Part shown: positions 1-64,000 of the stretch, piece by piece
How the letters are laid out: each line of letters starts with the position of its first letter
Position numbering within the stretch: position 1 is the stretch's first letter
From: Macrostomum lignano
Taxonomy: Eukaryota
Direction of reading: 5' to 3'
NCBI GenBank assembly: GCA_002269645.1
Contig: NIVC01000085.1
Coordinates: forward strand, 1,046,312 to 1,110,311
Length of the DNA stretch: 64,000 nt
Made by a program: the position numbers and the translations under genes
Notes under the pieces: generated by a model
What the model was told of the DNA's origin: nothing
Seen by the model: only the letters and a program-made list of their open reading frames with translations
Databases searched by the model: none

Positions 1-250
1 CTTCTCGCTCCATCTCACTCTCCCTCTCACTCTATCTCACTCTCCCTCTCACTCCATCTCACTCTCCCTCTCGCTCCATCTCATTCTCCCTCTCACTCCA
101 TCTCACTCTCCCTCTCACTCCCTCTCACTCTTCCTCTCGCTCCATCTCACTCTCCCTCTCACTCCATCTCACTCTCCCTCTCACTCCATCTCACTCTCCC
201 TCTCACTCCATCTCACTCTCCCTCTCGCTCCATCTCACGCTCCCTCTCAC
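1..250. repeat. CT-rich ~19-nt tandem repeat (ctcactctccctctcactccat)
   Basis: Directly visible tandem units. Confidence 0.9.
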
Positions 251-885
251 TCAAATGAAATGGCGCCCCACTCAAATGAAATGGCGCCCCACTCAAATGA
301 AATGGCGCCCCACTCAAATGAAATGGCGCCCCACTCAGATGAAATGGCGCCCACTCAAATGAAATGGCGCCCCACTCAAATGAAATGGCGCCCCACTCAG
401 ATGAAATGGCGCCCACTCAAATGAAATGGTGCCCCACTCAAATGAAACGGCGCCCCACTCAAATGAAATGGCGCCCCACTCAAATGAAATGGCGCCCCAC
501 TCAAATGAAATGGCGCCCCACTCAGATGAAATGGCGCCCACTCAAATGAAATGGTGCCCCACTCAAATGAAACGGCGCCCCACTCAGATGAAACGGCGCC
601 CCACTCAAATGAAATGGCGCCCCACTCAAATGAAATGGCGCCCCACTCAAATGAAATGGCGCCCCACTCAAATGAAATGGCGCCCCACTCAAATGAAATG
701 GCGCCCCACTCAGATGAAATGGCGCCCACTCAAATGAAATGGTGCCCCACTCAAATGAAACGGCGCCCCACTCAGATGAAACGGCGCCCCACTCAAATGA
801 AATGGCGCCCCACTCAAATGAAATGGCGCCCCACTCAAATGAAATGGCGCCCCACTCAAATGAAATGGCGCCCCACTCAGATGAA
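250..885. repeat. 19-20-nt minisatellite cactcaaatgaaatggcgccc(c)
   Basis: About 30 near-identical units; source of the spurious WGAISFE/MAPHSNE ORFs. Confidence 0.95.
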
Positions 886-1483
886 AGACCCTGGCTTCGC
901 TCGGATATTTTGCCCCTTAATCTCCATGTTTTCATTGTCTGTGGATTTATTTTGCATCTTTAAACCCAGCTTTATTGGGCAATTCCCCATCTCCCTCTCC
1001 TCCTTCTCTACTCAGGGGCGGCAGCTGCAGAGCGGCAGTCCGCTACACCTCCTTCGCTGCTCCCGAACAAAAATCTATTTTTCAGCGCCAGATTTTTTTC
1101 AAAAGGGGAAATTTCATTTCCTGAACCGCTGGGAGAAGGCTCGACTCGACCTTCGAGGCCTCGAGATCCCAGCGGCACGAAATGGGACGAGGAGACAGAT
1201 GAAGCAGATTAAGACTGATGAAGCTGCTAGCGGCGGCAGGATTCTGGGCCCGATGCCAGCTCTCTTCATCCTTTACTCTTCCTTCCCGTATTTTCCCAAT
1301 TTTTCCCAGTGCCTCCCCTGTCGGGAGCGGGGTATACATTTTAATTAATATTCAATTGGCGCTCAGCCCCAGTGTGATCAGGGTTTTCATCAAGCCTGGG
1401 AGAGACGCTAGGATGCAGCCTTCCTTTTTTGGTTATTTTAGTTGGCTTGCAGATTTTCTCCTATCTGATTTGAGCACTCGCTA

Positions 1484-1606
1484 ATGAGCTGGCAAATGAG
1501 CTGAAAAATGAGCTGTCAAATGAGCTGTTAAATGAGCTATTGAATGAGCTGTCAAATGAGCTGGCAAATGAGCTGGCAAATGAGCTGGCAAATGAGCTGG
1601 CAAATT
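1484..1606. repeat. 11-nt repeat aaatgagctg(g/t)c
   Basis: Visible tandem units. Confidence 0.85.
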
Positions 1607-1734
1607 ATGGGTCTGAATAACGATTTAATCCAACCACGACAGAGCAGTTAACAAACTCTAAATTGAGCATCTAGTTCTAGTTCTCAAATAATTTGGTTTA
1701 AATAAAACCATAGGTTAAAATACCTGTTTGAAGA

Positions 1735-2215
1735 CACCGGTAAAAATTCCCGGTTCAAAACACACAGGCGAAAATACCCGATTCAAAACACACAGGTGAA
1801 AATACCCGGTTCAAAACACACAGGCGAAAATACCCGATTCAAAACACACAGGTGAAAATACCCGGTTCAATATACACAGGTGAAAATACCCGGTTCAATA
1901 TACACAGGTGAAAATACCCGGTTCAAAACACACAGGCGAAAATACCCGATTCAAAACACACAGGTGAAAATACCCGGTTCAAAACACACAGGTGAAAATA
2001 CACGGTTCAAAACACACAGGTGAAAATACCCGGTTCAAAACACACAGGTGAAAATACCCGGTTCAAAACACACAGGCGAAAATACCCGATTCAAAATACA
2101 CTGTACACAGGTGAAAATACCCGGTTCAATATACACAGGTGAAAATACCCGGTTCAAAACACACAGGCGAAAATACCCGGTTCAAAACACACAGGTGAAA
2201 ATACCCGGTTCAAAA
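1735..2215. repeat. 28-nt minisatellite cacacaggtgaaaatacccggttcaaaa
   Basis: Visible tandem units. Confidence 0.9.
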
Positions 2216-3229
2216 CGAGAGATCGCCAAACAGAGCTTAATAAACAAGATGGCAGATTTAATCAATAATTTTCAGACACGTCTCAACAAACCAGAGCCGG
2301 GGCAGTCGCAGGAATGCTAATGAAGCACCTGTTGCCGCTTGCTGTGAGGATTTGCGACTGCTAACAATCACAAGCAGGCTTTAATCCCATCTCACCCGCT
2401 GACAGCCCAGCCATCTGTGCTGGGAATTGCAAACGAGTTCATTTATTCTCTGCCATAAATATATTTAAGTCACGGAAAATATTCGGCATGACCCGATGAG
2501 CCTCTTGTTTAGGGATTTCTCCCTTATTTCCAGGTGATAAAAGACGCACGAGAGACAGGGGAGACGCAGTTCGTGTCCCGGATTGAATTTGGCCACTTGC
2601 TCTTCTGTCTCCATCCTGCCGAGTAGGAAACGTGTGAAATACTCACTGTCAGCCCTAAGAAAAAAAAAGTTTTTAAGCTACGATTTTCCAGCCTCAGCAA
2701 TATCTCCCTGGGCTAGCTGCTCCGCTCAGCCTGAGCTGTCCTCAGCAGCTCCCAGTGAGAAGATGCATTAGGGACCCCCCCTGTGACCCCCATTGGCAAA
2801 TATTTGCCCTGCCCCATCTTCCACTTTAGTCTGGGAAAAAGAAAAACTCCTCTGACTTCGTTTTGGCTGCTGGTGAAACTGCGGAAGGCTCTCAGTCATA
2901 TTCTGTCCGCCCCATCAGTGCTGCTCAGAGCTTCTGCGGCTTCAGGGGCCGTCTGCCGGCCAGTTCTCACAGCTGCCTCTGCAAGATTATCTGGCAAATC
3001 AACCTTTAGTTGAAAGCGATAAGAAATCCGCCAGGATGCCAGGTGAATTTCGACAGCTGCTGAAATTTAGCACTGCACAGCTCTGAGGCAGCTGGGGCTT
3101 CCGGCATCTCAACAGCTGCGGAGTCCGGGGATGCTCTTGAACTCGGATTTACAGCCCTCTGGTCTGCTCAAAACACCTGCTAGTGATAACTTGTACCTTA
3201 GCACCATTGTCGCGGTTCCTATCCGTCCC

Positions 3230-3255
3230 CTCTCTCCCCTCTCCCCTCTAACCTC

Positions 3256-3300
<45 letters not shown>

Positions 3301-3870
3301 TCTATCCTTTCGCCTCGCTCCAACTCTCCCCTCTCCCCTCTTACCTTTCCCCTCTCCCCTCTCCCCTCTCCCCTCTTACCTTTCCCCTCTCCCCTCTCTC
3401 CTCTCCCCTCTTACCTTTCCCCTCTCCCCTCTCTCCTCTCCCCTCTTACCTTTCCCCTCTCCCCTCTCTCCTCTCCCTCTCCCCTCTTACCTTTCCCCTC
3501 TCCCCTCTCTCCTCTCCCCTCTCTCCTCTCTCCTCTCCCCTCTCCCCTCTTACCTTTTCCCTCTCCCCTCTCCCCTCTCCCCTCTTACCTTTCCACTCTC
3601 CCCTCTCCCCTCTTACCTTTCCCCTCTCCTCTCTCCTCTCCCCTCTACCTTTCCCCTCTCATCTCTCCCCTCTCCCCTCTCCCCTCTTACCTTTCCCCTC
3701 TCCCCTCTTACCTTTCCCCTCTCCCCTCTTACCTTTCCCCTCTCCCCTCTTACCTTTCCCCTCTCCCCTCTTACCTTTCCCTCTCCCTCTCCCCTCTCCC
3801 CTCTCCCCTCTCCCCTCTCCCCCTCTCTCTCCTTCCTCTCGCCTCGCTCCAACTCTTCCTCTCTACCCAC
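3230..3870. repeat. Polypyrimidine (ctcccct/cttacctttccc) low-complexity tract
   Basis: Visible; gives PLSPL-type spurious ORFs. Confidence 0.9.
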
Positions 3871-4362
3871 TCGCAGCCTCTTTTTTACCTCCTCTTCAAC
3901 TCTAGTAATTTTGACTATGTCCTCATCGCATTCACCAATATTTTGCCAATTCACTAAATTAATTTCATAAGAAAAAAGCATCTTTGACATTCTAAGAAAA
4001 CCCCAGCTAATTATTTTAATTAACAAATTTTCTCTAATCACGCTAAAACGCGCAGTAATCATTCTTTCATTGTCAGATGCTTACATTGTCAGATGGAACA
4101 AAGAATTTTTTATTACTCAAGATTGAATTGCGAGAATTCTAGCTGGGAGCCTTGTTTCAGTATCTGTGATGGCAGATTTAATTGAATTTTTTCACTTTTC
4201 TCGATTAGGAAAACTGCCACGCCCAGAGCAGGGAATTTGATGAAAGCTTAAATTAATGAATTGTAACTGCATGTCATAACCACGATACAAGACATTGCAG
4301 CTCAAGCATAACGGCCTTGTTCCATTTAATTTTTTGCTTGCAGCAACAAAGCAATTAGGTGA

Positions 4363-4994
4363 ATCCTAGATCCCAGATCCTAGATCCCAGATCCTAGATC
4401 CCAGATCCTAGATCCCAGATCCTAGATCCCAGATCCTAGATCCCAGATCCTAGATCCCAGATCCTAGATCCCAGATCCTAGATCCCAGATCCTAGATCCC
4501 AGATCCTAGATCCCAGATCCTAGATCCCAGATCCTAGATCCCAGATCCTAGATCCCAGATCCTAGATCCCAGATCCTAGATCCCAGATCCTAGATCCCAG
4601 ATCCTAGATCCCAGATCCTAGATCCCAGATCCTAGATCCCAGATCCTAGATCCCAGATCCTAGATCCCAGATCCTAGATCCCAGATCCTAGATCCCAGAT
4701 CCTAGATCCCAGATCCTAGATCCCAGATCCTAGATCCCAGATCCTAGATCCCAGATCCTAGATCCCAGATCCTAGATCCCAGATCCTAGATCCCAGATCC
4801 TAGATCCCAGATCCTAGATCCCAGATCCTAGATCCCAGATCCTAGATCCCAGATCCTAGATCCCAGATCCTAGATCCCAGATCCTAGATCCCAGATCCTA
4901 GATCCCAGATCCTAGATCCCAGATCCTAGATCCCAGATCCTAGATCCCAGATCCTAGATCCCAGATCCTAGATCCCAGATCCTAGATCCCAGAT
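4363..4994. repeat. 14-nt array CCTAGATCCCAGAT (alternating 7-mers), about 45 copies
   Basis: Strict alternation of CCTAGAT and CCCAGAT. Confidence 0.95.
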
Positions 4995-5260
4995 TTTAGA
5001 CTGGTAATATCTCCTTATCTTTTTCGTTGATTAATACGAGTAAGTAAAGAAGTTGGTTTGCCAGATTTCAGTGCTCTCTCTAGCTGCTTTTGTAGCAGCC
5101 AGCGGCTTTAATTTTTATAGAAAAGCTCATTTCCTGTTTTTTTACTGGGTCTCCTTTTATAAAAAATTATTAGGCCAAAAATGAGGCTGGTAAGATGCGT
5201 ACGCACCTGTAGGTTTGGGTATGCATTCAACTAATACGGGGTCACCCACGAATGTACGTC

Positions 5261-6005
<745 letters not shown>

Positions 6006-7059
6006 CATCAGGACTGTAGGTGTAATATACTCGTACAGGACCGAGAATTAGAGATATCTAGGATGAAGGAGGAGAGAATCTGAGATGAAGGAAGACTCTG
6101 GGAGAAGACAGGACAGAATAGAACACCGGAAGGAATCTGAGATGCAAGCAGAGACAATGAAGGCCGCAAGCAGGACTCAGTAAAACCAGGAAGTCATTGC
6201 TAGACACGGCAGAGGTATTAATTTTACAATGAGATTAAAGCAGGCTCCCCCAAGGTGACTCGGATGGCAATTTCTGCTTGGCAAAGCTGAAACGAGAAGC
6301 AGAATTTGTTTGAATCCTTTTGAAACCCAAGCCAGCCAGGATCCCCTCTGCCTTAAAAAAGCCGCCAGCCCACTTTATCCAGTGCGCAGCGTCAGGTGCC
6401 CAAAACGAGCATCGGAGAAGACAGAAATACATCATCAGGCGAGGCTCATTGCGCTGAATTTCAGCTTCTGACGGCTGACTCGCCTGCCTGACTCGGTCGG
6501 GGCCGGTTCCGGGGGAACTGATTGAGACCCGATCTGCAGGCAGGTGAAAGCTGAGCAGCATTCTGCTTTCTGCTCAGCACTGCCCTCCCCTTTCCAGCCT
6601 CCCAAGGCGCATTAATTTTAATTTCCTACTGAAAAGCTCGCGTCTCGGCTGCTGCAGTCTTCATTTTCCACTCTGCCTGTCGTTTTGTTCTCGCTGGTCT
6701 TTCTGGTTCAAAGGGTCAATAATAATAATAATAATAGTAGTAATAATCATATTAATTGCAGGAGGACAGTTGGAACCATGGCGCAACATCTCCGGCGAAA
6801 TCCTCCAACAACCAACGCTCATTCTGCTGATCCTCACGGCTCTGAATCACAAGAAAAACCTCAACTTAATCTGGCCTCTCACGGGATCAGGGGTCGTGTG
6901 GAGCAAGAGTCGGGCGCCTTTACCGCCAAAGCTGCTCTGCCAAAGGCTTCTGATGAATGTTTTGTTGCTATGTGAGTTTGTTTTCTTTTTTCTTGGGTTC
7001 TGCTTCGTGCTTATAATTTCAGCCCTATTTCAGCTATTTTCTCCACCTTTTCTTCCCTC

Positions 7060-7380
7060 TCTTCTCAACTCACTCCTCTCTCCTCCCTCTTCTCTCCTCC
7101 CTACTCTCAGTTTCTCCTCTCCTCTCTCCTCCCCACTCTCCTCTCTCCTTTCCTCTCTGCTCCCCTCTCTCCCCTCTCTTCTCAACTCTCTTATCAACTC
7201 TCTCCTCTCTCCTCTCCTTTCTCCTCCCCTCTCTCCTCCTCTCTCTTCTCCCCTCTCTCCCCTCTCTTTTCAACTCTCTCCTCTCTCCTCTCCTTTCTCC
7301 TCTCCTCTCCCCTCCCCTCTCTTCTCCCCTCTCTTCTCTCTTTTTCTCTCTCTCCTCTCCCCTCCTCTCCTCCCCTTTAT
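7060..7380. repeat. CT-rich low-complexity tract
   Basis: Visible. Confidence 0.85.
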
Positions 7381-7979
7381 CAATCTTATCCCTCAACAAT
7401 TGGAACAAAACATTCCGTTTCTGAAGTCAAGACGGCACACCGAGTTCTAAGCCAGTTTCACCTGTAGTTCACTTTTTTTATGTCTATATCAAATCGCATT
7501 TTTCAAAAATTATTCCACTCACATCAACCTGCCAAGTTGCATTACGGGCGATGCATTGACAAAAATGATTTGGAATTTATTCACCAACACAGATAGATAA
7601 AGAAAGTAGACAGGGAGGCTGAGAATGGCAGTGAGGGATGGCCTCATCCGCTGAGCTCACCGCGCCCCTCTCCCCGTGACCGTCCTGTAGGCAGCCGCAG
7701 CGGAAGTCACCCGTCAGAGGCTTTAAGAGAGGAACTGCGGGGAGAGGATCTGCCCGAGCTCATCCACCCAGCTCCCTGGCCGGCTGGGTGAGTCCAGTCT
7801 GTGTGTGTTTGTGTGCTTCTACTGTCATCGGGGCCGGCTGGGTTGCCTCTTCTTTGAACTCTCTGATATTTTATTACCTTTTGCTGCCACCTTTGCTTGT
7901 TTGAAGCAAAGAAAATTGAATTCGGCTTGAAGTGAAACACTGGCTGGTCTGTGTAACAGGTGACACACTAGACAAACAG

Positions 7980-8470
7980 GTGTCTAACAGGTGAGACTTC
8001 TGTCTAACAGGTGAGACTCCTGTCTAACAGGTGAGACTTCAGTCTAACAGGTGAGACTCCTGTCTAACAGGTGAGACTCCTGTCTAACAGGTGAGACTTC
8101 TGTCTAACAGGTAAGACTCCTGTCTAACAGCTGACACCCTAGTCTAACAGGTTAGACTTCTGTCTAACAGTTGAGACTTCTATTTAACAGGTGAGACTTC
8201 TGTCTAACAGGTGAGACTTCTGTCTAACAGGTGAGACTTCAATCTTACAAGTGGGACTTCTGTCTAACAGGTGAGACTTCAATCTTACAAGTGGGACTTC
8301 TGTCTAACAGGTGAGACTTCAATCTTACAGGTGAGACTTCTGTCTAACAGGTGAGACTTCTGTCTAACAGTTGAGACTTCTGTCTAACAGGTGAGACTTC
8401 TATCTAACAGGTGAGACTTCTGTCTAACAGGTGAGACTCCTGTCTAACAGGTAACACACTAATTTAACAG
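7980..8470. repeat. 20-nt minisatellite tgtctaacaggtgagacttc
   Basis: Visible tandem units. Confidence 0.9.
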
Positions 8471-8784
8471 GTGATACACTACACTGTATTCAGCTTTAAA
8501 CAACCAGTTTAAGTAACATTTTGAAAGAGAAAGCATGACAAAGCGCTCAGCCCTCCGGATTAGGTGCTGCAAAAACAGCTCATGTTTTCCACACCTATAA
8601 AAGCCTATGAGTAAAAAAACGTTGCTTTTTCAAATTCACAAAAGCATGCTGGCATCAAATTCGATGCACTTTGAGTACTTAGGCATAATCTCTATGTCTA
8701 GCATGCATTCATGAGAACACTGATACAGAGAAACAAAAATAGATACTGGTTTACGATTTCGAATTAAGAACTTCGACAACTCAC

Positions 8785-8995
8785 CTTTGTGAACGCCAGT
8801 GAACTTGTCCTTGAGCACGGTCAGCTCCAGGATCGCGCCGAACTCCTCAAACAGCGGTCGCAGATCGTCCTCCTCCATGGACCGGGGGATCTGGCCGACG
8901 AACAGCTTGATGCGTTCCCCCGACTTGCCGCCTCCCGTGGCGGCGGAGGCCACCGCGAGTTCCTGTCCGTTCGATGTGCTCACCCCGCTTACCAT
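8785..8995 (-). CDS. CELF: First coding exon of a CELF/Bruno-like (CELF3-6/unc-75 type) RRM protein
   Basis: MVSG...[42 protein letters not shown] matches CELF RRM1; phase-1 donor AAAG|GTGAGT at 8784. First in-frame ATG is 8995 (the ORF-track start at 9091 is GTG). Downstream exons not identified. Confidence 0.85.
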
Positions 8996-10969
8996 GGCTG
9001 GATGTCGGTGAGTCAGTCGGAATCCGGGTGCGATATCGGCAGGTGCAACGAGGTACTGCTGCTGCTGGTGCAGTGCTGGATAAGCTTCCACTTGTGCCGG
9101 CCAACTGAATTGCGCCCAACCCGACTGAGCAATGACTGCTGATTGGCGATGGAGCTGAATTTTCGAAAGGATTTTATTAAACCGGTTTGCTAAGCGAGTA
9201 CTTGACCGACCAGCTGGTTGTAGCGAGGCTTAGCCTGGAGCGATAGGCTTAAGGCCGCCTTGAAACAACAGTTTATTGTCGTCTGAGACGCCACCGGGTG
9301 AGCTCTCAGAACTGATCTGTCCTGATTGGATGCTGAGGTTCTCGGCAAGCGAATGGAAAGGATGAGGAGCTGAGGAGAGGCCTCTGATTATGATCATCCC
9401 ACTCCAAGCCCACCGCCTCACCGCCCCATCAGCAGCAGGTTTTTCTCCGATTTGCGTGTCAGTCGTTAGTCAATACAAACCAATCTGACAGTGTTTCAAT
9501 GTTAAATTAATTCGCTAATCTGAACCTTGGATGGCCGTCACCACGAAGGTCTCTCGTATCTTTTTTGCCATTCTTTTATCCATAAAGACGTCTTATTAAA
9601 TCTTTAATATCTCAAAAATCTTTCACAATATCTCTGACAGTTTGTCACTCTTCAGGTTGACGAGAAAAGGAAACGGATATGTTAATTCAGATAGAAAAAG
9701 CAAAAACTGCAGTTTATTGTGTGAAAAGAATTATTAACAATAATTTGCCTGCTTATAGCGCTTGTCTGTGCACACGTTTCATAGAAGTATTTTTTGTTTG
9801 AAAATTAAAAAAAACAAATCCTAATTAAGGCAAACAAACGATATGGGAAAATCAGCCTGTTTGGATCTCGTAAAACTCTCATGCAAAAAACCTCTGAAAA
9901 AGGGATATGAAATAGTAGAAACGTTCATCTATTACAAAAAGGGCCGAGTCAGAACTATCAGAAAAAAACAATCGTGTCTTGATAATTCGAGTCTTTTAGT
10001 AAGAGTTTCATTGATAATGTCCTGCCTTGATTTGCTACCAACAGGAAAATCTGGGAGTAGGGAACACTCAGAAGTTTCATTCTCACAGCCAAAAATCCTC
10101 TCTACATGTATATCTTGGTCACTACGAAAAACTGACTTTTGAAAAGCAAACAACATGGGTTGAAATCGTATAGAACGGAGCACAGGCTTTCTAAAAGACG
10201 TATTTTTTCAACATAGAGAGAAAAATAGATTTAATTTTGTTTTACTTTCTGTCTGATTATAAATTTGTTCCGCTTGAACGCGTCTGCAGGCGCTGGGGGG
10301 CATCAGGCGGCGTACGAGTCCTGAGGCCGCCAGACCTCCTTTGACTTGCCGCCCGGTTTGGCCAGAGCCGGCTCGCGTTTTGAGTACCTGAAATTGGGGG
10401 CAGCTGCTCGTTATAAATTTCTGCTTCTGCTATCTGCTCAAACAGCGCCGCAGTTAATTGGCGAGGAAATCGGGGGAAAAGATTCTTTTTGATCCGCAGC
10501 CTTGGGTGCAGATTTTGCTACGGAGCAACCAATGCAATATTTCATGATTAGCAGTCACTTGCCACCTGCTAATTTTTGCTCCCCCTAGAAGACAAATTCA
10601 GATTCTGTATAATTCTAGTTGATAAGGCCCAAATTTATGCTTGCAGCTTTTTTGCCTGTTTGATCTGCTGCTTGATGTCGCCAGGTGCCGGCAGCTCAGA
10701 CGCTGGTCTGATTGTTCTAATTAGCCACGTGGGCTGGAAGATTTTCGGCTGCAGAGGAAAAGACACCCGCTTCAATTTTTTTGCTTCGATGCGAAAATTG
10801 CTATCAAAATTGCTCCGACGATTTTTTGGGAGCATCCCTTGATTCAAAAACGTATATGCCACTTGGAAAGCTTACCATATGCTTTTTTAGCTATCGAAAA
10901 CTGTTGCGTTTGCCATACAAAGGTGGAAAACGGAGATTTAAACTTGCAATTTATAGACTTTACACTCAT

Positions 10970-11348
10970 GCGCAACCTTGGGAATCACTCGGCCGTTCCT
11001 ATTGGCAACACACACATGTAAGTCGCTATTGGACGGAATAGTAGTCACGTGACTGCTCTTGGCCAATAGCGACGTACATGTGTGTGTTGCCAATAGAAAC
11101 GGCCGAGTGATTCCCAAGGTTGAAAACGGCCTTGGGATTCCCAAGGGGAATATCCCAAAAAAATTCCCAAAAAAATCCCAAAAAAATCCTTGGGATTCCC
11201 AAGGATAGAAACGGCCGTTCCTATTGGCAACACACACATGTAAGTCGCTATTTGGACGGAATAGTAGTCACGTGACTGCTCTTGGCCAATAGCGACTTAC
11301 ATGTGTGTGTTGCCAATAGGAACGGCCGGGTGAATCCGTAGGTTGCGC
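10970..11348. mobile_element. Foldback/MITE-like element made of two tandem ~115-bp palindromes
   Basis: Arms GGCCGTTCCTATTGGCAACACACACATGTAAGTCGCTATTGG and their reverse complement flank a central AGTCACGTGACT, twice; outer ends GCGCAACCT...AGGTTGCGC are inverted. Confidence 0.7.
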
Positions 11349-12203
11349 CCAAGCATGTAGACTTAAACAAGTTTAAACAATCAGGGACTTTTATGTAAAC
11401 TTAAGCTCATGAAGTGGAGTCCCTAATTGTCCCCTTGCCTGTTCTCTGCTATCCCAGGTCCAATTTTTGTTACTTTTTTGCCAAATCCAGCTTCCGTAGC
11501 CAATCTACCGAGGGGTGTCCCAAAAGTTCCCGGAATGTTTGCTCTAGCTCCGATCGGTACCTTGACCAATTTTTACGTTTTATGTGTCAAACTAAAGATA
11601 ATTTTGCAACGAAAAAACTTGTACCAGTGTTAGACAATCTCGAATGTCTGTGGTGTCATTTTTCCGTCATCAATTTTTAGGAATTAGAACCAGTAAAATT
11701 GCTGGTCAGATCTAGTGGTGTCAGCGCTTGCTTAGTCCATACTAAATGCTTGCTTTCGGCTAAAGATTATAAGATGATTCCTCTCTACATCCTTGAGAGT
11801 CAGCGGAGTCAAGTTTTCGCCCTGTGGTCTGCAGGATGGAGTGGAGCCAAAATTGCTAATCATCTTTTCTCAATCCATGGTGAGAAAAGGATTAAGAAAA
11901 AAAGCTATTTACAAATGAATCCAACAGTTCAAGGATGGCCAGTCCACTTTGAATGACCAGCAGCCACGCTCTCGCCGCCTCGACATGGGCGGTCTATTAA
12001 CTTTCATTTCAACGATCGGCACGCGTCAAAATATTTTACTATCTTGTGCTGGCGTTAAAAAATGGGATCTTAGATTGCATCTCAGCAGTGCATCGATCTT
12101 GAGGGTGCCACACCTGACGTCAGCTTGCAGAGGGTTTGCCGTATTTCTATTTTATCGATTTTTTATCCAATGGATAAAGTCATTGGTTTTAAAACAATCG
12201 CTC

Positions 12204-12620
12204 TTACTTCAATTTAGCTCCAGTTTTCGCCTTCTTGTCCGAATTCTTGCCGCCTTTGGCTCCGGCAGCCGCCTTTGCTGGCTTCTGTTGTTGCTGCTGT
12301 TGCTCCTTCTGCTTCGGCTCCTTCTCTTGCCGAGACGTCTTGGCTCCTGCCACGGGTTTCGCCTCAAGCTTCTTCTCAGCCGGGGCCTGCGGCTGCTCCT
12401 CAGGCTGACACTGGGCTTGCTCATGATGGTGACCGTGCAGGTGAGACTCCGATGACTCGGCGTCCTCAATCACGAGGCGGTCGACCCGTTTCGGTCGGTC
12501 GGGATCCTCCGCAATTGGTGGCAGGTGCAAATCCTCGCGAATGTTGGTGGGCTGGAAGACCTCGCCAGTGGGGTCCGCCTGAGTGGAGGGGCCGACAGGT
12601 TTGGTGGGTCTTGAGACGTG
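12204..12620 (-). CDS. TBATA: TBATA/SPATIAL-like protein, exon 4 (last; Lys/Gln/Ala-rich tail)
   Basis: Phase 0 continues exon 3; the acceptor (GAG preceded by CTAAT) is less canonical; stop at 12204-12206. Confidence 0.55.
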   Translation of the reverse strand, partial: HVSRPTKPVGPSTQADPTGEVFQPTNIREDLHLPPIAEDPDRPKRVDRLVIEDAESSESHLHGHHHEQAQCQPEEQPQAPAEKKLEAKPVAGAKTSRQEKEPKQKEQQQQQQKPAKAAAGAKGGKNSDKKAKTGAKLK

Positions 12621-13097
12621 CTCAGATAAATTAGTACAGAGAAGCAGGTTGCATATAGGACACAAATGTATAATCAACACAGTCAACAGTAGCTCTTGAG
12701 CGATGCATCACGTGACAGAATCGAGGCCATAGATTGGTTGAGCTACTGCTAACTGCTAGCTGCTAAGCTTCGTGAAATCGGCCCCTGGCGGGTCATAGCA
12801 GACAAATCAGTTGGTAGAGTTTAGGCAGCATAAACAGACTCGTGAATTCTACTAGTTGTTGAGTGGCACCACACTTAGAGAGCCCAAAAAACTCATAAAC
12901 AAAGCTACATGCAAAATACAGTTTACTAGAATCGTGTGATCACAAAACTTTTCGTCTCGCTCCGCTAGTAGCTTCGCGAGTCCAGGATTGCTCAAATCAA
13001 TTTAGCTCGTACAGATGGTTCAGACCCATTATAAAATTGGTTTGAGCAATCTTTGAACTACAGAGCTACTGGTGGTAACATAGCAGCCGGTCCTCAC

Positions 13098-13450
13098 CTC
13101 GTAGTACGCAGCTTTGTTAGCCACAGCAGATCGGATAACGTCCATGACGAGCGCCTTCTCTCGATCGGAGGCGCTCACCAGCCAAGCCTGGACGGCGTTG
13201 AAATCCTCGGTCTGTAGAATCTGGCAGAGCATGCTGAACACCGCGGACTCGAGGTCCGGTGCGACGCTGATGTGCTCGTAGTTGGACAGCACGTGGGCCG
13301 GCGTGGAACGACGGGATGAGCGCAGCGGACGACGCGACATTGCGCGTGACGGTGGCGGAATCAGCCGCCCGGTCTGTCGACTGTACATCGGCCTGGCCGT
13401 CTGTGACTGCTCCGGCTGCTGCTGGCGGGCTGGGTCAGGATAGGTGGCCT
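13098..13450 (-). CDS. TBATA: TBATA/SPATIAL-like protein, exon 3
   Basis: YSRQTGRLIP and LCQILQTEDFNAVQAWLVSASDREKALV match TBATA motifs; CCGCAG acceptor, GAG|GTGAGG donor, phases compatible. Confidence 0.8.
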
Positions 13451-14309
13451 CTGCGGATTGGTGAAGTTGTTTGGTGCACGAATTAAGGTTTAGTGAGTTT
13501 TTAGCCCTGGCGAAATGAGTAGATAGGCAAAGTTGACCGATAACATTAATGTAAATGGTTAAACTAATATTTACACATTGGTTGGATCTGCATTGCCGAT
13601 GCTGTTAAGAGTTTCATTGGTGGAGTCCAATTGGTAGATATTGGTAGATTTACTTTGGTAGAGTTCTATTGGTAGAGAATGGTAGACTCCGGTTGGTAGA
13701 GTTCTATTGGTAGAGAATGGTAAAGTCCCGTTGGTAGAGTTCTATTGGTAGAGAATGGTAGACTCCGGTTGGTAGAATTCTATTGTTAAAGTCCTAGAGC
13801 CAGTTCTATAAAGCCATCGTAAGATAAGATCGTTCTTAGCTCCCATCTCCGCAGTGTAAAAGTTCTGGCGTACGATCCAACTTACGCTACGACAGCTTTA
13901 TAGTACGACCCGCTAGTTAATTCATTTGAGAGACTTCTATTGGTAGAGTTTCATTGGCAGAACTCCACTGACAGAACTGGCCAAACTGTTGAAGATCTAT
14001 CGACTACATCTTAAGAATTTTACATTTATATCAACATCATACGAAGTAACACGCGTATTCAAATTAAATGATGCTTAAAGTTACTGCTCTCCTTCCAATG
14101 ATGCTACTTTAGTAGTGTTTAGAAATTTTTCGTCTAAATTCTAAATCGACTACCAACTGCAAAGCTGGCTTAGAAGCCAGTAAAAAGTCAGACAGCGCGC
14201 GTTTTAGTAATTGAACAAAATATATTTAGACGATAACAAACAAAGCATACAAATATATTGTAAACGATTGTGATAATTTTAGAAAACAATTTTTCTCTGC
14301 CGTCACTCC

Positions 14310-15491
14310 TCAATAGCCCTTCTTCCGACTGCCGTAGCCGTTGTCGCTGTACTTATAGTTGCCATACTTGTCCTTAGGCGCCTTGTACAACAGCTTGCGC
14401 TTGCCGCCCTTCGGGCTCTCCAGGTAGTGACTAACCACGCGAGGCTTGCCGTACTTGTCGAGCTCTTCTTCGATCACCTCGTCGTAGTCGTAGTCGCCGC
14501 CATAGAAACTGTCGTAGTAGTCGTCGAATCCGTAGTCGTCGAACAGATCGAGCAGGTCCAGGTAATCTTCGCCGCTGTAGTCGTCAGCGTAGTCGTCGTC
14601 ATAATACTTTAACTTATCGTAGCCCTTGGCGTAGCTGGGTTCATAGCCCTTGCCATAGCCATCGTCCTTGCCGTAGCTCTTGCCGTAGCTCTCGCGGTAG
14701 CTCTTGCCGTAGCCCTTGTCGTAGTCATCGTCCTTGCCATAGCTCTTGCCGTAGCTCTCGCGGTAGCTCTTGCCGTAGCCCTTGTCGTAGTCATCGTCCT
14801 TGCCATAGCTCTTGCCGTAGCTCTCGCGGTAGCTCTTGCCGTAGCCCTTGTCGTAGTCATCGTCCTTGCCATAGCTCTTGCCGTAGCCCTTGCCATAGCC
14901 ATCGTCCTTGCCATAGCTCTTGCCGTAGCTCTCGCGGTAGCTCTTGCCGTAGCCCTTGTCGTAGTCATCGTCCTTGCCGTAGCCCTTGTCATAGTCATCG
15001 TACTTGCTGTAACGCTTGCCGTAGCCCTTGTCATAGTCATCGTCCTTGCCGTAGCTCTTGCCGTAGCTCTCGCGGTAGCTCTTGCCGTAGCCCTTGTCGT
15101 AGTCATCGTCCTTGCTGTAACGCTTGCCGTAGCCCTTGTCATAGCCATCGTTCTTGCCGTAGCTCTTGCCGTAGCCCTTGTAGTCATCGTCCTTGCCATA
15201 ACGCTTGCCGTAGCCCTTGTCATAGCCATCGTCCTTGCCGTAGCTCTTGCCATACCCATCGTTCCTGTCGTAGCTCCGGTCATAGGCCTTTTCATAGCCG
15301 TCGTCCTTGTCGTAGCCCTTGGCATAGCGATCATCCTTGCCCTTACCGTAGCTCACACCCGAGCTGTAAGGTTGCTGATATCCATCGTAGGTGTTGGTGC
15401 CTCTGACAATGCCATGATCGCCGTGCGAATCAACCAGGCCTAGCCCGCAAGCCAAGGCTAGCAGAGCCAGCCGATTTAAGCTAGTTCTCAT
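14310..15491 (-). CDS. Secreted Tyr/Gly/Asp/Lys-rich repetitive protein (eggshell/vitelline p48-like structural protein), 393 aa, intronless
   Basis: Signal-peptide-like MRTSLNRLALLALACGLGLVDS, YGKSYGKDDDYDKG repeats, acidic Tyr-rich block, basic C-terminus; TATAAAA box at 15570-15576 on the minus strand. Confidence 0.8.
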   Translation of the reverse strand: MRTSLNRLALLALACGLGLVDSHGDHGIVRGTNTYDGYQQPYSSGVSYGKGKDDRYAKGYDKDDGYEKAYDRSYDRNDGYGKSYGKDDGYDKGYGKRYGKDDDYKGYGKSYGKNDGYDKGYGKRYSKDDDYDKGYGKSYRESYGKSYGKDDDYDKGYGKRYSKYDDYDKGYGKDDDYDKGYGKSYRESYGKSYGKDDGYGKGYGKSYGKDDDYDKGYGKSYRESYGKSYGKDDDYDKGYGKSYRESYGKSYGKDDDYDKGYGKSYRESYGKSYGKDDGYGKGYEPSYAKGYDKLKYYDDDYADDYSGEDYLDLLDLFDDYGFDDYYDSFYGGDYDYDEVIEEELDKYGKPRVVSHYLESPKGGKRKLLYKAPKDKYGNYKYSDNGYGSRKKGY

Positions 15492-15569
15492 ACTGTTCCA
15501 AGTGCTGCTCAAAATTATCAAAATGGTAGACGTGAGCAACAGTCCCGAAAACCATTAGACTTCAGACCA

Positions 15570-15576
15570 TTTTATA
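15570..15576 (-). promoter_or_regulatory. TATA box (TATAAAA) upstream of the Tyr-rich gene
   Basis: About 80 nt upstream of the ATG at 15491. Confidence 0.4.
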
Positions 15577-16469
15577 GGATCAGAGTTAAGCTTTATAAAT
15601 TATACTAGCTAAAGATTACGTTTCACACACTGCGCTACGCTTAGGGGTTGGGGGTCACGCCAGTGGCTGCAATTGGCTGGCTGAACAGGCCGACCACCCC
15701 CCTCACTGCAGCCCCGTTCCCTTCCCGCGTTCAAAGTCAACCCATCGCACCTATCGCACCCTTGGCTGGGGAGGGGGGGGGTAGAAAAACTGTCAGGCAG
15801 CGTATCGGCTCTCAGCCAATCAGATCGCGCCACTTAACCACAGACGCTGATTTTAGATGACTCACAGCGTACGCACTCTATTGGATATGTTAGTAAAAAT
15901 ATTTGGAAGGTTAAAAATACGCTTTTTGTTGATAACCTAAAACAAACATATTTGGTTAAAGTGCATTTTGACACTTAAGAGCAAACTTCTACAAAAAAGA
16001 AAAAAATTAAACGCTTCTTTTACTCTCTGATTCTGATTTCTCCAATTTGTGATTATTAAATATGCTGGCGTGTGTCCAAGAAAGGAAATTGATATTAATA
16101 ATTCTCCTATATACTCAGCAACATTGAAAAGTCGCCACTCTATGCGACCAGTGAGCAATTTCTCTGGGACTATTCTGAAATTTAAAAGACACGAGAAAAT
16201 AGATCGGAGTAGCTTTAATCCCTCCAACCCTCGCACACCGCTCCCCCAGTTCATTCCTCAACTCAAGGCTGCCGCGGCGGAGCTGAGTTGCGTCACTCGC
16301 AAAGATTGAGAGACTTTACCTGCGCTCTTAAAAGTGGCGACCACAGACGGAATCTTCTGTGATGGCGAGTTTACAATGTTGCTAAGTATATATATATTTG
16401 TATCGACAATGAACTGCTGGGGCGTCATGGACTTTTAAAAGTCGTAATTTTGTGCCAGCTGAAAAAATA

Positions 16470-17270
16470 GCGCCACAGACATCCAAAATTGCGCCACAGA
16501 CATTAAAGTAGCGCCACAGACATCAAAGTACATGGTAGCGCCCCAGACATCAAAGTAGCGCCACAGACATCAAAGTACATGGTAGCACCACAGACATCCA
16601 AAGTACATGGTAGCGCCACAGACATCAAAGTAGCGCCACAGACATCAAAGTACATGGTAGCGCCACAGACATCAAAGTAGCGCCACAGACATCAAAGTAC
16701 ATGATAGCGCCACAGACATCAAAGTACATGATAGCGCCACAGACATCAAAGTACATGATAGCGCCACAGACATCAAATTACATGGTAGCGCCACAGACAT
16801 CAAATTACATGGTAGCGCCCCAGACATCAAAGTAGCGCCACAGACATCAAAGTAGCGCCACAGACATCAAAGTAGCGCCACAGACATCAAAGTAGCGCCA
16901 CAGACATCAAAGTACATGGTAGCGCCACAGACATCCAAAGTAGCGCCACAGACATCAAAGTACATGGTAGCGCCACAGACATCAAAGTAGCGCCCCAGAC
17001 ATCAAAGTAGCGCCACAGACATCAAAGTAGCGCCACAGACATCAAAGTAGCGCCACAGACATCAAAGTAGCGCCACAGACATCAAAGTAGCGCCACAGAC
17101 ATCAAAGTAGCGCCACAGACATCAAAGTACATGGTAGCGCCACAGACATCAAAGTACATGGTAGCGCCCCAGACGTCAAAGTACATGGTAGCGCCACAGA
17201 CATCAAAGTACATGGTAGCGCCCCAGACGTCAAAGTAGCGCCACAGACATCAAAGTAGCGCCACAGATAT
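16470..17270. repeat. 20/27-nt minisatellite gcgccacagacatcaaagta(catggta)
   Basis: Visible tandem units in TBATA intron 2. Confidence 0.9.
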
Positions 17271-17347
17271 AAAAAATGATCAAGCTTTCATAGAAGTATA
17301 GCATGCCTCGAAAGTTGGCCACCTACTAACTGTTTGCAGTTACTCAC

Positions 17348-17667
17348 CACGCCGCAGGTTCATGTCGCCGCGTCCGTCTGCAGCCGGAGCCGGAGCCACT
17401 GGCTGCTCAGGATGGAATGTCTGGTCAGTGAGGCTTCTCAGCTGCTCTCTCCAGCTCTCGGTTACCGGAACTAGACCGAGTCTTGGTACGGCCTTCTCCT
17501 TGAATGAATAGTTTCTCAAGTTGGTGAAATACTGCAGTCCATTCACCGTGTCCAGCGGGTGCTTGTGCGAGTTGAGATGGATGGCGTTGACCGGCAGCAG
17601 GAGCCTCTGGCTGGCCAGCTTCTCGTCGTTGTGCCCGTTCGGAGGGAAGCACAGGTGCGTTTCGTAG
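17348..17667 (-). CDS. TBATA: TBATA/SPATIAL-like protein, exon 2
   Basis: GLVPVTESWREQLRSL motif; ACGCAG acceptor (phase 2) and G|GTGAGT donor (phase 1). Confidence 0.75.
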
Positions 17668-17729
17668 CTGCGTTGTTTTTTATTGCGGGGTTTAGTGCTT
17701 GAGGGGCATTGTTGCAGTGTCCTCATTTG

Positions 17730-19340
17730 TGGCGCCAAACGGGAGTGGGTTATAGATGTGGCGCCAAAAGGGTGTAGGTCCTAGATGTGGCGCCAAAAGG
17801 GTGTGGATTATAGATGTGGTACTAAAGGGTGTGGTTTCTAGATGTGGTACTAAAGTGTGAGGGTTCTAGATGTGGTACCAAAGGGTGTGGTTTCTAGATG
17901 TGGTACTAAAGTGTGAGGGTTCTAGATGTGGTACTAAAGGGTGTGGGTCCTAGATGTGGTACTAAAGGGTGTGGTTTCTATATGTGGCGCCAAAAGGGTG
18001 TGGTTTCTTTATGTGGCGCCAAAAGGGTGTGGTTTCTAGATGTGGCGCCAAAAAGCTGTGGGTTCTAGATGTGGTACTAAAGGGTATGGGTCTTAGATGT
18101 GGTACTAAAGGGTGTGGTTTCTATATGTGGCGCCAAAAGGGTGTGGATTATAGATGTGGCGCCAAAAAGCTGTGGGTTCTAGATGTGGTACTAAAGGGTG
18201 TGGGTTCTTTATGTGGCGCCAAAAGGGTGTGGTTTCTAGATGTGGTGCCAAAAAGCTGTGGGTTCTAGATGTGACACTAAAGGGTGTGGGTTCTAGATGT
18301 GACACTAAAGGGTGTGGGTTCTAGATTTGGTACTAAAGGGTGTGGGTCTTAGATGTGGTACTAAATGGTGTGGTTTCTATATGTGGCGCCAAAAAGGTGT
18401 GGTTTCTAGATGTGGCGCCAAAAAGCTGTGGGTTCTAGATGTGGTACTAAAGGGTATGGGTCTTAGATGTGGTACTAAATGGTGTGGTTTCTATATGTGG
18501 CGCCAAAAGTTGCGGGTCCTAGATGTGGCGCCAAAAATCTGTGGTTTCTAGATGTGGTACTAAAGGGTGTGGGTCTTAGATGTGGTACTAAAGGGTGTGG
18601 TTTCTATATGTGGCGCAAAAAGGGTGTGGTTTCTAGATGTGGCGCCAAAAAGCTGTGGGTTCTAGATGTGGCGCCAAAAAGCTGTGGGTTCTAGATGTGG
18701 CGCCAAAAGGGTATGGATTATAGATGTGGCGCCAAAAAGCTGTGGGTTCTAGATGTGACACTAAAGGGTGTGGTTTCTAGATGTGGCGCCAAAAGGGTGT
18801 GGTTTCTAGATGTGGCGCCAAAAAGCTGTGGGTTCTAGATGTGACACTAAAGGGTGTGGGTCATAGATGTGGCGCCAAAAATCTGTGCATTATAGATGTG
18901 GCGCCAAAAAGCTGTGGGTTCTAGATGTGACACTAAAGGGTGTGGGTTCTAGATGTGCCAAAAGGTTGCGGGTCCTAGATGTGGCGCCAAAAATCTGTGG
19001 TTTCTAGATGTGGTACTAAAGGGTGTGGGTCTTAGATGTGGTACTAAAGGGTGTGGGTTCTAGATGTGGCGCCAAAAGGGTGTGGATTATAGATGTGGCG
19101 CCAAAAAGCTGCGAGTTCTAGATGTCGTACTAAAGTGTGTGGTTTCTAGATGTGGCGCCAAAAAGCTGTGGGTTCTAGATGTGGCGCCAAAAAGCTGTGG
19201 GTTCTAGATGTGGCGCCAAAAGGGTGTGGATTATAGATGTGGCGCCAAAAAGCTGTGGTTTCTAGATGTGGCGCCAAAAAGCTGTGGTTTCTAGATACGG
19301 CGCCAAAAAGCTTTGGGTTCTAGATGCGGCGCCAAAGGTA
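17730..19340. repeat. ~30-nt minisatellite tctagatgtggcgccaaaagggtgtggtt
   Basis: About 1.6 kb of degenerate units in TBATA intron 1. Confidence 0.92.
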
Positions 19341-19479
19341 AAGGGGCTATTTAAGACTTCACAGAGGACTCCAAGTTTTTCTGTGTGGGTGTAGTCTAAA
19401 TGAACCTCTCGAAGCCACATTAAGAAAGTAACATCAAAGGTTGCTCTAAAAATGGTTTACAAATCAATCTGACCCTCAC

Positions 19480-19691
19480 CTGCTATCATCGCAGTCATCG
19501 ACCACCACGGGAATGGGCAGGCCCAGCAGTCCTTTGATGTGAACGCACCTGTGAGGGTGCGGGTTATGCCTGGCAAAGAAGGAACTTTTGGACAGCTGGC
19601 CGAACCTGTAGCCTGATTGCGTCGATGGCCGGCTTGGAGTCGAGTTGGACGGCTCGGGCTTCTTCACCGGCTGAAGTTCCACGGTGGCCAT
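19480..19691 (-). CDS. TBATA: TBATA/SPATIAL-like protein, exon 1
   Basis: FGQLSKSSFFARHNPHPHRCVHIKGLLGLPIPVVVDD matches the TBATA N-terminal motif; AG|GTGAGG donor. Joined CDS is 1302 nt (433 aa plus stop), open throughout. Confidence 0.8.
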
Positions 19692-21902
19692 CGCTTTTTA
19701 TTGAGCTGATCGAATCTGGGCGAGTGCAGCGCGCTAATTTGCTTCTACGGCAACTGCACTTGCTGCTGCTGCGTCCCTTATAATACAGAGGCCAGTCTGT
19801 CTCTCGCCCACTCCCCCTGACTGTCTCTCTCGCTGTCGGTCTCTGTGGCAACCGCAAGCCAATTGGAAGCTAAGCGACAAAAATTGAAGCAGAGCAGAGT
19901 CTTTTGAAGCCTATAGTTTGTTCTCTCTCTCTCTCTCTGTGCGGCAGCTGAGGGTGCTAATTTTCTCTCTACGTGTTTCTCTTTTATTGCAATAGCCGCA
20001 GCTGTGCGAGTGTGTAGTGGCTGCTTGGGACCCGCTGGCGAAGTGGCTCCTATGCAACTCATCTGTGTCTTCTGATGTCTACTTGGCGTGTCTCTCTCTG
20101 CTCTGGTCTCTCTTTTGTTTGCGAGTATGGTTCAACTCTTGAGAAGGTGCACACACTCCGCCTCGCTGTTTTCAGTACGGCGCCAGGTGCTTGTGGGGCA
20201 GTAAATTAAAGACTGTCGTTTTAGTTTGCAGACAACTGAACACCCAACCCCCCCCCATGTTTTATCGTGGAGAATAATCTTGAGCGCCATCTCTCTCTCT
20301 CTCTCTCTCTGCTCAGACCCTGACTGTAGGCAGCAGATTGGTTGCTGCAATTTTTTATTCGTCATGTACTCAAGAGTCTGAGCAGGTTTCCGCGGCAGGG
20401 TTCTTGAGCACGCAACCAGCTTTAGTATCGACATACGAGAATATCGCCTTAAGATCTATTGGCCTTAACCTGTTACTGTAATCATTTTTCAGAATATATC
20501 TTTTTTAATGCAACCTTTCCTAGGTTCGTCATTCAGGTTTCTCCTCTGCTTATTTCTTTTTCTTCCACTGTCTCATCTCTTACCTGTCGGATTGCTTGCA
20601 GGTGTGGCTGAGGTCCACTGACCCCTGAGAACTTACACTGATAAGTACACAGGCGCACAGGGTGAACGGCGGCCCTGACTTTATCAGCGTCACGTATGTA
20701 CACTCACTACGCCTTGGGGGTTGACCTCCGTGTGCCAGAACTACGCTAGCAGCAGTTAATGTGGCTGCACACGGAGTCAAACCACAGGTCCAACCTTTCA
20801 TCAACTTTCCTTTACTTTTATCTACCCTCACTGACCTTTATTCGTTAAAAAGTTAATGAATTATGAATATGCAGGCATTACAGTGCGACAAACAAAAGAT
20901 TCATAGAGAACTCTCTGTTGGATAAACACAATAGTTCTTGACGCCAAGCAGAACTGTATCAAGCAAGGTATATTTCTAAAAAAGACCTGTCTTTAGGCTG
21001 GGCCACTTCAAATGACAGGCACCCAACTGCCAACTCTGGCAGAAGATACGGAGAGAGAATTCCACTATAAGCCATTGTTGAGCCAGTGTGTGTGCTGTCT
21101 GCCTGAGACTGCCAGACTATGAGCTGATGCGGTACAAGCAGGGTCTGCGCGCTTCGGATAAGGCTGCCTCTCTCGCACCCCTCAGTACTCTGATCCATAA
21201 CCATTGAGCAATATGCTTGGCTCTTTCTTTGTCGGTTTTTTCGTTTATCTTTAAGACGTCGTCCAAGTCAGCTTGAGACGTAACCTAACCTAACGTGTAC
21301 AGGTAAATATTAGGCTATAATATACTTAGGCATAGCCGGCCTAGGTAATACTCTGCACAGCATAGAAAGTGCCAAATGAACTGTTTACAGTAGTTAAATG
21401 TTGACTATACTAAGCAAGGCCAATTAAAACTAACTTCAAAGCAAACTTTGATATGGAGATGGTTTGAGTATGAAAAAGAGAGACTGAGCGAAAAGGACTT
21501 CGACGTATGATTGAACATGCTGCTCTCAGCCATGCATGCTTTTTCTCATATTTCCTTGCTAAAACATGCATATCGGGCTATGTCTGGAATAACCTTGCAC
21601 TATAGTCAAGTCAGATGAAGCCATTTTAAGAGTTACAGCAGCTCAGTAACTGTGAGCATCAATTCGACATGGAAAAATGAAAATGTAACAAAAAGAAATG
21701 TTTATGGTTTTGATTTCAATCGTATTTTCGCTTGCGCTGGTATAGTTAGAAACACGTTTTTAGATTAAAGTACAGCAAACTACAAGATGTCCAAAGCTTT
21801 ATAATGTTGAGCATGAATACTTTAACAAATATATATTGTATTATGTAAAAAGCAGATAAAAATAAATATAGCATTTTCCAGATTAGGCTTTGGACAAGCA
21901 AC

Positions 21903-22140
21903 TTAATCCTTAGTGGGAGAATGAAGACTTGCTTTCCATTGTCTATGGCCGAACTTAGATCGTTTAGTAGGAAAATGAAGCTATTAAAGACTTGCTTTTC
22001 ATTGTCTATGACTCAACCTGAATCCTTAGTGGGGGAATGAAGCTATCAAAGACTTCTTTTTCATTGTCTATGGACCAGCCTTAATCCTTAGTAGTGGGAG
22101 AGCCAAGCTATTTAAGTCTTGCTTTTCAATGTCTATGGCG
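21903..22140. repeat. ~60-nt degenerate repeat (aagacttgcttttcattgtctatgg core), about 4 copies
   Basis: Visible. Confidence 0.7.
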
Positions 22141-23129
22141 CTATAGGGGGTCTGTGGAGCAGTGTGGAGCAGATTTGATTCTTTCCACAAACGTGCAAGC
22201 TTTGGGCCATAGACAATAAAACAAACATTGGCAGCTTCTTTGGCCTAAATTCCATTCACAGGAATTCCTCAATAATTCCATGCATCTTCCAAAACAAATT
22301 TATTTAAAATAATAATAAATCATATCAACGTTGATAATTTGGTACCTTGGCAGCTTTTTGAACAGAAAAATATATGACAAATTTTCAGTGCTTTTGACGG
22401 ATTGCTTTGCATGCGCCCTGAAAATTAGAACTGACGCGAGTTGTCAAGACCTCGTAGAGCGAATTTTTTAGCATTTCCAAATTTGATGACTTTATAGCTT
22501 TGCAGTCATTCTTTGCATCCGCAGCTGCAGAACAATAGCAGAGCTTGCAGTCTGTCCAAGGCAAACATTTGCTAAACTCAGGCAAAGTTCCGTCCCGTTA
22601 AAAAAAGCCCAACATCCGGCATGTCTGCGTCTGATTTTTGGCTGCAGTCTATAGAACAAGCCAAACACTTTTTTCAGTTCACTTTCACACAAGTTTTGTT
22701 TTAATAGACATGTTCCTTGATTTAAAATAGGCTACTTACAATAGTCTGAGATGTTTTCTGTCATACTGCACCACCTGTTGCAGGATTTTCAATTATTAAT
22801 CATGAGATTTGGTTTATCATTATTTGAGATTGCAGATTGCTTTCTAGCTGGAAAGTATTATAGCTGAAGAGATTGTAAGTAGTTGCATAGTGCTCATATA
22901 ATCCTATTATTTCGTGAACGTTGACCTACTTTATTCTGTGGACTTCTATGAGAACAAGAGGAAACTTAAAGAACCCCTTCAATCCTAAGAATTGAATGGG
23001 TAAAAGGTTAACTGTCAATCTTCTTCGCCCTAAAAACCCACCCGTGATCCAGGAACAATGGAATCATCAGAAAAAACCTGATTGGCTCAATGGCCCTTCT
23101 AGAACAGATACTACAGGGTTTGTGTTTCG

Positions 23130-23570
23130 GTCAATGACTCAAAGGAAATCGCTCCTTATTGCTAAATGACTCAAAGGGAATCGCTCATTATTGCTCAATG
23201 ACTCAAGGGGAATCGCTCATTTTTGCTCAATGACTCAAAGGGAATCGCTCATTATTAGTCAATGACTCAAAGGGAATCGCTCACTATTGGTCAATGACTC
23301 AAACGGAATCGATCATTATTGGTCAATGACTCAAAGGGAATCGATCATTATTGGTCAATGACTCAAACGGAATCGCTCATTATTGATTTATGACTCAAAC
23401 GGCATCGATCATTATTGGTCAATGACTCAAACGGAATAGCTCATTATTGGTCAATGACTCAAACGGAATCGATCATTATTGGTCAACGACTCAAAGGGCA
23501 TCGCTCATTATTGGTCAATGACTCAAAGGGCATCGCTCATTATTGGTCAATGACTCAAAAGGCATCGCTC
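23130..23570. repeat. ~30-nt minisatellite aatgactcaaagggaatcgctcattattggtc
   Basis: Visible tandem units. Confidence 0.9.
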
Positions 23571-24507
23571 ATTTCGCCAGTGACTCAGAGGAAATGGCTC
23601 ATTCGGCCAAAGACTCTAAAGCAAGGATCGCTAAAAATCGTTTTTATGACCAATGGCTCAAAGGCAATTGGGATCTGCGCAGTTTAAAAGTTTTAAAATC
23701 AGAAAACACGTTATACTCATTGAAGCGCGGTCAAGACTTGTGCTTTTTACGTCATAGTTTAACTAAAGTACCAGTCTGCATTCGTGCTGCCAATGAGTCT
23801 ACTCGCACTCTAACGCATAGTTAAAAAGGATTCAATAGAGAAGAATTTCTTTGGTCCAAAAAATGTCGGCGAAATTTCCGGGAGAGACGCATTACGTCGG
23901 ACTTTTGTTAGCGACCTTTTTGAAGTGTTTCTTTATTGTTTCCCTCAAGCACACGTCTCTAAACGACTTCTGTGGATACGGGGGGGGGGGGCTTCGGTCT
24001 CTCGGAGGGATTTGGCAAAGATCCGCAACTGCGACTCTCCCCAAGCCAGGCTTTGACTGCAGCAGGGCCGCAATGCCTACCGCTACCTCCTCTCTCCTCT
24101 CACGGACTCCCGCAAGCTGTCAGCGCTTGGCCCCTCGCGCTCATTTCCCAGTTCAGCTCCCTGCAGCAGAAGTATCGATCGATCGATTGGAAAATTTCTT
24201 TCCCGATCGTGATCGCTTCGGTTGGGGCGGGAGCGGTAGACTGTTGTTGGCTCAGTTCTCTCTCTCTCTCTCTCTCTCTCTCCCGCTCGACTTGCTCGCC
24301 AAGCCTCGAAGAGTAAAATCCAAGTCCTTGGCTAACAAAGCGATTGGCTTTAGCTGTTACAGGGTTTCCCGCTTCAATTTAATCTCCCATTCTAGCTGGC
24401 TCTCTCTCTCCAACACTCTTGAGGATTTTTTGCCCTCTCAGACACAAGAGGCTCTGTGATGTAGTGCCGCCTGAGCACCTACCTACGTACCTATCTCGCT
24501 GAGCACA

Positions 24508-26415
24508 ATGACGCAGGAACAATTCGGTTCGAGTCTGGCCGAATCACAACGAGCGGCGTATCTGTTCAGCCTCCTGGACACTGACGGATCCGGCTTCATC
24601 ACCGAGTCGGACCTCGCTCGCTGCTGCGACGGTGATCTTAGGCCAGATGAGGTCCGACAGATCTTCGCCCAGCTGGACGAAGACGGCGACGGCCGGGTTG
24701 ACGCGGCCGACTTTCAGGCCGGCTTCAGGGCCATCGGCCTGTCATTGGCCTCCCGTGAGTTGCACAACCAGCATCAGCATCATCACCAGCAGTTGGCAGC
24801 TGGCCAGGCCGGCAGCTCTCTGAGCATGAAGGCCTTCTCCCAGGAGCGGCTACTAGACGTTGACGAGCCCCAAGAGCTGCGACAGCCGCCGCAGCAGCGT
24901 AGCGGTGCCAGCGGTGCAGACCTCGAGCAGCAGCTGACCGAGGGACTTCAGCAGCTCAGCTGTCAAGAGAAAGTCTGCGAGCTGCACTGCCTGTTGCAGC
25001 GCCAATACCCCCAGCTTGTAGACAGCTTCGAGTCCATTATTGTCAGTGCAGCCAAGGAGGTCGGAGCTCAGCGTCGCGAACGTCAACGACTCGAGGAGGC
25101 CTTTGCCAGAGCCAAGGCGGCCAACGAGAGCCACGTGCGCCAACTGGAGGAGGAGATGGAGATCCAGATGACCAAGTTGGAGCAGCGGGCGAGAGCGCAG
25201 GAAAGACGCCGGCTGGCCGAGCAATACCAGGACCTGCTGGACAGAAAGCAGGCCGAAATCGACGAGCTGCAGACGATGATCGACGAACTGCAGCGTCGAC
25301 GAAGCCGACAGGATGCCGCGGATGCCACTTCAGAGGTCGGGTTACGACGCAGCGTCGAAGAAACCAGGGAGCGAAACCAGAGTCTCTTAGCGGACATGCA
25401 GAGGCTGGAGACGGCGCTAGCGGTAAGCCGCAGCGAGCTCGCTCGAATGCGCCAGGACCAGGAAGGCCGGACCCGGGAGCTGCTGGTCGAGAGAAGAAAT
25501 CTTCAGACCTACCAGCGCGATCAGGAGCAGCTGGCACTACAGCTGCGGCTGCTACAGCAGGCCAACCGGAGTCTAAGCGACACCAACGACAGTCTGCGCT
25601 GCGCTCTTGAGCGCCAATACAGCGGCGTCAGCAGCGGCGGTGGCGGAGGTGGCGCTGTCACGCCGTCGTCCGGACGAGGCAGCTTCTGTCGCCCCGTGAG
25701 CAGCGTCGGCACCGCCGCGGCCGCGGAGGAATTTTGCGAAGACGGGGTGGAGAGAAGAGTGGGTCTGAGCACCGAGCTAGATGAGGATGACGAGGAGGTT
25801 GACAGCGGAATGTCGACCTGTCGCGACGATCAGCGACAGTCCATGGCTTCTGCCGCCGACTTCCCGGATCACTTTGTAATCCCTTTTGGCGGCGGCGGCG
25901 GCAAAGGCTTTGGGTACGATTTTACCGACGAAGAAGTAGAAGAGGATGAAGAAGGTCTTCACTCCACCCGAGAGACTCTGGTCGATTGTGGAGCTCGGGA
26001 GCGGAGCTCGGCGACCGCTCAACAGCTGGACGATTGCTATATGTACTCCGAAGCGCAGGAGGACGGAGAAGTCATCCGTCATCGCCAGCCGTTGCGCAGC
26101 AGTCGAAGGCATCGGCAGCTCCGTCGGTGTCCTCAGCCTCATCAGATGGGATATCCGGAGGAAGAGGAGGAGGGCGCTGAAGTGGATCAGGCAGAGTCAA
26201 TTGCTGAGTCGGTTGCCATGTCGCCACTCGAGCGCATGTTCAAGGTGGTGTTGGCAGGCGACGCGGCAGTGGGCAAGAGCAGCTTCATTGGACGATTTTG
26301 CGATGGTCGATTCTCTGCCAACACGACGGCCACGCTGGGCGTAGACTTCAAGACTCGGACGCTGGTAGTGGACGGTCGAGTTGTGGCCGTACAGCTTTGG
26401 GACACGGCCGGCCAG
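24508..26415 (+). CDS. RASEF: RASEF/Rab45-like large Rab GTPase, exon 1 (EF-hands, coiled coil, start of Rab domain)
   Basis: EF loops DTDGSGFIT and DEDGDGRVD; G1 GDAAVGKS; TLGVDF; WDTAGQ|GT donor at 26416. Confidence 0.9.
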
Positions 26416-26507
26416 GTTAGAAAAAACTTCCCTAACTAATTGTCCGCATATTTTCTGTCGAACGGCCTTTGCATTCTCCAGTTTCTTGTAGCCATTGTCA
26501 AACTCAA

Positions 26508-26700
26508 AAGTCACTCTCCAGTCTTAACTCGAGAGTCACTCTCCAGTCTTAACTCGAGAGTCACTCTCCAGTCCCAACCCGAGAGTCACTCTCCAGTCCC
26601 AACCCGAGAGTCATTCTCCAGTCCCAACCCGAGAGTCACTCTCCAGTCCCAACCCGAGAGTCACTCTCCAGTCCCAATTCGAGAGTCACTCCACAGTCTC
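26508..26700. repeat. 27-nt repeat gagagtcactctccagtcccaacccga
   Basis: Intronic tandem units. Confidence 0.85.
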
Positions 26701-27589
26701 AACTCTAGAGCTTATCTCATTATCCTTATTTAACTCAACTCGCAATTAAACTCGCACAGCTCAAAATAAAGTTGAGATCACGCTAATTCTCAGATCACGC
26801 TAATTTTTAACAATAGACAGTAACCACTTACTTAAGACAGACTATACGAGCGTATAATATGGAAATTAAATACGAGTAGACAGTTTGACTCAAAAACAAA
26901 GTCATAAATCAAGCATACTAACGGCATAAAAAGCCAAACATATCTACATATCGTCACCGCGTGAGTCAGTGAATGTCCAAATATGGAAACTACACCCGCG
27001 GGGCTATGGAACTGTCTACGTCAAACAATTTTCAGTACCTCAATTGAAAACCCGTATAATTTTGAGCACTTCAACTCCTTACTCTTAGTATTGTACTACC
27101 CTCAATCGCGCTACTCACAGTCTAACATACTAGCCCCGCCTGAAGCCAAGTCAGTCACAGTCCGCTAGCTTTGTGGAAATACGATATTTGGCAATTAATT
27201 TTGCTCAACTCCAACAGTCGTTGAAGTCGATTGGGAAAGAGAGAGAGGGGGAGGAGAGAGGGCGAGAGTCTAGCAGAAAAGTTCAGGTCACGATCAGAGT
27301 CCAGTAAAAAAAACTACCAGTGAAGCTCTTACACTTGGCAACAGACAGAGGGCAGAGCTCTAAGAATGTTTAAAAAGCATTCGAGGCGTCGCGAAAACTA
27401 TAAATTTTATTTTAAGACAGCTCGACTTGACGATTTCCTCTCAATGTCATCTGATAAATACTGAATTTGACAAGAAATCTTGCAGAAGTCACATAATAAT
27501 CTTTCGTTGAGTATTGTCTAAATCCTACCAAAAAACCTTTCCACCTAAATAACTTGAATCTCCTCTGAATTTTTTTTTAATCTCACATT

Positions 27590-27930
27590 GAATCTCACAT
27601 TGAATTTCTTCCAGTCTTCACCGGAATCTCAGCAGAATCTCACCGAAATCTCTTCCAATCTCACCTGAATATCATCCAATCTCACCATGAATCCCATCTA
27701 ATCTCACATAAACTCCATCCAATCTCACTTAAACCTCATTCAATCTCACCGGATATCTTCCAATCTCACCTGAATCTCACCTGAATCTCATCCAATCTCA
27801 TTTAAATCTCACCAAAATATCTTCTCATCTCACCCAAATCTCATCTGAACCTAATCCAATCTTACCTGAACGTCATCTAATCTCACCTAAATCTTACCTG
27901 AATCTCACGCAATCTCACCTAAATCTCACC
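27590..27930. repeat. Degenerate 10-nt repeat aatctcacct
   Basis: Intronic, visible. Confidence 0.7.
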
Positions 27931-27988
27931 GAAAAATCGTCTATTCCATGTACTAAAAATTCTTACCTGAATCTCGAACCATCGCCAG

Positions 27989-28414
27989 GAGCGCTTCCGC
28001 AGCATTGCCAAGTCCTACTTCCGTCGCGCAGACGGCGTGATCCTCATGTACGACTGCACCCACGAACGTTCGTTCCTGAGCGCTCGCGACTGGATGGAGT
28101 CGATCCGGGACTGCGCCGAGCCCGGCATCCCCGTTGTGCTGGCCGGCAACAAGGCCGACCTTCGCGGTGGAGGCGGCACCGGGCGAGGCGTCGACGCATC
28201 GGAAGGCGCCCGCCTTGCCGAGTCGCTGGAGGCGGCGATGTTTGTGGAGACGAGCGCCGCGTCGGGCCTGGCCGTCAGCTCGACCGTGGAGCAGCTCTGC
28301 CGGTTGCTATGGGAACGAGAGGACGCAGAGTTGATGCGAGGCGGCGGTGGCGACAGTTCTGGCAGTGTTCAGTTGAAAGATGGCGCAGGAAAGAAACTGG
28401 GATCCTGTTGCTAA
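27989..28414 (+). CDS. RASEF: RASEF/Rab45-like, exon 2
   Basis: CCAG acceptor then ERFRSIAKSYFRRADGVILMYD, GNKADL, ETSA, and C-terminal CC prenylation motif. Confidence 0.9.
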   Translation, partial: ERFRSIAKSYFRRADGVILMYDCTHERSFLSARDWMESIRDCAEPGIPVVLAGNKADLRGGGGTGRGVDASEGARLAESLEAAMFVETSAASGLAVSSTVEQLCRLLWEREDAELMRGGGGDSSGSVQLKDGAGKKLGSCC

Positions 28415-29949
28415 GAAGGATGAGGTGAAATCTCTGCTGAAATTCTTGAGAATATTATTTAAATCAGAGCCAAGCTCAACGAGTTTCACCGGCAATGACG
28501 CTGTGTGCTCCAATTTGAATCGCTTTGACCTCTCGATTCACATCTAGTTGAATAAACCAATGCATTGGGGCATTCATTGCATTCCATATGTGGAATAGAA
28601 CTGCTTGTGACAGTCAATCAAGGGCAAAAGGCAAAAAAGAAATGAATTTCTCAGGTTTGACGATACGAAGAATGGAAGTGATATGATTTGCCCTTCTTAT
28701 ATAGGTCTGTTTATAATCATAGGTACGCTCGTACATGCACATAGGTTCGCACATGTCCTGTTCCTAAAAATCGTAAAAATGGTGCTAGGAATGATGAAAA
28801 AGTTGTGCCATCTTTACACGTTTTTTAGGCACAGGGGCATCTACTTAGAATATAAAATTAACATTAGAATCCTAATTTTCCAGACAGTTTCAAGAATACC
28901 AACAAACCCATGAGTGTAAGACGGACAAGTCATCCGTATCAAAAGACGAACTTCGGGTCTGCCTGCTATCAAAAGCATTAAAAACAATTTTTTTGCCGAA
29001 AAACTTTAAAAACCTCCAAGCGTCCACAAACGGAATTGAATCGCCGGTGGTTGAGACTAGCAGGAAAGGCGACAATGTTTCTGGTACCCGTTCGCTTGTA
29101 AAAAATCCAAAGTTTATTTAACAATGAAGTTCTCATTCGGAATCCGTCTGATCTCTTTTAATGTAATTTGCTTCCACTCTGGTTAAGCAGTTTTGTCTAT
29201 CGTTATTCTAGCACTTATTCTAACAAAAGGCCAGTAATTGAATGCACACATATCGGTCGTCAGTTGAAGCTTAGCCACGTGACACTTTGCGAAATCGATT
29301 TGATTGTCATAGAGTTGATAACGATCTCCCTCCACCAGCCCTGAGAGCAAACATGGCACTGCTGTTGCCTGCGAATATTTAATTATTTACTATTCAAATA
29401 ATACTTATAATTTTTATATAGATCCTTGTTATATTTTGCTTTTTCTGTCAAAACTGTCCCAACAATTTTTGTTCTTTTGGCTTGCGCTGGCGCTCTAAAT
29501 TATTGACTTTTGTATTGTGAATATGAAAAATTTGTTCAAATAATTTCTTAGCAGCAAGCCGTATGTTCGATTCCTAACAGTAGTATGTGGCGATAATTCA
29601 TGTTTACTCTGAGTGGACTCACTCAGACTGCAGGACTCATGCAGCCTCGTTTCGAGTTAGTGCAATATTCGCCCAGATTGAAATATTTCGAGATGTATTT
29701 TTTTGTCTTCAGTGTATACTTTTCGGCATGGATTTTTTACACTCTCGTTCTCGCGACAAAAGTGCGCTACAATGTCAGTCATCAGCCTTCCATTCACTTT
29801 GGTGCAATGTTTACTTCTAACAGGCATCTGAATTAAATACACAAACGTAATATACAAATGCTTTTTGAAGAAGAGAGCATATTATTTAGTTACCACTGCT
29901 AAAATTCTCAAGTTTTTACTGGGAATTTACTACGAGCTTATTGTTTTGT

Positions 29950-30280
29950 GTCCAGGACCTAGCATTGGGGATGCAGTGTGACTCTGAGGCGGGGATTCGA
30001 GTCCAGGACCTAGCAATTGGGGATGCAGTGTGACTCTCTGAGGCGGGGATTCGAGTCCAGGACCTAGCAATCGGGGATGCAGTGTGACTCTGAGGCGGGG
30101 ATTCGAGTCCAGGACCTAGCAATTGGGGATGCAGTGTGACTCTCTGAGGCGGGGATTCGAGTCCAGGACCTAGCAATTGGGGATGCAGTGTGACTCTCTG
30201 AGGTGGGGGTTCGAGTCCAGGACCTAGCAATCGGGGATGCAGTGTAACTCTATGAGTAGGGGGTTCGAGTCCAGGACCTG
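29950..30280. repeat. 54-56-nt tandem repeat gagtccaggacctagcaattggggatgcagtgtgactctctgaggcggggattc
   Basis: About 6 units with no unique spacers. Confidence 0.9.
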
Positions 30281-30599
30281 AGTTAGAATTTGTGGCCTGA
30301 ATAGTCAGGATTGAATTTCAATACAATATTGCAAGTAACCCAAAGCATCCTATCGCACAAGTGTAACTTTGCTCTTTTTTACGGTTTTCCGCAAGTACGA
30401 TTTCAATGGGCGGAACATTCAATGTTGACTTAAGTGACAAAGAAAATAGGAATGTTAACAGAATAAATCTAATTAAATAATTTTATTACACCTATATAAG
30501 CATTCGATTCAAGCAGTCTACATGTATATAAAATTGCATTAAACTATAAAATGTTATCAAAATATAATCAATCCAACCCTCTTGACACCCACTTGGATC

Positions 30600-31570
30600 A
30601 ATGGGGGGGCGCCAAGCCTGCTAGAAGGGGGAGAGGGGGCGCCAAGCCTGCTGGAGAGGGGGCGCCAAGCCTGCTGGAGGGGGCGCCAAGTCTGCTGGAG
30701 GGGGGGGCGCCAAGCCTGCTGGAGAGGGGGCGCCAAGTCTACTGGAGGGGGGGGGCGCCAAGCCTGCTGGAGGGGGGCGCCAAGTCTACTGGAGGGGGGG
30801 GGGCGCCAAGCCTGCTGGAGAGGGGGCGCCAAGCCTGCTGGAGGGGGGGGGCGCCAAGCCTGCTGGAAGGGGGGGGCGCCAAGCCTGCTGGAAGGGGGGG
30901 GCGCCAAGCCTGCTGGAGAGGGGGCGCCAAGCCTGCTGGAGGGGGGGCGCCAAGCCTACTGTAATGGGGGCGCCAAGCCTGCTGGAGGGGGGGGCGCCAA
31001 GCCTGCTGGAGAGGGGGCGCCAAGCCTGCTGGAGGGGGGCGCCAAGCCTACTGTAATGGGGGCGCCAAGCCTGCTGGAGGGGGGGCGCCAAGCTTGCTGG
31101 AGTGGGGCGGCGCCAAGCCTGCTGGAGGGGGGCGCCAAGCCTGCTGGAGGGGGGGGCGCCAAGCCTGCTGGAGGGGGGCGCCAAGCCTGCTGGAGGGGGG
31201 GGCGCCAAGCCTGCTGGAAGGGGGCCGCCGAGCCTGCTGGAGGGGGCGCCAAGCCTGCTGGAGGGGGGGCGCCAAGCCTGCTGGAGGGGGCGCCAAGCCT
31301 GCTGGAGGGGGCGCCAAGCCTGCTGGAGGGGGCGCCAAGCCTGCTGGAGGGGGCGCCAAGCCTGCTGGAGGGGGGGGGCGCCAAGCCTGCTGGAGGGGCG
31401 CCAAGCCTGCTGGAGGGGGGCGCCAAGCCTGCTGGAGGGGGGGGCGCCAAGCCTGCTGGAGGAGGCGCCAAGCCTGCTGGAGGGGGGCGCCAAGCCTGCT
31501 GGAGGGGGGGGGCGCCAAGCCTGCTGGAAGTGGGGGGGGGGCGCCAAGCCTGCTGAAACGGGGGGACGCC
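30600..31570. repeat. G-rich minisatellite ggcgccaagcctgctggag(g)n
   Basis: About 45 units with variable G-run length. Confidence 0.95.
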
Positions 31571-31977
31571 AAGGTTTTGGTGCAGTCAATGATTATTTTG
31601 CGCAACAATGAATAATTTAGAAAAATTCTAGAAATATATGCGTATAATTAATTAAATACGGCAATTCGGAAATTAAAATAGATAAAAATGCTGCAGCACA
31701 AATCATTTTTTTCATTTTTTAACAACAACAACAACAACAACACTGGTCAAATGGAGCAAGGGGCCAGGCACGGAAGAAAGACACATGGTGCCAGCTGGAA
31801 AGTGGTGTAGCTCGTGCACTGCGGAGCTGACGGCGCTGGAAGAGGCCTGCAGCTGGCTCTGCAGGCAGGAAAGAGTTGGGCATTCAGACTCTTGGTGACT
31901 GGTGGACGGAGGAGAAGGCGGCGCACGCCTTCTGGAAGTGGTTGAAGAGGAATGGCATAGGCACAGCTTGATCCGGC

Positions 31978-32008
<31 letters not shown>

Positions 32009-33097
32009 GCAACAACAAAAACAACAACAAAGTACGCAGCCCCGCATGCACAGTCACAGTTAGAGCAGGGTGCGTCAGATGGCGCGCCGCAGAGCCTGAG
32101 GGCGGACGAAGTCTGCTCCGTTGACAGTGTCGGGCGCCCCGGCGTCACGCGTAGGAGGCTATACATTTTTTACTATATTAGAGAAGGCTTTTATGAGTAC
32201 AATAATTGGTACTAAAGACGCAGCTCTACTCAAGTTTATCACGGGTCCGTACACAACTGATTCACTTGTTTTTAACTCTTATATCCACTACGAAGATGCT
32301 AGCGTATTGAAAAGCATCCAATTTTCAAGCATAAATACCAAAATGTGGACAAGTTTGTATCGAAATACCTGACAGGTGTCATTGTTACTCACTCTTCTCG
32401 GTAATAACAGCCTTTCCCATCCTTTGTTTGCTCACGCTCCTTGACAATGTTTTCCCACGTTTTCTTGTGTGTATTTCCCCAGCGTTTGCCTTAGTGACAA
32501 TTATCTGAGGCAGAGAGGACAGAAAACTCCCAGTTTCTGCTGGGAACTGGGAAACCATCCTGCAGCTCGGAGCCAATCGCCAATCCTCCCAGAAAGGTGG
32601 GATTGCTTTTAGGGTAAGTTTCTTTACAGGCCAATAGCAACGTAAGGTGGCTCTTCAGTTTATTGAAGTACAAGCTGCGTACGAGACTCAATGTTTACAA
32701 TTAGCTTGGATAAATGCAGACAGGCTTCCCCTTGGAGATAAAGCTTCGCTGCTGTTAAGGAGGCGATATTACCGCTTTCACACCTGAAATTATCTTTCTC
32801 TTGAGTGGACTGTCATTAAAAGTCGTTAGGTTCACCCACCTATATTACGGCTGTATAAATAAGTGCTCACCCCATCTGGAACTATTCTCCTGTTATCCTC
32901 AAACTGCTTCCTCCCATCCCAAATTCTGCACTGCTCGTCGACAAAAAAGCAGACCCGGCTTTCAAACCCACACTGTCCTATCACGCTCTGGTGAGGGACA
33001 GGCAGGAAACGCAGCACGGGAGAGTGAGAGAGCAACTGGTGCACGAGTCTGGCCAGACAATAAAACTGTTTCTCCCCAGCGGCCTTCCCAGCTCAAC

Positions 33098-33250
33098 ATG
33101 TCAACTTCCTCAGCGGCTGTCCGAGGCTCCACGGCGGCAAGCAGTAAGCACCGACACCATCACCACCGACATCATCACCACAGCTCGCAGCAGAAGGCAC
33201 CAATGTCTCTCGCAGACTACATAGGCATGCGGAGGGGCGCCCAGAAACAG
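33098..33250 (+). CDS. Repeat protein of unknown function, exon 1 (His-rich)
   Basis: MSTSSAAV...HRHHHHRHHHH...GAQKQ|GTAGGC, phase 0, compatible with exon 2. Confidence 0.55.
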
Positions 33251-34144
33251 GTAGGCATAATTTTAGTATAATCAATAATTTGGAGAAATGTAAAATTTAT
33301 TCAAATCAACATAGCATTTGAAATTCATTTCTTTGAGACAACGGTTTACCCAGAAAGCATCGTGTGCATGAAATTTCTGCTGAAAAATTTCTTAAGCCCC
33401 CTTTCCATTTCTTCCAACTGTACTTGTTCCCTCTTTGCTTCTCTCATCCCGCGCCTCTCTTCCCCTCTCGCAGTTTCCTGGTATTTCCGCCCTGGTTCAG
33501 GTGGGGAGAATTGGCAGGTTAAACAGTGGGGGGGGGACGGCAGCACCCGGCGAGGCCGGCCCGGCTTGGTAAAGAACAATGGCGGGGTGGCAAGAGCTGG
33601 CGGACTCCCCCCATCCGGGAGGTTGGCGGCCCTGAACTACGCACCTGAGCGTGGCAGGATGCAGCAAACTGTTTTTTTCTGCTTGCCTTGGCAACCCGCT
33701 CTTTATGCCCGTGGAGTCGATGCATGTTGAAGCTGCACTATCCGCTGTTGGCTGCGAGAGAAAACGCTATGCATAATGGAAGGCTTTGATGAAGTGGAGA
33801 GACTGGGAAAACTGCTCTGGAAAGTAGACAAGAAAAAAGTCCAGCTTTTTTGTTTCATTTGTTTTTTGTGAAAATCGATAGAGTAAAAATAAATTTTGAG
33901 CTTGGACTTTTATTTTCTAACAAAAGCTTACAAAAAATGCTCCAAAAAAGCCAATAGCAGCAACAGTAAACGTTATAAAAAAATTTTCTGTACGAACGTA
34001 AAAAAGCAGAATCAAAACGAACGGGATTTGTGTTTTCTTTCATAGCGCAATGAAAATGACTTTTCTATTAGTAACATTTAATCCAAGACATTCCGGCTAC
34101 ATAATGAATTCTAATGCCTCGATTTTGAGTAATATTGCATCTTG

Positions 34145-34600
34145 CATGACTTGACTTACCTGCAGGGTGGTCTGTACACACAGCGGGAAGGCCAGGGTTG
34201 CCCATTCCGCTAGCCCCTTAAGGTCCGCAGACAGGCAGATTCGTGGGGGGGGGGCGGTCAGGGTGGTCCGCCGGTCCATCCCTTAGCGTGATCTTCCATA
34301 GGGAAGAAAGTGGCTCGTCTTGTCGCCTGGAGGAACTGGATGAGCCGTGGGGATGCTGTCGGACTTGCAGACCTCGTAAATAGACGGGCTTGGCCCGAGG
34401 TAGCGTAGCCGGTCTCTGCAGTAAAGAAAGGGCAGTGACAAACAAAGTGCTGAGCATCTTCATTGTAATACTCGCATAAAGGGCAAAGTTCACTCTCGAG
34501 GTCGCCTCGAATGAAGTAGTGTCTGGCGAGGTAGCCATGGCCTGTAACCTCATGACACGGGCTCGAATATCCTTCCGATTTCGGTTCAGGACCTTCAAAT
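34145..34600 (-). mobile_element. 5'-truncated non-LTR retrotransposon 3' end (ORF2 C-terminal zinc knuckle; I/R1/Loa-like), intronic
   Basis: TGHGYLARHYFIRG...CPLC...EDAQHFVCHCP is the typical LINE ORF2 CCHC region; frameshift just upstream. Confidence 0.65.
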
Positions 34601-34674
34601 TGTCTACCAAATTTTCTTGTCACACTTTTACCTTTGTCTACCGAATTTCTACCGATTTGCACCCCACTCAGCAG

Positions 34675-36996
34675 GTGGAAGCCAAGCCCAACGTGAAGAA
34701 GATGCGACTGGGCGGCACCTGGGCGGAGATCGAGCGAGCCGAGCGAGAAGCGGCTCAGGCTGAGTCCCAGCAAACGGTTGGCAGCAAGAAGACCATGCGC
34801 ATCGGCAACGAGAGCTGGCACGAGAAACAGGCCAGTAGTGAGAAACAGGCCGCGGTTGTTGAAGAGGAACGCGTCGGAACGAAGAAGGTCATGCGGGTTG
34901 GCAGCGAAAACTGGCACGAAAAGCAGGCGGTCGCTGCTAACAACGACGTGGTGGACGAGAAGACTGGCACTAAAAAGGTCATGCGAGTTGGCAGCGAGAA
35001 CTGGCACGAGAAGCAGAAGACAGTTGTTCAAGCAAATACGCTCGCGACTCGGGTTGGCACCCGAAAAAAGATGCGCATTGGAAACGAGAACTGGCACGAG
35101 AACCAACCGACGGCCACTCAAGAAGCTGTCATTAAGGAAGAGAAAGAAGAGAAAGTCGGAACTAGGAAGAGCATGAGGATCGGCAGTGAGAACTGGCACG
35201 AGAAACAGACGGTAGTTGCCGCTGTTGCGGTTCAAGAGAAGGAAGAAGAGAAGGTCGGAACCAGGAAGAGCATGAGGATCGGCAGTGAGAACTGGCACGA
35301 GAAGCAGGAGGCTGTTGTCGAGCAGAGAAACGAGCGTCTGTCCCCACGAGGAAGGAAGATCATTCTAGAACCAGTGGAGCAGACATCTGAGGTTGTGCTG
35401 GAAACCCAGAAAGCAGAGAAGGTGAAACAGGAGGACAAGCGAGTCGCTGAAAAGGCTCAAGCCAGAGACGCTACTGTAATTCAAGTCACAGAGAAGGCTG
35501 AGCAGCGAAAGCATCTTGAACCGATTGTCCAACAAAAGACTGGAACAGTTATTCAGGTTCAGGAAGAAAAGAAAATTGTTCTGCAACAAGAACGAAAAGA
35601 GCCTTCCCAAGTTGAGGTAAAGGCAGAAGCAAAGGCTGAAGTGAAGCAAACGGAGAAAGAGAAAGTCGTTTCCAAGGTTGAAGACAAGACCGAAGCTAAG
35701 GAGAAGCAGAAAATTGAGGTTAAAGCCGAGGTTAAAGCCAAGGAGAAGCAAAATTTTGACAATAAAGGCGTCGTTGTCGCTGCAGCAGTAGCACCAAAGG
35801 TTGAGGTTAAAGCCGAGGACAAAACGAAAGCTGAGGTCAAGGTTGAGGCAAAGCAAAAAGCCGAGGTCAAGGCCGAGGTCAAGGCTGAGGAGAAAAAGAA
35901 AGTTGAGGTCAAAGCCGAAGAAAAGCAGAAAAATGAAAGTAAGGGTTTTGCTTTGGCAGTTGGTGTCTCAGCAAACAAGGCTGAAGAAAAGGTCGAAGAA
36001 AAAAAGAAGGCTGAAGTCAAAGCCGAGGTCAAGGCCGAGGAGAAAAAGAAGGCTGAGGTCAAGGCCGAAGTGAAAGCCAAAGACAAGCAGAAGGTTGAAA
36101 ACAAGGGCTTTGCTTTGGCAGTCGGTGTGTCAGCAAACAAAACTGAAGAAAAAAAGAAGGCCGAGGTCAAGGCCAAGGTCAAGGCTGAAGAGAAGCAGAA
36201 AGTTGAAAGCAAGGATTTGGCTTTGGCGGTCGGTGTCTCAGCGAACAAGGCTGAGGCAAAAGTAGAAGACAAAAGTAAGTCAGAGATCAAGGCTGAAGTC
36301 AAGGCAGAAGAGAAAAAGGAGTCTGACAGCAAGGATCTATCAGTAGGTTTCGGCATTTCCGCAAGCAAGACGGAAGCAAAGGTTGAAGAGAAGAGCAAAG
36401 CAGAGATTAAGGCTGAAGCGAAGACTGAGGACGTAAAAACGACAGAAGAAAACGCTATGGCTATTTCTGTAGCCGCCAGCAAAGCTGAGAGCAAGATTGA
36501 GGAGCAGGTCAAGGCTGAAGTCAAGGCTGAAGAGATATCTGCCAAGGTCGAGACTAGCTCGGAAGAGAAAACTGAGACGGAAGAGAAGACAGATGTAAAA
36601 GTTGAGGAGAAATCTGAAGCTGCATCGGTAAGCGTAACTGCAGACGTCAGTAGCAAGTCCGACACCAAGTCTGAGACCAAATCTGAGAAGCAATCGAAAT
36701 CGTCATCGAAATCGGTGAGCAAGTCGGAAAGTCAGTCAGTGAGTCGCACTCGCACAGAGGCCACGGATGAGCTTGGAGGCCTGATAAAGATGCTGGACAG
36801 TCAGGTGGACCGTCAGCTAAACAGCATCAATGGTCCATCGGAGCCGCCAGCCCCTGACCCGAAAGTGGACGCCGCCATGCAGAAGATTTTGCACAAAGAT
36901 TTTCAAAGCAAAGTTGACGCGTTCATTAGCAGCAGTGAGTACGACGCCAATGGAGGCTTTTTTGAGTCGTGCAAAAAACTCGCTAAAGAGATCTGA
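34675..36996 (+). CDS. Repeat protein of unknown function, exon 2 (MRIGSENWHEKQ repeats, then Lys/Glu/Ala/Val KAEVKAE region)
   Basis: 2.3-kb open frame with protein-level repeat conservation and synonymous variation; CAG acceptor at 34674. Confidence 0.8.
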   Translation: MEAKPNVKKMRLGGTWAEIERAEREAAQAESQQTVGSKKTMRIGNESWHEKQASSEKQAAVVEEERVGTKKVMRVGSENWHEKQAVAANNDVVDEKTGTKKVMRVGSENWHEKQKTVVQANTLATRVGTRKKMRIGNENWHENQPTATQEAVIKEEKEEKVGTRKSMRIGSENWHEKQTVVAAVAVQEKEEEKVGTRKSMRIGSENWHEKQEAVVEQRNERLSPRGRKIILEPVEQTSEVVLETQKAEKVKQEDKRVAEKAQARDATVIQVTEKAEQRKHLEPIVQQKTGTVIQVQEEKKIVLQQERKEPSQVEVKAEAKAEVKQTEKEKVVSKVEDKTEAKEKQKIEVKAEVKAKEKQNFDNKGVVVAAAVAPKVEVKAEDKTKAEVKVEAKQKAEVKAEVKAEEKKKVEVKAEEKQKNESKGFALAVGVSANKAEEKVEEKKKAEVKAEVKAEEKKKAEVKAEVKAKDKQKVENKGFALAVGVSANKTEEKKKAEVKAKVKAEEKQKVESKDLALAVGVSANKAEAKVEDKSKSEIKAEVKAEEKKESDSKDLSVGFGISASKTEAKVEEKSKAEIKAEAKTEDVKTTEENAMAISVAASKAESKIEEQVKAEVKAEEISAKVETSSEEKTETEEKTDVKVEEKSEAASVSVTADVSSKSDTKSETKSEKQSKSSSKSVSKSESQSVSRTRTEATDELGGLIKMLDSQVDRQLNSINGPSEPPAPDPKVDAAMQKILHKDFQSKVDAFISSSEYDANGGFFESCKKLAKEI

Positions 36997-38412
36997 CTTT
37001 GCTGAGACTTTCTTCTCACGAAGAACTCGGTGAAGTTACCTGCATGTAGATCTATCACTTTTGTAACTATTGTAACAACATGCATACTGATACAATTTCT
37101 ATATCCGGGTCATCTGGAAATTGCTTTATTTTATTTCTTGGCTTCGTTTGTTTATACCTCTGCATGGCTGTTTCCGTGTGTTTTCCTTTATCTTATTAAT
37201 ACCCTTCAGACTTCAGAATCTGGTAGAGAAATTTTGTGACCTTTTCGAAAGAGTTTTATTGCACAATTCACAAGTCGTTGGGTTTTTGCTCTACAAATCA
37301 AGCCTTGCTGGGAGCTGCGTTGCTGCATCAGGTTAATTACAGCCTAGACATATTTCCTTTTGTGATATTTTTATTCCTAACGAACTTTTTATCAAACAAA
37401 AAGTTCTTCAAGTAAGAATACATGTAGTTGAAAAAAGGGGATCATTGGGATTTTGTCATCCGAAAGTGACATTAATGTTATTTTTTAAACTCGCGCAGCT
37501 TTTCTCGAGCTTTTCTTTCGCGGCTATATTGACGCTTTTCTGAAGATGAATATAGAAGGTAAGATTTTGGTTGTGTCTGTTTTGTTTAACTTTTCTAATT
37601 GCAAATTACACGTGCGCCCATGTACAAGTACTGATGTAAAAATTTTACGCTCGTGTATAAAAGCGCAGTTTTATAGTCTAAAAAAACATGTAAAAGTCAA
37701 TCAATTTTCATGAATTCACAGTTTGTGAATTTTGGAGTCTGATCACAACTTTAAATGTATGTGTTTTTTTTGTTTTGGTCGCTTGAAAGTTGATTTATGG
37801 TATATGGTAAATTTACAGATGTACTTTACTGTATAAGTTCATTGTTTACTCTGTTATCTGAAAAACGACGTTCCCGATCTTTACCGATGTCGATGACAGA
37901 TATGCATGTGTACATGTACATGTACCGTACTTTACAGTTCACCGACGTTCAGCCGATGTACATGTATGTGACGTCGTTATCCGTCTATGTAATGCAAAAG
38001 CACATATTCTAATCATCGCGACGTCGGATTATTGCTGTACGGCTTACTGGTACACATTACATGTACAATTAAATGCTGCTACCTGCGATTTTGTGGATGT
38101 ACAAAAATTTGTTGTGAGAGGCCCTCAGCTCGTACATGTTTATATGTAGATCAGAAATACATCCAGAAAGCTATACATGTAACTCTTTTGTAGCAATAAA
38201 TACTATACTATGAAGGTCAAATAATCGTATTGTACTTTTATCATATTGTATCCTTTGTTGTTGCGATCTCTGATCTATAACAATTGCAGTTTCGAAGCAA
38301 GAAAGAGGCCGTGAGGAGCATGCAGCAGCTACATGGTATTGGCAAATTTGCAAAAAGATAAGAGCATGCAGACATACATTCAAGGTACGAGCGGATCAGC
38401 CCACGGCCTAGG

Positions 38413-39036
38413 CAAGGGTCGGCAAACTTTTTAGTTCCATGGCCATACATAAAGAAGCTAGATCGTTGCTGCGGGCCAGATGGACCGTGGAAACAGAGAG
38501 GGAATGGGGAAGAGAGAAGAATAAAGAGAGGCAGAAGAGATGCGAGAGGATATAGGAGATAAAGAAAGAAGATGAGAGGAGAGACTAGGAGCGAAGAGAT
38601 GAGAGAAGAGAGAGAAGAAAGATGAGAGGAGAGAGAGGAGATGACATGTGAGATGAGTGGGGTGCAGGAGTAGTAGAAAATAGAGAGAGCTGAGATGAGA
38701 CAAAACTTGAGTACGTGGGAAAGATTGCTATATTGTAAGGTTTAAAATAACCCGAGGGACCAGGGGCCCGTGCTATAGAATACTCTTAACTCCTAAATCC
38801 TTAAGAGTGTCCTAACTCCTAGCTCCTAGCTGGCTTTTCTGTGCTATAGATTGTGATATAGCACAGAATTCTCATCAACCTAACGATTGCGCAGCGCTCC
38901 TTGAACACACCCGCACTTAGGCTGCACTCCTTGCAAGAACTTCTAACTCCTGATTCTATAGCACGGGCCCCAGGGACAAGATAGAGAGGCTTCGCGGGCC
39001 GCATGTGGCCCGTGGGCCGAAGTTAGCCGACCCCTA
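38413..39036. mobile_element. hAT-like non-autonomous element
   Basis: Imperfect TIR CAAGGGTCGGCAAACTT / AAGTTAGCCGACCCCTA and subterminal gcgggccgcatgtggcccg motif; no clear TSD. Confidence 0.55.
38764..38970. mobile_element. PIF/Harbinger-like MITE nested in the hAT element
   Basis: Perfect 18-bp TIR GGGCCCGTGCTATAGAAT with 3-bp TSD CAG. Confidence 0.8.
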
Positions 39037-40018
39037 GAGCTCTGGCCTCGCGTTCATGCATCGGTACTAAGCAGTTCATGGGGATACATTTTAATCTTTC
39101 TCACTAAGCCGCTGTTAAAAAGGTACTAGCCTTTTTAAAACTAATTGTAAACAATATTTGCAAATGTACTGTGTCTAATAGGTTATTTTTAACAAATTTT
39201 GTTATACCTATTAAAAAACTCAATATACTCTTTTCTTAGAAATCAGCCAATAATTCGCTGTGAGCTAAGCTAACCTGGATTATTAATGGCTAATTAATAG
39301 ATATTCTAATATTAGTAATCGCGATATGCCCAATGCTTTATATGATGATAGCTTAAATCATTAGTAGTCATAAACAGTAATTGATTGCCAAAATTTAAAC
39401 AGCTTTTTGGCTGAATTCAATTTTGCTTGGCTCTACAACATTGTAGATTGCATTAGTAATTAGTTTAAAAATACAATTGGCAGCAAAAATATAGTCTATA
39501 GCGATTAAAAATTTTCCTCCGAATTTTTCTTTCGGGATATGTCATGCACCTTAGCAGTTGTAATTACAAAATCCTTTTGAAAAAAATAGGTAAGCCTCTA
39601 AATCATGACTTATGTCCTATGATTCATCTATTATTCAATTAGGCCTATTGTATTATTGATACCTTTTTTGGTCTCACTTGTCACTATTTGAAGTATAAAT
39701 AAATAATATATAAGATAAATTCGACTTTCTAAATCATTTTATTGGTCTATGCTTTATTTGCTTCTTAACTTTATCAAATTTTTGTTAATACTAAATAATT
39801 GTGATCTACAAGATTATTAATTAATTAATGTTAATAGGCCCTAATACAAAGAAGGGCTGTCCCAGGCCAAAGGTAGTGTTACTTTCATTACATCTCTTAT
39901 TCTAATGATCTATCTATTATCAGTTTGTACAAATTTATAATAGCAACTCTCTCTGCCTTAGGGCCTATATTAATTGTAATATCATGAAAAATAAATAATA
40001 AAAACAAAAGTTAATATA

Positions 40019-40467
40019 CAGTGGTAGATCTGGAGTTTCATTTTGGGGGGGGGGGCAGTCCAAGTTTGGGGTGCCAACATGAGTGTAAGAGATGCCAGTT
40101 TTTAAGCTAGGGGATGCAAAAAATGCATTTAGGGGGCAAAAAATCAAGTTTAAGGGGTGCAAAAATGCGTTTAGGGGGCAAAAAATCAAGTTTAAGGGGT
40201 GCAAATTTTGGTTTTTGGGGGGTGCAATATGTTCAATCAAGCTATTTTGGGTGGGGGAGGGGGCGGCTGCCCCCCTTGCCCCTAGTAGCATAGCCAGGAT
40301 TTCCTTCTTGGGGGTCATTGGCTTATAGCGGCAACTGGGGGCAAGGGGTGCTAGGCCTTTGCAATAGGTGAGGGCCTGAAAATTTGGCCTGGATCAGCCA
40401 GCTGGGAAGGGGGTCATGACCCCCCTGGCTATGCCTCGGCCTGTGTCCCCCCCTAAATCTACCCCTG
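40019..40467. mobile_element. hAT-type MITE
   Basis: TIR CAGTGGTAGAT / ATCTACCCCTG and 8-bp TSD TTAATATA on both sides. Confidence 0.8.
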
Positions 40468-42662
40468 TTAATATAAGTTAAAAACAAAAATATAGTAGGA
40501 GCTCAACCATAGACTTACAAGCCTATAAAGTAAGTCAACAGCCTAATGAAAATATTAAAAGTAATAAAAATACCAAAAACAAAAGGCTAGTATTAGGGAC
40601 TTCAGACCCTTCAGTAAGATTTTGAAAGTTTATTTTTTTGTATTTTTGATATATACATTTGGTATAGAATGTTAGAATTCTAAATAGCCTTATTTTTGTT
40701 GTAAATGGCTATTATTTGTAAAGTTTTCAATATATCTTGATAATTTTTTTCTTTTCAAACACCTAGTAGAATGTACCTAATCATAGTTTTTTACTTTAGA
40801 ATTGCTTGGTTTAAAAAATCACTAATTTTGTGTCTTTTGCTATAGGAATTTGATGGAATATCTTAAAATTGCATGTTTTTCAACTTATAACTGTTATATA
40901 AAATATATTGTACCTAAAATTGAATTGTATAATTGCTTATTGAGCATACATATTAAATAAAGACTAACTCTTATAAAGTTCAATTAATTTTATGAGTTTG
41001 CATTGCAGACCAAGCAAGTTTAGTGCATTCCAGAGGTCACTTGTTGGAGTTGCAATTGCTCTAGCTCAATAAGCTAGAGCAAGCATTAGTTTTAAGTAAT
41101 TAACTCAAAAAATATTTCCTATGGTAAAAGTCCTTCTTTTTGCTTAAGAAAAGCCATAATAACCTACTTTTTGTATAAGTAGCATGTAAGATGTGTATGT
41201 GTACATATTTTTCAAAAAAGAACTCGTGATTGCATACAAAACATAAAATAAGAGACTACTAACTTTGTCAAATTGTTATCTATCTATCATTGAATCAAAT
41301 GTAGTAAAGAAATGGCATGCAGAATAAAGCTGTATATATATTTCTGCATAAGTAGTTGGTAAGTAGTGCAAATTTTCATGTTCACCAAAAATAAAAAAAT
41401 CATTATTACCAAAAATTGAGACATGCAAAATGAAAGCAGATGTTGCTAAAAAATGTTTAACTCTCCTAAAAACAATATATAAAAAGTCTGCAAAATGAAG
41501 TCATCTATAAAAAAACCCAATTTTCAGTTCTTGGGTAAAAAATACATTGCAGAGATAGGCAAAAAATGAGCCTAAAGAACACTTGATAACTTTTAAGTGA
41601 GAAGAGATACAAACAAACAGTTTTTTATTACGTGTTCATTTTGTAAAGGTGCATTAAAAACAGCATTTTGAATTGCACAAAATGTGATAAAAAGTTTTGA
41701 CTTTTAAATTTTTATATAGGCCAAATAGAAACAATAAAAAAAATTTCTGCAAAAGCACTTTTTTGGACCTTTAACTATCTAACTTTGCATTTATATCATT
41801 AAACTTTGTTTAAATGGTCCTTTTAGCATGAAAAATAAATCTGTTTAAAGTAGTGTTTTGTGGTACTAATTTACATGTATACAAAAAATGTACAATGTTT
41901 AAATGATCTCTGCTCCTAGAATATTTAATTTTTTGTTTAGGAGGTATTTCATTTGAAAGATATATTTCTCTAGTTTCTTATAAATATTTTGGATTTTTAT
42001 AAAACCAGATCAGCAAATAGCAATCAAATTTAAAGTTTTAGAAATTTTCGTTTTTTCTGCATCATTTTCAACTTTCAAAATCTCACTGAAGTCGCTACTA
42101 GTGTGTCAAGTAAGACTAGAAATAACTAAATAAGTGGTTGGATTATTAAATTGGTTGCTCCAAAGCCTATGGTTTAAACCATAAAATACTGAAAAATCTA
42201 TCTTTTAGCATTGGGTTTCCCTATTTATTAATTAATTGCTTGAGCTTGTAATATCAAATGGCTTGCAAAAAGCTGTATTAAGCTAATTAAGCTAATTGGT
42301 ATTCACTTTTTGCAATATATAATTCATGATTTTTGTATAATAATATGTTTTAAAATTGAGGTCAATGACAACATTAAAGGATTTTAAACACCAATAACTA
42401 ATATAGCTATATATTCATATAAAAATACCATTGACTAAGTCTATTGCTATTTTGCAAATTATTGTTAGAAATATACTTTTAGATTTATGTCAAAGGTAGA
42501 CTTTATCAAAGATTGCACATTAACTTGAATAATTTAATTATGCTAATATCATATCAATTCATATTCAATTTTTGTTATCACAAAACAATAACAGGTCCGA
42601 TTCCAGCACTCTCCAGTTGCATTAGACGCTTAGCTAAGTCAGCCAGTCTCCCAAGCAGATCA

Positions 42663-42896
42663 ATGTCTTCAACAGTCTCAGTTGGTGCAGCTGCTAGTGC
42701 TAAAACTGCCATTGAGTCGCAGCTGCTCAAGTCAACTCGCCTGTTTGTTCGTCACGCTGAAGAGTTCAAATTGCACCTGAGCTTGGCTTATCCGCAGCCA
42801 TTGGCGTCTGGCCAGCAGCAGCCACTGCAGCCTCATCCGTTTAATTTTAATCGGGCCAAAGAAGAAATTGCCAGCGTCACCTTGGCCCGCATTCAG
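42663..42896 (+). CDS. PDE12: PDE12 (2',5'-phosphodiesterase, CCR4/nocturin EEP family), exon 1
   Basis: PFNFNRAKEEIASVTLARIQ resembles the PDE12 N-terminus; CAG|GTGAGA donor. The start may lie further upstream. Confidence 0.65.
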
Positions 42897-42914
42897 GTGA
42901 GACATTGTGGACTT

Positions 42915-44115
42915 CGATAATCACCCCCTCAGACATCTTGATAATCGCCCCTCAGATACCTTGATAATCGCTCTCAGACACCTTGATAATCGCCCCCTCA
43001 GACACCTTGATAATTGCCCCTCAGACAAGACACCTTGATGATCACCCCCTCCCTCAGACACCTTGATAATCACCCCTCAGACACCTTGATAATCGCCCCT
43101 CAGACACCTTGATAATCGCCCCTTAGAAACCTTGATAATCACCCCTCAGACACCTTGATGATCGCCCCTCAGACACCTTGATAATCGCCCCCTCAGACAC
43201 CTTGATAATTGCCCCTCAGACACCTTGATGATCACCCCCTCCCTCAGACACCTTGATAATCACCCCTCAGACACCTTGATAATCGCCCCTCAGACACCTT
43301 GATAATCGCCCCTCAGACACCTTGATAATCACCCCTCAGACACCTTGATGATCGCCCCCCCCTCAGACACCTTGATAATCACCCCTCAGACATCTTGATG
43401 ATCGCCTCCCCCCTCAGACACCTTGATAATCGCCCCTCAGACGCCTTGATGATCGCCCCCCTCAGACACCTTGATAATCACCCCTCAGACACCTTGATGA
43501 TCGCCCCCCCCCTCAGACACCTTGATAATCGCCCCCCTCAGACACCTTGATAATCGGCCCCCTCAGACACCTTGATAATCGGCCCCCTCAGACACCTTAA
43601 TAATCGGCCCCCTCAGACACCTTGATAATCGGCCCCCTCAGACACCTTGATAATCGGCCCCCTCAGACACCTTGATAATCGGCCCCCTCAGACACCTTGA
43701 TAATCGCCCCCCTCAGACACCTTGGTAATCGTCCCTCAGACACCTTGATAATCGCCCCTCAGACACCTTGATAATCGCCCCTCAGACACCTTGATAATCG
43801 CCCCTCAGACACCTTGATAATCGCCCCTCAGACACCTTGATAATCGCCCCTCAGACACCTTGATAATCGCCCCTCAGACACCTTGATAATCGCCCCTCAG
43901 ACACCTTGATAATCGCCCCTCAGACACCTTGATAATCGCCCCTCAGACACCTTGATAATCGCCCCTCAGACACCTTGGTAATCGCCCCTCAGACACCCTG
44001 ATAATCGCCCCTCAGACACCTTGATAATCGCCCGTCTGACACCTTGATAATCGCCCCATTCAGACACCTTAAAAATCGCCCCTCAGATACGCTCGTACCT
44101 TGATAATCGCCCCTG
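42915..44115. repeat. 22-27-nt minisatellite cctcagacaccttgataatcgcc
   Basis: Fills PDE12 intron 1. Confidence 0.95.
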
Positions 44116-44227
44116 AGACACATTGACTGTCAAAAATATTTAGAGTATCATACTACTTACTATTCTTATATGATAGTAGAATAATTGGCCTATGCAAAGC
44201 AACCATTTACAAAAATCATTTTGCTAG

Positions 44228-44919
44228 GCCAGTATCAACAATCACCTGGAGTCGCGCATGCGATCCAAGTTAAAACGGAAGCAACGGAGGCAGCAAGACA
44301 AAGAGCCGCGCGATTCTTCTGAGCAGTCTGATGAGCAAAATAATGGCGCCAACTCAGAACTGAGCTCTCATCCCTGCTATGTTAGGGATTTGGCTATTCT
44401 AGATTCGGCTGGCAACCCCTTGGATACCAATACTGCTCTGTGCGGCGATGCCTTCTGCAGCGGGCACACCCTCAGTCTGAACTCGGGTTTAATCACCTAC
44501 CAAATGCTTGTAGACCCGTGCCTCATTTTGTCCTGCAAGCTCACCAGCCAGTTGCTAAGCGGATTTCCTCTCCACTGCGATCTACAGTTGGAGTCCTGCT
44601 CAGAATGCGAACGAATCTGGGAGCTTTCAAGCAGCCTGACTAAACCGAACTGGACTGAGTTCAGCCGGTCCAGGTGTCCGACTTTACCTGTTGATTCCGC
44701 TGATTGCTTTGTCCGGTTAACTGCGGTGCCACCAGATGGAGGACTGCAGTTCCAGCAGACATTCGGGCCAGTGGCCAATGCTCTGAACAGTTACGTATCC
44801 ACCAGGCACGCCTTCACCCCGGCTGTGACTGCTTCGGACACTGTCCGAGTTGTGTCCTACAATCTGCTGGCTAATCTCTATGCCGACTCGGACTATTCCA
44901 GGAATCAGCTGTTTCCATG
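44228..44919 (+). CDS. PDE12: PDE12 exon 2
   Basis: VRVVSYNLLANLYADSDYSRNQLFP motif; TAG acceptor, TG|GTGAGT donor. Confidence 0.85.
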
Positions 44920-44949
44920 GTGAGTAGCTGGCTGTTGCCCACTTGCAGC

Positions 44950-45295
44950 AATCTGATTGGTTGAGAGGAGAATGTGCCAATGAATCTGATTGGTCGAGAG
45001 GGAATTGGCGAATGAATCTGATTGGTTGAGAGGCGAATTGGCCAATGAATCTGATTGGTTGAGGAGAAAATTAAGCGAAGAATCTGATTGGTTGAGAGGA
45101 AAATTGAGCAAAGAATCTGATTGGTCGAGAGAAAAATTGACCAAAAAATATGATTGGTCGAGAGAAAAATTTACCAAATAATCTGATTGGTTGAGCGAAT
45201 GAACTGACCAAATAATCTGATTGGTTGAGAGGGGAATCGATAAAAGTATCTGATTGGTTGAGCCGGGAAGTTGGCCAAAGTATCTGATTGGTTAA
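44950..45295. repeat. ~30-nt repeat aatctgattggttgagagg
   Basis: Fills PDE12 intron 2. Confidence 0.8.
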
Positions 45296-45338
45296 TAGTA
45301 AACCCATCAACAAAGGCAACCCATGCACTGCGCCGCAG

Positions 45339-46013
45339 GTGCGACCCCAACTACCTGTCCATGTCCTACCGGAAGTGCCTGATATTTCGCGAGCTCAGCG
45401 GCTACAACGCCGACCTGGTGGCCCTGCAAGAGGTGGACGAGCCGCTGTTCCGGTCTGGCGGGCTGGCCGAGTTCCTTGAGCATGAGTGCGGCCTGTCCGG
45501 TCTCAGCCAGATGAAACTCGGACAGGACGGCAAGCCGGCCCAAGAGGGCCTGGCGCTGTTCTATCGTACCAGCCGGTTTGACTTGGCCGAGGACCGGTCT
45601 CTGCCGTCGCTAAATCAGTATCTGGACTCGACGGAGTCCCTGGCGCCGCTGTCCTCGGCAGTCAAAGCGAACGAGAAGTTCTTAGAAACCTGGCAGGCTC
45701 GGGGCCAGTGCGCTCAGGTGCTGATACTGCGGTGCAGGGACTCGCCTGGCCGCTACCTGTGCGCCTGCACCACTCACCTGTTCTGGTATCCGTCGGCTAA
45801 TCTCGTCAGGCTGCTGCAGACTCACCTGGTGCTGCATCATCTGGATCAGATCAAGAGAGAGTACTCGGCTAGGGGTGACCAGCTGGCCATTGTGCTGGCT
45901 GGCGATTTCAACAGCATGCCGGACAGGGGTCCCTACTGGCTGACCACCAGGGGGCATCTGGCCGCTGAGCATGCCGACTGGTTCAGCCCTGGGCGGGAGG
46001 CCATGATTGACAG
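45339..46013 (+). CDS. PDE12: PDE12 exon 3
   Basis: ELSGYNADLVALQEVD, TTHLFW and AGDFNSMP are EEP catalytic motifs. Confidence 0.9.
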
Positions 46014-46044
46014 GTGAGAGAACCGGGACGCTTCTGAGTGCCTA

Positions 46045-46265
46045 GTAGCTTAGTCTGGGGAGCTGGTAGCTGAGTCTGGGGAGCTGGTAGCTCAGTCTCG
46101 GGAGCTGGTAGCTGAGTCTGGGGAGCTGGTAGCTCAGTCTGGGGAGCTGGTAGCTGAGTCTGGGGAGCTGGTAGCTCAGTCTCGGGAGCTGGTAGCTGAG
46201 TCTGGGGAGCTGGTAGCTGAGTCTGGGGAGCTGGTAGCTGAGTCTGGGGAGCTGGTAGCTGAGCC
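46045..46265. repeat. 21-nt repeat gctgagtctggggagctggta
   Basis: Fills PDE12 intron 3. Confidence 0.9.
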
Positions 46266-46308
46266 CCAAGAGCCGGCAGCTGAGCCAGATGGCATCTCAA
46301 CCCCGCAG

Positions 46309-46546
46309 GCAGCAGCTCAGCCACAGTCTGTCCCTGACCGCAGCCTACGAACCGCAGCCCTTCACAAACTACACGGGAGGCTTCAGCGGCCATCTCGATC
46401 ACATCTTCTTTGACACCGAGCTGCTCAAACTGCAGGGCACGGTGCCCCTGCCAAGGCTGGAGGACATCCACCCGCTCACCGCTCTGCCAAATCGTTGCTA
46501 TCCAAGCGATCATCTCGCCCTCATCGCTGACCTGATGTGGCTGTAG
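46309..46546 (+). CDS. PDE12: PDE12 exon 4 (last)
   Basis: FTNYTGGFSGHLDHIFF...PSDHLALIADL then stop. Confidence 0.9.
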
Positions 46547-46899
46547 CCTCATTGGTGCGCCTCCTGCTCTTTCTAGCTGTTTATGAATTATTAACTTGAA
46601 TTTTAGCTGATAATAACAACTATTTTGTGTGAAAGAATTATACTACTCAAAAGAGTATAATTTAGTTAAGAAATATATATAATCTAAGTTGTAGTTTTTG
46701 GTCCATTGTTATTTTTATTTTTTTGCAAAAATATTTCGCTTGATTATTAACAGTGTCCCTTTTTTTCTAACGGATATGAAGGGCTTGCAGAAAATATCTA
46801 ATCTTGCATACTAGATGTAAGTTCTAAAATTGCTGTCTAAATCTGCGGGATTCTGTGCAGTTTAAAGTGCAAAAAATCTTAGCAAATTAATGTATGAAC

Positions 46900-48345
46900 T
46901 TATGAGGATGTATAGCCATTCTCTCAAATCCTCAATCAGTATGTGCAGTCACTCACAGATCCTCAATCAAGATGTGCAGTCACACTCCCAGATCCTCAAT
47001 CAGTATTGGCAGTCACTCTCCCTGATCCTCAATCAGTATTGGCAGTCACTCTCCCAGATCCTCAATCAGTATTGGCAGTCACTCACAGATCCTCAATCAG
47101 TATTGGCAGTCACTCTCCCTGATCCTCAATCAGTATTGGCAGTCACTCTCCCAGATCCTCAATCAGTATTGGCAGTCAGTCTCCCAGATCCTCAATCAGT
47201 ATTGGCAGTCAGTCTCCCAGATTCTCTATCAGTATTGTCAGTCACTTTCCCCGATCCCCAATCAAGATGTACAGTCACTCTCAGATCCTCAATCAAGATG
47301 TACAGTCACTTTCCCAGATCCTCAATTAAGATGTACAGTCACTTTCCAAGATCCCCAATCAAGATGTACAGTCACTCTCCCAGATCCTCAATCAGTATTG
47401 GCAGTCACTCCCAGATCCTCAATCAGTATTGGCAGTCACTCACAGATCCTCAATCAGTATTGGCAGTCACTTTCCCAGATCCTCAATTAAGATGTACAGT
47501 AACTTTCCCAGATCCTCAATCAAGATGTACAGTAACTTTCCCAGATCCTCAATCAAGATGTACAGTCACTTTCCCAGATCCTCAACCAGTTTTGTCAGTC
47601 ACTCTCACAGATCCTCAATCAAGTTGTACAGTCACTTTCCCGGATCCTCAATCAAGTTGTACAGTCACTTTCCCAGATCCTCAATCAAGATGTACAGTCA
47701 CTCTCACAGATCCTCAATCAAGTTGTACAGTCACTTTCCCAGATCCTCAATCAAGATGTACAGTCACTCTCACAGATCCTCAATCAAGATGTACAGTCAC
47801 TCTCACAGATCCTCAATCAAGTTGTACAGTCACTTTCCCAGATCCTCAATCAAGTTGTACAGTCACTTTCCCAGATCCTCAATCAAGTTGTAGTCACTTT
47901 CCCAGATCCTCAATCAAGTTGTACAGTCACTTTCCCAGATCCTCAATCAAGTTGTACAGTCACTTTCCCAGATCCTCAATCAAGATGTACAGTCACTCTC
48001 ACAGATCCTCAATCAAGTTGTACAGTCACTTTCCCAGATCCTCAATCAAGATGTACAGTCACTCTCACAGATCCTCAATCAAGATGTACAGTCACTCTCA
48101 CAGATCCTCAATCAAGTTGTACAGTCACTTTCCCAGATCCTCAATCAAGTTGTACAGTCACTTTCCCAGATCCTCAATCAAGTTGTAGTCACTTTCCCAG
48201 ATCCTCAATCAAGTTGTACAGTCACTTTCCCAGATCCTCAATCAAGTTGTACAGTCACTCTCCGAGATCCTCAATCAAGTTGTACAGTCACTTTCCCAGA
48301 TTCTCAATCAAGTTGTACAGTCACTCTCACAGATCCTCAATCAGG
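46900..48345. repeat. ~34-nt minisatellite cagtcactttcccagatcctcaatcaagttgta
   Basis: Visible; source of the SHFPRSSIK ORFs. Confidence 0.95.
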
Positions 48346-49421
48346 CTTAAAAAGTGATCAAAAGTTGGATGATTGTCTTGAAAATGTTACTGCCGTGCCA
48401 AAGTTGACATAAAAGTGATATTATGCTGCTATCGCTGCCGGCCTGCAGAAGATTTCTCGCTAATAGGGCGCTAAGCTGGTATGGTATCACGAGTTAAGCG
48501 AGGGCTTTATATTAGAAATTTCGTGCCGCTGTGCAGCTGCAGTCAGGCTTTAGCACGAAAAGCCATTGTCAGAGCGACTTGCTCTGTACCAGCTGACGTT
48601 TTCGACTCTGTCTTGTCCTCTCCAGAGCTCTGCTGCTCCTGATGCTCCGCTGTGCGAATGAAATTGACCAGAGAGCAGCCAAAGTCACCGTCTAGGCTCC
48701 AGAAGCAAAGATCTGGTGGAATGTTTTTTAAAGAGAGCGATCGAACAAACAAACAAGTTGTGCTCAAAAAGATTTTGAGAAGTTAACCAACCGCGCAATT
48801 ACCTGCTTTGGCAGCAGCCACGTATTCTTTGTTGCTATCCGTTATATCTTCTTCACTCTTTGACTTGATCTCCGTCATCAGATTAGTCAGATAAAGCGGC
48901 ACTGAAATTTAAATGCTTTTTTCCAGCTTTGCGATTCAAACAATTCAGTTCACAATTCAAGAATGTTGAACATTCGCTTTCGATAAAGAAACGTCGACAG
49001 TGTTGAAGAAAGGTTCAATTTGGAGAGCTGGAGGACCAATACATTCAGTGAGAGCTAAGCATTTGTCTTCCAAAAAGGAAATATTTTGAAGGCCAAAAGA
49101 AGTCATGGCTATCACTGGTCTAGATATCTTGTCCAGTTTGCTATTGTAAAGTTTGAAGGACTACGAATTGGCTTCGCGGATCAGAATTTGCCGACCCCTG
49201 ATCTACCGCATAACAATGGCCAGATGAGATGAGATGATGAAGGAAATAGAGGAAAAAAGAAGAGAGGAGTTTAGATAGAAGAGAGCTGAGAATACGTATG
49301 CGTATACAGACCTTGAGCAGGCCGGATTGCTATTGTGGAGTTACAATGGGCCCTGAGGGCCGGATAGAGCGGCTTCATGGACAGAATTTAGTCCGCGGAA
49401 GTGTTCCTAATCAAGTCAAGC

Positions 49422-49775
49422 TTAATTAAACATTCTTCCCATTGAATTCGCGAGCAGCTCACGGTTTTGTCTCTCTTGCACGCTTAGAATCCTTGTCAAT
49501 ACTCGGAACGCCTCCTCGTTGTTTGAAGACTTCTTCTCTGCAGAGTCCTTGTCTACCGACGCCGCAGCCGATGCAGCGTCCTTGGCAACGCGACAAGCCT
49601 CGTCGTGCAGCTTCAAGGGAGTGTCGCTAATTTGCTTTGAGAAAACCTCCTTTCGCTGACGATTCAATTCCTTCAGTAGCTGCTCCTCAGGGCTCGCTGA
49701 CGGACTGCTAGACTCTGACACTGCTGCTTGCTGTTGTCGAATTTTGTTTAACTGTTGTTCGTTCTGATCGTGAAC
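49422..49775 (-). CDS. Hypothetical lipid-anchored protein, exon 2
   Basis: CCACAG acceptor in phase 0 with exon 1; helical Gln/Glu/Ala-rich. Confidence 0.5.
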   Translation of the reverse strand, partial: VHDQNEQQLNKIRQQQAAVSESSSPSASPEEQLLKELNRQRKEVFSKQISDTPLKLHDEACRVAKDAASAAASVDKDSAEKKSSNNEEAFRVLTRILSVQERQNRELLANSMGRMFN

Positions 49776-50029
49776 CTGTGGTTTGAATTGTATCCAGGTA
49801 GACACAAAAGTCAATAAAGGCGCCTCGGAAATTTCGCACATCATTTAAAAGATGAGGAAGTATAACTTTGTTAAGATAGACGAACTAAAAAAGCTACTAG
49901 AAATCTTAGTTCAAACAGTCTCAGCAAGCCCTGTCTCAAGCCGCCTATACCAGCGTATTTAACTGCCAAAAAACATGTTTCTTACTTTATATACATATGT
50001 ACAGCTCAAATATAGAATGCATGGGTACA

Positions 50030-50680
50030 GTTTAGAGATAGAATGGGGTCCAGTTTAAAGATAGAATGCATGGATGCAGTTTAGAGATAGAATGCATGGA
50101 TGCAGTTTAGAGATAGAATGCATGGGTGCAGTTTAGAGATAGAATGCATGGGTGCAGTTTAGAGATAGAATGCATGGGTGCAGTTTAGAGATAGAATGCA
50201 TGGGTGCAGTTTAGAGATAGAATGCATGGGTGCAGTTTAGAGATAGAATGCATGGGTGCAGTTTAGAGATAGAATGCATGGGTGCAGTTTAGAGATAGAA
50301 TGCATGGGTGCAGTTTAGAGATAGAATGCATGGGTGCTGTTTAGAGATAGAATGCACAGGTGCAGTTTAGAGATAGAATGCATGGGTGCAGTTTAGAGAT
50401 AGAATGCATGGGTGCAGTTTAGAGATAGAATGCATGGGTGCAGTTTAAAGATAGAATGGGGTCCAGTTTAGAGATAGAATGCATGGGTGCAGTTTAGAGA
50501 TAGAATGGGGTGCAGTTTAGAGATAGAATGCACAGGTGCAGTTTAGAGATAGAATGCATGGGTGCAGTTTAGAGATAGAATGCATGGGTGCAGTTTAGAG
50601 ATAGAATGCACAGGTGCAGTTCAGAGATAGAATGCACAGGTGCAGTTTAAAGATAGAATGGGGTGCAGTTTAGATAGAAT
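50030..50680. repeat. ~25-nt minisatellite tttagagatagaatgcatgggtgcag
   Basis: Intronic tandem units. Confidence 0.92.
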
Positions 50681-50775
50681 GGACAGTTTAGTGACAGAAC
50701 GGGTAACTACTCCGCCCTGGACTATCCATAACTCCCAGTGTGAATACAATTCAGAATCGAAATGACGTACAGTAC

Positions 50776-50967
50776 CTGCAAATAGTGACCGGAGCCCCCT
50801 CGGGTCTGCTGGCCCCAGCTGCCTGACTGAAACCGCTGGCTAGCGTTCGGACTGGCGTTCCGGCTGTTCAGCGGCCGCGGCTCCCGGCGCACTGGCCGGC
50901 TGGACCGCGGCCTGCTGCTGACCGGCCGCTGCTCGCCAGCCGTTTGAGTCGACGCTCCGCAACCCAT
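50776..50967 (-). CDS. Hypothetical lipid-anchored protein, exon 1 (MGCGAS N-terminus)
   Basis: MGCxxS myristoylation/palmitoylation-type motif; CAG|GTACTG donor, phase 0. Confidence 0.55.
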
Positions 50968-52314
50968 CGTCTCTGCTGTTTTCGGCTTTGATCTGTAGAG
51001 ATTGACCTTCTTTGATGTTGAGCTTTGCTGTCTGTCGTGTTCAGCTGGTCAGTTAACCGCGGCTTTTGTACTGGGGAAAAATCCTCAGGGAAGTGAAACT
51101 AGAGTCGGAGATGAGGTTGATGCAGATGGGGTTGCCATTGACAACCAAAGCGAAGCTTGTTTGATGCCTATGAGGCCTTGCTTGAGAGGCTTACAGCCGT
51201 CCTCACCTGTGCGTCAACCGCATGGAATCCGTGCAATTTGATAGCCGCATCATTGGCTCTAGGCTAAGCTCCGCTGATTCCCCTGTGCTCTTTTTAGACT
51301 GAACTGATTTTTCATGGGAACTCCGCTTGTCCGCAGTTTAAGTTGCTGCTAATTCAACCGAGTCAAATACATGCTGGGCCGTTTTACTTCAAGCAGAGAT
51401 CATTTTAATGTGAAACTTTGGGGTGATTGAAAAAACACGGACAGTGAAATGGCTGTGCATATACTGTGCATGTACCCCTGCAACCAATGACGCAGATTTG
51501 GTATATATTTAGCCATTGAGGACAATGCACACGAGGGTATTTCGTGACTTTTACTGTTAGGTATAGTCTGTTGCAACCGAAGCCTTCATTTCGAGATCAA
51601 TGCGGGTCTCCCACGAAAGGATTTAGCTATAGAGCTGATTCTTTTGCTCTTAGCCAGCGAATCGAGTTTCATCATCTCTGTTCGGGGCTTACAAAGTGAA
51701 TCTGCAGGGGCTTGACATGCGACCCGATGTTATACTTATAGTGGCTTTTTTGTGCAGAGTTCAGCCCTCTCGTCAGCTCTATGCATGTATAGCTTCGATC
51801 GTGTTACTGGGAAAATATCTTGCATAAGACGATCTTCTTCCATAAGAGATGCTTGAATTAACCCTATTGAAGTAAATACTGCATTCATTAGTTGTTTCTC
51901 CATGAGTGCTCAATAGACGTCTGTTGTGTATCTGACTTAAATCTCACATCGTGTCGTCAAATGTGTATCTGCTTCAGGTCTGACATTGTGTGGTCAAATT
52001 TATCTACATCAGATCTGACATCGTGTACTCAAGTTCATATGCATCAGGTCTTGACATCGTATGCTCAAATATATTCTGTATCTTATCTCAGACCTGACAC
52101 CGAAAGCTCATACACTGTATAATGTGCATACAATAACGGGAGTGCCCATGCAGTCACAGCCAAATGTAATAATTATGCTGCTGCATAAATGGTTTGAGCA
52201 CTCCAATAAAAGCCAATACCAGTCAGTCCACGTACACTTAGATTTTGTCCGCACCTCCCAGTTTTTCCGCAAATTTCATGATGTGCCTGGAACGTGTCGC
52301 CAGCAAAATAATTG

Positions 52315-52705
52315 GTCTCTTGGTGGCGCCCCTGTCTCTTGGTGGGCGCCCCTGTCTCTTGGTGTGGGCGCCCCTGTCTCTTTCTGGGCGCCCCTGTCTC
52401 TTGGTGGGCGCCCCTGTCTCTTGGTGTGGGCGCCCCTGTCTCTTTCTGGGCGCCCCTGTCTCTTGGTGGGCGCCCCTGTCTCTTTCTGGGCGCCCCTGTC
52501 TCTTGGTGGGCGCCCCTGTCTCTTGGTGGGCGCCCCTGACTCTTGGTGGGCGCCCCTGTCTCTTGGTGGGCGCCCCTGACTCTTGGTGGGCGCCCCTGAC
52601 TCTTGGTGGGCGCCCCTGTCTCTTGGTGGGCGCCCCTGACTCTTGGTGGGCGCCCCTGACTCTTGGGGCGCCCCTGACTCTTGGGGGCGCCCCTGTCTCT
52701 TGGTG
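52315..52705. repeat. 21-nt minisatellite ggtgggcgcccctgtctctt
   Basis: Visible tandem units. Confidence 0.92.
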
Positions 52706-53074
52706 GGCGACAAGCTCGTAATCGTAAGCGATCCCAAAACTAGATGATAAATTAATTAGCTAAACAAATTATATGTGAATTGATATCATCCAATTGCCTG
52801 AAAATAACTCAGAAAAGTTGTTTTAGTCTATGATAAATGTGTCAATTCTACTTGAAATGCAATGATGAGAACATCGCACCATCCCGTTCGTAACAATCTA
52901 CCATGAGCTGCAATTTTTCACTGACAACAGCTAAAGCTGTCCATCCATGCCTGGACTCAGTCTGCTACAAATAATACCAATTGCTGTCTTTATTCTTATC
53001 GCTGCAGAAGGAGGTTAGTACAAATGTTTAATTTGCTCTTTACTTAAATGCTTTGCAAACCAATCATTTACCTT

Positions 53075-53345
53075 AGTAGTATAGAAAAAGACGCTTCTAG
53101 ACCCAGAGCACTTTTTTAATGACCGTTTTAAGGGTCTAGAGGGGGGACACGGGGGGTAAATAAAAAAACACATCTAAACACCCTTAACACATCTAATCAC
53201 CCATAATCACCCCTAACAATAAAAATCACTTCCCAACACTTCCAAACACTCCCCAACACCCCCCTCGCGTCCCCCCTCTTAAGACCTTACAAACGGCCAT
53301 TAAAATAAGGTCTGATCTGTAAGCGTCTTTTTCTATACTACTACT
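53075..53345. repeat. Terminal imperfect palindrome (~82-87-bp arms, outer 22 bp perfect)
   Basis: AGTAGTATAGAAAAAGACGCTT at 53075-53096 and its reverse complement at 53321-53342. Confidence 0.9.
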
Positions 53346-53427
53346 CTATAACCCCTTGCCCGCGCCGCAGGCGCGAAGGGTCGGAAAGAATAGAAGCTAT
53401 TTATAGTCAGCTCACCTACCCACCCAA

Positions 53428-53525
53428 CATTCCATTTAGACCAGATTTTAGACCAAATTTTTGAAAACGAAAACCAAAACGATAGTCTAGTTTTGTTTGG
53501 TCTAAAATCTGGTCTAAATGGAATG
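53428..53525. repeat. Perfect 30-bp inverted repeat with 38-nt spacer
   Basis: CATTCCATTTAGACCAGATTTTAGACCAAA at 53428-53457 and its reverse complement at 53496-53525. Confidence 0.95.
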
Positions 53526-53564
53526 CAGACAATCTTTTTTCTGTTACTAAAAATAGAACAAAAA

Positions 53565-53975
53565 ATGACACACGTTACTCATTTGCAAAATCTGAATGAA
53601 ATGCAGGTAGGAGATCCAATTGAATACCGAGGTGAGGGACTTTTTGATTTGGTTGGAACAGCAGCAAATTTTGTTAAAGACAATATGGGGCTTATAGGGC
53701 AAGCTGGCTCTGCAGCAGGCTCTATAACCAACGCCGTAAAGGGCGGAATTGATGCAGCTAGATCAGCAGAAGAACTAAAGAAATTGAGAGAATTTAACGA
53801 TACCCTCTCACAGATAAAAGCAATAAAAGATTTGAAATTAGCACAGGAAGCAACCCAAGCCGCACAACCAACAGAAACCCCCACGAAAAGCGCACCAATA
53901 AGTAATAAAGATATTCAGGATTTTAATAAAATGTTAAATACTATTAAAGGTGGAAAAGGATTAAAGAAATTTTAA
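53565..53975 (+). CDS. Viral ORF1, candidate membrane-lytic core protein (adenovirus pVI-like), 136 aa
   Basis: GEG-LFDLVGTAANFVKDNMGLIG amphipathic segment; IKGG-KGLKKF C-terminus fits the adenain consensus. Functional call is inference. Confidence 0.5.
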   Translation: MTHVTHLQNLNEMQVGDPIEYRGEGLFDLVGTAANFVKDNMGLIGQAGSAAGSITNAVKGGIDAARSAEELKKLREFNDTLSQIKAIKDLKLAQEATQAAQPTETPTKSAPISNKDIQDFNKMLNTIKGGKGLKKF

Positions 53976-53985
53976 CAATATAAAA

Positions 53986-54970
53986 ATGGACACAGATAAC
54001 GACCGCTTATATTTTATAGGAGAAATTGTAGATACTTTAGATCTAGATGATAATAAACATAGCCACACAATGTTAAAAAGATTGGATCGATTAGGTAAAA
54101 AGTTTGACTACGACATCGATACATTTAAACTCGCAGCAAAATATGCACAAGAAGGAAGGCCAATATCCTTTAAGAATCGCGGCAGAAATTATAGGTTGAC
54201 AGACTCCGATGTGAAATTTTTAATGGAGACTCACACTAAAAAGGACGGCGGATTACTACCCATTCTACCGCTTCTTTTAGGACTTGGCGCAGCTGGAGCA
54301 GTCGGTTTAGCCGGAAAAAGAATTCATGATAATGTAAAACAGCTAGGAGAGTTAAGAGCGAAACAGGGGGGAATCTTGCCCCTTGCAGCTTTGCTCCCAA
54401 TAATTTTTGCAGGAATTGGAGCAGCTGGAGGAGTTGCTGGCGGAGCAGCTGGAATTGCAAAAGCAGTAAATGACAAAAAAGCTGCGGACGAAAAAGCTAA
54501 AAGAGAGGCCGAATTTCAAAGACAGCAAATAACGCAGGACGCACAATTTAAACAGAAACTTATTGATACCATTAATAGTAGTTCAGCAACAGCAGAGCAA
54601 AAAAGAAATGCAGAAGCTAGGTTAGCAGCCGGAAAAGGTTTACTCTTGCAAGGAACAAATCACGGGAATGGTTTGGTACTAAAAGGAACAACCCAAGGAA
54701 GTGGAGTTGTAGCAGATAAACTACATGAATTTGGTCAAACTTTAGAAAAAACGGGTGAGAAGCTAAAGGATTTTTTGACAATATTGGATCCAATTTTAGA
54801 CCAGCTGTTCAGAAAATTTTTAATAAATTAGGAAAAGATTTTAACATCATTGAAAAACACGACGGAAGCGGATTATATCTCGAAATGAGACCAAAAGCAG
54901 GTTCAGGAATTTTCTTAAATTCAAATGTTATGGGAATGGATTGCTATTACCAAAAGCAGATCTCGAATAG
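53986..54970 (+). CDS. Viral ORF2, adenovirus pX-like hydrophobic core protein with GxGL(I)xL repeats; frameshifted near 54771 and 54927
   Basis: KDGG-LLPILPLLLGLGAAG and KQGG-ILPLAALLPIIFAGIGAAGG resemble the pX C-terminus GGILPLLIPLIAAAIGA; GKGLLL, GNGLVL, then GSGLYL, GSGIFL and GNGLLL in shifted frames. Confidence 0.65.
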
Positions 54971-55053
54971 GCTCCTGGGGGAGGGTCTGGACACCAAAAA
55001 CACAAAATTAAAAAATCAATAATTCAAACATTATATAAATTTTATTCTATAAA

Positions 55054-58000
55054 ATGGAAGCAATTTTAGCTCAAATCGACAACCCTGAACTTAGAGCGCA
55101 ATTAATAGCTCAAATCGATGCACAACGAATTGCCGATAGGGCTGAAATAGAAGCAAGAATTAGGGCAGAAAATGAGATACGTTTAGAAAGACAATTAAAT
55201 GATATTAATAACCCCCAACCACAAGGACAAAATGGAGCTGAAGTAATATATATAGATATAGATATAAATACAAATTATAAAGAATATTTTAAACAAATGA
55301 AAGATAAATTAAAGACCATATTAAACAATTATACTATAAGGCCAAATAACAAACGACAGCCAATTAAGTATAAAATAGAAGTTGAAACAGAATTTAAAAA
55401 ACCAAATATTCTTAATGCAAATTCAGAAATTGAAGTAATAAATAACTTTTCACAAGAATCATATAAAACATTATTATCACTGGGAAATTACAACAATCAA
55501 TTCGATCAAATAGAAGCTGAGTTTGATGAATGGATAGATAAGATGACAGAAAACGGATCTGGGTTTATATTTGTTTCATGCAATTCAGCAACAGTAAAGA
55601 TTGCACCCATAGAAATTCTTAAAGGACGATCACATATGAAGCTCAAATTTAAATCACCTATGATTATAAATCCAGACAATAAAGATAATAAATGTTTATT
55701 ATGGTGTTTATTAATTCATAAATATCACAATCAAGTAGAATCACACATTAATAAAATATATAATTATAGACAATATGAGGATGAAATAATAATGAAAAAC
55801 ATATCATACCCAGTAGCAATAGATGATATATATAAGATTGAAAAAATGAATGGTTTAAATATTAATGTGTTTACAATTGAAGAACCAAAAGATCTAGAAG
55901 AAATTTTAACCGATCGGACGGAGTCCGCGATCGATCCAGAATGGTATAAGAAAAGGTGTTATCTTGTTAAGCCAGCAACTGATATAACAGCACCAGATCA
56001 AATCGATCTTTTGTACATGCAGCGCGAAAATGAAACACATTATATATACATAAAAGATATTAGTTCTTTTTTAAGAGAAAATAGAAATAGATATCCACTA
56101 TGTAGAAATTGTTTTACATTTAAAAAGGATGAAACAGCTCTTAAAAACCACCAACGATTTTGTTTAGATCACAAATTTACTAATGCTATAATGCCAGCAT
56201 CTGAAGATGCAACCCTAATGTTCCAACAACATTATATGGCAGTTAAAAAACCAATAGTAATATATGCTGATTTTGAAGCAACAAATGTTCCCTTAAAAGA
56301 ATCACAGACGGTATCTGATGACGGTGAATGCACAAAAAAATTGGCACAACAGTTTCCGAATAGTTATTGTATATATGTACACTCTGTAGCTGATCATATA
56401 TTTAAATCAAGGATGATTACTTACCACGGTAATGATGCAGCTAAGCACATGGCAGAATCATTAGTAAATGTATTTGAATATATTCAAAATCAATATGATA
56501 AATTATCAAAAAATATTAATATGACAAATAAGGATAGAGACAATTATAAAAATGCAACAAATTGTTTTATGTGCAAAAGACATTTAAGTAAGAATAATAA
56601 GATACGAGAACATTGTCATCTAACAGGAAATTATCGAGGGGCAGCATGTAGATCATGTAATGCAAAAGAAGGAAAAGGATGTAAGGAAATACCAGTATTT
56701 TTTCATAATGGTTCCGGATATGATTTTCATTTCTTAGTTCGAGAATTGCTTCATTTAGGAAAGGATGAATATGAAATAAATATATTACCTAAAACATCAG
56801 AAAATTACATATCAATAACATATGGTAAGAAATACTCCCATCTAGTTTTTCTAGATTCCTTGAGATTCTTATCAACATCTTTAGCAAATGTTGTTTCATC
56901 ATTAGTTCCAAAACCATGGGATTTAGAAATAGTAAAGAAAAACTTTCCAATACTATTGAATCGTTTCAAAAAGGAAAAACTATCCGAGGAAGAACTAATG
57001 CTATTAACTCGTAAGGGCATCTACCCATATGAATATGTAACATCTAAGAGGTATTTTTCATACCGAATTACCCCCAATTGAAAAGTTTTATTCAACATTA
57101 TCACAAACAAACATAAGTGAATCGGATTATGAACACGCTCAAAAAGTATGGAAATACTTTAATTGTAAAACATTTAAAGATTATCATAATCTATATCTTA
57201 AAGCAGATGTTCTCCTATTAGCTGATGCATTTGAAAACTTTAGGAATCATACATATGAGAATTTTAAAATTGATCCCGCATATTGTTTCAGTGCACCGGG
57301 ATTAACATGGGCTTGTGGTTTGAAACATACAGATGTTAAGATTGATTTACTAACTGATCATGATATGTTGTTAATGATTGAGAGAGGAATTCGCGGCGGA
57401 TTCTCGGGTACTAGGAGATAGATATACTAAAGTAAATAATAAGTATCTTCCAAATTATAATAAAAAAGAAAAATCATCATATGTATTATATCTAGATGCA
57501 AACAATTTATACGGTGGTTGTATGAAACAAAAATTACCAATAGCTGATTTCCAATGGGAAGATGACCCCGATTATTACAAAAATATTCCCGAAGGAAGGG
57601 GCTGTATCGTAGAAGTGGATTTGCAATATACTCGGGAAGCAAAAGCAAAAACATATAAATATCCTTTAGCTCCAGAGCATTGTTCAGTTAATGAAGATGA
57701 TTTATCACAAACACAAAAAGATTATCTTAAAGCAGATAATGCAAAACATCTAGCAACAAAAAAATTAATATTAAATTTACATGATAAGAAAAACTATGTA
57801 GTGCATTATAAGCTTCTACAATTTTATGAAAAACAGGGATTAAAAGTGTCTAAAGTACATCGAACAATATCGTTTATTGAGGAAGATTGGTTAGCTAAAT
57901 ATATTGACTTTAATTCAAATCAGAGACAGATGTCAAAAACAAATTTTGAGAAAGATTATTGGAAATTAATGAATAATGCTTTTTATGGAAAAACGGTTGA

Positions 58001-59024
58001 AAATATTAGAGATAGAACCCAATTCCATTTAGAAAAGGATATTGATAAAGCAAAGAAATATTTCTCAAAACCTAACTTTAAAGACTTTATAAAATTTGAT
58101 GATAACTTTATGGGTATTCATATGAGAAATAAAACAACAAAATTTCTTAAACCAATATTTATTGGAATGGTTGTTTTAGATTATGCAAAGCTGGTAATGT
58201 ATGAATACTATTATGATGTTATAAATAAAACATGGCCAGATAACTATCCAATATATGCAGACACCGACAGTTTGGTATTTAAGGTTGAAACAGATGACCG
58301 GACGGAGTCCGCGAACCAAAGGTTCGATGTCTATAAAGATATGGAAAAAATTAAGGATACATTGGATACCTCCGACTATCCGGATAACCATCCTTTAAAA
58401 TCAGATCAAAATAAAAAAGTTGTACTTAAAATGAAAGATGAATTAAATAGCAAAATCATAACCGAGTTTATAGCAATAAGATCAAAATGCTATGCATTTA
58501 AGGTTTTAGGACAGGAGGGAGAGGTAAAAAAAATAAAAGGGGTATCAAGAGCAGCAGTAAAAAAGATAACATTTGATGATTATAAAAACGTACTTTTAGA
58601 TTACCTTAATACAATTGAAAATTATCATGCTCCACAATATCGATTAAATTCAGATAAGCATCAGATGTTTGTCATCGAGACAGATAAAAAAACATTAAGT
58701 CCATTTGATGATAAAAGATATTTAGATGATAAAATTAAAACATATCCATATGGTTTAAAAGAAGAGATAAAAAATATGATAAAAGATAAAAAACAAAAAG
58801 AAGATATAATAAGTAAATATAATGAATACAAAGCGGCAATAAATAATTATTATTACGATTGTGATTGTGAATCCGAATGTGATTGTGAATATAATACATT
58901 TCTAGAATATGAAAAAGATATAGATAATTATTATTCAACATTTCCAAAAGAACTTAAAAAATTAAATAAGGAAAAAGTCTTGAATAACTGGAAGAGATTA
59001 ACAGAAAAATTACTTATCGGATAA
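55054..59024 (+). CDS. polB: Protein-primed family B DNA polymerase (Polinton type), about 1320 aa, frameshifted near 57050 and 57408
   Basis: ExoI IYADFEA, ExoII HNGSGYDFHF, ExoIII YLKADVLLLADAFENFR (in the intervening frame), GIRGG, motif A YLDANNLYG, motif B KLMNNAFYGK, motif C YADTDS, C-terminal DDKRY...PYG. Confidence 0.95.
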
Positions 59025-59026
59025 AA

Positions 59027-59046
59027 TCCGCGACCCTTCGGGCGGA
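59027..59046. terminator. GC hairpin between the convergent polB and ORF 59052-59387 stops
   Basis: TCCG-CGA-CCC-TTC-GGG-CGGA flanked by A-runs; function inferred from position. Confidence 0.4.
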
Positions 59047-59051
59047 AAAAA

Positions 59052-59387
59052 CTAAAGCATGTAATTGTTTAAGCATAATATCCATTTCGATTTCATATAA
59101 TATTGAAGGCCAATTTCCTCGCAGTCGTCAGGGTAACTTAAACAATCCTTTATTTTTTTCCTAAGTTTTTTTATTTTTCTAACCAATCTATCTATTTCAA
59201 TTTCAATTACTATTTCAGCATAAACAATATCTTGTCTTAAAAAACGTTTTCTTTTATCTATCTCATATCGGATGGGAAACATATCGTCCCCATACTCATG
59301 ATATTTCTGAGATATAATTATATTTATTTTTTTATTAATATCATTAAGTTCACGCTCTTTAGTGATAAGGATTTTTATCGTATCCAT
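59052..59387 (-). CDS. Viral hypothetical protein, 111 aa (helical, Lys/Ile-rich)
   Basis: Intact ORF with TATAAGAAAATG start context. Confidence 0.6.
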   Translation of the reverse strand: MDTIKILITKERELNDINKKINIIISQKYHEYGDDMFPIRYEIDKRKRFLRQDIVYAEIVIEIEIDRLVRKIKKLRKKIKDCLSYPDDCEEIGLQYYMKSKWILCLNNYML

Positions 59388-59406
59388 TTTCTTATAAAAA
59401 ATTTAC

Positions 59407-59728
59407 TTATTCGTCATCCTCCCAAACAGCCAATTTTACAGTCCTATCACTCTTTTTATTTTTGTTTGTTTTAGTTTAAATTGCAATCCACCCTCGTTGC
59501 AGTATTTCATAACAAACGCTTTAGGTTTATTAATAACTAAAACAGGAAAATTTTTAACATCATCTCCGCTTAGACATAAAATTTTTTGCCCATCTAATTG
59601 TAAAAATATTGATTGAAGCCAATAAATTTAACCTGTCTCAAACATACAATATTATATTCTTTATTCTCCAACATATTGGGTGTGAGATAATTAATCACAT
59701 TAGAATCGGTTTTGAACCAGCTCTCCAT
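59407..59728 (-). CDS. Viral hypothetical protein, about 106 aa, one frameshift (MESWFKTDSNV...KLAVWEDDE)
   Basis: Reconstructed by adding one T in a T-run near 59605; not in the ORF track. Confidence 0.5.
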
Positions 59729-59754
59729 TTTTAATCTAAAAAAATAACAAAAAA

Positions 59755-60267
59755 ATGAAAGACATTTATGTTTGTAATAAATGTAATGTGACTATGCACA
59801 GAGGGCAAACAGCAAACGGAGATATATATCATATGTGTTATTCATGTTCTAAAATATATCAATTTGAAAAAACAAAAAAGATTGAAAACTCATATTACTA
59901 TTTTAAAAATACAATTTTAAGAAATCTTACAAGAGACATTTCTGATCCAATTTTAATTCCCGGAAATAATGTTTATTTATATAATAACTTTTTCCATTTA
60001 AATAAAGGAAAGGGATTAAGTTCGAAAGACTCCGAAAGGATTTTAATTTTAGTTGGATATTATTTCAATTTTCTTATTCGAGAGAATACAAAGTTTATAA
60101 GGATAGGTAACATACCTAACGAAATGTTATTGAAAAAGTCATTGGAATTTTTATGTATTGATAAAAAATTTAAACCTAGGATCAGAAGAGAGTTACCACT
60201 TTGGGAAGAATATATAACATATGCATTAGAAAAACTAAACAACCTGAAGTTCTACAGCACTACCTGA
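59755..60267 (+). CDS. Viral zinc-ribbon protein, 170 aa
   Basis: N-terminal CNKC...CYSC. Confidence 0.6.
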   Translation: MKDIYVCNKCNVTMHRGQTANGDIYHMCYSCSKIYQFEKTKKIENSYYYFKNTILRNLTRDISDPILIPGNNVYLYNNFFHLNKGKGLSSKDSERILILVGYYFNFLIRENTKFIRIGNIPNEMLLKKSLEFLCIDKKFKPRIRRELPLWEEYITYALEKLNNLKFYSTT

Positions 60268-60891
60268 CCGCGGGCTTTGTGCCCCAGTAGCAATAGTTTC
60301 AGGTTCGTAAATGCCTAATGTTTCTATAGGTGGAGCTTTGGGTTTGTCCAAACGTAATTCTTTTAATTCCATATCGGTAAAAGTTTCAACATCTAAAATT
60401 CTATTTCTATCTTTTAAATATTTTTCATATAATTCAACCGCGGTTGATAATTCATGAATCGTTATCTCTCCGTCATCCAATATTTTTTGCACATATAAAT
60501 ATAATTGATTTTTATATTGTTTTGCAACATCTCTTAAAGATTTATATTTTTCCTTTCTTTTTTTAAGATATAATTTAATTGCTAAAAGTATTGATAAGTT
60601 CCTGATCAATTCAAAACCTGATATTGACCCAATTGAAATACCTAAAAATAATTGAGATAAATTAAGAGTTGGAATAGATTGTAAAATACCTAAAACGATT
60701 ACACATAACATTGATAAGCTTCCAAATCCAATATTGAAAAAATCCATATTTCTTATATGGTTTGAAACTCTTCTTACTTTTTTAGTATATAAATCATAAT
60801 CATAGTTAATACGATCAACATTACTTAACATCTGACCTTTACGTTGGTTGAACCGGTCGCGTTCCCATTTATCTGCTTCAGATACCGACAT
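60235..60891 (-). CDS. Viral two-transmembrane protein, 218 aa
   Basis: Two hydrophobic segments followed by a basic stretch and KILDDGEITIHE; resembles, from recollection, a membrane protein family common in Mavericks. Confidence 0.65.
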   Translation of the reverse strand: MSVSEADKWERDRFNQRKGQMLSNVDRINYDYDLYTKKVRRVSNHIRNMDFFNIGFGSLSMLCVIVLGILQSIPTLNLSQLFLGISIGSISGFELIRNLSILLAIKLYLKKRKEKYKSLRDVAKQYKNQLYLYVQKILDDGEITIHELSTAVELYEKYLKDRNRILDVETFTDMELKELRLDKPKAPPIETLGIYEPETIATGAQSPRSGSAVELQVV

Positions 60892-60903
60892 TCTCGTCTA
60901 TTT

Positions 60904-61203
60904 TTAATAGCACCAAAATGAATTCCCCACGCTCTTTGGGTATTTGCCCGAGCTTAATAGGTATTGTATTGGAGTTATTCTTTCTTTTTTCTCCCATTTA
61001 AATCCTATTTTCCAAAACTCTTGAAGTATAATATGATTTTTTAATAACTTAATTAATTCTTGAAGCTTCTTATTATCCTGAACATTTACAGTACTAAATA
61101 AAAATTTGGTATGAGATTTGAATGTTTTTATATTTGATTCTTGTTTAGGAATAGGAATAATAACATTATTTTGCCGCATCGATGGAGTTCTACTAAAAGC
61201 CAT
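60904..61203 (-). CDS. Viral hypothetical protein, 99 aa (MAFSRTPSMR...)
   Basis: ATG at 61203 in TTCTATATAAAATG context. Confidence 0.5.
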   Translation of the reverse strand: MAFSRTPSMRQNNVIIPIPKQESNIKTFKSHTKFLFSTVNVQDNKKLQELIKLLKNHIILQEFWKIGFKWEKKERITPIQYLLSSGKYPKSVGNSFWCY

Positions 61204-61234
61204 TTTATATAGAAATATTTTATATATAAATATT

Positions 61235-63268
61235 TTATATTTGAGTAGGAGGTTTTTCCAAATAAGCAGTAGAGGGAAAAACATAACCAAACGACGTACT
61301 ACCACATACAACCGCACCACGAATAAAATGTGCAGCATCCGATCCTCCAGTTCGAGCACCAAAACCCATAAGAGTTCCACTTTTATCCAAAGTTCCCCAA
61401 GTTCCACTATCATATGTGAAAACGTTCTGCCCAATGAGGGTAAAAGAATCACCAGCAACATTGTATGACTGTAATCGGTACCAAACCCTTTGATTTAAAA
61501 TATTAACTTCAAATAAATGCCAATCGCCGTTATCAATATTAGCATAGGCTACAGTTTGATCCGCATCACTACTAACATCGTTACGAACCGTAGATCCGTC
61601 TGATTTTTTATTACTCCAAACAACTCCAAACCTATCAGTCCACTCACTAGCAAACACTATCAGCCCGGCGTCGTTGATAATCCAGATCCAAATTCCGATG
61701 TTGGACGTTCGTGACAATATGCATAAAACCAAACCGCATCTGCACCATCTCCTGTAGAATTAGCAACTCGGAAAAAGAAAGACGCAGATATATTTTGAAA
61801 ATGTGTGAAATTGAATTGTAAAGCACCACTGACTCCAGAAGTTTCACGAGTAATTCTAGCGCCGTTTTGATAATCGATATAAGAAGCATCGCTAATTAAA
61901 GAACCGACTGGATATATATCTCCGGCGGTTGTTGGATTTTGATATCCAGACCAATTGCAAATTACTGGTTCGAACAAGGCCGCATCAATAGCAGGTATTC
62001 CATCCAATTTATTTTTATCGCTTCCAGACATTCTACCATTTGATGTTGGAGTAGCTAGCTGATCTACGTACGCTCGCGGAACTGCAGAAAGTATTTGAGT
62101 TGGCCAATTAAGATCTTGAATTTCAACACGGTGTTCAAATAATTGTATTTGACGAACCTCGATAGGTTGTGTACCGGTACCACCAGTTGGGAAGAATACG
62201 CTATAATATTTCCAAAAATTAGTCGTTAAATTAGATAGAGCAAATGATGTTGCTTGAACTGGTGATCCCGACGTAGTTAATGTGTCCATGAATCGGTAGC
62301 AACATTTTTTGCGCGAACCGACCACCCCGAGGGTATCTCAATTGTTTCACTGCCTGTAATTCTTAATTCAAATATTCTTCTATTATAACCTAAAAATTCA
62401 AATTGAATTTCCATATTGGTTGTGGTTCCGGTATTTGGTGACCATTGTGTCGCAAGGCTTCCATCTCCAACTCGAAAAGCTGTGTTGCCATTTTCAGATG
62501 CTGTAAGAACAACATCAGGATTTGAAGTATTTGATGTAAGCGGCGTGGTAAAAATATCGGCGTCGGTTGCATTAGCTCGCTCGTTTACTTGGCCTAGAGT
62601 TATCGAGTCTGCGTTCTCTGTTCCAAATAATAAATTTGTTAATTTAAAATTATTCATATTATTTCCACTACGAGTGGCAACTTGATTATCGACATAGTTC
62701 TTATCAACCACTGAATCACTAGTTGTAATTGAAACATTTATAATTCGGTTGTTGCTCATATCTAGGTTTCCGGTTGCGGTGGTTTGAACATAACGTGAAT
62801 CAGAATCAGTTCGAGAATAAGAATCAGTTACATCTCTTTTTAAATTTAATCCATTATCAACTTCGGTTTTGGTATAAGAATCGGCTACGTTCCGTTTCAA
62901 ATTTAATGAATTATCAACCTCTTTTTGGTATAAGAATCGGTATTCCGTTTAAATTTAATGAATTATCAACTTCGTTTTGGTATAGAATCGGCTGTATTGC
63001 GTTTTAAATTTAATGAATTATCAACTTCGGTTTTGGTATAGGAATCGGCTACGTTCCGTTTCAGATTTAGTGAATCATCTATTTGAGTTTTGGTATAGGA
63101 ATCTGCAACATTTCTTTTTAAATTTATTTATTATCAATTTCAGTTTTTTTATAACCTTCATCTCATTAATATATCGATTATCTCCAAATGTAACACTTAT
63201 TCCACCAGATGTGCCACCACCACCACTACTTGTTGTTCCGTTCCATGAGGTGTTCCAGAAAATAACAT
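61235..63268 (-). CDS. Fibre/receptor-binding-like protein, about 670 aa, multiply frameshifted
   Basis: Gly/Thr leader; about 6 LNLKRNVADSYTKTEVDNS repeats; MSNNRIINV...VDKNYVD and KLTNLLFGTENADSITLGQV stalk motifs; F5/8C-like domain; ATPTSNGRMSGSDKNKLDGI; L-lectin-like domain (FFFRV..GDGADAVWF, DNGDWHLFEV). Confidence 0.7.
62826..63150 (-). repeat. 57-nt (19-aa) coding tandem repeat in the fibre gene
   Basis: About 6 units encoding LNLKRNVADSYTKTEVDNS. Confidence 0.85.
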
Positions 63269-63278
63269 TTTTTACTGT

Positions 63279-63709
63279 CTATTTTATAGAGTCTAAAAAT
63301 ATTCTTAAATACTTCGGGTTTTTCGACATTATTAATTTTATATAAAAAATACAACGCCGCTTGCCCGCAATAACTTTTGTCAAATGTTTGAAATTGTTCG
63401 TGATGATCTCCACATAAACGATTTTTAGTATGATTAAATTTGGTTTTATTTCCTGTAACGGAGGAAGCGCGTATGAATCAAAAAAATAAACAAGTTTTGG
63501 TTTTGAATAAACTGCCACAATGAACACCTTTTCTTTTGTTGTTTCAATATTAACAATGAAAATCCATATTGTGGTAAGTCTTTGATCTCATCTCGCATAA
63601 CACATCTGAATGGTTTTATTTTTAACTGCCTCGCCCAATTTGTTAATTCGATATTGCTTGTTGTGTCCGTTCCATATCTTTGTTTAAAATCATCCCACGT
63701 CATGGTCAT
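63279..63709 (-). CDS. Adenain-type (Polinton PRO) cysteine protease, frameshifted
   Basis: Stitching frames gives ...VNIETTKEKGVH(W)VAVYSKPKLVYFFDSY...EQFQTFDKSYCGQAALYFL, i.e. an H-D-C triad with oxyanion Gln. Confidence 0.85.
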
Positions 63710-63739
63710 TTTATGTTCCTGAAAAACTTTGGTTTTAGT

Positions 63740-63910
63740 TAGTTTCGTAGGTGTGGGTTTAACAATTCCTTTCTTATTTTATCAGCTTGTAACTGCCTTA
63801 ATTTTGCTAGTTCTAGTTCGTAATTATCTTCAGCTTTTTTAACTTTTTCTGATTGTTTTTATTAATTATTATTATTATCGTGCTTTGGCGAACATGTTGT
63901 TCATTACCAT
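63740..63910 (-). CDS. Small viral hypothetical ORF (frameshifted, basic coiled coil)
   Basis: CTATAGTAAAAATG start context; NKNNQKKLKKAEDNYELELAKLRQLQADK in a shifted frame. Confidence 0.3.
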
Positions 63911-64000
63911 TTTTACTATAGGAAAGCAAAGTCCTCGAACCTGGTTCGGCTAACCTGTTTTATACGTAAATCACTGTTATTGACTGCCCACCAAAACTTA

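Follow-up and report, generated by a model that had tools for sequence, protein, structure and literature searches.

In the standing model of how an integrated Polinton recovers free, exact ends (as retold in the available text of PMC4046053 and of bioRxiv 10.64898/2026.07.28.741278), host replication exposes the element as a looped-out single strand, whose two TIRs anneal; excision by the integrase and protein-primed replication by the polymerase follow. This model needs pairing of TIRs that lie 15–20 kb apart, and a hairpin of 100–270 nt at the border would do so locally. The 64,000-nucleotide stretch of Macrostomum lignano DNA analysed here (the window) contains a Polinton end that carries an inverted copy of itself a short distance inside.

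The window end and its terminal palindrome

The end at 53075 is the left end of an integrated, decayed Polinton, a virus-like giant transposon, as a sequence-only reading of the window had held. The terminal AGTAGT bears this out, together with a shift in composition (GC falls from about 44–51% to 27–39% after 53 kb, and the CpG observed/expected ratio rises from 0.63 to 0.96) and a polymerase with terminal-protein (TP) and vOTU domains. According to the available text of PMC8097293, Maverick ends carry short tandem motifs, (AGT)2, (AG)3 or (AC)3A, of which AGTAGT is the commonest. The element is visible for 10.9 kb, its right end and right TIR lying beyond base 64000. Features of the end and of the visible genes are collected in Table 1.

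Table 1. Features at the Polinton end and in the visible part of the element (window coordinates)
Feature	Position	Strand	Basis or remark
Candidate left 6-bp target-site duplication, TACCTT	53069..53074	.	Sequence; not repeated after inner arm; partner would be at right end
(AGT)2 Polinton end motif, left end of element	53075..53080	+	Motif as in PMC8097293; GC and CpG shift
Outer arm of terminal palindrome, first 22 bp perfectly paired	53075..53156	+	Alignment, fold
TTCTA box, nt 21–25 of element	53095..53099	+	TTC[T/A] absent from the window's inner copy
Nested 9-bp stem in outer arm, 53096–53104/53132–53140, AGACC/GGTCT core	53096..53140	+	Weak, −8.0 kcal/mol
Loop of 104 nt, no G on + strand, degenerate 10- and 19-nt tandem repeats	53157..53260	+	
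Inner arm (the end copied in inverted orientation; no mismatch at 53321–53342)	53261..53345	-	Alignment
Nested 8-bp stem in inner arm, 53282–53289/53306–53313, AGACC/GGTCT core	53282..53313	+	Weak, −4.8 kcal/mol
Small GC-rich hairpin just inside palindrome	53353..53380	+	−11.2 kcal/mol for 53346–53400
Second inverted repeat, perfect 30 bp, 53428–53457/53496–53525	53428..53525	.	Fold −37.5 kcal/mol
First ORF, 150 aa	53523..53975	+	No family above cut-off
Protein-X-like core protein ORF, 281 aa	53986..54831	+	Pfam Adeno_PX E 0.008, below curated cut-off
Gene for protein-primed DNA polymerase B, broken into pieces in three reading frames	55054..59024	+	Homologues, Pfam, model
TP-like and vOTU domains of polymerase	55225–56100	+	Structure model
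EndoVII-like domain of polymerase	about 56515–56703	+	Pfam E 9e-7; weak PDB match E 0.38
ORF, probable piece of maturation-protease gene	63446..63709	-	No Pfam match

The window polymerase has 167 homologues, the best with 54% identity and the named ones from molluscs and a wasp, and a tblastn search with a piece of it gave no match in phage records. Its N-terminal 292 residues were modelled (pLDDT 82, with 21 sequences in the alignment), and the model resembles Y-family little-finger (little-finger/PAD) domains (Z 8.1, rmsd 3.1, 110 residues aligned) and OTU proteases (Z 7.7, rmsd 3.1, 95 residues aligned), with invariant Cys and His. These Z values are middling when taken alone, and the order of the folds matches that reported for Polinton polymerases, a TP domain followed by a vOTU domain (PMC11161782, available text). 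Foldseek returned no match to the model at E 0.001 or better, and a PDB profile search gave nothing relevant. As modelled, the window polymerase keeps both domains in the TP-vOTU layout of its family. No rve integrase was found in the first 10.9 kb of the element by tblastn with the integrase of a related locus (L013, below), and neither an ATPase nor a major capsid protein has a match in the same visible part. The minus-strand ORF near the right edge of the window we take to be probably a piece of the maturation-protease gene, a label given by eye. About six copies of a ~55-bp repeat lie at 62817–63154, between two minus-strand genes of the element.

The first 22 bp of the element (53075–53096) have an inverted copy on the minus strand with no mismatches, some 270 bp inside, just as the sequence-only reading had described. 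At up to three mismatches this terminal sequence has only two matches in the 64 kb, and none of 100 shuffles reaches two. The inner copy is longer by one AGT, running to 53345, and the flanking T at 53074 supplies a 23rd pair; the arms, each about 82 bp, align over 84–85 columns with 81% identity (E about 1e-14), in agreement with the extended inner copy and the imperfect match over about 80 bp that had been noted. The longest perfect stem in the 271-mer is 22 bp, compared with 10 bp for the best of 200 dinucleotide shuffles, and the fold energies of −56.2 kcal/mol (top strand, z −12.3) and −60.1 kcal/mol (bottom strand, z −12.5) were equalled by none of 200 shuffles. Each strand of the window end is thus predicted to form one long hairpin, with its stem base at the virus/host border, at element nt 1. 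The further hairpins reported within each arm do exist, as stems of 9 and 8 bp, but they are weak and, taken by themselves, do not reach significance (stems of at least 9 bp arise in 24 of 200 shuffles), they compete with the long stem such that both cannot form at once, and they look specific to the window's element.

Recurrence of the palindrome at related ends

Scanning GTDB genomes with a polymerase alignment gave 45 loci (L001–L045), many of which are probably eukaryotic DNA mis-binned into bacterial or archaeal MAGs. A recognisable end, defined as an end motif close to the polymerase gene where host and element sequence meet, is present at six of the 45, the other 39 being without flank or without a recognisable end; inspection by eye around GC shifts showed none in L001–L003, L005, L010, L016, L022, L036 and others, which stand outside the count of seven ends used here (six plus the window). 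An all-against-all comparison was dominated by satellites and defined no ends among the matches listed. No palindrome-bearing locus reaches its right end. Several of the 45 loci sit amid retroelement remnants and satellites.

A terminal palindrome is present at three of the six comparison ends (L020, L013 and L041), and so at four of seven with the window, a proportion biased upward because three of the comparison ends were first noticed through their palindromes. In L020 (NZ_CBDHHI010000001.1) AGTAGT is at 5614 and the inverted copy ends at 5742 (19 bp perfect, 129 nt overall), 150 bp upstream of an intact polymerase of 1248 aa. In L013 (CBDAUV010000066.1), which also encodes an rve integrase and an A32 ATPase and whose end adjoins a host retroelement remnant, ACACACA is at 4073 and the copy ends at 4231 (19 bp, 159 nt). 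In L041 ACACACA is at 2544 and the copy ends at 2647 (13 bp, 104 nt). The corresponding values for the window are 22 bp perfect and 268 nt. All four palindromes lie upstream of a pPolB gene, and in the three relatives the inner arm is 67–150 bp before the polymerase start codon.

The remaining three ends differ. No inverted copy of the end is found at L007 1088 (fold z 0.7); L009 5510, on the minus strand, has a 7-bp closure only, with a first 280 nt that fold well (z −5.8); and none was seen at L008 90, where the sequence has a 100-N gap. A quick polymerase tree of 56 rows, from which L041 and other loci with a best piece below 250 aa are omitted, puts the window, L020 and L013 each in a different supported clade, and groups L007 and L008 with L013, and L009 with L020. 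The palindrome-bearing ends therefore span three polymerase clades and two end motifs, and the palindrome is an optional add-on, not an essential part, because some close relatives do without it (L007, and L009 with its 7 bp). At L007 1088–1402 we also observe a 9-bp inverted copy of the box region (see below) just before the polymerase start codon.

As a control, among 180 AGTAGT sites (both strands, window and 45 loci) inverted pairs longer than 7 bp occur only at the window and L020 ends, and of 307 ACACACA sites six have a partner of at least 12 bp, two of them being the L013 and L041 ends and the other four lying in a host repeat at 11 kb in the window. A scan for motif plus box gave 39 rows, made up of the seven ends, two inner copies and 30 others, the last with at most 8 bp, not counted as ends and not vetted singly.

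The sequence-only reading had itself raised the prospect of a one-off rearrangement or an assembly fold-back, and this is refuted because the design recurs at other ends with compensated changes (below). Frame breaks in several ORFs might come from indel-prone reads, but the two window arms are 19% different, the loop between them is unique, normal viral sequence continues beyond, and the same design is present in three independent assemblies; an artefact of assembly or of reads folding back is scarcely credible. The terminal palindrome is real and recurrent.

It had also been proposed that the unit could be excised as a 270-bp mini-element, and a related possibility is that a non-autonomous mini-Polinton or MITE of about that size sits at, or was captured as, the element end. 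The unit does have both end motifs, like a miniature element, and palindromic host repeats are found nearby (L013 2736–2903; window 10973–11328). However, no target-site duplication surrounds it in any of the four cases (window, L020, L013, L041); in the window TACCTT upstream is to be compared with ACTCTA or CTATAA downstream of the 271-bp unit. No solo copy was found in the 477 kb of the window and 45 loci, and there is no further viral end inside the unit. Moreover, L013 and L041, which are 76% identical over 3542 columns, have different host flanks, and their homology nevertheless starts at the palindrome's first base and runs into the polymerase gene. The mini-element explanation is thus very improbable.

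Two palindromic MITE-like inserts were seen among the loci, at L005 4984–5261, where the polymerase gene is split, and at L013 2736–2903, which adjoins the host retroelement remnant; the former was considered as an element end and rejected, as it interrupts the polymerase gene. A host repeat at 10973–11328 of the window itself, built from a pair of ~120-bp palindromic units in which ACACACAC and AGTAGT occur, is probably a foldback element resembling a MITE.

Common anatomy and the case for a local fold-back

Sequence, loop and length (104 to 268 nt) vary freely among the four palindromes, and the constant features are structural. The stem base is element nt 1 in 4/4, and the terminal nucleotide is paired in 4/4. 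Between L013 and L041 seven of the first 28 outer positions differ and all seven stay paired through compensating changes; among the distant elements 9–17 of the first 19 positions differ, and nearly all of these stay paired. After pair 19 a single base of the inner arm is left unpaired in L020, L013 and L041, and in L013 it persists in a stem that is otherwise paired at 72 of 76 positions. In the window, pair 22 is followed by a mismatch of 2 nt. Arm differences avoid the stem base in the window (P about 0.017) and in L020 (P about 0.008), with no significant bias in L013 (P 0.36) or L041 (P 0.24). The bottom strand, which bears the 3' end, folds more stably in 4/4, with six G–T wobbles on the bottom strand and one on the top, although the sample is small, two of its members are related, and the bias depends on the alignment.

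A TTC[T/A] box, defined after inspection of the ends, is present at nt 20–22 in 7/7 outer ends. The inner copies of the window and L020 lack it, and in those of L013 and L041 it is displaced by +1. The lack of the box in the inner copy of the window weakens the suggestion that this copy is a second, outward-facing origin. Outer ends too can have the box at nt 22, as in L007 and L020, so the +1 shift in L013 and L041 need not inactivate their inner copies.

The palindrome is probably under selection. The reading that we favour, and hold with about even confidence, is that the ~270-bp terminal palindrome has been selected to form a hairpin in single-stranded DNA, by which a double-stranded end is restored locally so that excision or protein priming can take place. 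This was among the proposals of the sequence-only reading and is the best of them; the design is present at three of six other recognisable ends, with compensated changes. A strand exposed by looping out in host replication, or through displacement by the viral polymerase, would pair its end with the copy 100–270 nt inside, and not with the far TIR 15–20 kb away. Such pairing would restore about 20 bp of duplex precisely at the border, and most probably on the strand with the 3' end. Some 20 perfect pairs is about the size of an integrase attachment site or of a minimal protein-priming origin. The short duplex could then serve as an integrase substrate for cutting at the border, or as the start site at which a TP/polymerase complex begins protein-primed synthesis at (AGT)2. 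The break in pairing at nt 20–23 and the lost or shifted TTC[T/A] box would keep the inner copy inactive as an end in duplex DNA, such that it acts as a pairing partner rather than a second origin.

Paired changes may also arise without selection, by copying of one arm onto the other. The palindromes could accordingly be functionless but recurrent by-products of fold-back template switching in strand-displacement replication, with occasional copying between the arms maintaining their likeness. Their patchy presence and their range of lengths fit this, and accidental annealing is also listed as an alternative by the authors of a study of Halocafeteria viruses (bioRxiv 10.64898/2026.07.28.741278, available text). 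But copying between arms should erase the bulge, yet the bulge is fixed while seven flanking positions covary, and it recurs in the distant L020; furthermore, the window arms are 19% diverged and nonetheless perfect at the base. We regard a mere by-product as unlikely.

A rival explanation is a self-priming, parvovirus-like rolling hairpin. The 3' end would fold back and prime synthesis with no terminal protein involved; the end would then be resolved by nicking at the stem base or the bulge, perhaps through the EndoVII-like domain of the polymerase, with the palindrome flipped as a result, and the same domain could release the provirus by cutting a cruciform. Parvovirus terminal hairpins and poxvirus flip/flop hairpins have the same layout of end, spacer and inverted end with fixed unpaired bases; in those viruses the end primes its own synthesis, and Rep/NS1 or a resolvase carries out the resolution. 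No HUH Rep/NS1 nickase was found among the 10 window ORFs scanned. The fixed unpaired bases seen here resemble those hairpins, the terminal nucleotide is paired at the stem base as in a parvovirus-type end, and the 3'-end strand folds better. The EndoVII-like motif of the window polymerase aligns with T4 endonuclease VII (scores in Table 1), an enzyme that cuts junctions and bulges. Hairpin priming is also the model proposed, in the available text of the Halocafeteria study, for virophages and PLVs.

Several observations speak against the rolling hairpin. The polymerase retains its TP and vOTU domains and the ends retain slide-back repeats. The bulge falls in the inner arm in 3/3, all four outer arms have an intact box, and no flipped isomer was seen, the polarity being the same in all four ends (one copy each). 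The EndoVII motif was found 30 times across the loci and the window, and does not track the palindrome because L007, L008 and L009 have it too; a link between the domain and the palindrome was rejected as non-specific. Extrusion of a cruciform from duplex DNA would be unlikely with a 104-nt loop and 81% identical arms. Overall we consider the rolling hairpin possible though doubtful.

A further, speculative reading is that a subset of animal Polintons leaves the chromosome via a self-contained hairpin end, either by TP priming on the strand still joined to the host (copy-out without excision), or with the EndoVII-like domain nicking the stem base or the fixed bulge. If true, this would combine protein priming of the adenovirus type with terminal resolution of the parvovirus type, and would account for the recovery of exact ends by a virus integrated through an rve integrase.

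The last alternative places the signal in duplex DNA, with inverted binding sites for promoter factors or the integrase, for example, and the fold-back incidental. In the window AGACC occurs eight times in the first 456 bp, in inverted pairs, as compared with five times in the next 10.5 kb, and in the three relatives the inner arm lies close to the polymerase start codon. However, pairing is kept while the sequence changes, as the 9–17 substitutions noted above illustrate, and AGACC is not among the top repeated 5-mers of the other ends. Duplex binding sites thus seem quite improbable as the explanation of the palindrome.

Half of the eight AGACC sites fall within a second inverted repeat just inside the palindrome (Table 1); neither this repeat nor the AGACC clustering was part of the sequence-only reading. 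It contains four tandem TAGACC sites and two small hairpins in a 38-nt centre, and directly precedes the first ORF, overlapping its ATG. All 12 Rfam matches fall on it, each to a miRNA model and below the gathering score, and were rejected as generic hairpins. A long counterpart was not found inside the other recognisable ends. The terminal 456 bp as a whole has no match in phage records, and against the 45 loci gave only 20-bp chance matches, so the window's exact end has no close relative among these.

In the window (53343–53348) and L020 (5743–5745) the inner copy has ACTACT and then CTA, which is not matched in L013 or L041; it is as if the AGT-type inner copies had retained two or three bases past the integrated end.

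Relation to known ends

The closest systems are the Polintons/Mavericks (adintoviruses) with (AGT)2 or (AC)3A ends, which share with the window the end motif, the TP-vOTU polymerase and the protein-X-like gene; their TIRs are described as 46–1,500 bp with 6-bp end motifs and no inner inverted copy (PMC8097293, PMC10748475 and PMC8502044, available text). An inner inverted copy in Polinton TIRs is likewise not described in the available text of PMC11296320, PMC5803895, 10.1101/2024.01.15.575659 and 10.1101/2025.02.07.637071, and an earlier mention is possible. No end sequences were found in the supplements of PMC10748475 and PMC8502044, and only a motif table in that of PMC8097293; no TIR alignment was found in the available part of the supplement of PMC11414722.

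Terminal palindromes are nevertheless known in protist viruses. Endogenous virophages of Halocafeteria seosinensis (subtypes 1, 2, 5 and 6) and PLV subtype 4 have palindromes within the TIR adjoining the target-site duplication; these occur preferentially with non-pPolB replication genes, hairpin priming is proposed for them, and a global survey is called for (bioRxiv 10.64898/2026.07.28.741278, available text). The statement in the sequence-only reading that the feature is not a standard one of Polinton TIRs therefore holds for the Polinton papers searched, but terminal palindromes beside a target-site duplication are not new in themselves. Common to the two cases are rve-integrating viruses and a palindrome beside the target-site duplication, the stem base being nt 1 in 4/4 here next to a duplication that is a candidate only. 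The Halocafeteria palindromes belong to protist virophages and PLVs, measure 52 nt in subtype 5, and were detected at a gap limit of 10, with 4 mismatches (same source); those described here belong to animal Polintons with a protein-primed polymerase and have imperfect arms around loops of up to 104 nt, changes that compensate one another, and a bulge at a fixed position. The present ends thus extend terminal palindromes from protist virophages and PLVs to protein-primed animal Polintons, with compensation, the fixed bulge and the conserved box as added specific handles, and a local hairpin is testable with short oligonucleotides and purified proteins. Hairpin ends of this kind can also be mis-annotated as MITEs or break assemblies.

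Looser parallels are found elsewhere. Streptomyces telomeres are capped by a terminal protein, and the 'Rabbit Ears' fold allows the terminal 13 nt of the 3' single strand to base-pair with a copy further inside; they differ in having unrelated proteins (Tap/Tpg), several short palindromes and an internal origin, and end repair was found to use a form other than Rabbit Ears (PMC5449611, available text). Casposons are also self-synthesizing elements, some with internal palindromes in their TIRs, for which loop-out of single-stranded DNA and a panhandle have been modelled, but they are prokaryotic and use a Cas1 integrase, and their palindromes are not stated to include the very end (PMC4046053, available text). 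Bidnavirus ends do not form hairpins (PMC4061559).

Further repeats were noted in the course of the analysis. Host DNA in the window (1–52710) is minisatellite-rich, with 88 tandem-repeat rows in the window, and a 20-bp tandem array ends 365 bp before the Polinton end; long ORFs in this DNA are at 34537–36996 (819 aa, overlapping repeat arrays) and 24508–26439 (643 aa). L013 has a ~4.7-kb tandem duplication (6641–10871 and 11384–15629) of the C-terminal part of the polymerase and the integrase, within one element. Finally, two related elements share a conserved 63-bp palindrome, 18 bp of it perfect, just downstream of the polymerase stop codon (L025 11316–11378 and L031 11582–11644).

Follow-up and report, generated by a model that had tools for sequence, protein, structure and literature searches.

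Gene content of the element

The window, a stretch of 64,000 nucleotides from Macrostomum lignano, carries between position 53,075 and its end a block of genes that the initial annotation had read as a Polinton- or adintovirus-like virus. Our analysis supported this identity: the block holds genes for a protein-primed PolB (pPolB), a pX-domain protein, an adenain-type protease and a fibre, and it begins at a true terminus. The pPolB gene (55,054 to 59,024, plus strand) lies in three frame pieces and was assigned by homology and a tree. It matched 4524 of the 8000 scored candidates, the best at 55%, in agreement with the earlier assignment. An endonuclease VII/HNH insert occupies residues 488-550 (PF02945, E 8.6e-7), and by hand count about 66 of the 120 best pPolB matches contain an insert of this type. 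PF03175 was found in one piece below the cut-off (E 0.0018); eight of the 120 best matches carry it, again by hand count. A Pfam search for an N-terminal OTU-like domain of PolB gave no match. Third codon positions accounted for 6/9 and 5/6 of the listed variable sites. The phylogeny proposed earlier as a check placed the window pPolB in a clade of 42 of the 77 rows with support 98, in a tree without labelled references.

To the left of the polymerase lies a gene for a pX-domain core/membrane protein (53,986 to 55,022, plus strand), which is broken near 54,770. Both pieces are matched by a homologous protein of 319 aa (P0121; 54% and 74%). In the window protein, the pX domain (PF05829) scored E 0.008, and two homologues reached E 9e-6 to 9e-5, which bears out the claimed pX likeness. 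Among 15 stretches from the set viral_contigs, none held a relative of P0121. Further left, a 136-aa frame (53,565 to 53,975, plus strand, with a putative start at 53,565) looks like a gene under selection: 10 of its 14 listed variable sites fall at third codon positions (p 0.004). The earlier description of this frame as pVI-like found no support. Searches of Pfam, PHROGs, NCBIfam and PDB sequences gave no match, nor did the homologue search (0 of 21 candidates) or, above 0.80, the Atlas, and pVI homology was rejected for want of any sequence match. In a test for a cupiennin-like membrane peptide, the candidate helix of the protein was equalled by 753 of 10,000 shuffles.

The right part of the block is read mostly from the minus strand. 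For the adenain-type maturation protease (63,226 to 63,709, minus strand), the H, D, Q and C motifs are all present but occur in three different frames; it matches the protease of a related locus, L031, at E 4e-13. Pfam and PDB searches of it returned nothing; the adenain label, given by the initial annotation and upheld here, follows from the motif pattern and the context. The fibre-like gene (61,235 to 63,329, minus strand) is likewise real, recognized from repeats and domain homology: about 700 codons in at least five frame pieces with a putative start, including six 57-bp (19-aa) repeats, an F5/8C-like domain and a head-fibre-type repeat. Its C-terminal domain has a natural homologue, P0139, that is predicted to adopt a legume-type lectin fold (Foldseek E 4.5e-10 to pea lectin). 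The lectin fold is thus a prediction on the homologue, the window's own fibre piece having reached a pLDDT of 30 in a single-sequence fold. The predicted sugar-binding domains would help particles attach to cells.

Four smaller frames lie between the polymerase and the fibre. The first, of 111 aa (59,052 to 59,387, minus strand), has a weak match to a PHROG of unknown function (E 0.0017). A 170-aa frame with N-terminal CxxC pairs (59,755 to 60,267, plus strand) comes from the ORF list and matched no family, and the sole match of a 100-aa frame (60,904 to 61,206, minus strand) was to Pfam at chance level. The 218-aa protein (60,235 to 60,891, minus strand) has a central hydrophobic stretch and is likely membrane-bound. 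Its Atlas look-alikes (0.89-0.90) fall in unnamed viral and mollusc clusters, and given their low recognition score they serve as a lead only; it failed to match the protein that L031 has at the corresponding place. An Rfam search of 52,700-64,000 gave 0 matches, and exact look-ups of nine element proteins and one host protein found none of the ten.

Terminus, fold-back and host locus

The element begins with AGTAGT at 53,075-53,080, directly preceded by TACCTT. Since AGTAGT occurs 18 times in the window, the 6-mer by itself is no evidence; the terminus rests on at least 10 contigs with differing flanks that join at base 53,075, exactly where the initial annotation had placed it. According to PMC8097293, (AGT)2 is the commonest end motif of vertebrate Mavericks. 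In viral_contigs the terminus motif had 0 matches. The left terminal region, likely the left TIR, extends from 53,075 to 53,554; its inner edge is taken from one contig that leaves the window there, an exit that hints at a second TIR.

Within this region, the first 268 bp fold back, the terminus pairing with its own inverted copy further in (53,075 to 53,342; z -11.7, 0 of 200 shuffles). The arms consist of an outer 22 bp that are perfect and an inner stretch of about 65 bp at 75%, around a C/A-rich loop of about 100 nt, and the inner end reads (ACT)3, to 53,345. All mismatches fall inside (p about 0.005). We propose that this fold-back was most likely born by copy-back during protein-primed replication and is now part of the TIR, and that its outer 22 bp would stay identical because they serve as origin and integrase-binding sequence. 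A separate MITE of 268 bp is not favoured, as no matching target duplication follows either inner end. A second segment, from 53,383 to 53,535, is skipped by contigs in all four runs and holds a perfect 30-bp inverted repeat (53,428-53,457 and 53,496-53,525). Of 206 ends of fetched loci, 2 showed a fold-back, and neither resembled that of the window; most of these loci lack an element end.

The six bases TACCTT (53,069 to 53,074, plus strand) are the last of the host and form the predicted target site duplication (TSD). In runs X3 and X7, contigs track the flank to 53,074 and then continue unlike the element. The empty-site allele, for which a search had been proposed, is thus present in two of the four runs among the matches listed. 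A host exon with a signal-peptide-like frame (52,947 to 53,013, plus strand) ends at a GT splice donor, and a contig of the RNA-like run X10 departs behind 53,013 into letters absent from the window; the insertion likely sits in the intron that follows. The abrupt AT-rich block of the initial annotation stood in part: GC falls from 0.466 over 1-53,074 to 0.29-0.38 in the gene block, but GC is down to 0.35 within the final 363 bp of host flank, so the drop does not occur abruptly at the junction.

Copies of the element and alternative readings

Across public contigs of two studies, depth inside the element was about 15-34 times that of the flank, where contig depth is not equivalent to true copy number. 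Over 25 long pieces, the window copy differed from the main family at 46 of 12,625 bases (0.36%). This combination of depth and divergence indicates a young, multi-copy Polinton, and some 20-30 near-identical relatives likely reside in the same genome. The varied flanks at 53,075 together with the raised depth support the multi-copy integrated state. The depth could also reflect free virus genomes replicating in the animals, and the even cover along the element in all runs examined, the RNA-like one included, would fit. However, the ratio of element to flank was similar in the 2017 and 2024 runs (15-34 and 15-31), and at least 10 different flanks are joined to the terminus, so we regard free genomes as highly improbable. 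The even cover in X10, putatively an RNA run, is no evidence on expression.

None of the integrase, capsid, penton and ATPase genes lies in the 10.9 kb of element within the window. The initial annotation had expected them right of 64,000, which related loci make plausible. In L028, whose pPolB is 48% identical, an rve integrase adjoins pPolB. In L031 (45%), the protease, an ATPase (PF04665), pX and a capsid gene (PF21738) lie on the strand opposite pPolB, as does the window protease, and penton-like, ATPase and capsid genes follow the protease in the same orientation. Capsid and ATPase are present in both L031 and L036. Intact vertebrate Mavericks measure 12.7-24.6 kb according to PMC8097293, which leaves room for these genes beyond the window. 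The order of genes is shared only in part: in the window pX stands left of pPolB, in L031 between ATPase and capsid. The fetched loci include no close relative of the window element.

The window copy may be a deleted, non-autonomous derivative of a real family, without capsid and integrase genes and moved in trans by complete elements. The missing four core genes, the many breaks, the rearranged position of pX and deletion variants of the terminal region among the contigs all point that way. Nevertheless, coverage continued in 30 of 30 bins up to the window's end in all four runs, and L031 does have core genes beyond its protease; we consider a derivative unlikely. A chimeric assembly, joining a single-copy host locus to a repeat at 53,074/53,075, is very unlikely. 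No contig spans flank and element among the matches listed (there were 3546 further pieces), and X3 and X7, DNA-like runs that cover the flank, give the empty site alone among those matches. Yet the join coincides exactly with the natural terminus of the element, rare alleles get dropped from contigs, and the window differs from the X3 and X7 contigs at 53,020, consistent with another haplotype.

In the window copy, frameshifts interrupt the genes for pX, pPolB, fibre and protease alike, probably through assembly errors or private damage; the initial annotation had mentioned neither these breaks nor the fold-back and the likely intron location. It is possible, if not the reading we prefer, that the breaks are true mutations and the insertion is dead, which would bear on this copy rather than on its family and would leave the favoured reading of the element intact. 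Several sites differ from all covering contigs, densest at the left end, so the window copy does have private changes. On the other hand, about ten frame breaks are unusually many for a decaying copy with 0.36% substitutions. Moreover, of 91 length differences the 12 listed all go the same way, and the greater part of the depth supports most of them. One-directional length differences are the pattern of long-read consensus errors.

Overall, we hold with good confidence that 53,075-64,000 is the left part of a Polinton/Maverick that likely inserted recently into a host intron and that belongs to a family of likely 20-30 copies. For this element we infer a right TIR and a 6-bp TSD, genes for integrase, capsid, penton and ATPase, and the formation of particles. 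It would replicate via its own protein-primed polymerase and integrate via the integrase predicted beyond 64,000. The pX and 136-aa proteins would be trimmed by the element's protease, and the particles are predicted to attach to cell-surface sugars via the lectin-tipped fibre. The initial annotation had called the element equipped for extracellular spread. The fibre and pX genes behind this suggestion are real; both are broken in the window copy, the pVI component found no support, and the gene types were already known.

Relation to known elements and implications

With the Polintons/Mavericks (Orthopolintovirales) of animals, as described in PMC8097293, the element shares the (AGT)2 end, a terminal region of about 480 bp, pPolB, the adenain-type protease, intronless genes, low GC and many near-identical integrated copies. 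It differs in having pX and a small gene left of pPolB, a long lectin-tipped fibre and a terminus that folds onto its inner copy, and its portion in the window lacks capsid and integrase genes. Beta adintoviruses (Starrett et al., PMC8502044) share the pX-like domain and may be akin in two further points, a divergent PolB with little PF03175 signal and a cupiennin-like membrane peptide, for whose role the window has a candidate small gene. In contrast to theirs, the window pX protein showed no gasdermin or PLA2 domain in Pfam. The accessible text of that paper speaks of fibres and lectins in MELD viruses outside animals and does not mention them for animal adintoviruses, and flatworm terms were absent from one of its supplement files. 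An HNH-type nuclease inserted in the polymerase is shared with pPolB2 Polintons of nematodes, oomycetes and molluscs (bioRxiv 2023.08.22.554363), whose oomycete members also carry a phage-like fibre. Compared by description, that fibre is a beta-helix, whereas the window fibre is predicted to end in a lectin fold; unlike in those elements, no fusogen was seen in the window.

Protist Polinton-like viruses (PLVs; PMC12220804) share fibres of phage tail repeats, discoidin (F5/8C) and concanavalin A-like domains. Their hosts are protists, and an S74 chaperone frequently forms the end of their fibres; none was found in the window. Halocafeteria virophages and PLVs (bioRxiv 2026.07.28.741278) share a palindrome within the TIR that adjoins the target site. 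Their palindrome measures 52 nt and occurs mainly where pPolB is lacking, whereas the window has imperfect arms of about 85 bp, a loop of about 100 nt and a recreated second (AGT)n-type end in a pPolB element. In the literature on Macrostomum (lignano) with Maverick or Polinton, nothing was on-topic by title and start of abstract; bioRxiv supplements may list the lineage.

Polintons occur widely among animals, and adintoviruses and PLVs were already described as carrying pX, adenain and fibre genes, so a specialist would find little surprising in the element; its own oddities are two, and modest. A terminus that folds back is, for an element with pPolB, a variation on end priming and recognition that lends itself to testing, and the defined carbohydrate-binding fibre architecture is otherwise reported mainly for protist PLVs. 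The family is young and insertion-polymorphic, and many public runs exist for its host, which makes it well suited to the open question of particle formation by animal Polintons. More speculatively, and with low probability in our view, this may be a currently mobile polintovirus of a culturable invertebrate, with non-enveloped, glycan-binding particles bearing a discoidin and legume-lectin fibre, and with TIRs whose two nested ends form a stem-loop for origin firing or integrase synapsis. If true, particle formation by an animal Polinton would be observable in a laboratory host.

Insertion state and copy number

The left end of the Polinton/Maverick element is placed at 53075, where AGTAGT begins directly after TACCTT. 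Since AGTAGT occurs 18 times in the window, the 6-mer alone needs independent support as a terminus. We compared 52712-64000 with contigs from four of 24 listed public sequencing runs (20 of the 24 contain at least half of the sampled words, in eight studies). In run X20, 10 contigs had loose ends before 53075 that agreed with one another only to 0.53, that is, they carry different flanks. In runs X3 and X7, a contig tracked the host flank up to 53074; the 23 and 444 letters that follow, respectively, do not resemble the element. These contigs show the empty site. The terminus proposed in the initial annotation is thereby supported, and the empty-site allele that it had set as a check is present in two of the four runs compared. 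No contig joining the host flank at 53074 to the element was found among the matches listed for the four runs, which leaves the assembly as the basis for the filled allele. Nevertheless, a haplotype-specific insertion fits better than a chimeric assembly, because the join falls exactly at a natural terminus and the window also differs from the X3 and X7 contigs at 53020.

The element appears to have entered a host gene. In run X10, which we only guess to be RNA, one contig follows the window only up to 53013, where a 22-codon signal-peptide-like frame ends in a GT donor; the onward letters of this contig are absent from the window. The short exon concerned (52947-53013, forward strand) is the highest depth bin in X10. 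The departure of this one contig at the donor therefore suggests that the element likely lies within a host gene encoding a secreted protein, 61 bp into one of its introns. As the next host exon is outside the window, splicing of the host transcript would have to bridge the entire element.

Overall, the host looks like an animal. Positions 1-53074 are repeat-rich eukaryotic DNA (GC 0.466) with animal-type genes, including a RASEF-like gene with EF-hands, coiled coil and Rab domain (24475-28414, forward) and a SPATIAL-domain protein. An exonuclease-endonuclease-phosphatase family gene (PF03372; 44228-46017, forward), presumably PDE12/angel-like, lies in the same part of the window. One long ORF at 14310-15491 (reverse), with a signal peptide and Tyr/Gly/Lys/Asp-rich repeats, resembles a secreted structural or adhesive protein, and an open frame of 838 codons at 34480-36996 (forward) carries repeated KMRIGSENWHEKQ-type motifs and Lys/Glu/Ala-rich repeats. 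Minisatellite arrays are dense in 1-52709 (88 TRF rows), a GGCGCC core being common to several, and from this load we guess at Macrostomum as the host; inverted repeats of about 60 bp, 89-97% complementary, cluster at 10970-11348, perhaps as a small foldback element. Another AT-rich stretch (39000-43000, GC 0.27-0.36) showed no blastn similarity to the Polinton. From the junction through the window end runs a dense gene block with a GC content of 0.29-0.38. The low GC noted initially thus held, but its abruptness did not, the adjoining flank already having a GC content of 0.35.

In X3, five long internal pieces were 15-34 times as deep as the flank, and in X7 six were 15-31 times as deep. This gives 20-30 copies per genome, only an estimate because contig depth is no true copy number. 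The window and 25 long pieces differ at 46 of 12,625 bases (0.36%). Five more pieces, 10-12% diverged from the window copy, mark a second subfamily; its contigs (57482-57811, 59959-60234 and 61927-62324) have lower depth. We consider the element a genuine young, multi-copy animal Polinton.

Gene content and frame breaks

Among the genes named initially, pPolB (55054-59024) contains an endonuclease VII/HNH-type insert; of 8000 scored candidates, 4524 proved to be its relatives, the best at 55%. A FastTree tree of 77 rows combined 59 of 120 hits and 17 of 103 loci with the window piece, none of them a labelled Alpha/Beta reference. It placed the window pPolB in a clade of 42 of these rows (support 98), where it has a long end branch and no starred sister group. 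The two pX pieces (53986 to about 55022) form one gene, since the homologue P0121 covers both, and pX homologues contain PF05829. The protease (63226-63709) matches that of the related locus L031 (E 4e-13); its His, Asp, Gln and Cys motifs follow a pattern we take to be adenain-type. Neither protease matched Pfam or PDB, so the adenain label derives from motif pattern and context. The 136-aa ORF probably represents a genuine gene with its start at 53565, because 10 of its 14 listed variable sites, drawn from the best-supported 40 of 582 sites, fall at third codon positions (p 0.004). Its "pVI-like" identity gained no support: no homologue was found in Pfam, PHROGs, NCBIfam, PDB sequences, the homologue search or, above 0.80, Atlas, and 753 of 10000 shuffles equalled its candidate amphipathic helix. 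From position and shape we guess at a cupiennin-like or pVI-like role.

The fibre-like adhesin (about 63329-61235) was borne out by six 57-bp repeats, a stretch matching the F5/8C protein P0236, a head-fibre-type repeat and a C-terminal domain of about 250 residues. The search covering this domain gave 115 matches, many to the repeat alone. P0139, a natural homologue 48-58% identical to the two window pieces, gives a model (pLDDT 73) that resembles legume lectins and ERGIC-53 (E 4.5e-10) as well as phage tail proteins; a profile search returned a legume lectin (E 0.0018). Sugar binding is predicted for the fibre.

Integrase, capsid, penton and ATPase genes are absent from the window up to 64000. 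In the related locus L028 (pPolB identity 48%), an rve integrase adjoins pPolB. In L031 (45%), the strand opposite pPolB carries a small fibre-like gene, protease, penton-like gene (our own label, with no family match), ATPase, pX domain and capsid. L031 (1-7915), a contig from a metagenome, packs its Polinton module compactly and has a split capsid gene. As the window ends just beyond a protease oriented as in L031, it is reasonable to expect the core genes right of 64000. Gene order is shared only in part: pX sits elsewhere in L031, and the protein in the matching slot is unlike the window's 218-aa protein.

The window copy has frame breaks in pX (one), pPolB (two), the protease (at least three) and the fibre (at least four). 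The 12 listed of 91 length differences from the contigs all run in the same direction, most backed by most of the depth. Because substitutions are so few, assembly error is the likelier cause and a fairly probable one, and private decay of this copy is rather unlikely. We infer that intact copies exist in the family.

Terminal fold-back

The first 268 nt of the element (53075-53342) pair with themselves, a feature missing from the initial annotation, with a perfect outer 22 bp, inner arms at 75% and a loop of about 100 nt (z -11.7 against 200 shuffles). Since all arm mismatches lie internal to the outer 22 bp (p ~0.005), this outer sequence appears to be kept by selection or repair. The fold-back probably arose by copy-back in protein-primed replication and then became part of the terminal inverted repeat (TIR). 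Alternatively, it would be a fused mini-element. The inner arm terminates in (ACT)3, and no target duplication was found at its end. A few contigs skip the fold-back, and one contig departs from the window at 53554, likely the inner TIR edge. More contigs skip 53383-53535: this segment of about 150 bp, containing a perfect 30-bp inverted repeat, is missing from part of the contigs in all four runs. It is perhaps a small inserted element, or else the left and right TIRs differ here.

Mechanism and known Polintons

Polintons excise or replicate as linear DNA, with terminal-protein priming at the (AGT)2 repeat; the RVE integrase inserts them with a 6-bp duplication, the ATPase packages them into a double-jelly-roll capsid, and the protease matures the particle. 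Here, the fibre would attach particles to glycans, and the pX and 136-aa proteins would handle membrane entry. For this element, our data go no further than identifying its genes and terminus and showing a copy pattern and a signal of selection.

Passages of several reports describe comparable features: (AGT)2 ends, TIRs of 46-1447 bp and sizes of 12.7-24.6 kb (PMC8097293); adenain, pX-domain and cupiennin-like genes as standard in adintoviruses (PMC8502044); Orthopolintovirales insertions already known from rhabditophoran flatworms (bioRxiv 2025.04.19.649669); an HNH insert in pPolB2, and oomycete fibres (bioRxiv 2023.08.22.554363); discoidin and ConA-like domains in PLV fibres (PMC12220804); and palindromes at the termini, chiefly of elements that lack pPolB (bioRxiv 2026.07.28.741278). 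The corresponding parts of bioRxiv 2025.02.07.637071 and PMC10468722 held nothing further on these features. The literature covered, with few subscription papers and without repeat databases, gave no account of the window's Polinton family and no lectin-tipped fibre or such terminal fold-back in an animal Polinton. What is new beyond the known Polinton kind is the lectin fibre and the fold-back terminus, both modest additions.
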